Under the pieces are notes generated by a model. That model did not search any database. It was given only the letters and a program-made list of their open reading frames with translations, and was not told where the DNA came from. DNA of 60,000 bases from Botryllus schlosseri (lineage: Eukaryota): assembly GCA_051294905.1 (NCBI GenBank), contig CM119371.1:15316001-15376000 (forward strand), written 5' to 3'. The first letter of the stretch is position 1; each line of letters starts with the position of its first letter. The translations under genes were made by a program, and so were the position numbers. Shown here one piece after another: positions 1 through 60,000 of this stretch.

Positions 1-1100
1 AACAGCGTTTGATGTTTCACAGTGGCCGGGCCCAGTTAATGCAAAGCTACTTGACTCGACACTAGGGATGGTGTGAACGTGAGGTTCACGTTCGCGTTCT
101 GTGTGTGAACCTCGGAAATTCAGAGGTTCGCGTTCACAACAGAACCTTGGTAGGTTCTGCACTGTGAACCTTTTTCATATACTACAATTTTCACTTCATT
201 ACAACATCGTTGGTTCAAATTTATTGCATTTCAACTGCAGGCCACTCTATATGCATGGCGCTATAGGCATAAAAAAATCATCACTAAACGAGAATGTACC
301 TTGACAATCTCAAAAGTTTTACTTGCTTTGTTGCACAAGTTTGCTCGAAATATCCAACTTTCCGTTTGTAAATATTTATTGACTCTCTGCTGCGAGCTTG
401 ACCCACAATCACAAAACATCACGATCGGCATAAGCTATACGTAGGCCTAGTCAGCGAATGATGCTTATTCCACTAATCAGTCTAGCAGGCGTATGGGGTC
501 AATCTTTACTTCATATGTTTACTGGATCATTAAAACCAAATCGGTGCGATTGAGGCGTTGGCTACGGCTGTATAACTTGTTAACGGGGTAATATCGAGAG
601 CAAGTATAGAAACCCGTTTCACACTCTGCTCAATATCAATGTAGCAATACTCAGACGCCGAATATATTTTCCGAACTGTCATACGAAAAAGGTGACTCGA
701 GTCTGACTTGAGTTAAGTCATGACTCGACTCATCCCAACCCTGCTACAAGGCTATAATCTGCATCTTCCTTGCCTGACGGCATATGCACATCATGTAGCC
801 TATATACTCATGGTATGGTATGCATATACGCAGATCGTGTGTATGTATATCATGAGTCGATGTATATGCCGCAAGAACATCAAAGACAAAAATGAACTAC
901 GTCCCTTCCTTCCCTTATATTCCCTGGTATATAAGTCCTCGTCAAAATTGTTGGCAAAGCGACGGAAGATATTGATTTTATGAGATTATTATATCATTTG
1001 ATTGCCCCAGTTGATACATTTGGCGGCGTTTAAAACGTCAATATGTATTTCAGCTTTGTGACGTAATGCTGCCCGAATCGTCGCTAGGTATCGTGTACAT

Positions 1101-2611
1101 CAGTGGTTCTTAACCTTTTTTCGTCCAGCGTCCCCTTTCAAAAATTATTATGCCCCAGCGCCCCCCCCCAACTTCATATTTTAAGGAATGTAATAAAGAC
1201 AATGAGTAAGAGGGAGGGCCGTAACAGCCCTTCGTCAACCCCCCTAAAAACGATTGCCTTGCACACCCATAGCGTGATAAACCGAACTTCTGAGGGCTTC
1301 GCCCCCACGAACCCCATATCGTGATTTTGATGGTCGGCAAAGTTTGTGTGGCCTGGTCGCCCTAGGTACCAAAATTTTCTATAATACATAAATGAATAGG
1401 TGGTAATTACATATATAAGTCGCTATAAACTTTTTATCCTCTCAGCCCACGTAATCAGATTTACCAGTAGCACTGAGTGAGCTGTTGTATAGGAAAATAA
1501 AGGGCACGTAATTAATAATTAAACATATTTGGGCGTGCCCGCAGGTACAATTATTCGTTACCAGGGCCGTAACAGAACTTCGGCAGCCCTCCCCCCAAAC
1601 AAAAAACGTTGGTCCTGGGCCCCCATCGGGTGATAAACCAAACTACCGGGGGACTTCACTCCGCTATTTGCTGATAGCCTATTAGGTATCTACATTGGGT
1701 GTCCATTACCTGAGGCAGCTATTCTCGCCTAGTCGCGCGAAGTGCAAAAAATTTCACTAATTAATGATTGAAATGGTCAATATCATCGGGAATTGCATGT
1801 AAATTGAGATCAATTGTTATCCTTTCTCTGCTCACGTAAACACATTTACCGGTAGAGCTGAGTGAGGTGCAATGTTCCCTCTAAGCTGCGCACGTGCGCA
1901 GTGCTGACACGGTCTCTGCGCACAGAAAATCTACGTTGCGCACAACAAATCCGGAGTTATTACCTTTTTTTAGTCGTTACGCACTGTTGTCCAAGGGTCA
2001 GCGCAGTGAGTTGTTGAGTGTGCGCAGACTCATCAAAACTTAAAGCGAACATTGTGAGGTTTCTTGGAAACTGTAGGGCCCGTTACTAATAATTAAATAT
2101 ATTCGGGCGGGCGATCCCGTTGGTATGACTTCGTTGCATGATGTTATTTCGTGAACCCCTGTCTGCAATATCAAAAAATATAGAATCGCTCAGCGGGGAT
2201 ATCGCCCAACAGGAATATCCCTGTCGCCCAGTCGTACTAAACTGAAAGACGCACACGATTTCAGATTGGTATTTCTTCACTGACATATAACTTTTCCTGC
2301 CAGATGGAATTCGTCTTCTGGGGTTCAGATTGCCAAGACAGGAACATTCGGTGTCAGTCATTTGGGCGCCCATGGAAAATTAAACCTAAATGTATTTTGA
2401 AGGCTATATGTAACGAAGTTTTCGGTGTTAATTTGCTCTGAATACTCATTAAGGATATGTCCTATCACCACATCATCTACTGCAGCGCCATTTTTCTCCA
2501 GCGCCCCCCATACCGCCCCCCTGAGCCCAGCGCCCTCCATATCTCCCCCTGAGCGTTTCCGCCCCCTTCAAAATCGCCAGCGCCCCCTGGGGGCAAGGTT
2601 AAGAACCACTG
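1101..2611. mobile_element. Non-autonomous hAT (Buster-type) element nested in the 63-2773 element
   Basis: TIRs CAGTGGTTCTTAACC / GGTTAAGAACCACTG; TSD gtgtacat on both sides; the homologous host copy near 47021-47040 has the empty site (gtatcgtgtacattaat). Confidence 0.9.
1870..2054. mobile_element. Small MITE with TGCGCA subterminal repeats
   Basis: Imperfect TIRs CAATGTTCCCTCTAAG / CTTAAAGCGAACATTG; flanks tgaggtg / tgaggtt; absent from the homologous sequence near 47660 and 47985. Confidence 0.65.
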
Positions 2612-5600
2612 GTGTACATTAATATAGGCTATCATTTCATTGAAGGATAGGTTGGAATTAGCAATATGACGTCCCGTGACGTCATGAGGTTCACGTTCGT
2701 GTTCACACAGAACCTTCCAAAAAGGTTCGCGTTCACACGAACCAGAACCTTTTAGAGGTTCACACCATCCCTACTCGACACCATATCTCAAAGCTCAAAA
2801 CTCATTAAAGTCTTATTTACGTTCTACCATGAATCGGCTATCAGCTCTATCCTTTCTGTCTATTGAAAGAAACTACGTTCAAAAACTTGAATTTGAGGAT
2901 ATTATCGCTGATTTTGCTTCTGCGAAAGCCCGAAAAGTTAAGTCTTGAGGCGGCGATTGCGATTTTCTATTTGCACAATACATTCGTTCGCTATATTTCT
3001 TGTCTTTATTATTTCTGGCCTTATTAAAGTCGAGACGGTGAGGCTGAGACGTGGCATATTATTTTTAATTCTTTTTATTGACAAGACTGCTTGAACATCG
3101 ATATATGTCAAAATTTGCTGCGGTCTACTTAGAGGGGGGGGGGGGGGGGCGGCATTTCGAGCGAGAGCCAGGGGCGGCAGCACACGCTGCTACGCCAGTG
3201 GATGGAGGAGGTGTTTTCGAAAATGTAGGGCAAGTTATAAATGATGATGCATCTTCGGGTGGGCCAATGGTTATTTAACTTTGTTGCATGCTGTTATTTT
3301 TGACCTCCCATCAGGATTATCGGTATAGTGAGGTGTACACGATTCCGACGAGTTGATATTTCTATATGGGGCGCATCATATTCCTCTGCAGTTCGAATCT
3401 GTAAAGTGAGGCTCTAATTGCAAAGGGCCCTACTACAATAAAATCGGAAAATGAAGTCACCTATTGAAATCTATCAAGAAATCGGGAGTCAATTCGTAAA
3501 TTCAAATTGCATATCGACGGCTGCAATGCCAACACATACTAATTGAATTACGTGTCAACGGCTGCACAAATTTCCTTCGGCTGCAGGTTGGCCACTCTTG
3601 ACTTATATGGTCTACGGCCGCATTCCAGGACATAGTCGCAATGAACTAACTGGACACCAAATACCCGTGTTAAACTGTCCATTTCTGGTGAAGCCCGGAC
3701 TAATCTACCTTTTCATATCGTCTTTACTACACGTATCGAAATCGCTACATATAGTGGTCATGTTATGAATAATGACTGGGACCGTTTATGGTCGCGCAAA
3801 TCGCGAAAAAAATTTAAATTCAGGAATCAATTTCGTCAATAATACTCTTAATTTTACATATTACTACCAAATATTTATTCTTTATCAGCCAAAGTGGCCA
3901 CGAAGACTGTGGATAAACCGACCGCGCAAACTGGAATAATATTCATCTATTTGACAATATCAGGCATGTTTAGAACTAGATAGATATCTTTGGACAATAT
4001 CCAGAGATGAAGCGTTTTGAAGTAGGACCAAGCACCTTGTCGAGCTATCTCGCTCATTTCCCACTACTACAAGGCGTAGCCTACGAGTACAACGCTCCGC
4101 ACGAAAAACCTGGCAAGAACGATACCTGGCCATCCACAAAGTTAATGAATCGAGAACGAATGATCGTGCGAATTGCGCGGTTTAGCGAGTCAGCTCGTAT
4201 ACTTACCGAGTCGCTCGCATGTCGTCACCAGAAACAACTTGAACTTTCAGTGACAGTGACAGGAACATTCGGTGTCAGTCATTTGGGCGCCCATGGAAAA
4301 TTAAACCTAAATGTATTTTGAAGGCTATATGTAACGAAGTTTTCGGTGTTAATTTGCTCTGAATACTCATTAAGGATATGTCCTATCACCACATCATCTA
4401 CTGCAGCGCCATTTTTCTCCAGCGCCCCCCATACCGCCCCCCTGAGCCCAGCGCCCCCCATATCTCCCCCTGAGCGTTTCCGCCCCCTTCAAAATCGCCA
4501 GCGCCCCCTGGGGGGCGCTGGGGGCAAGGTTAAGAACCACTGGTGTACATTAATATAGGCTATCATTTCATTGAAGGATAGGTTGGAATTAGCAATATGA
4601 CGTCCCGTGACGTCATGAGGTTCACGTTCGTGTTCACACAGAACCTTCCAAAAAGGTTCGCGTTCACACGAACCAGAACCTTTTAGAGGTTCACACCATC
4701 CCTACTCGACACCATATCTCAAAGCTCAAAACTCATTAAAGTCTTATTTACGTTCTACCATGAATCGGCTATCAGCTCTATCCTTTCTGTCTATTGAAAG
4801 AGACTACGTTCAAAAACTTGAATTTGAGGATATTATCGCTGATTTTGCTTCTGCGAAAGCCCGAAAAGTTAAGTCTTGAGGCGGCGATTGCGATTTTCTA
4901 TTTGCACAATACATTCGTTCGCTATATTTCTTGTCTTTATTATTTCTGGCCTTATTAAAGTCGAGACGGTGAGGCTGAGACGTAGCATATTATTTTTAAT
5001 TCTTTTTATTGACAAGACTGCTTGAACATCGATATATGTCAAAATTTGCTGCGGTCTACTTAGAGGGGGGGGGGGGCGGCATTTCGAGCGAGAGCCAGGG
5101 GCGGCAGCACACGCTGCTACGCCAGTGGATGGAGGAGGTGTTTTCGAAAATTTAGGGCAAGTTATAAATGATGATGCATCTTCGGGTGGGCCAATGGTTA
5201 TTTAACTTTGTTGCATGCTGTTATTTTTGACCTCCCATCAGGATTATCGGTATAGTGAGGTGTACACGATTCCGACGAGTTGATATTTCTATATGGGGCG
5301 CATCATATTCCTCTGCAGTTCGAATCTGTAAAGTGAGGCTCTAATTGCAAAGGGCCCTACTACAATAAAATCGGAAAATGAAGTCACCTATTGAAATCTA
5401 TCAAGAAATCGGGAGTCAATTCGTAAATTCAAATTGCATATCGACGGCTGCAATGCTAACACATACTAATTGAATTACGTGTCAACGGCTGCACAAATTT
5501 CCTTCGGCTGCAGGTTGGCCACTCTTGACTTATATGGTCTACGGCCGCATTCCAGGACATAGTCGCAATGAACTAACTGGACACCAAATACCCGTGTTAA

Positions 5601-6179
5601 ACTGTCCATTTCTGGTGAAGCCCGGACTAATCTACCTTTTCATATCGTCTTACTACACGTATCGAAATCGCTACATATAGTGGTCATGTTATGAATAATG
5701 ACTGGGACCGTTTATGGTCGCGCAAATCGCGAAAAAAATTTAAATTCAGGAATCAATTTCGTCAATAATACTCTTAATTTTACATATTACTACCAAATAT
5801 TTATTCTTTATCAGCCAAAGTGGCCACGAAGACTGTGGATAAACCGACCGCGCAAACTGGAATAATATTCATCTATTTGACAATATCAGGCATGTTTAGA
5901 ACTAGATAGATATCTTTGGACAATATCCAGAGACGAAGCGTTTTGAAGTAGGACCAAGCACCTTGTCGAGCTATCTCGCTCATTTCCCACTACTACAAGG
6001 CGTAGCCTACGAGTACAACGCTCCGCACGAAAAACCTGGCAAGAACGATGCCTGGCCATCCACAAAGTTAATGAATCGAGAACGAATGATCGTGCGAATT
6101 GCGCGGTTTAGCGAGTCAGCTCGTATACTTACCGAGTCGCTCGCATGTCGTCACCAGAAACAACTTGAACTTTCAGTGA
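2337..6179 (+). repeat. Near-identical ~1.92-kb tandem duplication (2337-4253 and 4258-6179)
   Basis: The copies differ only by a handful of SNPs, poly-G length and one ~10-nt indel; duplicated ORFs appear in the track; junction reads tttcagtgacagtgacaggaac. Confidence 0.95.
2785..3200 (+). mobile_element. hAT transposase C-terminal relic (Tip100/ZMYM1-like dimerisation domain) plus right end; duplicated at ~4716-5126
   Basis: Translates as KLIKSYLRSTMNRLSALSFLSIERNYVQKLEFEDIIADFASAKARKVKS*; ends in gctacgccagtg, a Tip100-type terminus. Confidence 0.75.
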
Positions 6180-6645
6180 AATTGACCATGTTTCCAGGCC
6201 TAATCTTACCTCACGAAGTTCTGCTTCAGTTTAAAATTTGATGTTTTATTTATTATACCGATGGACAAGCCTTCAACATCTTGCATTTCGAAATTAAGGT
6301 ATCAAATCTTACTCTTCCTCGCGGACCGGCAGAAAAGTCGTCGCGGACCGGCACCGGCGGTTGAGAACCACTGGTCTAAACTACTGTCCTTATAATACGG
6401 GCACGGGCATCATTCCATGACATTTTTGGACTATTTTATTCGATAAATCATCAGATGCGCCTGGCACATCTGCCGCAATGTCCAATCAAGAAATCACAAT
6501 TTATTACTCAAATGAGGTGTCACTAAATAGATAGAATCCTGATCGAATGAACCACAATGGCATTTCGAATTGTATCTTAATCCCTCTGAAGCATCAGCAC
6601 AACTGAAACTCATTCCAAGGTCATAGACGCACGTTCAAACATTAT

Positions 6646-8307
6646 TCACAGGGTTTTTAGCGCACATTGTGACATCTCATGTCCTCTATCATCCATTTCC
6701 TTCACCATTACAGATCCAAAAACTCCGAGAAATTTATATGTTACCTTCGTCTTGCACCATTTTTTGTTCAAGTGATCGTACTTCTCAATGGCATCAGTGT
6801 CGCCAAACTCATTCACTACAAAAATCCAACTGCCGATGCAATAAGCAGCATTGTCACCACGACAGGAATTCATAGATGGCGATGAAGTCCATTGAGCTGA
6901 AGTAACATTGTAACATTCTACGTTATCGATGTCATCTTCTCCACTCCACCCACCGATCACAAATATCCTCTGATAAACTGCAACAGCTCCACTACCAGAC
7001 ACAGGATATCGCACTGGATCGAGGTCAACCCACTCTGATGAGGATGGAGAGAATCTGCAGAACGAAGAAACAACGACACCATCTCGCAAGCCCCCGATAC
7101 AATAAATAGAACCATCCAATGATACAAGACTTGCATGCGCAATTGCTGATGGTTTGCTTTCCAGCTGAAACCATCTATTTTCAGACGAGTCAAATTTTTC
7201 CACATCAGCTGTTGCTGTGAATGGGCTTCCTCCAATAACGAATATTGATCCAGTTGAACAAACTGTGCGCGGATACCAACCATGGTCACAAATCATATCG
7301 TCCATATTTTCCCATCTTGAATTTTTGTCAACAAAATTGAGCCGATGAACTGATTTAGCTTCACAAAGTACATATATATATGAGTCATGGAGAATCGCTG
7401 TGAAAGATTCATCGAAATCACACTTCGCATTATGAAATTTTTTCATTTCCTGTGTTCTCGTATTAAAGGATCGGAGGCAATGAGCACGATAGTCGAAAAG
7501 AATTAACAAGTTATCAGCGTCATTACCCTCTTTGACATTGACTGAAGCTTTCAGAATATGTCCAGTGAATAACTTGTACAACTCCAAGTCGTTGCTTATA
7601 CGGGGATGAGTTTCTAAAATATGTTGCAAATACACCGAGGAGATTTGATGAATCTTGATTACTTCAAGAAATTCGTGCAAATATTCGCTTTTACTTTGAA
7701 ATTTGTCGATCCACTTGAGCGATACCGCAAGTTTTTCTTCTTCGCATAATTTGGATTCTCTCAATTTCAAAAGAGTGAGAAGATCATCTTTTTCAATGCT
7801 TTCAAACCCAGGTTGGTTTGAGATTTCCAAGATATTTTCCAGTAAAAATATTCTACATCTCGAAGAAACATCAACCAGTCCATAAATATCACCCACATTT
7901 CTGGTAGAAAAATAATTTTCAATAGTAAGTGAATCTGCCAAAATATTGGACACAGCTTGCTTTACATCTTCCAACTGCATCATAATTGCGACGTGAAGAA
8001 GATCAACGATACTTCCATCAGGAATCTCAAATTCACCAGAATATATGAAGTCGATGCAATTTTTTACGCACTCTGAATCAACGTCTTTGAAAACAACCCT
8101 TCCTTCACGACTCTCTTTTGTGTCATGCCTCAGCATAGCTCTAAAATAAGCGGAGCCAGCCGACAATACATTTTTGTGTGTACAATAGACATCATCTCCA
8201 GCTTGAATTATGAAATCACAATGGTCGCTATCTTGCTTCATTCGGTGCAATTCAGCCATCATACAAACTGCGTGCTTTTCCACATCAGGACGTACAACTC
8301 GCACCAT
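6646..8307 (-). CDS. Intronless BTB-BACK-Kelch (KLHL-like) protein, 553 aa, intact
   Basis: BTB (CDFIIQAG...HKNVLSAGSAYFRAML...CIDFIYSG), BACK region, kelch blades with hydrophobic-GG motifs (IFVIGG, IYCIGG, IFVIGG) and conserved Y/W; uninterrupted ORF. Confidence 0.93.
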   Translation of the reverse strand: MVRVVRPDVEKHAVCMMAELHRMKQDSDHCDFIIQAGDDVYCTHKNVLSAGSAYFRAMLRHDTKESREGRVVFKDVDSECVKNCIDFIYSGEFEIPDGSIVDLLHVAIMMQLEDVKQAVSNILADSLTIENYFSTRNVGDIYGLVDVSSRCRIFLLENILEISNQPGFESIEKDDLLTLLKLRESKLCEEEKLAVSLKWIDKFQSKSEYLHEFLEVIKIHQISSVYLQHILETHPRISNDLELYKLFTGHILKASVNVKEGNDADNLLILFDYRAHCLRSFNTRTQEMKKFHNAKCDFDESFTAILHDSYIYVLCEAKSVHRLNFVDKNSRWENMDDMICDHGWYPRTVCSTGSIFVIGGSPFTATADVEKFDSSENRWFQLESKPSAIAHASLVSLDGSIYCIGGLRDGVVVSSFCRFSPSSSEWVDLDPVRYPVSGSGAVAVYQRIFVIGGWSGEDDIDNVECYNVTSAQWTSSPSMNSCRGDNAAYCIGSWIFVVNEFGDTDAIEKYDHLNKKWCKTKVTYKFLGVFGSVMVKEMDDRGHEMSQCALKTL

Positions 8308-8499
8308 GATAACTAATCACCCGTCAAGGATACAATAATAGAGACTAGTCCTGTTTTGAAAGTATAGGCCACATGATTATATATAAACAGGTATAGAATT
8401 AGGGAGTGTTGATTGTCAAAATGAATAACATTGATAGATTAACCTGCATTGGAAAACTGCAGGGGGTGCTCATCAACGATGGTATTACTATATTAATGG

Positions 8500-8801
8500 C
8501 AGGGTTGTAACCAATTCACTTTTATAGTTTTGATTAGATTCAAGTCGAGTCATTTTCAATTCACCATCGAGTCCGGGTCCAAGTCATTATGTTCACTGTT
8601 CAGTTTCGAATTAAAGTCTTGTTAAACTCTGCTTGGTGCTATCAAATGCTTCTCATTGAGAATATACCAATTTTCAACATTTTTAACAGTTTCTGGTCGC
8701 AGTTTCTATCACCCGTACTAATAGACGAAATAGCAATGATGCGGAAATGTGATTATTGGCCGACCGAGTCTCAAGTCATGATTCCAGTCATTACAACCCT
8801 G
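8500..8801. mobile_element. hAT-type MITE (CAGGGTTGTAA family)
   Basis: TIRs CAGGGTTGTAA / TTACAACCCTG; TSD attaatgg / attaatag; GAGTC repeats; related to 10332-10915. Confidence 0.8.
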
Positions 8802-9379
8802 ATTAATAGAGTAGATGGCTAAATGATATAACAATGAACATGAATAATAATTTTCACATGTCAGCCTACACCAAATCGGATTGATTCAACAGCATTTAAA
8901 TAAAATCAAGTGGTTTAGCACTGTTTCAATGTAATGCTAAGTAAAAATAACAGTAGTCTAATTTCGAACAATATATACCAGTGGTTCAACAAAGTAGACC
9001 AAGAATGCAATTACGACTGATTTGGACAATTGGATTTGTTTTGAAATAAATTTGACTTTGCTAGAATCTACTATACTTCCAAATATTGCGGACAGCGATA
9101 AATTTTTTCAAAGTTTGTTTAAATAGTTGTGTACCGTAGCTTTCTCATATAGTACTGGTCCTAAATGAGTTGCAGGCTAACTTCCAAACAGTTTAGTATA
9201 GAACACATAAAACATTCTGAAATAGGATAAATCAAAAGTAGAACGTGAGCTCTATATCACATTAGAGAAGGTTCTAAATTCACAGAGTCCAACCTTAACA
9301 GGTTGAATTTATACATGCTTCATTCTCGTATGCAGATGTTCCTGTTCCCAGCTCGCTAATACTGCCTAGAACCTGGGAA

Positions 9380-9690
9380 GGTGTTTATGCGCTTCCTGGT
9401 CTGTTCCAGCACAATTTTTCGCTTGTTACTGTTTCACACCCACGTCGTCACGCGAGTTAATTGTCGGACCCGTCGCCGTCTCAGGGTCTCACGCTACGAT
9501 TCGATTATACCTGTGATATGCGACCCGTACGCTTATCGCTCCATGTACTGCAAGGCCATTAGATGTTCAAGAACAAACTACTACACGCCACCATAAACAA
9601 CGATTGGCCGTCAACAATATAAACATTTGAGCAACTGGATACCATCAGCAGTCAGCTCAGCGTGTTCTCCTACTCAATATTATTGTTTAT
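9380..9690 (+). mobile_element. Possible degenerate LINE (CR1/L2-like) 3' end
   Basis: Broken translation RCSRTNYY...IGRQQYKHLSNWIPSAVSSACS resembles LINE ORF2 C-terminal tails; followed by a GA microsatellite. Confidence 0.3.
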
Positions 9691-9694
9691 TTTT

Positions 9695-9726
9695 GAGCGA
9701 GAGAGAGAGAGAAAGAGAGAGAGAGA
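9695..9726. repeat. (GA)n microsatellite
   Basis: gagcgagagagagagagaaagagagagagaga seen directly. Confidence 0.9.
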
Positions 9727-10331
9727 ATTTATTAGTCATCCAGTGAGCAAATCAATGATTCTAGCATACCTATGATTACAGCAATACAGAGGAATAAAAT
9801 ATTATAGCAAATATGGTAAAGAGGCTTAGCTGATACAGCAGTAAATAACGGTCCAGCTACCGGAGAGCAGAATCCATCCGGCTCCGGGTGGCCATTTGAA
9901 ATTCGGTAACCGAAAAATATATGGAAGAAGTGTTTGAAATTTAGAGTCCGGAAAAAAAGACAAACTAAATCATACTAATTGCTGATACTTCAGTGCAGCG
10001 GCGGGCAACATACGGCCTGCGAACCGGATCCGCCCCGCTACGGGATTTCGAACGGCCCGCTGCCACAGTCTGCCGCAATTCCCCATTATTTGCTTGCTAC
10101 GTCAAATTAGAGTGACTCGTCTAGTGTATTCTTTTATTCTTTGTTTTATTTTTATTCTTAGTTTCTTTGTTCTTTGTTCTTGGTTCTTGGTTGATGTCTT
10201 TGAACACATTAATGAATTGAGCAATGAACACCAGATTTCAAGGGAAGAGTACTTTTGCTCACGAAATCTTCTCAACAGTAAAGGCATTCAGGGCGAAGCA
10301 AAGACGGGTCAGGTCTGCGTGCATATTTGAG

Positions 10332-10915
10332 CAGGGTTGTAATGACTCGAGTCATGACTCGACTCGAGTCAGACTCGAGTCACGATTTTCAGATGACTCG
10401 ACTCGACTCGAGTCATTTTCTCAAAATACGGAAATGACTCGACTCGACTCGAGTCAATCTGTGTATTGACTCGACTTGGACTCGAGTCATTGCGCATGAC
10501 TCGAAGCAAGTCATTGACTCGAGATTCAGACGGCCAAGACCGACATTTCATTGTAATTTCGAAGCCAACACACTATTGGGATTTCGTTTGTTGGTACTGG
10601 TGCTTGAAAATGCGACCAGAAACTGCTAAAAGTGAGGAAAATTGATGTATTATAAATGCGAACCATTCAATATCACCAAACAGAGTTAAAAAAGTGGGTT
10701 TAGGAAGACTTTAACTGGAAACTGAGCAGTCAACACAATGACTTGGACTCGGACTCGAGTCATAATACCATGACTCGGACTCGATCATCTGTTCGCTGAC
10801 TTGGACTCGGACTTGACTCGGTGGGAATTGAAAATGACTCGACTTGACTCGAGTCAAAAATATAAAAGTGAGATTGACTTGTGACTCGAAACCTTGTGAC
10901 CTGGTTGCAACCCTG
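10332..10915. mobile_element. hAT-type MITE with dense GACTCGAGTC palindromic subterminal arrays
   Basis: TIRs CAGGGTTG / CAACCCTG; perfect TSD tatttgag. Confidence 0.9.
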
Positions 10916-11233
10916 TATTTGAGCAAACAATCCCGAACATTAACAATATAAAGCTGCGTTCTAATATAACTGATGGTCACATGCAGTATTTACTAATGGG
11001 TTCTACGTCCGACATCGACATGCCACCAGAGTTAAAAGAAGTTGTTGTTGCCAACTTTGATCGATCACCACATATGTCTCATCGACTTCAACATCTATTG
11101 AAGTGCATTGCATTATTGAATTCTTCAAATACTGCTTTTATTCTCTATGCTTTATACCTAAAGTTTACATTAAATGCGATTTATTCCTTGTATAGCTGGA
11201 TGTGGGTGGATATATACGCGATTAATGTGATGC

Positions 11234-11595
11234 GGAAGCGATTGGCGCAGTTGGTAAAGCACCAGCGTCACGACACGAATCCCGGTTCGGACCCATTTCT
11301 ATGTGTCGGAGGTTTATCTGGGCTCCTCATCGCCAACCTCGCTGCGACTGCAGTGTAAAGAAAGTGAATTGAAAAGAATGAATAAGGTGAACCGATCGAG
11401 CCACAAATCGGTAGCAAAATACAAGATACGAACGCACGAAAACAGAGAGAAACCAATGGTAGGAGAGCGCGTGTATATGGAAGTTTTGCGTAATCTGACG
11501 AAAAGACCCCGAAACATTAATAAATTTCCTGTGCGGGCGCAAATGACTAAATGAGTTGTTAAGCGCCTATATTGTAAATAAAACAAACAAAAAGC
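11234..11595 (+). mobile_element. tRNA-derived SINE (family B)
   Basis: A box TGGCGCAGTTGG, B box GGTTCGGACC, central ggaggtttatctgggctcctcatcgcc, A-rich tail; relatives at 12161-12532 and 46269-46545. Confidence 0.75.
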
Positions 11596-12160
11596 GAACA
11601 ATGCGACCCGCCAAGTGCTCGTTTTCCCATTTCTGGCCCGCCGACTGGAGAAGTTGCCCGTCCCAGCTTTAGTGGAAAATACTGCTAAACTTCGACTTTC
11701 AAAACGAATTTACAATCCGGATCCAGTCTGGCTACAATAAAAATCGATGAATTCCTGCTCCTGCTCCGATCCTGAACCGGATCAACGCTATGTTGGGAGT
11801 TGCTATGACCGGGTCGTGATCAAAACTGCCCAGAAGCATGCACTTGATGAGCGTAAAGTTGGGTTCGTGGGTCAGTGCTATAGTTACAAATGAATAGATA
11901 TGAAACGATGAAATCAGCTACAGCTCAGGTATCGGGGTATGTATTACTAAATATCAAAGCGCTAAGGCATAATGCGACGTAATAAACAGATAGGAGGATG
12001 CCAAACGACCAGTTGCTGTTGCAGTTGCGGTCTCTTAAAGTGGCTTCCACCTCGGCCGGTGTCCGATGTCGCAGTTCTTTATTTGATTCTAGTCTCAATC
12101 CGCGCATCTATGTTTGCTGTTTCCATTCCTTGTAAATGCACTCTTTCATCTGGTCTATCT

Positions 12161-12532
12161 GGGGAAGCGAGTGGCGCAGTTGGTAAAACACTGTAGTCAC
12201 GACACCAATGGGGATCACGGTTCTGACCAACGTCTACGTGTCGAGGTTTCTCTGGGCTCCTCATCGCCGACCTCACTACTACGGTAGTGCATTGAAAAGC
12301 CCATACTGAAAGTGAGCCGTGCTATAAGTCGGCAGCAGAGACCACGATGGGGACGCATGGGAGTGAGAGACAATGAAGATGACAGCGAGAGAGAATGATA
12401 AAGACGTTCCCAACAAGACAAAGAAAAAAATGCAAAGACCAATGAACTTTATGAAATTCATGTCGTGGGGCACAATGCCTAGAAGGGCGATAAGCCCCAC
12501 TGTGTTGTGCCTATCAATACAATACAATACAA
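12161..12532 (+). mobile_element. tRNA-derived SINE (family B)
   Basis: A box TGGCGCAGTTGG, B-box-like GGTTCTGACC, (CAATA)n tail, approximate TSD atctggtc(t/c)at. Confidence 0.75.
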
Positions 12533-12691
12533 TCTGGTCCATTACTTGGCTTTTGTTCTGTAAGAACAGCGACGCGGGAGAGAGGAGCACCAGAATAACC
12601 TCGGTTTGCAAATAAACCTAATTATGTACCCAGACCGTCGGGTGGCAGATGCTTATCGCCACCACTGCGTAAACGACAAACGTGCATGTAA

Positions 12692-14346
12692 TTAAACAAA
12701 GTGGGACAATCGACTAACTCCGGGATGGCCAAGTTGAGCATGGATTTCATTTAAATTTTGATCTGAACCGGTTACGGAGCAAATACGAGACAAGGTGTCT
12801 GCAGCGACGTTTTCGATTCCCCGCGCGATGTGAGATGTCATAGTTGAAAGAGCTGAGTTCAAGACGCCATAGGATAGCGCAAGTTTTGTATCCTTGATTT
12901 TGCTGTGATGCTTCTTCTGAAATATGTACGATAAAGCTCTTTGATCTGTAACAAGAAGGAATTTCTGATTGACAAGCAGGTAATTCCACTTCCGAACCGA
13001 TTCAATGATTGCGAGAGCTTCTTTCTCAATAGCGGGGTAGTTCGATTCTGTCTTTGTAAGTGTGCGAGAGAAGAAGGCTACAGGCCGATCACACTGGTTC
13101 AAAACTGCTGCAATGGCGCAGTTTGACGCGTCACACTCAACTGTAAATGGTTGGTCTTCGTAAATGCATCCTAGACAAGAGTCCACTATCTCTTTCTTTA
13201 ATTGACGAAAAGCAGCAATAGCATCAGCTCCCAAAGGAAAATTGGATGAACGAATAAGAGGCCCAATCTTAGCCGAGAAATTGTGAATCCATTTGGAATA
13301 ATATGAAAACATACCGCATATACGTTTCAAACCTTTAGAGTCCGTTGGCGCGGCCATATCCAGGAACGGCTTCATGTGGTCAGGGTCCGGACTTATGTTA
13401 CCATGAGATATTTTGTGCCCAAGCAACTGTATTTCTTCGATTCCAAAACTTGATTTCTCCGTATTGATGGTGAGGTGACAAGCTGTTGCGGAATCTAGAA
13501 ATGCTTTCAAGCGGATATCATGCTCTTCCTTGGTAGCGCCATATATTGTAATATCATCCAAATACGCTACGACACCCTGTAATTGATGCTTTGAAATAAA
13601 CGAATCGATATAACGTTGATAAGCCGCTACTCCATTCGTGACGCCGAACGGTAATCTGCAAAATTGGTAAAGTGAACCGCAAGCGGCGAACGCCGTGAAA
13701 GGTCTGTCCTCAGGGTGTAAGGGGACTTGATGGTAAGCCGATTTCAAATCAACGGCTGAATAGTACTTGCCTTCAGAGACTTCATCGATGACATCTTCTA
13801 TACGTGGCAGTGGATAAACATCCAAATTGGTGTACTTGTTGATGGATACCGAATAGTCAATGACAAGTCTTCGTTTATGCCGCACGTCCCTGGTTACTAG
13901 TGGCTGAGCACGCCAAGGTGAATGACTCGGTTCTATGATACCGTCACTGAGAAGCTTCTGTACTTCGCCTTTAATAAATTCGTTATCTTCTTTGCTATAC
14001 CTTCGAGAAGGAGCGGCAATGGGTTTGTAATCTGGAGTCAAGAATTGGAATATACGAAGCGGTTCATCGACTTCGGAAGTAACAAGTGCCAAGTGAGAGT
14101 TTACGCCTACTGTAAATGGCTCGTTCTTGCCATCTTTGAATTCGAAAATAACCTTCTTGTGCATTCTTATGAAATCTAGTCCGAGGACAAAGTCTGCGCA
14201 TAAATCATCGATTATGCCAAATTGATGAGTGTACTCACGTGACGCCACTATGAATACGACGGTAACGTGTCCTAGCACATCGGTGGCGCATTTGTTGAAG
14301 CCAATATGATATTGTAAGTTGGTCCCCGTGGAAACAAACCTAGTTA
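12692..14346 (-). mobile_element. Ty3/Gypsy LTR retrotransposon pol fragment (protease end, RT, RNase H, start of integrase)
   Basis: RT motifs DLKSAYHQV, RLPFGVTNG, YLDDI; RNase H ECDASN...EKEALAI...VTDQRAL; integrase H-x4-H start (HAQLGHPG); compensating frameshifts near 12820-12890 (WRLELSSFNYDISHRAG in another frame); truncated, and 5' part runs into the gap. Confidence 0.92.
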
Positions 14347-14446
14347 NNNNNNNNNNNNNNNNNNNNNNNNNNNNNNNNNNNNNNNNNNNNNNNNNNNNNN
14401 NNNNNNNNNNNNNNNNNNNNNNNNNNNNNNNNNNNNNNNNNNNNNN
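14347..14446. other. Assembly gap (100 N)
   Basis: Run of N seen directly. Confidence 1.
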
Positions 14447-14654
14447 AACAATTTCATGGGGTTGGCAAAAAAAATTTGAGAAAATTTTTTTTTTGCGTTT
14501 TTGGGCAAATCCAAAATTTTCAAACTCTACGTAACCCGCGAATATTTGTCGGAATGAATTCAAATTTGGTATGCGTCGTTTTTTAAGGCAACCTAACGAT
14601 TTAATCAAGTAACCAGCAAGATTCAGGAAAAAAAGTTATTTTTGAACAGCCCTA
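14447..14654 (-). repeat. Interspersed repeat, inverted copy of ~39605-39806
   Basis: Reverse complement matches gggctgttcaaaa...ccccatgaaattgtt at 39605. Confidence 0.8.
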
Positions 14655-17086
14655 ATGTTCATGGTCGAAAATGTATGTAGACATGAAGAGAGCAAGTAGT
14701 GTCGTGATCATTTTTCTCGGGTTGGCGAATTTGATTCATTCTGTGGCAATAAATTTTGTCAATACTTTCGTATTAGCATTTTACTTTCAGGGCCGCTCAA
14801 AATCCCTGCGCGGGCCGGATCTGGCTCGTGGGCCGTCCCTGCCCTACGGTATTTGGTCGATCGCTATGTTATTGCATGAAAATATACTGTACCGTCCTAG
14901 ATCGATGGAATATATCCGTTTATTCTGCAAATATTTAGTGCATTCGTTTTTTCAAATAGTAGTTTAAATCGAATTGAACTTCTCCGCCATGACTGTTAGC
15001 AAACCCGATTTCAAAGCATTAACGGACTTCTTAGCTTCTGATATCACATGATATTGGATATATTCATTGTGGTATCGTCATGGCCTATAAATACCCGTAT
15101 TCCTCCCATTTCTCATGACAATTTTCGTATTCTCTAGTACGCCAATCGTCTTGCCAGCGCCGCGCTACCAAAGCAGGTTATTATTTGTAGCCCAGCATCC
15201 AAATGGTCTTCAGGACACATGGAGACAATTCGAGGCACTTCTCCCGATACGCGTGAATGCACGACCAACGGTGGCCATATCAAACTGATATCCAACGCAG
15301 CGCATACAAAATAGTAACAGCATAAATTTTTAATTTGACACGTGTTTTCGTACAAGTACGTACTTAGACTCGACCTCTCGTAACGTGGGCTCGCACTTGC
15401 GAACGACTCGGTGGATAAGTGAAATTGATACGAGTCGAAAATTAAGATCAGAGAATAACTTAAAACCTCATGGCTTGGTTACCAACATCCCTGCAACATA
15501 GTCAAATATCAAATTCGTTCAACTAGACACCAACCTAAACTTAGTAACAAGCACAATATTATATTGTAATAATTTGCAGACCTATTTGTGGCTACTATGC
15601 AAATCGAATTCCAGGAAAGGCAGTATAGTTAACTTGTGTGGAAATAACTGTTCTCGAAACAGTCTCTAATTTTATTCAATGACTGTATGGTCAGAGTGGA
15701 TGATTGATGGAATTGGAGCAAATTATATTTAAAGTAGTCAGCGCGAAGTATTCATGCATAACTATAGAAGTTGGGCGGAAAATTTCTACTCAATTACAGG
15801 TAGAAGTATAGTAATCTCGAAGACATTTTCGAGACCACTAATTTTTAATGGGAGTAGAACACGAAGATCTGAAAAGGACTCGATTAAGTCGCATTTCAAA
15901 AAGCAAATGTCGTCGATGTGTCGCTTCAATCGGAGGCGGTCACTATCAAAATTGCGGGATGCAATGACCAACGACACTACAAACGGATGTAATTTTCGAC
16001 AATATATTCAGTTATTCTGGCACATGGGTTACTTTCGATCAGTTTCCAAGATAACTCCAATCATAAGAGTGACGCAAGCATATCTCAAAACTACTTTCTA
16101 TTTTTCGCAATCCCAAGTGTAAAAGTAGTTTTGCCCAGAAAGCAAAGTTAATAAGCATAGAAGTACGATGTGTCCAAAGCCATGACCAATTGAGTAAGTA
16201 GATCAAGTGTGCAAAAGCTACTTGAGTATACTCGGAAAAGTAGAAGCACATAGTTAGTTAGTCACTGACAACCTCTGTGTAAATATGGGAATTGAAATAC
16301 AGTTTGAGACGAATAGAACTGTAGAAGCCGGGTATAGCGCATAGCACACGCTATCTCAAGTCGTATATACAAAAACATAGGCCCGGGAAAATTGGTAGGT
16401 CCACATATTCTGCGAATCTTAGCAGCAATAATTGCATAAATGTAGCAACACAACACGTGAGTTGTTTCCAGCGACGAAATCAATCGATGACCACGTTGTC
16501 GTAAGATTCTCTCGATACAGTTGAAATATTCTGTCCTCTTTCGCGTCGAGATTGTAGGATCTGATATTGAAGGGAAATCGTTACAGCAACCATGCACTTA
16601 CAATTCAGTATACGCGGCCCTATCAAATAGTAAAATAGTCAGTTAGCGGTCAAAGTTTTCAGCGTTACTACTCAAATATAAATAGAAGTAGCAATGGTTT
16701 TTATTGGTCCTCGGCTACTGTGGCCTTGTGCAACAGGTCGAAAGTTTGATTGGAGTACAAGACTTTTCTAAATTATTCGATTCGACAGGAGTGCGAATAC
16801 TATAATAGGCGTTGCAGCAAAAGGGCTGGTAAGAATTTCCGATAATACAATGTTATTAACACCATGGTTTCATACACCTTCGATGATATATTGTTTACTA
16901 GTTTTAGCAGTAAATGTCCCATTGATTCAGGCTGTGCGCACAGGTCACATAATTCATTGTCATGGCATTTAATCCTGTGTAAAATTTTCGTTCAGTCCGC
17001 AATGACCAGTTTGGAGACGGAAGTAGGAATTCTGGAGGCGACCTCGGTCGGACTCGAACACGCAACCAATAAGTTTCGCTGTAGAA

Positions 17087-18152
17087 CAGAGGTCTCAAAC
17101 ACGCGGCCCGCGTCGTCATTTTGGATTCTGAATTATTCGACAATATTTAACTGCCACATATATATTTTCGTAGCTTTGAGAATTGAAAATTCGATTTAAA
17201 ACTTCTCCAAAACCCTCAAATTACTCATCAAATTTCACTATCACATCACTTTCTAAGGTTACTATGAGGGGCAAGATCAGCTTACACGTAATATTACCTG
17301 TTTATGATGGTAAAAAATGACCCGCTGATGATTCGTGAATGAAAATTGTGATTTTCACTAAGGGCGCGACCTTTTGAATAATTACTCGAACTCGGAGTGA
17401 ATGGGTGATAAAATGAAAATGACTCGACTTTAGTCGGGTCGAACTTTACAATCAGAGTATGACTTACGACTCGGAACGCTGTGACTTGGTACGACCACGA
17501 ACGCAACAAACTATCAGACTATGGGAAATAATATTATATCAAAAGGTCGTAGCTTGCGTTGCGTAGCGCATATAGCTATCTAAGCAGGTCAAAATGACAA
17601 TGGCAATCGTTAGCATTCTATTGCCCCCTTGGTGTATAGGTATGGTTACATCCTGTGCCATCTTGGGTCTGTTTATCCATGTTTTTATCGCCAATTAAAG
17701 GTGGCGAGTGAGGTAGTGGTATGCTTCATCGTTGAAACAGTAATGGGTTGCTCGACAATTGGACGGTTTTACAACTATGGGACATTATTCATTATATGCA
17801 CGTTGTTATTTATCAGTTCCGATATTGGAAGGGAAATCTAACTTCGATGCATGCACGTTATGATGCATTGTACACTAGCAAGGTGTCTGTAACTAATTAT
17901 TTTGATAAACTGTGCTAAGTGCAACAGGAAATTTATTCAAATATTTAGAAATGTGATATTTTTCTTGCCTGTCGTGAATTCACAATAGTAAATCACATTC
18001 CCACGATGTTTGTGGAATGCCAATCTACAAGGTCACGTCCAATATGCTTTCATGAAAATACATTAAATACCCCTGTTATTGGTGCTGCGGACTGCGAAGC
18101 TATGAAAAACTAGGAAATTGGCCCGCGAGCATATTTGAGTTCGAGACCTCTG
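17087..18152. mobile_element. hAT (Buster-type) non-autonomous element inserted in a minus-strand SINE head
   Basis: TIRs CAGAGGTCTCAAAC / GTTCGAGACCTCTG; perfect TSD ctgtagaa; rejoined flanks give a tRNA-like head (gtagcggtatacg...gttcgagtcc) homologous to 57320-57400. Confidence 0.88.
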
Positions 18153-18192
18153 CTGTAGAACGTATACCGCTACGATATCACGTCGCACGAAC

Positions 18193-18398
18193 CTATGGAC
18201 AGGACATGGACATACTAACATCGTTACTTACCCCGTAAACGTCATACGACCCTTTCTGTCTCTCTTGTTGTCTTTTCCGGCAACAGCATACGATAATGAC
18301 GACGATAATAATAACCAGAAATAGGACAACAAGCACAATCAACGCAATCACCCATGCGCTGAGAGACTGTGCCTGAGCGATCGCCGGCGCAGCAGGAT
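18193..18398 (-). CDS. Terminal exon of a type-I membrane protein: TM helix and short cytoplasmic tail
   Basis: Acceptor tttcattgcag, phase 1; PAAPAIAQAQSLSAWVIALIVLVVLFLVIIIVVIIVCCCRKRQQERQKGSYDVYG...*. Confidence 0.8.
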
Positions 18399-19001
18399 CT
18401 GCAATGAAACAATGAAGTTTGACATCATGTGGCCAATAGGACGGAACGCGTATAGTTTTACGCAGTTTGGATGAAATCCTGTTCGATAAAATGAAGACCT
18501 GATCCAATTCGGATACTGTCTCCGTCTCTAAAGTGACGACATGGATCCGAAAATATCATGAAGCGGTTGAGTAGGCTATCTATCGCCCTGTCGTCGATAA
18601 AATTTATTTAATTTGTGACACCCTGGTAATTGATTGGTAACCGTCCGGCACATAACGACGTCCTTGTATTAAGTAGTTCACGCCGAATCGGTGGTGTTAC
18701 AAATATAATAGTACATTCATAGTGAAATATAACCGAATATTTTCGGATGAAACTCGTCACAGAATTAAATATCAACAGTCGCATCACCAATTCATTTAAC
18801 GAAGACAATGACTGAAGTTTGTCATTAAGAATGAAACGTGTTTCTGTATAATTTACAAATGTCCCATTAGTATTATTTGTTTTGTATATGCCGTTGTCGT
18901 TTTATCAATTTTTGTTGGTACTATTGCACGGTATACTTCAAATTCTGTCGTTGCCATATTTACAATGCGAATTTTGTGTTTTGTAGGTTTATCGGTTACG
19001 T

Positions 19002-19578
19002 CGGAGGTCTCAAACTCAAATGTGCTCGCGGGCCAATTTCCTACTTTTTGACGGCACCGCGGGACGCAGCACCAATAATAGGGGAGTTCAACGACCTTTT
19101 GATATTTTGCTATTTTCAATACCAGTTTGATAGTTTGTTTCTTCGTGGTTGTACCAAGCCACGGCGTTTCACGTCACAGAAGTCGATCTCTGATTGTATC
19201 CTTTGACGCGACTCATCAGCCCGAGTCATTTTTAATTTATCACCGATTGAGTTCGAGTAATTTTACAAAAGGTTATGCTCAAGTCCAAATCACAAATTTC
19301 AGTACGAATAAGGAACGGGCCATGCAACTCATGTTTAACCATCATAAACAAGTAATGTCACGTAATAGATAATCTTCCGCTGCGTCGTAACTTTACAGGT
19401 GATGTAATAGTGAAGTTTGATGAGTAAAGTTGCTGGCTTCTGGAGTAGTTTTAGAGCGAATTTTAGGTTCTCAAATTAAAACAAATTGTTAGTTAAATAT
19501 TGTCGGATACTTCGAAATCCAAAATGCAGTCGCGGGCCGTACAAAATGGTCTCGCGGGTCGCGTGTTTGAGACCTCTG
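19002..19578. mobile_element. hAT MITE, same family as 17087-18152 in opposite orientation; intronic
   Basis: TIRs CGGAGGTCTCAAAC / GTTTGAGACCTCTG; TSD ggttacgt / ggttactt. Confidence 0.82.
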
Positions 19579-19944
19579 GGTTACTTCATACTGTACCGTA
19601 TTGGTTTTACTTTTGAATCCGTTTGAATCCCTTTACTGTGGCGATAACTCTGGAACAGATCCACCCGGAAATTCTTCAAGTGATACTTAATGTAGGCCTA
19701 CTATTACCATGGCTATTCTGATGAAAGCAATCTTCAGTTTTGTACCACGAAGCAGTTATTCAAGCATTAAGCATCAGATGTAGTATAGGCTAAATCTACT
19801 TCAGTGCCCCCCAAGGCGTACTTTGTTACTGATCACCTCTGATTGCGTTCCTATTCAAATCGGCTGTGATTCAATGTCGCCCGTACATAGGCCTACTTTG
19901 GCAACCTACTTGGCTACAACGAAGTACATGTGACGATATCTTAC

Positions 19945-20075
19945 ATTTTCCGTGATGACACCACGCCGTTGTATCATTGGACGGCACGTAGCAACACCCA
20001 CGTTGCAGACAAGCCGCTATTGGCATAGCGCTCCATCCGCATTGTATGCGTATATTGTAGGTAGACGCATATTAG
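19945..20075 (-). CDS. Trefoil (P-type) domain exon, apparently 1 nt short (frameshift)
   Basis: RIQCGWSAMPIAACLQRGCCYVPSNDTTAWCHHGK matches the trefoil pattern R-x2-CG-x7-C-x3-CC-x8-WC; acceptor ccacag, donor T|gtaaga; 131 nt between two phase-1 junctions. Confidence 0.75.
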
Positions 20076-20128
20076 CTGTGGCAACTGATACTTTTCATGT
20101 TATCAATGGACAGAAAGAGTGTAGTTAC

Positions 20129-20277
20129 CAGAGTAGGTCCACTCGAATGTGTTACAGTATTGCCCTTTACAGCAAAAGTGGCACACCGCCCCGATCTCTC
20201 CAGGCTTGCAAGCCTTATCATTGGATGCCACGTATTTCTCACAATCAGATTCGCTCATGCAACCTCTCGAATGAAGC
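20129..20277 (-). CDS. Ly6/uPAR (three-finger) domain, second exon
   Basis: LHSRGCMSESDCEKYVASNDKACKPGEIGAVCHFCCKGQYCNTF with the CC-x4-CN hallmark; acceptor attcag (phase 2), donor G|gtaact (phase 1). Confidence 0.8.
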
Positions 20278-21214
20278 CTGAATATGTCGAACAAATTACG
20301 AAATAGTTTACCATTCGGTTTTGCTGATAGCTAGAAGAGTTACTCTCGTGATCAATGTATTGACGTTTTAACTAGTAGGTCTTTAGTGTTTCGTGTTTTA
20401 ATTTCATGGCTGATGAGAATTGTTAACCCACTTAAAGGTGACCAGTGACCAGTAACGAAGTACTTCTAATTTATTCGATACTCGAGTGGTTATGCTTTGA
20501 GACTACTAACACCTCTATTCGAAGAGTTTTTCTTTTGGCAAAACTACTTACTATCGACACTTTAGATTTTATAAAGTAGAAATTAGTTTTGGAATAAGCT
20601 TGCAACACTTTTACGAACGGAATTTTCATGACAACTCGGCGTCATCCCTACCGTGCCAAGGTAACATTATGTAATATCGTAGCGTGTCTGATCATCCTGA
20701 TTCCTTTCATGTTATCCATTCTCAAACACAGTGTGCATGCCTCTTATTTATACACGGTGTAGACCACGAGGTGTCTGAATAAAAGACTGCTCCAAGTCGT
20801 TATAGCACCACTTCTTTATCTTCTCCTTATATTACGATATTATGGTGTATTGATTTGATATAAAAAGTTATTGAAATGGCGGTAGAGGGAAAGATAGGCT
20901 ACATCTTGCAATTCCGATTAACTGTTAAAAGTATGCAACCAACTACCAAATCTACTTTTAAGATATAGACGTGCTCGAGAACATTTCAGATCACCATTTT
21001 CTACTACATGAAGTATAGTTGGGCGTGGCTTCGATATTGCTAATTTTATCGAAGCATATACTTGTCGTAGAGTAGAAATTTGTCGCGTGACTTCTACTTC
21101 GACTTGAGCAACATTTCGCACTTCGTCATGAAAAAACAACACGGGTGAATAACTTTACTCTTCAAAATATTTGCGCCAATCGCGTACTGACACGACGAAC
21201 CATATGTATAATAC

Positions 21215-21332
21215 CGTTCCGAAGTGTTCGCGAAGTATTCAGCTTGCGTGAAGCACCAGTCACCGGAATTAGGACATGTCTTCAAGTAATTTTCAGCTTC
21301 GAAATACCTGTCGGTCTTCCAGCACTTTGCCC
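21215..21332 (-). CDS. Ly6/uPAR domain, first exon
   Basis: AKCWKTDRYFEAENYLKTCPNSGDWCFTQAEYFANTSER; acceptor cattccag (phase 1), donor CG|gtatta (phase 2), in frame with the next exon. Confidence 0.72.
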
Positions 21333-21367
21333 CTGGAATGGAATTGCAGGAATTACTTACTTATCCC

Positions 21368-21537
21368 TATCAGAATTCCTACCTAAGTGCTGGAGGTTTA
21401 TCTGGGTCCCTCCTTGCCACCTCATCCGTTTAAGCGGTGTCTTATAACTGCCCAAAAGTGGGCAGTGCCACATGTCGGCCTGGTGTAAATGACCAAATGA
21501 CCATATTAGTCGACAAACCATGAATTACCACAAATAA
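21368..21537 (+). mobile_element. 5'-truncated SINE (family A) with TSD
   Basis: Core ggaggtttatctggg...aagcggtgtcttata and tail gtaaatgacc...gtcgacaaaccatga; flanked by direct repeat acttacttatcc. Confidence 0.75.
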
Positions 21538-22731
21538 ACTTACTTATCCGCATGCAGGTTGTCAGATCGATATCCTCCATACACGATGTGCCTCACAATT
21601 ATATTTCAGCGGAATGCCACTTTTATTGAACATTGCTTAAGAAAAATGACTTAATTATTGCTATTAGGATTTGGAAAGTAGAAGGTATACCTTTGGATAG
21701 GTTTGAATCTCTCTCAAAAGTGACATTACCACAAGAATGTCATGAAATAGCCGATATATCACGGCATCAGAATATACTTGGAAGATTCAATCTATATTTG
21801 TACTGCCACTAATGATTTTACGTTATCCGTGCAGATGCAACCTGTAATTCCGAAAGTACCCATCTCCGATTAACAGCTAAATGTAGTATTTTACATATTA
21901 TAAATTATTATATATGCAAATCCTGGTGATTTTCAGGCCAATCATTTTTTACTCCCACTCGAAGTAATGTTGACACGTCTTGGAAATAGCTACTTTTAAC
22001 GGAGTTAACATTTTCTATTTGATTAGCATCGCTGACCATTTTAACTATATCTCTGTATAAAGATCAGTTGTTCTTGAGCGTTAGTAACCAGCAGAACACT
22101 TACGTTAATCTACAAGCCTTCGCGGAACCCCACATTTCCATGAATACAAGAACCACCACCATACACGTCTTACTAGACATCTAATACATTACCCTAGATA
22201 ACTGGTGTACAAAATGAACTGTGCAACAACAGACTCTGTTTAAAGAACGAGACCATTAAAATATAAAACATTATAATGAATATCAATGTGACTTCTGCTG
22301 TCCCCATTCAGAAAGCAGTTCACAAATGCGAGATTTCACTTGGAAAGTATCATTGTATTGGTCGACCGAAACGTAACAGCGTAATGCCAGTTGCTTAATT
22401 GGATTGCTTGTAAATATTGGGGATAGAATTGGCATTTCAGAAGGTCGTTTCGGTTTCGAACCCTAACCTCCCGCGTATACCACTTCCACTACATACGACG
22501 TATACCACAACAGTCAATATTATATAACTGATCGTGCCTAATTGCCTGCAACTAACGATGGCCAAGACTGTCGTGTCATATATGCATCATACAAATCATG
22601 TCTATGAGTTGAGTGTGTGACTTGACCTTCACGGAACACCAGGGATAAGAAGCATCGATAGTTGAATGCTTCCAAAACATCGGCACGATAACTTCACGTG
22701 GGATGTCTTCACCCAATCTTATTTCACAGAC

Positions 22732-22879
22732 CTGTTGTTGATGGTGTCGCAAGTGTTGAGGCCTCGACAGCCTGCGCCTCACTGAAAACTCCGCCGTGAT
22801 ATGATCTCACCCGGAAAAGGTACGAAGTTCCAGATTCCAGCGAACCAACCTCGATCTGGTAATTAGATGTGATGTATCG
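22732..22879 (-). CDS. Fibronectin type III domain, second exon
   Basis: RYITSNYQIEVGSLESGTSYLFRVRSYHGGVFSEAQAVEASTLATPSTT (L-x2-G-x2-Y-x-F-x-V); acceptor gctttag (phase 0), donor G|gtctgt (phase 1). Confidence 0.78.
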
Positions 22880-23307
22880 CTAAAGCATCGTTTCTGTCCG
22901 CTACGAATATGTGGCTTCACTGGATTGGAACTAGGACTAACAGTCAGGGGTGGCCAGTATCGAAGTAGCCTAAATCCTATTTGCGATGTAGGCCTACTCA
23001 AGTATGTTATGTACAATTTCGCTACTTAGCCTACTGAAGCAGTTTCGTGTTGATTATACTGCCACTTCTAATTCAACAACAGTTTTCGCAGCAAATTTAA
23101 TTACTTTTTACATTTTATGCATCATGAAATTGTCACGACATCTGGGCGATGCAGAAGGTGAATGATCGTAGCAAATATATTTTGAAATGTCCCCCTACTT
23201 GTTGAGTCCAGTCCTAGTATCGAGTTGAACAGTCGAATACAAGTAGGTCACACGCAGTAAAAGAGGACCGGAAGAATTGTATGTAAGTAGGCCTACACTC
23301 TTTATGT

Positions 23308-23612
23308 CAGTGGTTCTCAATCTTTTTTAGACACGCCCCCCTTTATGATAGTGAAAAATTTCGCGCCCCCCTTATCGTCATATCACAAAATCTAACCGGG
23401 ATGGTAGCAACCCCAACAGATTGTTTGATGGCCCGGAGGGTTATGATGTTGATGAGAGAATTAAAAACTATGAAATTAGGTCTATATATAGAAAAACAGC
23501 GCGAATTGGAGGTAAATCGCGCAGAACATTTTTTCAGTTGACCGCTTCTTCGCGCCCACTTCAGATGCTTTCACGCGTCCTAAGGGGGCGCCCCCCAGGT
23601 TGAGAACCACTG
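23308..23612. mobile_element. hAT (Buster-type) MITE
   Basis: TIRs CAGTGGTTCTCAA / TTGAGAACCACTG; perfect TSD ctttatgt. Confidence 0.9.
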
Positions 23613-23689
23613 CTTTATGTGATTACAACAGAAAGACGCTGTTACAGCCATTCGTAAACAATTTAATTAAAATGGCTCAGGTATAGTCT

Positions 23690-24218
23690 TAGGGCTGGGC
23701 AAAATCGAGTACCTGAGTGATTCGATTCTGAATCACGTAAAATGCTTCGAGTCGAGTCGAGTAATCGAGTATCACTCATTATGACGTCATAGCAGAATAA
23801 TATTTGTCAGAGTTCAAATATGTACCTTATAAGCGACCGCAAAGAATAGAATGCCTGTTATCCATCATATTAAGGATATTTTTTCGACCATACCGATTTC
23901 ATTGCACTTGGTGACATATTGTGGGATGATCATGACTTCGGAAATGTGCTATTTCCAGTAACGTTCGTAGCTTTATACTTCATGTTTAGTATGCTACGAT
24001 ACGCCGGGATACGGCCAATCAAAGTTTCAAAGTTTCAACAGTGAAATTAGCATAAACTCGTTAATCGTTGATAAACTCCTCGTTGATAAATAAACTTTCA
24101 GTGGTGAGGAGCGCATATTTTCAGTACTCGAAAAAATCGTCTTTTACCACTCGACTCGAATCATTATAATTAATACTCGATTCAGATTCGAGTACTCGAA
24201 TCATTGTGCCCAGCCCTA
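23690..24218. mobile_element. TIR MITE (TAGGGCTGGGCA family) with short TSD
   Basis: TIRs TAGGGCTGGGCA / TGCCCAGCCCTA; ACTCGA repeats; 4-5 bp flanking duplication (a)gtct; inverted relative at 53091-53734. Confidence 0.85.
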
Positions 24219-24404
24219 GTCTCAAGGTGGGATATAAGCGTCTGTACGGCAAAAAATCCTAGGCGGAAGGGTCATAACTTCGGCATTGGAAAATACCCAC
24301 TCCAGCTACTCGATTATAATCGTTGCGGTCAATACTCCATTCTTGAAACCGTTACGAAGTTCCATCAAATCTTTAGTGATTGGCTTTCTCGCAACTGTGT
24401 AGTA

Positions 24405-25990
24405 CAAGGGTCGGCAACCTACGGCCCGCGGGCCGGATCCGGCCCGCCAAGGGAAATCGTCAGGCCCGCGGCATAATAATTAGTTATCACAAGAATACGG
24501 CCCGCCGTTTCATAATGAATTTCAATCTGCAGTGCAGCGCTGCATGACAAAGTGCGGCATTGCTACGATATAATAGTAGCCTACATCGTATTAGTCTATT
24601 GTTACGCCATAAAACGAAGGTGGTTGAAGTAGGAGATGGAGATAGACTAGACTGGATCGGTGCTTATCAATCGGGTGTATCTCGCAACCGAAGGTGTTCC
24701 ATACTTTTTTTAAAGGGTTTACCATTCTAACGGGGTGTAACAATAAAGGTGTTCTTCCTTTGCTTCAAAAACGCTTGGAACATCTCAGACGCAATGACGG
24801 AATCTCAAACTGTTCAATTATAGATAACTAGCCTCCGTGTGTTAGTTAGCCTGTCTATGGTTTAATTTTCCAGAAGGCATTGTGTGCCAAGACAAAAAAC
24901 CTGAATAGTGTTTTGGCCACAATGGCGAAAACTGTTCATATGATATTAGTCTCATTGACTGAATCATTTACGCCAGATATTACTAGAAGCAGAGAATCAA
25001 TATGGCGATGTCATGTAGGCCTATATCTGTCATGTTCGCTCATTAAGTCGAGCAGCTATGCTTGCACGAGTGAATGAACTGAGAAATGGAATAACAACTT
25101 TCCTCGAAAACACAAATATCGCCGACTCATAATCTTGTAATCGAAAATGGGTATCTCATCTTGCTATCCTGGTACATTTAACGTCACATCTGAACAAATT
25201 GAATTTGCAACTTCAGACGGGAAAACAACTAAATACATGAGATGTTGAGGCGCATTCAAAACAAATCTGTGACTCTGGAAATGTCAACAGTACAAAGAAA
25301 ATTATGCTCACTTTCCTATACTGGAGGAGAGAAAACCTAGTACCAACACCACATTTGTAACTGTGATACGAAATTTAACTACTGAATATTCACCCGCTTT
25401 TCCGACATTCCTTCTCTACAAAATGAATTCTGACTGTTCAGTACTCTGTTTAATGTGGACGCCAATACCATTGCCTGAAAATTTCAAATGGGCCTTTCTG
25501 AAATGCGATGCAGTTGAATTGAATGACAAATTTCATACAAGGAGCATATAGCTGCATGACTTTGACAAAGAGTACGTTCTTGAAATTGGTCTTTATCCCA
25601 GCTTGACCAGCAATGCAAAAGAAATTGCATCGATTTTTTGAAGCACGTACGCATGTGAACAATAGTTTTGAACAATGAAATTCACGAAGAGCAAGCTAAA
25701 ATCACGTATTTCAGACGTCCATTTTGAATAGGGTCTGATTCTTGTTTCATCTGACTTGTTACCAGAAGTTGAAAACCTTTCACAAAACAAGCTGCGTCAA
25801 TTGTCACAATTATTCTGTGTTGTTGAAGTCTAAATACATGTGTCTCCTGATTGGTATGATTGAGATTGCAGCAATGTAGGATATTATACCTAAGTGAGCG
25901 TAAAATATAGTACTAGGAAAAATTCCGGCCCGCCAAAAAGTTGTTCACCTGAAATTTGGCCCGCGACTAGCAAAAGGTTGCCGACCCCTG
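24405..25990 (+). mobile_element. hAT Buster/SPIN-like element with degenerate transposase (GTF2IRD2-like)
   Basis: TIRs CAAGGGTCGGCAACCT / AGGTTGCCGACCCCTG; perfect TSD gtgtagta; relics ALCAK..., SHLNKLNLQLQ, STYACEQ.F.TMKFTKSKLKSRISDVHF. Confidence 0.9.
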
Positions 25991-26030
25991 GTGTAGTAGC
26001 AAATCCACATTATAGGCTATGCCTACTCAC

Positions 26031-26200
26031 CGCGTTCGTGAATACTGCAACTGTTGTATGGCCTTGACCTGCAGTTGTTCCGCCAAGCAATTTTGCATAT
26101 TCAACGTCATAACGATAATCTCCAATGCAGTCGGGATCCCACGACAGTTCAACCGACGAATCAGTCACGTAACTCTCCAAGTTTGTTGGTATCTTCGGTA
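26031..26200 (-). CDS. Fibronectin type III domain, first exon
   Basis: PKIPTNLESYVTDSSVELSWDPDCIGDYRYDVEY... (P-x-NL...LSW...Y); acceptor ttttcaaag (phase 1), donor GCG|gtgagt (phase 0), matching the 22879 exon. Confidence 0.82.
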
Positions 26201-27019
26201 CTTTGAAAACGATGAGTACAAAATGGTGATGTTTCACTTCAGCACAGGAATTGAGATTTCATTAGTGAGTGATCATTAAGAAGTGTTTGTTGGCTATATC
26301 CGGTGTACGTACAATATAGTCGGTGTACTGACTTAAAGTTTGTATTAAGCATATCCTCACTCAGTGTTACGTGGTCTTCGATTTTCTGAGACCCATCGTA
26401 AATGTTGTAATTGCAGCGGCGGATAGATGTAGGGGACTATTGGCGGTTGGGGCATAAAATATTTGTTATCAAAGCCATGTTGAATTTCACCAAAGAAAAA
26501 CTTTCTTCCACGTTGAAAAAAACTGTCATGGCGTCATAAATAATATGTATTTAAATATAGGTGATACTGAACAACAGTTTTGTATATTACATCACAATAT
26601 ATCGATCAAAGTCATGCTGCAGTGCGAGTGAATCCATACCTGCTTCAGTTTTAGATACTTTCAACTTAACATATCCTCATCGGCCGGGATCTGGGTCTAT
26701 TCCCTTTATCACAATATATAGGCAAGAGATGTACGCATCAGGATAGCTCCGCACCAAATGCTTCCATATATAACAGTAATATTCGCGCCGATAGTGCGAT
26801 AACAAAATCTTATATACTCACATACGTTTCCGAGCGTCATTTTTACATTGCAATGCATTTAGCAAGAGTATCGTCCTATTAACTAGTGTGTTCATATTGA
26901 AATGAATCCGAATATTTTCGGCTGACACTCGTCAGGGTAATCGTCAGCAATTAGTAGAGAATGGAAAGGAACATTGTGGTATGTCAACAATCGTATCACA
27001 AAGTATTGCGTCACCGGCA

Positions 27020-27290
27020 TGGTTTTTAGATGGTACACGAACTCCTTTTGTTGGTACAGACTTAGCTGGCGTATTTTGAAAAAAAGTCGACTCCAAGACA
27101 CTCAAATGAAAATGAGAACGGCTTCTCCTGACGATGCGAATGAAATCTGTCGTCTCGATAAGCGTAAGCTTTCATACAAGCAAGATTATCTGACAAATAC
27201 TTACCAATGGCAGAATTCATGACCTTTGTCTGCTCTGAATCACGATTCAGGGGTTGAATCAAGGGTGAGCTCTTCTCCGAGCGCATCACG
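27020..27290 (-). mobile_element. Penelope-like element GIY-YIG endonuclease C-terminal relic
   Basis: NSAIGKYLSDNLAC...DDRF and LSLYQQKEFVYHLK; homologous to the better-preserved copy at 49740-50112. Confidence 0.6.
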
Positions 27291-27594
27291 GGTTCATTTC
27301 ATTATGAATATTCATACTATTCAATTGTATATTGGAGTTCTGCACCTCCAACAAGCTCTTTATTATCATCCTACATCGCTTCTAGTCATATCACCGCCTC
27401 TTAGGTGATTTATCGTAACAATAACCTTCTATCTATGTAGAGGAGGCAATCATAGTGCGGTTCATTGAAAATATCAAATAATCGCAATTGTATCAGTTAC
27501 AGTGCTTCAGTGTTTGTTCACATCAGAAGTTTACGGAAATTTGGTGCTTATGCGACTTTGAACCGCAGATGGTTCGCGCCACGTTACATGCACA

Positions 27595-27703
27595 CATGTG
27601 TGGGCCGTGCTATAAGCAATTACGGAAAAATGAAGGACATTGGCCTGATGTAAATGGCCATAGTAGTCGACAAACACCATGACTACCAAAAAACAAACAA
27701 ACA
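27595..27703 (+). mobile_element. SINE family A 3' fragment
   Basis: gccgtgctataag...gtaaatggccatagtagtcgacaaacaccatgactacca followed by (AAAC)n; same tail at 39158-39290, 53740-53886 and 57480-57612. Confidence 0.75.
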
Positions 27704-27744
27704 ATATCTTACCCCAGTTCAACAGCGGGTCTTCGCTATTGCAA

Positions 27745-29052
27745 TTATTCCCAGAATTGCTTTCGTCTGCATCAGTGTATCCTTCCCGTCCGCCCAACAC
27801 ATAAACCGACTTTTTATCGCTCGCAACAAAAAATCCATCTGAATGTCGCATATCCTCGTAATCCACCCTGTGCCTCTCAACAGAGGCTATATCAAACATC
27901 ATAGTTGACCGAATGGAGACCATTATCACCCATTTTCCTGTGCAAATAATCTGATTATACTGTGACTTATCGCGGCCACCGTATTCGTCGTCGCTTTCGT
28001 CTTCGTCATCGCTACCGTCGTCGTCGCTACCGTCGTCTTCCCCCATTGTCATTACACATCTCCATTCGGTCCCGTTGAAGGCGTGCAAAGAAACACTGTC
28101 GCCAACGTAAAGTATCCCCTGATATTCCACAGCCTGACAATGCCGGCCAACAGCTGATGGCAGTTCACCGGCTTTTTCCCACGTCTCATTGCACAAATCG
28201 TATTGGTAAACCACTTTCGTAGCTTTATTAATCGACGTGTTGTGGCTCATCGGCGGGATCCTGTTCTCAGCGGGGAAGCTTGCCTGCGAAGAAATTTCGG
28301 ACATGTTGCAGGCATTTCAGCGAGCCATCAATCAGATTCACTGTACAAATTCGCTTTTTCACGATTTCTCGCGGAATGCGCTGTAAATCGATCTTTAGAA
28401 ATAGATCGTGAAATTGTGTTTTTCTTTCTTCGACATTCGCGTTCGTCCACACCACCAGCCCGGCCCATTTTATGAGCTCGGACGATCGAAACGAACCCCT
28501 CATCAAATCGAAACAATAATCCATCATTTCGTAATCCAGCAAGTTGATACGGGTAGACTTTACGAGCGCATGTAGATTAGTATCAAGAAATGTCAATATC
28601 GGCCCATTTAAAGCATCCTTGTTATAGAGACGAGACAAGTTGATCACTTCCGCGAACGTTGTCAGATCAATGTTTTCGGCCAGGAATTCGACGCATAGTT
28701 CTGATAGTTTCGGCATCTGCAGCATTTCCGCTGCATCAAGCAGGCCTCTCGCTAATATCTTGGAGATCCCCACAGACCCCAAATAAATGAAGTCGACGCA
28801 TTGGCTCAAAACCTCGGGAGTCATTGCCGAAGAGAAGTCTATAATTCCGGTGTTGGCTTCGTACGTGTCATTGGAGAACATCCCCCTAAAATATTCCGTG
28901 GATGCGGCCAACACGCATTTATGCGCCATAACTTTGACGTATCCGCATGTAATGGTGACGTCGCAAAACTCCCTATTTGCTTTTAATTGCGACAACAGAT
29001 TACTCTGGTGTGGTTACGATTTTTTGTAAACGATCGTCATCTCAGAGTCCAT
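27745..29052 (-). pseudogene. Intronless BTB-BACK-Kelch pseudogene
   Basis: ATG at 29052 (MDSEMTIVYKKS*PHQSNLLSQLK) with in-frame TAA at 29014-29016; BTB FCDVTITCG...HKCVLAASTEYFRGMF; 1-nt frameshift near 28270; kelch part lost after YVLGGREGYTDADESNS, where the ORF runs into an antisense SINE tail. Confidence 0.88.
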
Positions 29053-29167
29053 AATCTATTCCGCTACAAGAATACCAGAAGACTGAAATAGATGTTGTAA
29101 TATAGTACAGCCTAACATATTTTCCCGGTCGATCTTTTATTATATTTTTTAACTTCGGCAATACAAT

Positions 29168-29562
29168 TAGGGTTGCATTTAAAACAAAAATCAATTTAAA
29201 ACAAACGTGTTGAAACAAGGCCCTTGTCTAGAACATGTTTTTTTATTGTTTTTATTTGTTTTTTTTAAGTCATGACGTCATCATTATTCAATGGTGACGT
29301 CATAGTGGATTGATATTACCAATTGAAATTATAGGGTAATATATAGCTCCTTTGACGAAATATCTATGTACTATAGCTGTTGAACCGACTATCTTGAGGT
29401 TTCCAACCATCCTATATCGTATATGTCGGCTATATGAGTTGGTAGTAGTCCGTAGGCTCATACAACACGTTTTTTGAAGTATTTACACAATTATGGCATA
29501 ATTATACAACTAGAAAAGAAAAACAATTTTTTAAAGGTATTTCTGTAGAATATGCAGCCCTA
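29168..29562. mobile_element. hAT (Ac-type) MITE just upstream of the kelch pseudogene
   Basis: TIRs TAGGGTTGCAT / ATGCAGCCCTA; perfect TSD aatacaat. Confidence 0.85.
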
Positions 29563-30751
29563 AATACAATGGCATTTTACAATGTGCGTCTTGGATAAGG
29601 TGTGACCCAAATTTACATCCGCCTGGCAAGCGTTTGAACCGCGTGTTTCAAATATCGGTCAGAAACATATGGCCGACACAATGCCGTTGCATGAGAATAA
29701 AGAGGAATCATAGTGTATGAGTTTTTTTAAATCTGCGAAGCACACCATGGAATGGAATTTGAGGTATATCGCTTCGGCATATCTTGCCACGCAAGTTCCA
29801 AACATCTGAAGCAGGCGACACATCGCTTCGTCGTTCGGAAAGAGCATTATCAAACATTACGTGTCCAAACTAGAATCGATCTATTAATCTGAATCGCGTT
29901 ATCGCGAAGCATTATGAGCGCTTTACATCAGTCTATCATACTATGCTCATTTCCAAAAGCTATTTAGCCATTTCCATGACCTACAAGCTGCAACAGTGTA
30001 GGTCTATAACGCCTATCTATCAAAATAGGTTACCATAGTTGTGACCCAATATAAACGGTGCGTCTTAAAATCAACGCTCCGTAATACTGTAGAAACACCT
30101 ATGCCGGTATAAAGTTGTAAACCCCTACTGGATAGCTTACTCACGACTGCATGAAAGTCTGGAAGATATTAATTTTATTTTATCCCTGTCGAGCGGCGTA
30201 CCGTAAATGCGGAATTACTAGCCATCCACATAAACACTACAATATTATTCAAATCGTCGTATGGATATTAGATTTCTTGCTAAATATGATGTTGTATCCC
30301 GTGAATGAAATAAAGAAGCACTATATTCGAATAAATATGACGTCGCTGCAATGAAAATCATAACTGCTGAGTGAAGCGCCAATAAATATTCATGGCTCAC
30401 TTCTTTTGTTCAACTTTCTGTGCCCTATCGTAGATTTCCCTGGATTGAATTCAATACCCTAATTAATGAATACAGATTTACTGATGTCTGGAGATATGAG
30501 CTTATATCATTGACATAACCGAATGATACCATAAATTAGTTATCCGCTTATTTATTACAAACTAGATTCAATCCCCAACTACGGGTATTGTTACGGGTAG
30601 ATATCAGTAAATACATTGCAAATATTTTGAATTGAATCTCTAATGAAAGGATGGACAAATATTCAAATTATTCGACCGCACTGACGGCACATGGCGCAAC
30701 TTCCTAACTCTTCTCACAAACAAATCTATGTCGCAGCATGTTTGTATATGT

Positions 30752-33090
30752 CAGTGGTTCTCAACCTTTTTTGACACGCGCCCCCCTTGGAGATGGTCAA
30801 GAAAATCGCGCCCCCCTGACCCCCCTTGCATTTACCGTCATGTAAAAAGAGCACATCATCTAATACCGAGGCGGGCAACGTTTTTGATAATCATGGCCGC
30901 ATTTCGATTGCTTATGTAGCGTAAGGCCGCATTCCAGGGCATAGCCGCAATGAACGATCCGGACGCAAAATTCCTATCCCATATCCATTCCCGGTGAACT
31001 CCGGACTATTCTAATTTTCACAATGGCCTATTGTGCGCACCGAAATAGCGAGTGTCAATGTTATGAATAGTTGCCGGGAGGTGCATATTGTCGCGTGGAG
31101 CGCGAAAATTTTTCAGGACCGCGAACGAATTGTTATTTCTTGCCAATTCCCATTCCGGCTCAGATTACGAAGGGCGCTGCATTAACCCTTTTCAAATCGG
31201 GTCAGTTTTCGCGAAACTGACCATCACTATTCAAATTCATACCGTGACCTCAGCAAGACTCAAATATGGGTTGTTTCAGTTTAAAAGTGGGCGGACTATA
31301 TGCCTCTGCCGTTTTCGCCTTCGATCGACACCCCAAGACATGTCTAGGGTTTTTTACAAGACTAAACAAACGAACTTTTTTTCTGAAAAATCTCTTTCTC
31401 TCTTTCATTTTTCAATACCGACCCCCAGGATGGCGTCAGAGAGTTAAAAATGATGCATCAGTGCGTAGCCACCGTTGCCTGGTTTCGAACAAGCCGTCAA
31501 CCATGGCCGTAAGCCGCGCGGATCGCCAGATATCAAAAAATCAAAAATATATAAAAATTTACATATGGGCGTGGTCAGTGAGTGGTCATAATGGTCAAGT
31601 TCAAGATCAATACCGAATCGGATCCCTACCTCCCAGTTAATGGCATGAAACAACGTGGTATACTTTGTCCTGTCGTATCCAACCATTTGCGGGCATAGTT
31701 AACCAGTTTAGGACTCATATTCGGCCACGAACCAGTATTTTAACTTGACTATGTTCATGAAAATCACTGAAGCGTGACCGCAAGTAACAAACCCCCTCAG
31801 AATACACCCCAGAACAAGGTTAGACGTTTGAAACGGTGAAAAATTACACAGAATACCGTACAAGTCTACTTATAATGTTCTGGCAGAATTTCTGACTATA
31901 TTTCCCACTCGGAAAATATCTGGAAATTTTGCGTGATAACCACTTTTTTAGTCATGCGTATTTTCGGCCGAACTCCTCATGTAAGATCGTCGGTACTCGA
32001 AAATTGTCATGCCTTCTACCTTCGAATTAGGTGTCATATATATCAGAAGATTGCTAGCTTTCTCTAAAAACCAAAATGAGGCCTCTAGGACGTACAACAA
32101 TGAAGATATGTCCAGCTGAAGTTGAGCGATGAAAGGACACGGTGATATATAACCGCAGACTTCAAAGGGGTTAAAATCGAAAAATGAATTCTTGTTGAAT
32201 TGCGCGGAGGGCGATGAAAATTTCAAGATTAATTAAAATCTCTCGAAAATGCGGGAGTGAATTCGTAATTGCAATTTGAATGTCTACGGCCGCCAACACA
32301 TACTAATTGAATTAGGCGTCTACGGCCGCTCAAATTGCCTTCTACGGCTGCAGGCTGCCCACCCCTGATCTAATAGTATACATAAGGTATATCTTACGTC
32401 AATTTTGAATCTGCATTCCAGTTGTTGAGTCTTTTACATTGCTGACAAATTTCTCCAAACTTGTTTGAAAATAACAAAAAAAACATTGAACAAGACATCC
32501 ATTAATTAATTTCAAGGTAGGTCACCCTGAAACTAATCCTGATGCTGGTAGTGAGTACAGAGAGCAAGGCGTCGTTCTGTCCTGCCAGGCTAAATTTGAT
32601 CAGTTTTGGAAATTAATTAAATTGTGTTGATTTATAGTGTAATTGAGGGCGAAACCGGGCAACCTATATGTTGCATCTAAGTCTGTCTTAGGCAGTGCAG
32701 TTCGCAAGCTATTAACAACAGCTGCCCAGCGCGACAAGCTTTAGGCTACTGTCAAAGCTATGAAGCAATGAATGACTTACACGTGAGGATTGCTCTCTAT
32801 ATCTCCAAAGAATTTCAAAAATTTGCTCAAATGAAGTTGAAATCAGACTATATACTCCGTTGAGCGTGATTGCTAGAGTTGCAAGCTTTCTTGAATATGG
32901 AATAAATTTCATCTTCATTAATCGTCTTCTCATAATGGATGTGAAACACATGTTTAGACACGTACAATTTATACTGACTTTGTTAATTTCTCGCGATCCC
33001 CCTATACTGACTTCGTCAATTTCTCGCGCCCCCCCTGAGAGCCTCCCGCACCCCCCAAGGGGGGCGCGCCCCCCAGGTTGAGAACCCCTG
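30752..33090. mobile_element. Composite hAT (Buster-type) non-autonomous element
   Basis: TIRs CAGTGGTTCTCAACC / GGTTGAGAACCCCTG; perfect TSD gtatatgt; internal pieces shared with the 3420-3830 region. Confidence 0.88.
31186..32170. mobile_element. Possible piggyBac-like non-autonomous element
   Basis: TTAA|CCCTTTTCAAATC ... GACTTCAAAGGGG|TTAA; imperfect TIRs. Confidence 0.45.
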
Positions 33091-33209
33091 GTATATGTGG
33101 TTCCACATGAATCACAAATTTTTGAATGAAAAAAACGTCGATAAATAATTGTTAGGCGTAGTGATCTGTGGTTATGGCGTAGGACACCTTTCCACGTTTT
33201 CTTTGCACA

Positions 33210-36200
33210 TTCGTTAAATTCTGTGTTACTCTGCTTTCACCACGAGATTTATACCAATTGACACATCGACCTTGGGCCTGGTGTTTATTTCTCGTCATGT
33301 ATGAGTGAGTCTCTCATTTCCTGACAGCTGTTGTAGGTATGAAATCGGCAAAGGTCGAAGCCTATCGCTGTTGAATTGAGTGCAGCATTTGATGATGTTC
33401 GGATGGTGACTTCCAACGACTCGGTTAATGCAAGCTCCGTGAGATTGACTTGCTGTTGGGTCATATTCAATGGTTTACTGGAGATATCGTAGTCCTTCAC
33501 AATCGAGTGCGTCGTGATGTCGCACGAGATGCTACTCGCTAATTCTCCTCGCAAGCAAATTAACATCACAGCAGGTAGTCGTAGTTTTGAATAGGATAAG
33601 TTTACTCGAATTGCAACAGAAGGACACAGTTTGGCGTTGCGATCGTACCGCACGTACTGACGACATTTTCATTTGGTTATTCGTTCAATAATTATGTTTC
33701 TCCCGAGGCCTAAAATAACTTAGGTATAGTAGGCCACTGTTACTCTACCCTGACTACACAAGAGATGTATACCAAATGCACGTAAAATCTTGGCATCACG
33801 AGTTATCGCATGGTTATGAATGAGGGCGTCTCACATTTCCGCACAGTGTATCCAATTTGTATGGCGCTTTAGCGTTAAGCTGTCTATTTGACCTAATTCT
33901 CTTGCCATAAAGAAATGCGAGCACCGTTAAGGCGCGAATCACTTGGTGCTGAATCTAGCACCATACTGAATCGATTACTACTGAGCTCAAGAAATCAATT
34001 CTGACTACGGCATCGTCTCGCGTCAGATGACAAAGAAAAAATGCAAACATCAGCTGGACGAGATTGACTTGATCTTTAATGTAGCACGTGACTTATTTGA
34101 GATTGAATTAGTACTGAGATCTCTATATCGATTCTGACTCCAGCTTCATCTAGCATTTGTGTACGCTGTTCTCCTGGTTCTACATCTATAGACATTAGAC
34201 ATGACAACTGTTGACTGAAAAAGTACGCGATGAGCATTATCGTGCCTCTCTGCCTACAGCATACATACATGCCCTGCGCGAGACTGATTTCCGGGTACTA
34301 ACGTGGCATGTAACAGTAGTAGCATATGTAAGTGTCACCATATGGAGATCCACATGGGAAAGCTCGTATCACAGACCCGTTTTATAAATCAGATCGTGAG
34401 ATCATGCGCCCTTATTTCAATACCTCGACGATAACGCAGGTTAGGCTGTGCTCAGTGAACGCGGGATATGCTTGAAAGTAATCTTCGTAACTGTCTTGAA
34501 TTTGACATATAAATACATTTTCGTTTATCTGTCATTATGGACAGAACCGGGAAAACAATTACCAATTCTTCACTCAACCAATTAGATACCATAGTATGTA
34601 TTTACTAGTTATAGTTTACGGGTTACAAATGCTTAAATTTTAAAAAATACATTATATTTTGTCGTTTTGCGATCGTACTGATAGCGTTATATAACTTTAT
34701 AGTTTACACTTTTCCCCCTTACTACGTACTGGATATATACCAAATGGAGATAATAACCTTGCGCCACGGGTTTTATATGGTGCAATAGTGCTGAACTCAT
34801 TTTATCGCAGCTATGTTAGTTAGCTCTGAAATCACTACTAATATCGAATCATATCGAAGTTGAGGTAAGTGCTAGAGTCGAGGATGTTAGGAAGGTGACT
34901 GCTACTGACTTTGTTAATTTAGGCGCCGTGAGAGTGACTTGCTCTGGTGTCATATTAGATGGATTACTGGAAATATCGCATTCATTCACAATCAAGGATG
35001 GACTCTGGTGTCACGCGAAATGCTCCTCGCTATTTGTTCTCGCAATCAAATAGATAATACATCATGCAGTTGTTGGTTGTAGTTGGTTACGGTTGTATTT
35101 TAATTATAAGTGAAAAACATTGGAAACTGTTTCGCATGGGGTTCGTATCACGTGCGCTGAAGTTATATCGTGTAGCACACCTTTCCACTTTCATTCATAA
35201 AATTATTTGTTTCCCTTGGGGCCTACGATAACTTATAATGTAAGGTGTCATAGGCCTCGGTTCTTGTGATTTCATTTCCACTTTTACTACGCAGGAGATA
35301 TATATACCAAATGGACGCAAAATCTTCGCGCCACGGGTTTTACGTTTTACATGATCAATTGATCATTGATCATGCATGAGCGCGTCTCTCATTTCATGAA
35401 AGATTATATCGATTCTACATAATGCCTTAACATCAAAGTTTCCTGAAAGATCGCATTTTGGCGCTCTCCGTAAGGCACATCTGCACATTTTCTAGGCGCG
35501 AGTTACTTGACTTGGTGCTCATATCACGTGATTCATCATCACATCCTCATTTTATTGAAATTCTTATCAAATCAATGCAATATAAGATTGAAATATGACT
35601 TATTCTAAATTAGATCAATACCGAGCTCAGGAAATAGCTAATGACTGCAGCTTCATCTCACATTTGATGACGTCATTTATCTGACTTTACACTAGGGTTA
35701 CCATACGTCCTCTTTTAAGAGGATTTGTCCATTGTTTTGACTAAATTCACCGGTTTTTGAGAACTCTTCTCCGGTTTTGCAAGTCTCAAATTTCTGAAAA
35801 AGTATCCTCTTTTTAGATGTCCAAAATATGGTAAGCCTACTTTACACACGTGTCAACTTTCGATTAAAAAAAGCCATCGACGAGCATTATTGTGCCTATC
35901 TGCCAACAACATGAAGATATGCGGGACTGTTTTTCTAAAACCCGTAGTATGTTTCAGTGACATAGTAGTGGCCCGCTAGTGGGTGTACCAGTGTGGAAAT
36001 AACAGCACGAGAAAGCCGGTGCCGCACGCACCTTTTATAAATCTGATCGCAAGATATATCGCAACATGTATGCCCAGATGTAATTTCACATATGTTACAG
36101 CTTTTTGAATTTAGGAAAACATGGGCAACTGTTTGGCGTAACAATCATTCTATATACCGAGGCTATGGCTCAGGACACTTTTTCACGTTTATCTGTTATT

Positions 36201-36905
36201 CTGTTTCCCCCCTTACTAAGCAAGGGAATGTATTTGTATACCAATTAAAATCAAAACCTTGCGTAACTGGTTTTTATATATTGTCATGTATGACTGCGTC
36301 TAATATCATAACAGCTGTTCACCGGAAAGTGTCGAAGCCGCTCGGGGCTCGATGTTAAACTGAGTGCAGCGGTTGATGATCGTAGGATGATGAGTTTCAA
36401 CGACTTGGTTAATACAATCTCCGTAAGATTAACGTTCTGTAGATTAGAATTACTGTATATCGCACTCACTCACAATCTTGAAGTGAGCTCTGATGTGACA
36501 AGCATGTTACCCGCTATTTCTTCTCGCCAACGACCAGATACACAAATACAAATAGGTATAAATAAATACACAGTGTCTATTTGTAGTTTTGAATCGGTTG
36601 CGAGTTTTTGAATTACAAAAAAAACGAACATCGGAAATTCTTTCGTTTGTGATTGTGCCCCGTACAGACGGTATGGCGAAGGTGACTTCCCTCTTTTAAC
36701 TACAAAATCATTGGTTTCTCATAGGGTCTACGATAACTTGGGTATAAATTAATTATCATAATCCTGATTTCTCTGCCTCCACTCTTTACTACGCAAGAGA
36801 TGCATACTAAATGAGCGTAGGAGCTTCGCGCAACGGGTTTTAATCAGTCATACATGAGTGCATTTCCCTTTTAATCACGGTGTATCGAATCTACATTATG
36901 ATTTA
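33210..36905 (-). repeat. Diverged ~1.5-kb tandem repeat (2.5 units, each with two sub-repeats); probable decayed repeat-protein gene
   Basis: Motif ctttactacgcaagaga..tataccaaatg...ttgcgccacgggtttta recurs at ~33234, 33750, 34717, 35281, 36211 and 36785; minus-strand consensus EMRDALxH..KTRGAKxLRxFGIxLLRSK. Confidence 0.7.
35693..35839. mobile_element. Small hAT MITE
   Basis: TIRs TAGGGTTACCATA / TATGGTAAGCCTA; perfect TSD ctttacac; related end at ~55960-56073. Confidence 0.85.
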
Positions 36906-37086
36906 GCACAGAGGTGGGCAAACTACGGCCCGCGGGCCGCATGCGGCCCTCAACACCGTTCTGTGCGGCCCGCGAGAGTCTAAAGAAACTTATAAAAAAA
37001 ATTGAAAAAATGCGTACTAAAATCTAATTAATGCAGGGAGTTGATTAAACTCTTTCTTAGTATATTTCACCATGATAATTCTAAGG

Positions 37087-37425
37087 CAGTGGCTGTCAAA
37101 CGGAGGGGCGCGCTGTCGTTGGAGGCGTGAAAGCATCTGAAAATGGGAGGGGATACGTGAAGCTGAGCTCGACTGAAATATTTTTTCGCGCTCGCTTTTC
37201 GCGATTTGCATACAATTCATAATTATTGCTCTGGTTTTAGTCTGAATTTCATGTTTAAAAATCTCTCAACCACAGTCGTAACCTTCCATGCCATCAAAAC
37301 TATCCGTTAGGTTTACTAGCATCCTGGTTGCGTTTTGTGATATGAAGATAATGGGGGAGGGGGGGGGGGGTCTTTCACCATCATATCATAAGGAAGGCGT
37401 GTCTTAAAAAGTTTGAGAACCACTG
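37087..37425. mobile_element. hAT (Buster-type) MITE
   Basis: TIRs CAGTGGCTGTCAAAC / GTTTGAGAACCACTG; perfect TSD ttctaagg; nested in another element that starts at ~36909. Confidence 0.85.
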
Positions 37426-37988
37426 TTCTAAGGTAAATATCAAAAAGTCGCGACTCAAGTCAGTGCAATCATATGCTATCGATATAACTCAAGTCCCTCG
37501 CATTTCTAGCCTGATGCAAACGATAAATTAAATCACTGCTGATTCGAATAAGATACTGAAAATTATGCTTAAATCAAGTCACTACTTTTCAATATTATTT
37601 TATTGTACATAATTCACAACGGAACATAGTTAATAGATATGAAATTCAAAGTGATTTGCGCAGTGAAAAGCATAGAACTATCATGATATCAGTGATGCAA
37701 TCCAAAGAAGGAATAAATGAAGTTGATGCTATGACAGGGGCGGGCAACTTCTCCAGTCGGCGGGCCGGGTATAGAAAAATTAAGTACTTGGCGGGCCGGA
37801 TTGCTGAATCGACACATTATTCGCCCATTTATCCACATACACAAGCAATAAATCGTATTTAATGAATGTATTTTAACGACAGTATAATGCCACTTCAAAG
37901 CCGGTTCTCGCCGATAATGACGAGGATATAATGTGGATTTGAGAACAGCATTGTCATACAGGCGCCGCCATGTCTGCTTCTCTCTGAT

Positions 37989-38924
37989 CATAGTGTCCGA
38001 TATGGTATGGACACAAGCAAATCTCACGGCCCAGTGCAATTGGTCTACGTCACATTTTCCATTTGGTCAAAGGCAATTTGACGGTAGTTTTTGACCGACT
38101 TGTCGATCATTAAATTTGACAAAACGGGTATCAATCGAAAGCTACCGCGGTGCTGGTTTCGAAAATATAAATTCTATTCCGCTCGAGATTCTGGAACCCC
38201 CAAAATCAGCCTTGAATGTTGCATTGTAACGGAGTTTGGTATTGTGACGCAGCCATGCCGTCTGAGCAGCTCAGGAGCAAGCGCGCACGAGAGTAAGAGT
38301 GTGAATGCTCATTGCTCAATCGGTTGCGCAACAATGGCCAATACGCTTGCGGTTTACTCTGCTCGCAGACGGCATAGTTGCGTTACAATACCAAACTCCG
38401 TTACAATGCAACATCATCATCATCAGTTTGTTAGCAATTTTATCAGTTCAATACACCACAAGAAATGCGATACAATGAAAAGAAAGGAAGATGTCGAAGC
38501 GACTAGTTGTTGTCTATGGAATCGGACACCCACCTTGGTCTAGGTAGGCGATGTAAAGAGAAGGCATGCACACCGAATGAAAGTAAAGAAGATATTATAG
38601 AAAAAGGAAGCGACAAGAAATAGGGCGGCATGTCATGGGAAGGGAGATCGATAGGTCAGTCGTGGTCCGGTAATCTTGAGGATGGACTGTATTTAACATT
38701 CGAAGCTGATTTTGGGGGGTTCCAGGACCACGAGCAGAATAGAATTTATATTTTCGCAATTAGTACCACGATAGCTTTCGATTGATACCCGTTTTATCAA
38801 TTATGCTTGGCAAGCCGGTAAAAAATTACCGCCAAATTGCCTTTGACCAATGGGAAAGTGTGACGTGAACCTATTTCACTGAGCCGTGAGATTTGCTTGT
38901 GTCCACACCATATAGGACACTATG
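37989..38924. mobile_element. Foldback-type element with ~230-bp inverted arms
   Basis: 37989-38220 is the diverged reverse complement of 38695-38924 (catagtgtcc... / ...ggacactatg). Confidence 0.85.
38217..38413. mobile_element. Palindromic MITE inside the foldback element
   Basis: tgttgcattgtaacggagtttggtattgt... / ...acaataccaaactccgttacaatgcaaca, near-perfect arms of ~50 bp. Confidence 0.85.
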
Positions 38925-40468
38925 CTGTGCTCAATCAACTCACGGTGCAATCCCTAATAAATATTTCAAGGTGTTCGATAAGCCCGGTACCCCAAATTTA
39001 TCAATATATCAATTCGTTAGGGCTGAGTAGGTGATGAGATAGCGTCGTTGTTCATCTGTGTGGCCTATTTTATCTCAATATTAAATTCATGCGGACCGCG
39101 GCATCTACGAAATTTGAAAAGTGGCCCGCGACCCGTTTTGAGTTGGCGTCCCCTGGCATAAGCGGTGTCTTACAAAAGCCTACAAGTGTGCCGTGCTACA
39201 AGTCGGCGGTTACTGAATCAAAAATTAGAAATATCGGTATGGTGTAAATGACCATTGTAGTCTACCAACACCATGATTACCACAAACGATATTAGGGTTG
39301 ATTACATCGTAAATGCCGATAATGCAAGTCTTCTCGCTTCGACGAACTTACGTGCAAGCTCCACTCGCACGCTGCTAACATACAGTCACTAAAATTTGAC
39401 GTAGTAAGCAAGTAGCGGGGTATCTCGGCAGACTGTAGCCGCGGGCCACATTATCATATAAGACAGAAAACTGTCCGCGGGCCGGACAAAATCCTGCGGA
39501 CCGTATCCGGCCCGTGGGCCGTATGTTGCCCGCCCCTGTGCTATGAGGGGCTTCACAATAATCTTCAGATTATATAAGACACACACACAATGTACAATGC
39601 GATCGGGCTGTTCAAAAAAATATTTTTCCTGAATGTTGCTGGCTACTTGATTAAATCGTTAGGTTGCCTTGAAAAACGACGCACACCCAATTTGAATTCA
39701 TTCCAACTAGTAATGGCGGATTTCGTACAGGTTGAAAATTTTGAATTTACCAAAAAATGCAAAAAATATCTTTTTCAAATTTTTCTGTCAACCCCATGAA
39801 ATTGTTGCGCTGTTTTCAAAGACGATGCACAACAAATTTGACTCAATCCCAACCCGTAGAAGCGGAGTTATTTGAGTTTTTCTTTGATAATTCTTGGATT
39901 ATCCTTGATCGGTGTCAACACACACAATGCGATGTAATGAACAGATAGAAGGGTGCCGAAATGATCAGTTGCGGTCTCTCAATCTGGCCACCACCTCAGC
40001 CTAGTGCCCGATGTCACAATATTCTTCGATGATAATCTGCTATTTCTTGCCTTTTCTTTATTAAAACTACTCTTCGTCTTCCGATGCCTTCACATTCCTT
40101 CGGGGCCATTCTCAGATGGAATACCAGTTTCACAGAATTAGTTATGTTACGTATGCTGTGATGACACAAAGTTCAGTATCATTATTATGCAATCTAGCAA
40201 CACATACAATTTTATCAATACCATTTTAAACGATAAAAAAAATACTTTCGGTCATAGGCGGTAACTGGTCAAAATGAAAGAGGTGTCAAAATAACTGCAA
40301 TATGATTTACAAAGTAGTGACAGAAAGGGTTAATATTGAGAATTAGATTGGAAGGAGTTGTCAGGGATTGTTATGCGAAAATGAGAGGTCTGGAAGTTGT
40401 CCAGTCTATTGATCCAATCGTACGCCGGGTGCCTCCACTTTGGTTGCCTATTATCACCTGGTCGTAAC

Positions 40469-40746
40469 CAGAGATGGCCACAGTCCGGTTCAGGAGCCGG
40501 AGCAGGATTTCAATGTTTTTTTTTTTACCTGGCCGGACTGGATCCGGATTTTGAATTTGGGGTGACGGTCGGATTTTAGCCGAAGTTTTTTGCTGTGATA
40601 TGATTAATTAGCATTGTTCTGGCAGGATTTTTTCGGATTCCGAACTGTACATTCAACAGCCGGATTTCTTTGGACTATGAATTTCCAATTGCCAGCCGGA
40701 TCCGGATAGATTCGGATCCCGAAATTTTGGAATCCGCCAATCTCTG
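40469..40746. mobile_element. hAT MITE with CCGGA repeats
   Basis: TIRs CAGAGATGG / CCAATCTCTG; perfect TSD gtcgtaac; degenerate relative split around 9860-11790. Confidence 0.85.
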
Positions 40747-41265
40747 GTCGTAACCACCAGCTCAGTGGTCGTAACACACCAGGATCGTGTATACGAAACA
40801 CTTTCGGACGGGCTTAGAAAAATTAGGGTCTATCGATTTGCGTAATCTCTAACTCTACCATGAAATCATAACGCATGCTACTAAGGATGAACTGATACTT
40901 GATTCGTGGCATAGGGACGATTCTTAGTTCACGTACATTTTGTAAAATAATCCTTTGATTAAAAATATTAATAAAACATTTGTTACCACACTTCAAGTCA
41001 CGGCTCACCGGCAAACCTCTCGCGGCACCTACGTTAAAATCAATGTTATCCGGAAATTCAGATGACCATCATAAAGTAACTTTTTTACGTTGGAAAACGC
41101 CATTGTGACGTCATGTTGATTTTTCGAATTCTGTTAGGCTTTAGTCGGATTCGCATGGATTTTCGGTTGAGATTGTTCGGATTCACACGGATAGTTACTC
41201 AGAAATAAATATCCGCTCATCACTGCAAAGTACCGGAACTAACTTCAATTTTTGTGTATGTATTC

Positions 41266-42552
41266 CAGAGATGGTCGGTAACGAAGTACTTCTACTTTTT
41301 GGACGTAATCAAGTAGTTCCTCTACTTCTGGTACTAACTCAAGTAGATCTGATTTTCTCTACTTCTACTTCTACTTCGTAGTATTTTGGTATCTACTTAC
41401 TTACTTTTTGCTATTTTCGGTTTGTCAAGTAGAAGTAGTCTAATCCCCCAATGCGGAAGATAGCCTGATGAATTTCGGGGCTGTTTTCACGGAGTACCAA
41501 CATTTAATATTCATAAAAGTCAAGTAAAGCTGGGAAATTTTGTTGCGCTTCGAACACAGTAGTTATGGAATGACAAATATATTGTCACGAAAGTATCAGT
41601 GAATATGATTTAGGTACCGGATTGCTTGGTTCCGCTCACACTGCAATGTCGTCCATATCAAATATTTCATCACAGTAGAAATGGCCCACCGCCACCATAA
41701 CGTTTGAAAATACCGTTTCGCAATATAGCAATTACCTATCATATCGTAATCTAGCAGCCCATGACGGGTCCTGCCAATCTGGAAAATCCAGCTTTTTTGA
41801 ACGTTACACCTGTTTTAGCAGATCACCTTTGAAGCTTTATGGACAAAAGACAAGAAATAAATATTACGCTTTTTAGAAGCGGTATTTGTATTTCACTTTC
41901 AATTCCGAGTATCATACTTTGAGTTCTAATTACTTTCAGCCTTTTGTCTGCCGAGTGCCGAACATACATGTTGAAGCATAAAAGCAAGCGTAGTAATGCC
42001 TCTATTTTCCGAAAATACAGCTACACTAAATATAACTTTTACAATCCACAATATTTGTTATTAACGTATACTAATCGCGCAAAGTGTTGAAACCGTATCC
42101 GATGCAACTTCTCCGTACTGCTTTTCGCCTAAACTGGGGGCCTTATAATATGGGGTATGGCGCCATGCCATGATATTCTCTTGAACGCGGTCTTCTTGTA
42201 AACAAAGGGTTAGTATCGCATTTTTATATCAATACTATAATTATAATCCCATGATGCAAAACAATGCTTATTCTGTCGAAAATTGATACCTCCTGGGATG
42301 CATCAAAACGAATCAAACTCTCCGCACCTCCCGCATAGCTCAATTTGAGCTTTTGACAGTCCATGCAAACGAATTAAGACTGTTTTCAAAACTACATACT
42401 TACTTGAATAGATTTAAAGTCACTCAATTCTACTTCTACTTTAAGTAGTTTTAGGTGGCTTATGGAAGAAGTACTTCTACTCGTACTTGAGTAGATTGTT
42501 TTCGTCGCTACTTCTACTTGAGTAGCTTTCTTGACTACTTTGACCATCTCTG
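41266..42552. mobile_element. hAT non-autonomous element with ACTTCT/AAGTAG subterminal repeats
   Basis: TIRs CAGAGATGGTC / GACCATCTCTG; perfect TSD atgtattc. Confidence 0.9.
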
Positions 42553-43372
42553 ATGTATTCCTAACATTGTTATCAATCAAATTAAAATAATATCTGATAG
42601 GACTTGTCATAATAGGCCTATATTTGGTTGCCATGAGAAACATAGATAAGATGTGTTACAGGTGTCAAATATATATATATGCATTGTTAAAATATAATAT
42701 GCACATGCACATTCAAATTTGCAATGAGTTCAAAAACCAAAACGCCATGAGGACGGCAAACAACAGAATCTGCATGGACTTCTATGAGACAGGCATCGTG
42801 ATATGTTGAGTTAAGCAGACGATTCACTTACGTGGAGCCCGGTAATTGGAGGAAGGATATCTAGCAGCGTACACCAGAAGGTCATACGAGGAACATAAAA
42901 CACACACAAACCTATGCGCTGCGGTATAGTAAGTAGAGCATTTTTTTTCAGATTTCAATAACCTAGGTGGTTATATTGATAGGTTTCCGAAAGACCGATG
43001 CACACGGAATTTTCCTCGGTTCCAAGACGCGATGTAAATCCACTCTTTTTTCGACCATTTTATAATATACGTTAATAGTAGGCCTATTTACGGTGATAAC
43101 TTTTGTGCCTTTGTCATGTCCAAACATTGTGTTTCAGGTATGCCTAAAGGGAGAGTTATATTTCTTCACAAATTTTCATCTCGGAAGGGTCGGCGATGGA
43201 GTTTGGAAAATATATTGCTTACTATTTGAAAAGAAAATCATGAAACTGATTTGCAGGAAATTAGTCAAGTTCATTGAGTCAACCACGTATAGTGTCGTAA
43301 TTTGCAAATGAAACACTTCCCACATTGAGATATGTCACAAGCCGATAATCACTGGTCAAAAATAAGCACCCA

Positions 43373-44956
43373 TCATTTCGAAAATGATAGGCAACAAACA
43401 CTCATATCCACATCTCTCGGAGTAGGAGCTTGCTTATCTTTTTCAGATACTACGAATTTATCCAGTTCTACAGTACCTATCTTTGTTCCCAATTGCTTTC
43501 CATATATATACAACTTGTCTGTGATATGAACTTTGCATCCCGAGTAGCATTTTCCAATGCTAAGACCTGGAATAACTTTCCATTTCTTTCTTATATCATT
43601 GTAGAACGCAACTTTCATAAAATCGTTACTGACAACATACACAATCCCGTTATAACCGAATGCAGATCCCTCCGTGACCGAAACTGGCATCGATGAAATC
43701 TGGGTACATTGCAAGGTTCTCAGATTGATCTCAAAAGCAAGCTTATTATTAAAACATTCAATGACATAAATACATTCTCCGAGACTCGTAACAGCAAATG
43801 TATTACTACTCCATAGTCCATTTCTGTCGATTTTAATTGATGTTGACTTGCCACCGCCAATTTCATATAGGACTGCGTGTCCTTTTGTGACCATAGCTAT
43901 GTATTTTCCACATTTGATACACCTGTTGTATTCTTCCTTCGAAACATTCTCGTACAATATTTTCCATTCAAATTTATCGTAACTAAAGAGAGAATTGCCG
44001 GTTACGACATCTATCATTCCTTTATATTCAACAACATCGAGGCAATCACTTTTTATAACCGGAGGAAGTTTGATAACTACCGATCATTGCTCTTCCATTA
44101 GGCTGTAACTGTACACCGTCCTAGATTTCTTATCACATGATATGATGCCAGTCACCTGTTCACTGCAAACCGGAGGCACTTTCGGATTTTTATCCAAAAT
44201 ATAATCACGACACACTATTTTGTGCAAGCATTTCCTCGAATCAGTCACCAACGCCTCAGGAACAACATTTTCTCGTATAAATTGCTGGGGAAGAAATGTT
44301 AGATCAATTGACTGGAAGCAATCATCAAAGAAGCCTTTTCGTCTATCCATGTCGTACTTGATCCAGCTCGCTACTGCATTCCATTTCAATATTTCATATT
44401 TCTCACCCCAGTTTTTCACAAGAGACAGCAAGTAAAGGAAGTTATCTTTTGGTAATGACGGCAGCTCCTGTGACTCAACAAATGCCTTTAGATTTTCCCG
44501 AAAAAAGATTTGAATGGTGGTTTTCAAAAGTTCCTTCTGATAAACTAGAGCCACCGATAGCATCTCCGCTACATTTTCGACGGTGACATTCTCAGAAAGA
44601 AATTCAACGTAGAGATCCGTCAAATCATGGAGGCAAAAGATATTGCATGCTTTTATGAAATCAGTGATGTGATCCGAAGTAAAATCAACTTTCCCGGTAT
44701 AAACGAAGTTAATGCATTGTTTCACAACATCCCCAGGAGTATCAGGAAATGGGACAATCCCAGTCTTTGACTCTTTTGTATCACTCGAAAACATGGCGTA
44801 GAAATATTCCGACGCGGCTATCAACACAAATTTATGAACGTTGATTTCGTCTTCGCCAGCAACTAATGTGATGTCACAAAACTGTTCTTTGTTTTTCAAT
44901 ACATTCATGGAATCAAGCATGACTCGTGGATGGAAGGAACATTTTTTGGGAGCCAT
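43373..44956 (-). pseudogene. Intronless BTB-BACK-Kelch gene with a single in-frame TGA (44084-44086)
   Basis: ORFs 44084-44956 and 43373-44017 are in the same frame, joined by ...SLMEEQ*SVVIKLPPVIKSDCLDVVEYKG...; 527 codons if read through; BTB FCDITLVAG...HKFVLIAASEYFYAMF. Confidence 0.88.
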
Positions 44957-45934
44957 ATTTCATAGGAGATCAGCTATAGACATATTATGCTGCAAAAACG
45001 TAACAGATATACAGTATTGCAATCAGTACAATTCCAAAGACGTTGCTAGTTTAAAAAAAAAAGAATGCACCGACAATAACATCAGCGTTTCCCTCCATTT
45101 ATGGGTGAGATTATCGATTCTACGAATTCAACTAAAGATTATAGCAATTATCAGATTGCTGTCAAACAAACGGTGGGAAATAATTTAAATTTATATCGGT
45201 TAAACATAGAATTGGTGCAATCTACAATGATTCTTCATTTTCCTGAATAGCCAAACGGTAAACCCAACATGCGAATTAGGCTACATTCTTATCAAATATG
45301 TTAATACAGTAACAACAGCAACAAACTTTTACCCCGCATAACATGAAACCATTTTCATCCATTCTAGCATGGCAGCATTTTAAATGTAGCAACACTGAAA
45401 ATTCTGATAGTTCAAGTTTAAACTGGAAACAGTGGTTGTTATCGGCAATAAGTTACGCGTGCCATAATGGCTTCGCGAACATAATAATTAATTATAGACA
45501 GAAAGTTTCCCATGACGTTGCAGCCAATTCCACCATGGATTCAAGTATCTCACGATAATAACGTGCTCTAAAAAAAGCAAAATCATTTTAATCTATTCAA
45601 CCGTTTACTGCGTAGCTGTAAATTGCTATGATTCAAGTTCCTCACTGCCATGACAAGCCCTGGCAAAAACAAATCATTTTCATCTATTCAAGCATAACAA
45701 CCGTTCACACAGCGTATAGTTACAATGTAAATTGTTATTAGTCAAGTATCCAGGCATCTCGGTCCCCAACTTTCCTCCGTGTAAATATAATTTATCCGCG
45801 ATATCAGCTTTGCATCCGTCAATGTATTTGATGGCGACACCCCGAATATATTGCCATTTCTTTGTGGCATCATTGTAGAATACTACATCTGAACCATGAC
45901 TGATGGCATACCGAGTCTCATTGAAACCAAATAC

Positions 45935-47190
45935 TAGGGATGGTGTGAACGCGAGGGTCACGTTCGTGTTCTGTGTGTGAACCTCGGAAATTTAGAGGTT
46001 CGCGTTCACAACAGAACCTCGGTAGGTTCTGTACTGTGAACCTTTTTCCTAGATTACAATTTTCACTTCATTGTAACATCTTTGGTTCAAATTTATTATA
46101 TTTCAACTGCGGGCCACTCTATGTATGGCACTGGCAGCATTAAAAATCAACACTAAACGAACATGCACCTTGACAATCTCAAAAGTTTTACTTGCTTTGT
46201 TACAAAAGTTTGCTCGAAATATCCAGCTGTCCGTTTGTGGATATTTAATGACACTCTGCTGTGAGCTTGAGCTCCTCATGGCCGATCCCGCTGTATATAC
46301 AGCGCCTTGAAAAGCCCAGAGAAAGAGAGAGCCGAACTCCCGAAAGATGGCATCAAAAGACTAAGTTGCGGGCGCATGAAAATCGAGAGAGACTGATGGT
46401 GGAAGAGCGCGTGCATGGAAGTCGTCCGTAATCTGACGAAAAATACCGTAAAAGACTGTTGAAATTACTGAAATTGATGTACTGGGCGCAAATGACCTTA
46501 TAGGCGATAAGCGCCAAAGTTGTGCGAATAAAACAAAAACAAACACAACATCACGAGCCGAATACGTGGTCAGCGAATGATGCTTATTCAACCAATCAAT
46601 GAGATTGATATCGTTTTCTGATGCAAAAAATCTAGCAGGCGTACGGGGTCAATCTTGAATTCATATCTTTACTGTATCATTAAAACCAAATCCATGCGAT
46701 TGAGGTGTTGGCTACTGCTGTAGAACTTGTTAATGGGGTAATAGCTGTAGCAAGTATAACAACCAGTTTTACACTCTGCTCAATATCAATGTAGCAATAC
46801 CCAGACGCCGAATACATTGTCCGGTCTGGCCTAGACCTTCAAGGCGTAGGCTTATATTTCTTCGTAAGTTCTCGTCGAAATTGTTGGCAAAGCGACGGAA
46901 GATATTGATTTTATGGGAGTATTATATCCTTTGATTGCCTCAGTTGATGCATTTAGCGGCGTTTAAAACACCAATATGTACTTCAGCATTGTGGCCTTGC
47001 GTGGCCCGAGTCGTCGCTAGGTATCGTGTACATTAATATAGGTTATCGCTTCATTGAAAGATGGAGATGAAATTAGCAAAATGACGTCACGTGACGTCAC
47101 GAGGTTCACGTTCGTGTTCACACACAGAACCTTTCACAAAGGTTCGCGTTCACACGAACCTGAACCTTTCAGAGGTTCACACCATCCCTA
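45935..47190. mobile_element. hAT (Ac-type) element, same family as 63-2773; carries a truncated SINE at ~46269-46545
   Basis: Same 16-bp TIRs; perfect TSD ccaaatac. Confidence 0.92.
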
Positions 47191-47365
47191 CCAAATACAC
47201 ACTCTTGACTTTGACCAACACATATTGGTAAGTTTAAAATCCGGAAACACTGCATGATTCTCAAGCTTATCTCAAAAGCGATTTTTCGTGAGAGTTGTGA
47301 GTACTCGCCACCAACGACATAGATACACTTCTGTTTACTCGCAACAGAAAAGTCATACCAATAAG

Positions 47366-48641
47366 CAGGGCCGTAACAGCACTTCGTCAGGCCCCCACCA
47401 AAAACTTTGGTCTTGGGTCCCCATAGGGTTATAGACCGAACGTCTGGGGGGCATCCCCCTCCGGCCATATACTGTTTACCACTATTCATCATGTTCATTG
47501 GGAGTTTCTTTAGTGAATCAGCTTTTGTCGCCTAAACGCGCGAAGCGCGCTAAATTTCTAGGATTCATGATTTCACCGGTCAGTACGATCGGGAATTGCA
47601 TGCATTGTTATCAATTTTTATCTTCTCTCTGCTCACGTAATCAGATTTGCCGGTAGAGCTGAGTGAGGTGTGTTTGAAAAGGTAGGACCACTCAATAATA
47701 ATTAAACATCTTCGGGCGTATACCCGTTGGCAGGAACAAAACAGCACCTCGTCAAGCCCCCAAAAACGTGGGTCTTGGGCTCCCATAGGGTGATAAAACG
47801 ACCACCCCATCATGTTGTTCGCGTTTCTCACAAAATTACCCGTACTGAATTGTGAGCCAGCGCGAGGCGAGAAAATCTTCGATAATTTATGATAAAATCG
47901 GTCAATCAGATCGGCGACTGCATATATAATATGCTATCAATTTATTGTCCTCTCTACTCACGTAATTACATTTACCTGTAGAGCTGAGTGAAGTGTCTTG
48001 AAAACGGGAGGGCCAGTAAATAATGATTAAACATCTTCGGGCGGGCGGAACCGTTGATATGACTTCGTTACATCATGTTATTTCGTGACTTCCAGTCTGC
48101 TATATCAAAAAATATAGAACCGCCCAAACGTAGGCTTCTAATCTAAGAGAAGCAAACGATTTCAAATAGGTATTTCTTCACTGGCATAAATTTTTTACCA
48201 GCGGGATGGTATTTGTCTTGTGAGGTTCAGATTGCAAAGACAGGAACATTCGGCGCCAGTCATTTAGGCGCCTATGGACAATTAAACCTATATGTATTTT
48301 GTATATATAGTGAAGTCTTTGATCTGCATAAGGGCATAGACCTTTTCGGCCAAGCTTTTCTCGCTGCCAATCGTTCTGGCGCACTTCTTGGAGTCGCATG
48401 TTATATTGCCTAAAACTTGATTGTATGTCTTGGTGGGTCGTGGCGCGGTAATGGCCCAATACCCAATAATAAAAATAAATGGCCACTTGAATTCGCACGC
48501 AGCGCTAAAAAATTTTGAAAAAATTGCATAGATTTTCAAAAAATACTCTATGATTTATGCTAATTCACGAAATAATTTTGGGCCCCCCATCGAGCTCGCC
48601 CCCCCAATTGGGGGGTTTGGGGTGCGGCAGTTACGGTGCTG
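47366..48641. mobile_element. hAT (Tip100-like ends) non-autonomous element
   Basis: TIRs CAGGGCCGTAAC / GTTACGGTGCTG; perfect TSD ccaataag; internal sequence shared with ~1216-2430 and, inverted, ~50540-51330. Confidence 0.88.
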
Positions 48642-49248
48642 CCAATAAGTATTAGTACTTCTTGATTTGATATTAATTGATGACAATTTTTTAATGCCGA
48701 TTTCGTACATGACCAGGCCTACACATTTTCCTGCCACCATCAACACATATTTCCCACATACAATACATCTGTTACATTATTCGCGAGAATTGTTCTCATA
48801 TACCATTCCATTGAAACTAAAGATTGCATTCCCAGTTGTGATATAAACGATTCCTTTATGCTCACATCAAGGCATACGGTTGAAGTTGCATAAACACTGA
48901 CGAGCCCTCTTCAATGAGGCTGTACCTGTACACTTATCCAGTTTTACTATTGCAGATATAATTCCCGTAGACTTTTCATTGGGAACAATAGGTGCTTTGG
49001 AAGGTTCCCCCCAAAAAACAAGTGTATAACATACTTTTACCATAAATCTATCTGATTTAGATACCAACGGTTCACTATATAATAACATGATCCTTGAGAA
49101 ATTAAGGAGGGAGAAAGGAAAGGTCAATGGTGACCACTAAATCAGCAAATGCATCTTTTCTTTCGCCCAACTCATCTTTGACCTTGGTAACGCCGGCATG
49201 TGTTTTTAACGTTTCAAATTCCTTTCTGCAGTTCGGTTCGGTTTATTA

Positions 49249-50152
49249 CAGGAGCGGACAACATACGACCCGTGACGGTATTTTGAGCGGCCCGCGGACA
49301 GCTTCCAGTCTCACATGATAACGTGGCCCGCGGCTCGAATCTACATGCATTTGTGTGAAAACGTTTTCGACCATGAACAGCAACAAGACAAAGTGACGTT
49401 TCCAATCTGACTTATGTTCACATGCAGTCTTTATACTAAGGGTTCGAAGAAGTTGTTGACAACTTTGATCGATCAATTTACCCATTTGGGGTACAGAACT
49501 TCAGAATAACGCGAAACAATAGCTGCATATTGTTAATTTATTCGCTAAAAGCTTTTCGACTGACTCTCATCAGTATTCGCTACCGTAATAGGGTGAAACA
49601 TATTCGAAATGTAGGAACTATTTTTTCTGTTTGACGTAATTAGAACATAAACAAACAGGTAGTAGACAGGTAAGATACATTATTAACGATATAAAACAAA
49701 TGTTACCGAGTACATATTCGGTTATAAATAACCAGAGACAACCACACGAAACAATAATGAAATATTCCAAGAGTGTGGAGGCGCTCCTTCTGGCGACAGA
49801 AGATCGACTTTCGCAGCTTTATGATCGTAGACTTCAGGACCTTCAAATGAAAAAGAGAGCGACCACGAGCAACTATAGAAAATTGACTGTCATTGTAATG
49901 ATCAGCACATTCTGGATGGGATAATAGCTGTTGTCCGATAGCCGAATTACAAGCAATTACTTGATCATAATCACGCAGTGTGTCAACAGACTGAGATGAT
50001 GGAGCTTGAGAAACATTAGTTATTCTCATTTGCCGTGGGACATGTTGGCGAATTCTTTGCTGCATGCGCTGAGACGCGCGACCTAGATACCGACTATCAC
50101 ATCGGCACGTGCACCCATCCGGCCTGCCAATTGGAGAGGTTGCCCGCCCCTG
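49249..50152. mobile_element. hAT (Buster-type) element containing a Penelope fragment
   Basis: TIRs CAGGAGCGGACAAC / GTTGCCCGCCCCTG; TSD gtttatta / ctttatta. Confidence 0.78.
49740..50112 (-). mobile_element. Penelope-like element GIY-YIG endonuclease fragment
   Basis: CRCDSRYLGRASQRMQQRIRQHVP...SAIGQQLLSHPECADHYNDSQFSIVARGRSLFHLKVLKSTIIK...FCRQKE, typical of a PLE C-terminal endonuclease. Confidence 0.82.
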
Positions 50153-50154
50153 CT

Positions 50155-51830
50155 TTATTAGCATTTTTCATCGTTTCAGTACACCATAAAATTGCGATAC
50201 AATGAAAAGATTGGAAGTGTCGAAACGACTTGCTGTATAGTCTTTGGAATCAGATACCCACCTTCGCCTAGGCCAGTGGTTCCCAACGTGGGCGATATCG
50301 CCCCCCAGGGGGCGATTTGTCGGTCCAGGGGGGCGAAAATAGCCAAGGGGGCGATAGGGGGCGAAAATGGACGAAGGGGGCGATAGGGGGGCAATTGCGC
50401 GTTGAAATGGTTGTATTGGCGTTCATGAACATAACTGCCACACCCAAACCCTCAATTGGGATTGGGGCCCACATTTTTTTCGTGAGTTAACATTAAATGA
50501 ATTATTAAGTATTATTTTGTAAATTAAGGCAACTTTTTCCAAAAAATTTCGCGCTGCGCGCCATTTCGTGGTCCCATATTTATTGCTTATTGGTTACTCT
50601 TCCTCCAAGAAATTATACGCATGAGTTATAGAAATGGGCATCTCGGCGTCAGCCATTATCGCACCAAGACATATAAAGTTTCAGGCCATGTAACATGCGA
50701 CTCCGAGAAGTGTGCCAGAATGAGAAAACCTCGGACTGCCTTTATGCTGACCGACTTCGATATAATTGTCCATGGGCGCCTAAACGGGTGGCGCCAAATG
50801 TTTCGGTCCTGGCAATCAAAACCCCACAAAAAATGCCATCTCGCAGAGAAAAATTAATTGCCAGTGCAGAATTACCAATTTGAAATCGTGTGCGTCTTTT
50901 AGTTTAGTACGTATGGGCGATTTGAATATCTTTTGACATAACAGACAGGCCACGAAATGTCATTACGTAACGAAGTCATTATACCCACGGGTCCGTCCGA
51001 ATATGTTCAATTAATATTTACGGGCCCTACATTTTCCAAGACACCTCACTCAGCTTTACCGGTAAATCTGGATAAAAAATTGACAGCAATATATATGCAA
51101 TTCCCGATCATATTGACCGATTCAATCATGAATGATAGAAATTTTTCGCGCTTCGCGCGAAGTAAGCCGTCTAGCTAAAGAGTCCAAAAATTTGTGCTGA
51201 GAAGTTGCGGTAAAGAGGTATCGGGGGAGTTGGGTCTGAGGGGTGCAGAACTTTGCTTTATCGCCCTATGGAGGAGGGTCAAGCCCAACGTATTGGGGGG
51301 GGGGGGCTGACGAAGTGCTGTTACGGTCCTTTTGGAATCAATTCAGAGAAATCACCTTTTTTGTTAGTCAAATCACCAAAATTTAGCTGGAAAAGTGTAA
51401 TTTCGAGGTCGAGCCCAAAAGTTGACCTTTTTTCTTAGTCAACTCGCCTGTGATTTCAGTCTGTATGCCCATTTTTCGGTTTCCAATATTTGGGGGGCGA
51501 TGATCGGTCTGGAGTTGGAAAAGGGGGCCATGAGTCGAAAAAGGTTGGGAACCACTGGCCTAGGCGATGAAAAGAGGAGGCATGCTCATCGAATGAAAAG
51601 TAAAAGAAGATGATATAAAAAGTAATCGACGAAACGATGTCACAGAAGGCGAGATCGAAGGTCAGGCCGTGTTCTGGTAATCTTGAGGGCAGACTAGCAT
51701 TCATAGTAGAAATTGCAGGAGGGATAACAGGTGCAGGGACGTATCTATTGGTAATGACCTCATCTTGGAAATTCGGTACACGTGTATTTTGCTGAATAGT
51801 CAAACAAGAAGCCAAAAATACAAAATAAAT
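50155..51830 (-). mobile_element. LINE 3' end (interrupted); second copy at 38413-38690 with a (GAT)n tail
   Basis: Minus-strand ITNRYVPAPVIPPAISTMN resembles the LINE ORF2 terminal motif TNRY..SFIP.AI...N; 3' UTR shared with 38420-38690. Confidence 0.55.
50274..51557. mobile_element. hAT (Buster-type) element inserted in a LINE 3' end
   Basis: TIRs CAGTGGTTCCCAAC / GTTGGGAACCACTG; perfect TSD gcctaggc; the uninterrupted host sequence is seen at 38420-38690. Confidence 0.9.
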
Positions 51831-52024
51831 TATTCAGCAGTCATTGGAATACAGTTATATTTTAAGACACCTAGTGGGATTGCTTTTTCGGCTATAGTAC
51901 CCATTGATTGCTGACGTAGCAAGATTCACAGTGCATTATATTATTTATGTTCCAAGGCCAGAATACATTTACTTGATTACAATAAAATCATGAAATGAGA
52001 AATGCTGTTTCTACTCAGTTTATA

Positions 52025-53000
52025 CAAGTGTTTCGCAAACTTTTTCGAGCTACCGCCCCCTGGACAACGAATAAAGTGCCAGCGCACCCCGACACCCCAT
52101 CACCACGCCTAAATCATGAAACGAAATTTGTTCTTAATTTTTTACAGCTAACAATGAGACGGACGAAGCTAATGTACTAATATCATCACCCTCGTTATAT
52201 TGGGTTCGAGTTTTGATAATAACAACCTCATTCTAATATTTCCAGTGTACGCGTCCCGTACTGCAAGTCGGTCTCTGTTATTGAGTAAGAAACTTTGTCA
52301 CGTCACTGACAACACGTTCTATCAAATATGGGGACACGACAAGAAATTCAACCCGACTCCAATTAGTGCATTTCTATTTGATTCAATTGTGAATCCAGAA
52401 CGAATGATTGGAGATGTATACCTTCTGGCTGAACTCAAAATTGTTCTACACAACAATGCAATCAGCTCCTCAATCATTTCATGCTCGGGAAGTTCACAGA
52501 ATGGATGGATTATCCAGTAAGGAAGTTATAATTGGAATATATCCTGGAATCACATCACCATATCCTCGTGCAATTTTCTGAAATGTTTCTTCATCAAAAT
52601 CGGGTATTCGAGATGGACCGGTAGATCACGCAAGCTTGAAAATTGGAACAGTTCACGTGTCGCAAAATTTATGTGAAATATCACGGGCTTATCACTGAAT
52701 CTGGACAGTGCTATTTTCACCTTAATCAGGTTTCATCATTACTAAGAACGGAAAATGTGTCCGTCAAGTAGAAGCGATATTCGTTTCTCGCAACCGGAAC
52801 GCCACGGTCGCAGCGCTGTGAAAATCCACGATTGTTTGAAACAGAAAAACATCACGCAAGACAGTTTCTCGTGAAGCCATCAAACTTTGCAGCAGTGAGC
52901 AATAACTGCTCAAATACTTCGTAGTTCTCACAGCACACAATTAACCACGCTTTTCAGGGATACTGCTGACTGCTAAATTTGTCCATTGATGGACAAGATC
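52025..53000 (-). mobile_element. Degenerate hAT transposase (ZBED8/SCAND3-like, Buster group)
   Basis: Broken translation LHEDMV..FQDIF...WIIHPF...EELIAL...RDRL...GNIRMRLLLSKLEPNI; TIR-like caagtgtttcgcaaactttt at 52025. Confidence 0.7.
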
Positions 53001-53090
53001 AACATTGTTAAGTAGCAATAGAATTTTCCGGTACAGCTGAATAAATAGACAGACGTCCAGGAGGTTTATCTAGGCTCATCATCGCCATCT

Positions 53091-53734
53091 CAGGGCTGGG
53101 CAATATGATTCGAGTACTCGAATCTGAATCGAGTATTAATTTTAATGATTCGATTCGAGTAGTAAAAGACGATTTTTTCGAGTACTGAAATTTTACGCAC
53201 CTTGCCACAAAAAGTTAATTTATCAACGAGAGTTATAGTTTCGATACCAATTTTCGCTGTCGAGGCCTTGAAACCTTGATTGGCCGTATTGTAGCATACG
53301 AAACATGTAGTAGTAGTACTAAGCTACGAACGTTACAGGAAACAACACATTGCCGAAGCCATGATCATATATTGTTGTTGAACATAGTTATTCGAATTCT
53401 CGCAGTTTTGCTGACGATATCCCTTGACGAGGGTCAGCCGAAAAGCTTCGGGAATAAATATGAATATTTTATTCAGAAGTCATGATCATCCCACAACATT
53501 GACACAAAGTGCAATGAAGTCGGTATGGTCGAAAAAATACCAAAGTATCTTTAATGTGATGGATAATATGCATTATATTCTTTATGGTCGCATCAAAAGT
53601 ACCTATTTGATCTTGGACATATTACATTCTGTTATGACGTCATATTGAGTGATACTCGATTACTCGAATCGACTCGAAGCATTTTACGTGATTCAGAATC
53701 GAATCACTCAGGTACTCGATTTTGCCCAGCCCTA
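53091..53734. mobile_element. TIR MITE (AGGGCTGGGCA family) inserted in a SINE
   Basis: TIRs CAGGGCTGGGCAA / TTGCCCAGCCCTA; 5-6 bp duplication catct(c); rejoined flanks 53059-53886 restore the SINE A core. Confidence 0.88.
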
Positions 53735-54074
53735 CATCTCATCCGAGTAAGCGGTGTCTTACAAAAAGCCTAGAAGTGCGCCATGCTATAATTCGGCAGT
53801 TACGGAATGAAAATGAAGAATATTGGTCTGGTGTAAATGACCATAGTAGTCGACAAATACCACGAATACCACAAAAACAAACAAACCCTAAATTGCCCTG
53901 ACTGAATCGATTCTGCATTTTTACTGAATATAGCTGCTTTATTACTCAACCGTTACAACACTGCGCAGCAGTTGCCTTCTAAACATACACCACCCCTATT
54001 TGCTCTCAGCGACCCACTACCGGCCAATTTTATATCCAGCGCACTCCAATCGCCCATTTCGTGACCAGCGCCCC

Positions 54075-54770
54075 CTTCAAATGCCTGCAACATAACCGCA
54101 GTTTCGTAGCAGGCAAGCAATCTCGCACTGAAAACAGAATAACGCCGATGAGTCGAATCACGTCGATTAATGAAGCAACGAAAGTGGTTTACCAATACGA
54201 TTTGCGCAATGAAAACTGGAATAAGACAGGAGAAATGCCAGCAACTGTTTCTCTACATTGCCAGGCCGTGGAACATCGCGGGACACTGTACATTTGCGAC
54301 GGTTCGTCTTTGTGGGACGAAGTCGATGTGGAAATCATCATAGGCCGCAGTAAAACCAAATTATTTGTATGCGAGAGCAGTTGATATTGGTCACCATTTG
54401 TTGCACTGTGATAGTGGATATGGCGTCTCGCGAGCTATTGCAAATGGTGGAGTACGAAAATATGAGGCGTACGTATGGATTTTTAGTTACGCGCGATAAA
54501 AAGTCGGTCCACGTTTTGGGTGGATGGGAAGGATGCATTGATGTGTATGAACGCAATTCTGTTTCAAGATTAATATTGCAAGAGAAGAAGTATTCACAAT
54601 CTCCGTCGATGATGAAGGCGAGGGCGTATGGGGCAGGTATTTGGCACAAGGAATTTCTGTACGCTCGCGGAGGTCTCACGTGTACGTGTAAAGTCGAATT
54701 CCTAAATGAAGAGACCAGGCAGTGGCAGATTTTGAACAATGTCGGCATGTCAAAGTGCACCTTGCCGACA
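54075..54770 (+). pseudogene. Kelch-domain fragment, inverted paralog of 27745-28330
   Basis: FKCLQHNRSFVAGKQSRTENRITPMSRITSINEATKVVYQYDLRNENWNK... and ...DKKSVHVLGGWEG...FLYARGG...VEFLNEETRQW; frameshift near 54310-54370; no BTB. Confidence 0.82.
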
Positions 54771-54918
54771 AGTTGTATATTTTTTGTGGCGTGTTGGGCA
54801 CTGTCGTTAAAACTTGATCTACTTGAGCTGGAATTCCCAGTGGAAGAGCTACAACCGTCAAAGCGCAGTGCTGGCGATATGGAGGCGTGCTGCACGTCGT
54901 CCATCCAAGTAGCCTATA

Positions 54919-55371
54919 TCAAACTTGCGAAATTTTGACTGTTTTCCAGTGCTTGAACCCATGGCCTACTATAGTAGGCCATGTTGAACCATGTATTATT
55001 TTCGATGTATAAGTTGATGCATAGCGTGTAGCATCACAAACAATAGCGACGTTGATGGCTAAACTTAGATTCGTCACTTTGCCGAAATGGTTCAAAATGT
55101 TTGCGCGAACCGGAGTTCCAATAAAACCTATGTGCCCTTGTAAAAAGCGGTCAGCTACAAACTTGTTGGTTGGGATGCGTTCAAATGGGAAAAGTACGCT
55201 GACGTTCACGGGGGCCTTACGCACAATAGCAACATGTTTTAAAAATCCTGGAATAACTGGTTCCTTTCGTGCACCAAGAACAGATATATACGAATATGCC
55301 GTCCCGTCTTTTGTGGTCATACTAGGCGTATTCATTAGGAATCCCTCACCCACGGTTTCCCGAATGTTCAT
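54919..55371 (-). CDS. Orphan ORF or exon, 150 aa, unknown function
   Basis: Long open frame with protein-like beta-strand patterning; possible acceptor ttag about 25 nt upstream; no family recognised. Confidence 0.25.
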   Translation of the reverse strand: MNIRETVGEGFLMNTPSMTTKDGTAYSYISVLGARKEPVIPGFLKHVAIVRKAPVNVSVLFPFERIPTNKFVADRFLQGHIGFIGTPVRANILNHFGKVTNLSLAINVAIVCDATRYASTYTSKIIHGSTWPTIVGHGFKHWKTVKISQV

Positions 55372-56270
55372 TGCCGTGTAACAACAATCAATTTTCTAAC
55401 CAACCAATTAATTAGCCCACGGACACAGCTATTATTATCGCGGTCTATTGGGCGTGGGTGCTGAACGCATGTACCAGTACCTATTACAAAGAAGATGAAG
55501 GTTTAAATGCTTGATAAACCACAACAAATTATGGATTGAATTTGTAAGGGAGTTGTTTGCAATATATTTTATTCCTTGACTGTGTATGTCCTGAAGTTCC
55601 TACGAAGTAGAACAACGTATATCATGCCGCCCATGAATTCGATCAACCTAAAAAGGCGATAGGTGCCGGTAAAGTTAGCGAGTACAATAAGAGGACACTT
55701 TTCCCGAAATTTGAGACTTGCATGACCGGAGAAAAATCCTGAAAAAATGGTAAAATTTTCCCACGTCTTGGTCGCGGTTCACTAAAAAAAGTCAACTTTC
55801 TCGCTCAGTGCCCAAAATACAGTTTTTCTTTCACATTACTGGGTAGTTGAATAAAAAAAGAGGCCAACTTTCCGGCTCAGCTCCGAAATAGCCAGCAGAG
55901 CGTACTTCGGTGCTAATTTATGGCATATCAGTCGAGGCCGTAAATTTGAACAAAATTATCAAAAAAGAGGACAAAATCTCAAAAATGAGGACAAACGGGC
56001 GTCCTGCGAGGACACTTTCAAAAAGTCAAAAAAGAGGACAAATCCTTTTAAAAGAGGACGTATGGAAACCCTGTGAGATCGACTCGAGCGCTTCGATCGT
56101 CTTGTTGCTCTCAAATCATGGTGAAACGCACTGTAGAAGAACACCATGTAGTGTAGAGTCTGTAATATGCAATTATATGATTAAATGATCCTAGGCAGCC
56201 GAAGATCGAAGCTGTAAGATATTCTTGGTTGGATAATACTTAAGCAACTCGGTAATTTTAATTGGTCCTA

Positions 56271-57084
56271 AGGTACTGCTAGACTCACATTTTCAAATTG
56301 CGATATTTTATAAACAGTCAATCCTAGATTCTCAAAAATTGTTGTGTAAACTATTCATACTCAATTTCATATACCGCATAAATTTCAGCATTTCACAATA
56401 GTTCCTCGGGCCCAAATCGGACGGTTAGCACGGAGAAACGCCTGCATGTCTCCTCGATAGATGCTGAGAGATTCTAAACAATGCTTCATATAGTGTCCTG
56501 AGGCATTTAAGCACCTGCTGAACTGCTTGAAAGTTCCGATTTTTCAGAAAATTTTACGAAATATTTGTTCAGTACTAGTACAGGGCCGATTTTTTTTCAT
56601 AAAATTTAGATCATAAGTAGCATAGTAAGTACACTAAATCTCCTATAGCAAAAACTATAGTCTTAGCGGGTAGAATGGTTTTACTGCTTGTACTAAGCCA
56701 AGTTTGATCAGGATTGAAGGTCCTCTGATATTAAAATTTCCCGTCCCCGTGACCCCATATCACCTAAAATTAGAAATGGGGGAAAATCAACTTTGAAAAT
56801 TCAAAAAGTCGAAAGTCACGTTTCCTCGTTTACAGAAATAGCTCTTTCATTAATTGTATGAAATCAGCATGGCAAAGTGCTTAAAGTCAATTTTGAGTGA
56901 GTTGAAATAAACCAAAGTGATTGGGGTGTGACTTTCTACGAAAATTAGAGATTTCAAGTCGTATTTTAACATACTTCTAATTCGAAATCAGACAAGAGCA
57001 ATGCATTTTTAAAAGAACTAATTTGATACTTTAGCATTCCGCAATAAAAGTAATTTAGAAAATTTTGATAGTCCAGCAGTACCT
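56271..57084. mobile_element. TIR element, Kolobok-like ends
   Basis: TIRs AGGTACTGCTAGACT / AGTCCAGCAGTACCT; flanks ccta / ttag, only loosely TTAA-like. Confidence 0.55.
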
Positions 57085-57314
57085 TTAGGGCCTTGCGGAC
57101 TTTTAAATGAGTGGAAGTGTAGCACAAGAAGAAAACATTACGAACACACGGGTTCAACGTATGTATCGCCAGTGTATCACATTAGTCGTAGCCTGCACAA
57201 TATACATGCGAACGGAAAATTGGCGTTTATTAGGCTTCTAACATAGCGCGTGGTGTAAATCAGTACATTAGTGCTGAATTGTGCTTTGAAATCTATTCTA
57301 ACGGGTGAAAAGTG

Positions 57315-57612
57315 GCAACATCGCGTATAGTGGTATAATCCACAGCTGCAACACCATTGGTTTGCAGGTTTGAGTCCAGCCGAGGTCGACTCCATAATTC
57401 TGACAAGTGTTGGAGGTTTATCTAGGGCTCTAGGCTCGTCCTCGTCATCTCATCCGTGCAAGCGGTGTCTTATAAAAGCCTAGAAGTGGCTCGTGCTACA
57501 AGTCCGCAGCTACGGAATAAAAATGAAGAAAATTGGCCGGATTTAAATGACCATGACCATAGTATAGTCGACTAACACTATGGATACCTCAACACAAACA
57601 AATAAACAAACA
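57315..57612 (+). mobile_element. Full-length tRNA-derived SINE (family A)
   Basis: tRNA-like head (gcgtatagtggtata...ggtttgagtcc), central core, (AAAC)n tail. Confidence 0.75.
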
Positions 57613-58699
57613 ACGGGTGAAAATATGTATAGCACACTCAGTTCTTATGGGGATGTTTTCAGGGAAATTTTAGGTTCTGTTTACGCGTACGAACTTTTTA
57701 GGGTTTCAGGGGATGTAGGGTCTAAGAAAACCATTGTCAAAATCATTGCATTAATGGCTCATCGTCAGTTCAACATCGAAAAGTACATATCTTGCTCTCA
57801 TTGCCTTCTCAATCAAATCTTGTTGCGCAAATGTTACCGCCGAAGTATTTGAGAATTGAGAAGTAATAACCATTAAGTGATATCAGAACAATATCCTCCA
57901 TCGTTGAAGTTATTATCCAGGCTTAGGGGAACTGATTGAGCCTCACATGATTACCAGCAAAACAATTGAGTTATGTGGCTCCCTTTGCGCATGCTGCACT
58001 ATGATGGATTCATTGAAGTCGCTCAACTGTACAGAGAGTGTTATTAAAGAAGACACAGTAGATTCACACCTTTACCGCTGTCTACAATTGTTTCTTTTGC
58101 ATTAAAATTTACATCCTAATTGCCTTAAGTATCGAAAAAATATGATATGGCTCTTACGGAAATAATGCCCAACTGTCACTTTTAATCGTGTCACATTCTC
58201 AAATGATCGGTGCGGACGCTTTAACATCACATCGGTGTATAGCAGTGTTGGGATCAAGTCACTACGTTCGAGTCACATATCTTCTCGAGTCAAGTCAAGT
58301 CAAGTCATGTTGAATTTTCGAATCACGAGACATAATTCAAGGTCATACCATCTTTCGGCCTGTTTCAAATACAAATTGAGTCGCCAATCATTCTGAATCG
58401 AAAAATGCGCATTCAAAAAATGCAAAATCGATTCCAGGGCTGTTTACAGTTGTTCCAGGCTTTGTTTTATTCAACCATGTGTATACCGGAAAAGTTGATT
58501 GGTACTTGAAAATACGATCATGGTGAAAACGGCGCTAACACGATTCGATAATAACGTCGTGATGTATCAGTGAAATTGAATTTTCCGAATTCTGAAGCTT
58601 GAGTGAGACTATTACCAGCGCGGGTCCGTTTGCATATCTGATGTTCAAGTCGAAGCATATATACTTATGACCTTGGAGCACAGCACAAGGACATGGTGA

Positions 58700-59050
58700 T
58701 TTGATTTAGGTATACAATACATAGACCAGCCTATATACTATACTCCGGTTATAAATTCCTGACTGAATATCAATCATTCCATTCTGTGAAATTTCCGAAC
58801 TTGGAATTTTTGAGGAGATGATTGACATCTTGAACAGTTTTGGGATCAAAACTAATTTCAATGTCTTGTATCTATCGTTCTTGATACAGAGAAAATTACA
58901 ATGTAATATCCGCACTGGCTTCTGGAATCGGTTAAAATTTTCTTCGTGCCTTTTCAATTTCATATTTGGTAAAGCGTGCTTTCAGTGCACTGATAAAGTT
59001 TTGAACTCACCATAGAAACCGAGGATACTTCCATCACGTCGGTGATGGTG
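58700..59050 (+). mobile_element. Degenerate hAT transposase C-terminus (same group as 52025-53000)
   Basis: EEMIDILNSFGIKTNF...SFLIQRK / YPHW...VKIFFVPF / SYLVKRAFSAL...HRNR across frames. Confidence 0.6.
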
Positions 59051-59842
59051 CGCTTAGTCTGAATGCAGACAGAGCTAGACCTATATATATATAATGAGAT
59101 TGTGCTCAATATGCCTGCCTCATTAGCTGAATTAAATGCAGAATAACTTTCATTCTATTATTTAGGCACGGGAGATGAATAGGCGCGCTAGTTTAAAAGA
59201 GTTTCGAAAACAGGACTAAACGGACAGAGACTTAGGAGAAGATTCATTTACCCGACCGCATCGGGGAAGGTAATTTAACTTTGATGAATGCAGAGTTGAT
59301 GATTAGTCTGGCATTGTGATTCGTCGATTGGAGATTTGGCGTGAAGATTACCTCATCACTCGTCAGTTGAAACAGCATGCGGCTAACGATAAAACTATGG
59401 TAGAATGTCGGAGTATGGAATAAAAGAGCTGCTAGTGTGAGGTTGTGTGAATATGTATCCGCAGGTCTGCGATTAGGTTAATTGGTTGTGTGTCGGATTA
59501 CACTGTGGATTGTGCTATAGTCATCTTCTGTTCTAGAATGTGTGATATTGAGATATGAATTAGATTGATATTTTCCACGGTTGTACCGCTCTGTAAATAA
59601 ATAAGCTGAAGCCGGTGTATTTAGTGCTTACCAGATTGTAACCACGGAGTTTGGTGTAAGTTATTATGGTATCAGATTCTGGTACGTAATCTTGGCCTCA
59701 CGCCCATTTCAGATCGTGTAATGAGCCAACTGCATCATTTCATATGGAGATACAGCCCACTCCGCTCAATTCGGAGACTTTGGTTCCGCTCACTCGTGAA
59801 CGAATAGGAGCAGCTTTCGAAGATATAATTCAGCTATCGTGA

Positions 59843-60000
59843 CAGTGTTGCCAACTCCGGATGGAAGAAAATCGCTAAAACTGGAGTCAAAAATCGCTAG
59901 ATGTCGCTAAATATTGAGAAAAAAGCGCTAAATAATAGCGCTAAATTTGCATTAATTGGTGAAGGTGTTAAATTGGACCAATATATCAATACATTCGTCT
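59843..60000. mobile_element. Left end of a hAT-type MITE, truncated by the window edge
   Basis: CAGTGTTGCCAAC terminus followed by repeated (a)atcgcta motifs. Confidence 0.55.

Follow-up and report, generated by a model that had tools for sequence, protein, structure and literature searches.

Exon Structure of the Locus

The window analyzed in this study, a stretch of 60,000 nucleotides of Botryllus schlosseri DNA, contains a series of minus-strand exons resembling those of a cell-surface receptor, joined at its 5' end to a broken copy of a BTB-BACK-kelch gene (Table 1). The original prediction listed six minus-strand segments as a receptor gene. All six were present, and the first five were flanked by AG before and GT after the exon. 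The predicted end of exon 6 at 18193 had to be moved, because a consensus GT donor, the highest-scoring one for this exon end, follows 18232, and a further tail exon (E7) was found when the tail of a Styela clava protein was used as tblastn query (E 3e-4). The predicted TM helix in exon 6 was supported by TM-type Pfam matches and by a hydropathy of 4.05 over 19 residues. Poly(A)-type hexamers were found at 15849, 15676, and 15334.

Table 1. Features of the locus, in the direction of the minus strand
Feature	Position	Strand	Description
Broken BTB-BACK-kelch gene copy	27752..29052	-	3' end cut off and joined to the receptor remnant; Pfam BTB 82.9 bits, BACK, weak kelch
E0 remnant	27713..27751	-	First LU domain, final 13 codons only; phase-1 GT donor kept, acceptor and 5' part missing; absent from the original prediction
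E1	26031..26200	-	First half of FN3; fn3 E 0.012; 25/54 identical to Styela
E2	22732..22879	-	Second half of FN3 and Ser/Thr/Pro linker; fn3 E 0.035; 19/45 identical to Styela
E3	21215..21332	-	First half of the second LU (three-finger) domain; 18/38 identical to Styela
E4	20129..20277	-	Latter half of the second LU domain, ending CC-x4-CN; 28/49 identical to Styela
E5	19945..20075	-	Trefoil exon, frameshifted in first ~25 nt; 24/35 identical to Styela past the break
E6	18232..18398	-	Stalk, TM helix, Cys cluster, basic stretch, KGSYDVY; phase-0 donor; 26/53 identical to Styela
E7	16480..16560	-	Last 26 tail residues, second conserved Tyr, then stop; 11/26 identical; absent from the original prediction
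Probable 3' UTR	15671..16479	-	Inferred; up to AATAAA at 15676

Pfam was searched with single exons. The FN3 domain predicted to be split over exons 1 and 2 was detected in both, but below the cut-off, and both halves aligned to Styela. Exons 3 and 4 of the window had no Pfam match, yet the LU domain predicted to be split over them aligned to the second LU domain (LU2) of the Styela protein with equal cysteine spacing. The trefoil exon passed the Pfam cut-off (36.4 bits against 21; model positions 8-42 of 43). One N-glycosylation sequon in E3 was common to the Botryllus copy and Styela.

A Single Styela Protein Matches All Exons

All seven exons (the six noted and the one missed) were collinear with one Styela clava protein at 42-69% identity. 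The exon set is therefore not a product of chance. The protein, LOC120337675 (XP_039261472; 431/455 aa), is named "uncharacterized protein" in RefSeq and has the order signal peptide - LU - FN3 - LU - trefoil - TM - tail. The Botryllus locus shares this domain order, a gap-free LU2 with identical cysteine spacing, and the motif KGSYDVY, which was unchanged between the two species while its flanking sequence had diverged. Three features of the Styela protein, namely its signal peptide, complete first LU domain (LU1), and six-cysteine trefoil, are missing from the window copy. In both species, the cytoplasmic tail stops after 45 residues. A domain search of the Styela protein found no catalytic domain, and its full-length AlphaFold model was unusable (pLDDT 41.5).

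Because the exons match one Styela protein in order, the architecture is real and already in RefSeq as a predicted protein. The proposal of a mosaic type-I membrane protein, restricted to one lineage and combining FN3, LU, and trefoil domains with a TM and a basic-GSY tail, thus holds for the intact Styela homologue. The single LU domain of the original prediction was replaced by two LU domains, and its tail by one of 45 residues encoded in two exons. The domain combination was said to be unfamiliar, and no description of an LU-FN3-LU-trefoil type-I protein was found in the literature searched; yet it was already annotated as a predicted protein.

Further database searches returned little. A HMMER search with E4 gave five matches; three were dropped as unrelated cysteine-rich proteins, and only one Styela locus was among the results. 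No candidate came from word-index protein searches with E4 and E5, which is weak evidence. A metagenome scan with the trefoil motif pattern gave 0 matches, and none of the 83 pattern matches in a scan with the Styela protein was confirmed.

The Second LU Domain Resembles Three-Finger Proteins

In a fold search with the Styela LU2 model (pLDDT 63), the match to Lypd1 had a Z of 6.3 (rmsd 3.7, 78 aligned), and the first 32 of the best 50 rows were three-finger proteins by title. The weak PDB sequence matches of LU2 were also all three-finger proteins (8/8). Support for a three-finger fold of LU2 is moderate, since Z was below 8 and Foldseek with the same model returned nothing at E <= 0.001. Pfam cut-offs of the LU clan were not reached by LU2 (UPAR_LY6_2 16.2 vs 31.5, Activin_recp 16.6 vs 20.9) or by Styela LU1 (CD59 23.1 vs 33.9). 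Set against the consensus pattern of LU cysteine pairing, LU2 has ten cysteines with a CC-x4-CN end (spacing 15,6,18,5,10,8,2,0,4) and does not begin with CxxC.

We also considered a BAMBI-like role for the family, in which it would serve TGF-beta/BMP ligands as decoy or co-receptor. LU1 matched the ACVR1 ectodomain (E 2e-4), LU2 matched Activin_recp (E 0.016) and had TbRII-ectodomain as its nearest named Atlas cluster (0.81), and a kinase is absent. However, all of these matches were below cut-offs (Atlas matches all < 0.9), and the fold search ranked Ly6-type proteins first (Z 5.6-6.3), with receptor ectodomains at 3.6-4.6. FN3, a second LU, and a trefoil are also not known from BAMBI. A BAMBI-like role is improbable.

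The Trefoil Exon Is Frameshifted

The intron phases had been given as 0,1,2,1,1. Exons 1-4 chained as 0,1,2,1, but E5 is 131 nt long and is entered in phase 1, so that it exits in phase 0, not 1, and the last phase of the series was not confirmed. The six-exon splice reached a stop at codon 214. Each of the three AG acceptors that precede the trefoil core (20090, 20084, and 20075) gave the identical broken frame, and the sole other AG (20030) lies inside the trefoil domain. The trefoil predicted in exon 5 is thus present as a domain, but it is not included in frame. Instead of an in-frame six-cysteine trefoil, its reading frame has a stop codon at the start, Tyr at the possible Cys1 position, and five cysteines. 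E5 is preceded by a 53-nt intron and is about 7 nt shorter than the corresponding Styela stretch; a small deletion, separate from the event at the 5' end, may have broken the domain. Splicing of E4 to E6, with E5 skipped, stays in frame.

The 5' End Is Joined to a Kelch Gene Copy

Of the signal peptide and first LU domain, 13 LU1 codons were left, and nothing else was found within the 60,000-nt window. This remnant, E0, has 9/13 residues in common with Styela 93-105. Its match score was 54, compared with 25 for the next best match in the window and 39 for the best of 200 shuffled peptides. Two other candidate LU1 pieces (53320-53270 and 52843-52790) were rejected because both scored ~22 bits, which is noise level, and the first lies inside an inverted-repeat element.

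The kelch gene fused to the remnant is broken in three places; a stop interrupts it around codon 13, the frame shifts by 2 nt near 28290, and its likeness to a paralogue at 54079-54561 stops at 27752. Nearby, some kelch copies have stops and shifts and another is intact. A 690-nt contig from run X8 matched 27752-28067 with 5 differences in 316 and departed from the window exactly at 27752; a nearly identical kelch sequence without the fusion therefore exists. Runs X8 and X11 had been picked as possible RNA and behaved as DNA. Read joints between 21495 and 27660 reflect a short repeat common to both sites. Deletion or ectopic recombination may have joined the decaying BTB-kelch gene to the LU1 exon end and thereby removed the start. 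An in-frame kelch-receptor product would be without a signal peptide, judging from its N-terminal hydropathy of 0.08, compared with 2.93 in Styela.

A working derived form (SP-FN3-LU-TM-tail) could arise if a signal-peptide exon >32 kb upstream were spliced to E1 and E5 were skipped. In its favor, the E4-E6 junction preserves the frame, E1 has a phase-1 entry, and RNA covers the 3' end. However, no signal-peptide exon with a good donor was found in 26200-60000 (three weak candidates; best Styela match E 4.5), and the E0 donor and both E5 splice sites are kept, although selection for skipping would not need them. Such a form is very unlikely.

Transcription and Read Evidence

Read mapping to the window was dominated by repeats. 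RNA depth on exon and 3' UTR bins was 0.9-2.1 (about 4-9 reads each), with about 2 in bin 15828-16491 and 0.4 in the next bin, whereas exon-free low-repeat bins had a depth of 0 in 4/5 cases and 0.14 in the fifth. This low cover indicates that some copy or allele is transcribed. None of the listed joints (15 of 639), indels (12 of 208), or differences (40 of 1320) fell on a splice junction, E5, or 27752.

The gene might instead be intact in the animal, if the frameshift came from an error in the consensus and the kelch join from faulty assembly. The remaining exons are all clean, the trefoil past the break is the best-conserved part, and a 100-N scaffold gap lies 2-13 kb from the locus. RNA per exonic base was also 2.2 in the bin of E4 and E5 and 2.1 in the 3' UTR, as expected with E5 included; this figure rests on about 4 reads, possibly from another allele or copy. 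Against this, two separate errors would be required, DNA contigs agreed with the assembly with 0 differences at four stretches (16310-16493, 17693-17962, 21536-21915, and 26086-26499), and the damage among the neighboring kelch copies, one of them intact, is against assembly error. We consider an intact gene unlikely.

Since the front end is lost and the trefoil exon is broken, the window locus probably represents a null allele or a disabled copy of a gene for an ascidian type-I membrane protein. The two separate lesions lie in one copy, which as assembled cannot encode the intact protein. On the other side, the chain E0-E7 has no stop for 290 codons when E5 is left out, 10/10 LU2 cysteines and 7/7 GT-AG introns are retained, the exons have RNA cover, and the scaffold gap is near. 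As E0-E7 is clean beyond the two lesions, the decay must be recent unless the lesions come from assembly errors. The window copy is of value mainly because it leads to the family and illustrates how a gene can decay by fusing with a kelch pseudogene; for further study, the Styela gene is preferable.

Proposed Function and Comparison with Known Systems

The intact form would consist of signal peptide - LU - FN3 - LU - trefoil - TM - 45-residue tail, and we somewhat favor a non-catalytic co-receptor in adhesion or recognition. Its pair of LU domains may bind a protein partner, with FN3 and the Ser/Thr linker as their spacers. The trefoil could bind a glycan different from the TFF ligand or dock a neighbor. 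Juxtamembrane cysteines may be palmitoylated, and the conserved tyrosines of KGSYDVY and the distal YD could serve as docking sites for FERM- or SH2-type adaptors.

It seems improbable that the family comprises polymorphic receptors for immunity or self-recognition that evolve by birth and death. One copy at the window locus is broken and the tail carries tyrosines, but canonical ITIM/ITAM motifs are absent from both tails, 42-69% identity to Styela with a gap-free LU2 does not suggest fast change, and the matches returned held one Styela locus only. LU and trefoil relatives in mucosal defense, mentioned in excerpts of PMC7221086, would fit such a receptor. A broader speculation is that this is an undescribed ascidian family in cell or self/non-self recognition that turns over by duplication and loss. 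Broken copies might then be null alleles still segregating, or recently duplicated copies, of a receptor with presence/absence polymorphism, and the strongly conserved trefoil, without the TFF Asp, might read a different ligand.

Ly6/uPAR proteins (Lypd1/Lynx2, Prod1, PSCA, GPIHBP1, CD59) have the three-finger fold in common with LU2. Whereas classical members consist of LU only and are secreted or GPI-anchored, the receptor has a TM and tail and mixes LU with FN3 and trefoil; its LU2 lacks the CxxC pair at the N-terminus and carries one more pair ahead of CC. BAMBI has an LU-fold ectodomain, one TM, and no kinase, as in the receptor family. Compared with BAMBI and TGF-beta receptor ectodomains, the family has two LU domains, FN3, and trefoil, the sequence likeness is weak, and the cytoplasmic Ser/Thr kinase of TGF-beta receptors is absent.

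The basic juxtamembrane stretch of the receptor, followed by G-S-Y, resembles the tails of GNP-motif proteins (glycophorin C, neurexin IV, Caspr, Necl) and syndecans, and the original prediction compared it to a band-4.1-binding motif; no consensus for such a motif was found in the literature searched. The receptor ends in Asp in both species, which we take not to be a typical PDZ ligand. A 23-residue tail peptide, too short for such searches, had 0 PDB and 0 Pfam matches. The GNP motif is named, with no sequence given, in the excerpted text of PMC3180372.

LU combined with other modules is a known invertebrate theme. A survey of 387 invertebrate genomes, none from a tunicate, reports LU with Kunitz, C1q, fibrinogen, Ig, MAM, thioredoxin, permease, and 7TM, and has 0 mentions of trefoil or fibronectin from abstract to conclusions (PMC13719153). 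TFF1-3 and other P-type domain proteins (sucrase-isomaltase, ZP1/4) share with the receptor a trefoil above the Pfam cut-off. The equivalent of TFF3 Trp47 is retained in both species, whereas the sugar-binding Asp of TFF is absent; TFF3 position 20, Asp/Asn in trefoil factor lectins, is Gln in the window copy and Leu in Styela. The family offers a testable chordate candidate: a surface co-receptor whose trefoil would have an altered specificity.

Results

Six minus-strand exons had been joined into one receptor gene. All six segments were present, with AG before each and GT after the first five. The proposed chain of intron phases held for exons 1-4 (0, 1, 2, 1) and failed at exon 5, whose 131 nt exit in phase 0. 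The six-exon splice reached a stop at codon 214. The trefoil of exon 5 lies in a different frame, opening on a stop codon, and the same broken frame was obtained from all three acceptors upstream of it. The join of exon 4 to exon 6 was in frame; a working form that skips the trefoil and has a distant first exon was given little chance. A 53-nt intron (20076-20128) separates the LU and trefoil exons, and the six other introns span 937-3151 nt. In Pfam scans of single exons, the proposed trefoil was recovered (exon 5, 36.4 bits, from model position 8), fn3 was weak (exons 1 and 2), and exons 3 and 4 gave no match.

A HMMER search of 1.84 billion proteins with exon 4 returned five matches, two of them real: the Styela clava protein LOC120337675 (P0009, 55%) and P0008 (54%), a fragment on a 1021-nt ENA contig whose DNA is probably of animal origin, from a third ascidian. 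P0009 has the order signal peptide, LU, FN3, LU, trefoil, TM and tail. Its Trefoil (41.1 bits) and fn3 (31.9 bits) scores exceeded the Pfam cut-off, and CD59 (23.1 bits) fell below it. All window exons aligned collinearly with P0009, and the ten cysteines of the second LU domain (LU2) were equally spaced in both, gap-free. These results establish that the exons form one gene and that the combination of FN3, LU, trefoil and TM is real, as the original prediction had proposed. The Styela homologue also revealed a tail exon (E7): exon 6 does not end at 18193, since a consensus donor follows 18232 and the tail resumes in E7. A 5' remnant (E0) matched Styela with a score of 54 (runner-up 25; maximum of 200 shuffled sequences 39).

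Features of the window and exon identity to P0009
Feature	Position	Strand	Identical	Remark
E0	27751-27713	-		missed remnant; last 13 residues of first LU domain, phase-1 donor
E1	26031-26200	-	25/54	FN3
E2	22732-22879	-	19/45	FN3
E3	21215-21332	-	18/38	LU2
E4	20129-20277	-	28/49	LU2
E5	19945-20075	-	24/35	trefoil
E6	18232-18398	-	26/53	stalk, TM, tail
E7	16560-16480	-	11/26	missed tail exon
BTB-kelch copy	6646-8316	-		intact (553 aa)
BTB-kelch copy	27752-29052	-		broken, fused to receptor
BTB-kelch copy	43373-44959	-		in-frame TGA at 44084
BTB-kelch copy	53983-54938	+		fragment without BTB
Reverse transcriptase/RNase H ORF	12692-14446			long, LTR-retrotransposon type; enters 100-N scaffold gap, 14347-14446
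Tandem duplication	2292-5949			near-identical, period ~1.93 kb; possibly recent, possibly an artefact of assembly
Dispersed duplication	61-2400, 45933-48301			older, 83-92% alike, ~45.9 kb apart; pieces inverted near 50.8-51.2 kb
MITE-like elements	23690-24217, 53092-53734, 24400-25981, 18997-19580			non-coding, inverted ends, in receptor introns; very high DNA read depth

BTB-kelch sequence adjoins E0 directly 5' without an acceptor, and its likeness to a paralogue located at 54 kb stops at 27752. In this kelch copy a stop comes early and the frame shifts by 2 nt. Its frame continues into E0 with no stop between, and a read-through product would lack a signal peptide; neither signal-peptide nor further first-LU sequence was found within the window. 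A contig from sequencing run X8 tracked 27752-28067 with 5 differences in 316 and left the window at 27752, which indicates that near-identical kelch sequence occurs un-fused. Among the rows listed from the repeat-dominated read mapping, none lay on a splice junction or either lesion (the trefoil frameshift and the kelch join). Assembly error as the source of both lesions was judged unlikely. Apart from them the exons were clean, with 290 open codons and GT-AG borders in 7/7 introns. With two separate lesions next to exons that are otherwise clean, the window copy was probably disabled not long ago or represents a null allele.

In RNA run X23 (6% read), depth was 2.1 over the bin of the 3' UTR and 0.9 over that of E4 and E5, or ~4-9 reads per bin at 90% likeness, not assignable to the window copy. 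Depth was zero in four of five exon-free low-repeat bins. This difference shows weak transcription of some copy or allele.

The four intronless BTB-kelch copies differ in state and look like a birth-and-death cluster. One is intact (553 aa), with nearest named relatives in Styela clava and Phallusia (three named of seven matches), which suggests that the window comes from an ascidian.

Discussion

The receptor is a new arrangement of known modules, kept in at least two ascidian species and the P0008 fragment, and seen here probably in a disabled copy. The Styela protein is already in RefSeq, labelled uncharacterized. Literature searches by its identifiers found nothing, and those by domain words found no description of the receptor among the papers listed. 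A survey from 2026 that covered the LU architectures of 387 invertebrate genomes, no tunicate among them, mentions neither trefoil nor fibronectin in its accessible part (PMC13719153). An LU domain is defined by ten cysteines in the accessible part of another report (PMC6337849). All Pfam scores for LU2 were below cut-off, and Foldseek with the Styela LU2 model (pLDDT 63, moderate confidence) gave no significant E-value. In a structural comparison this model ranked with three-finger proteins, which filled the first 32 matches (Lypd1, Z 6.3, rmsd 3.7, 78 aligned).

The intact protein has no catalytic domain. Its tail retains clustered cysteines, a basic segment, the KGSYDVY motif and, further out, a YD; the proposed resemblance to a 4.1-binding motif was not confirmed. 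Our best guess, held slightly above even, is a non-catalytic adhesion or recognition co-receptor, which would be linked to adaptors of the FERM or SH2 type. A BAMBI-like decoy and a polymorphic immune receptor each appear improbable. Strong conservation of the trefoil suggests another binding role than that of trefoil factors (TFFs). According to the accessible part of one report, TFFs need Trp and Asp/Asn for GlcNAc-alpha-1,4-Gal (PMC7221086). Of these residues the trefoil of the receptor has retained Trp and lacks Asp/Asn, and a TFF-type lectin role is therefore unlikely.
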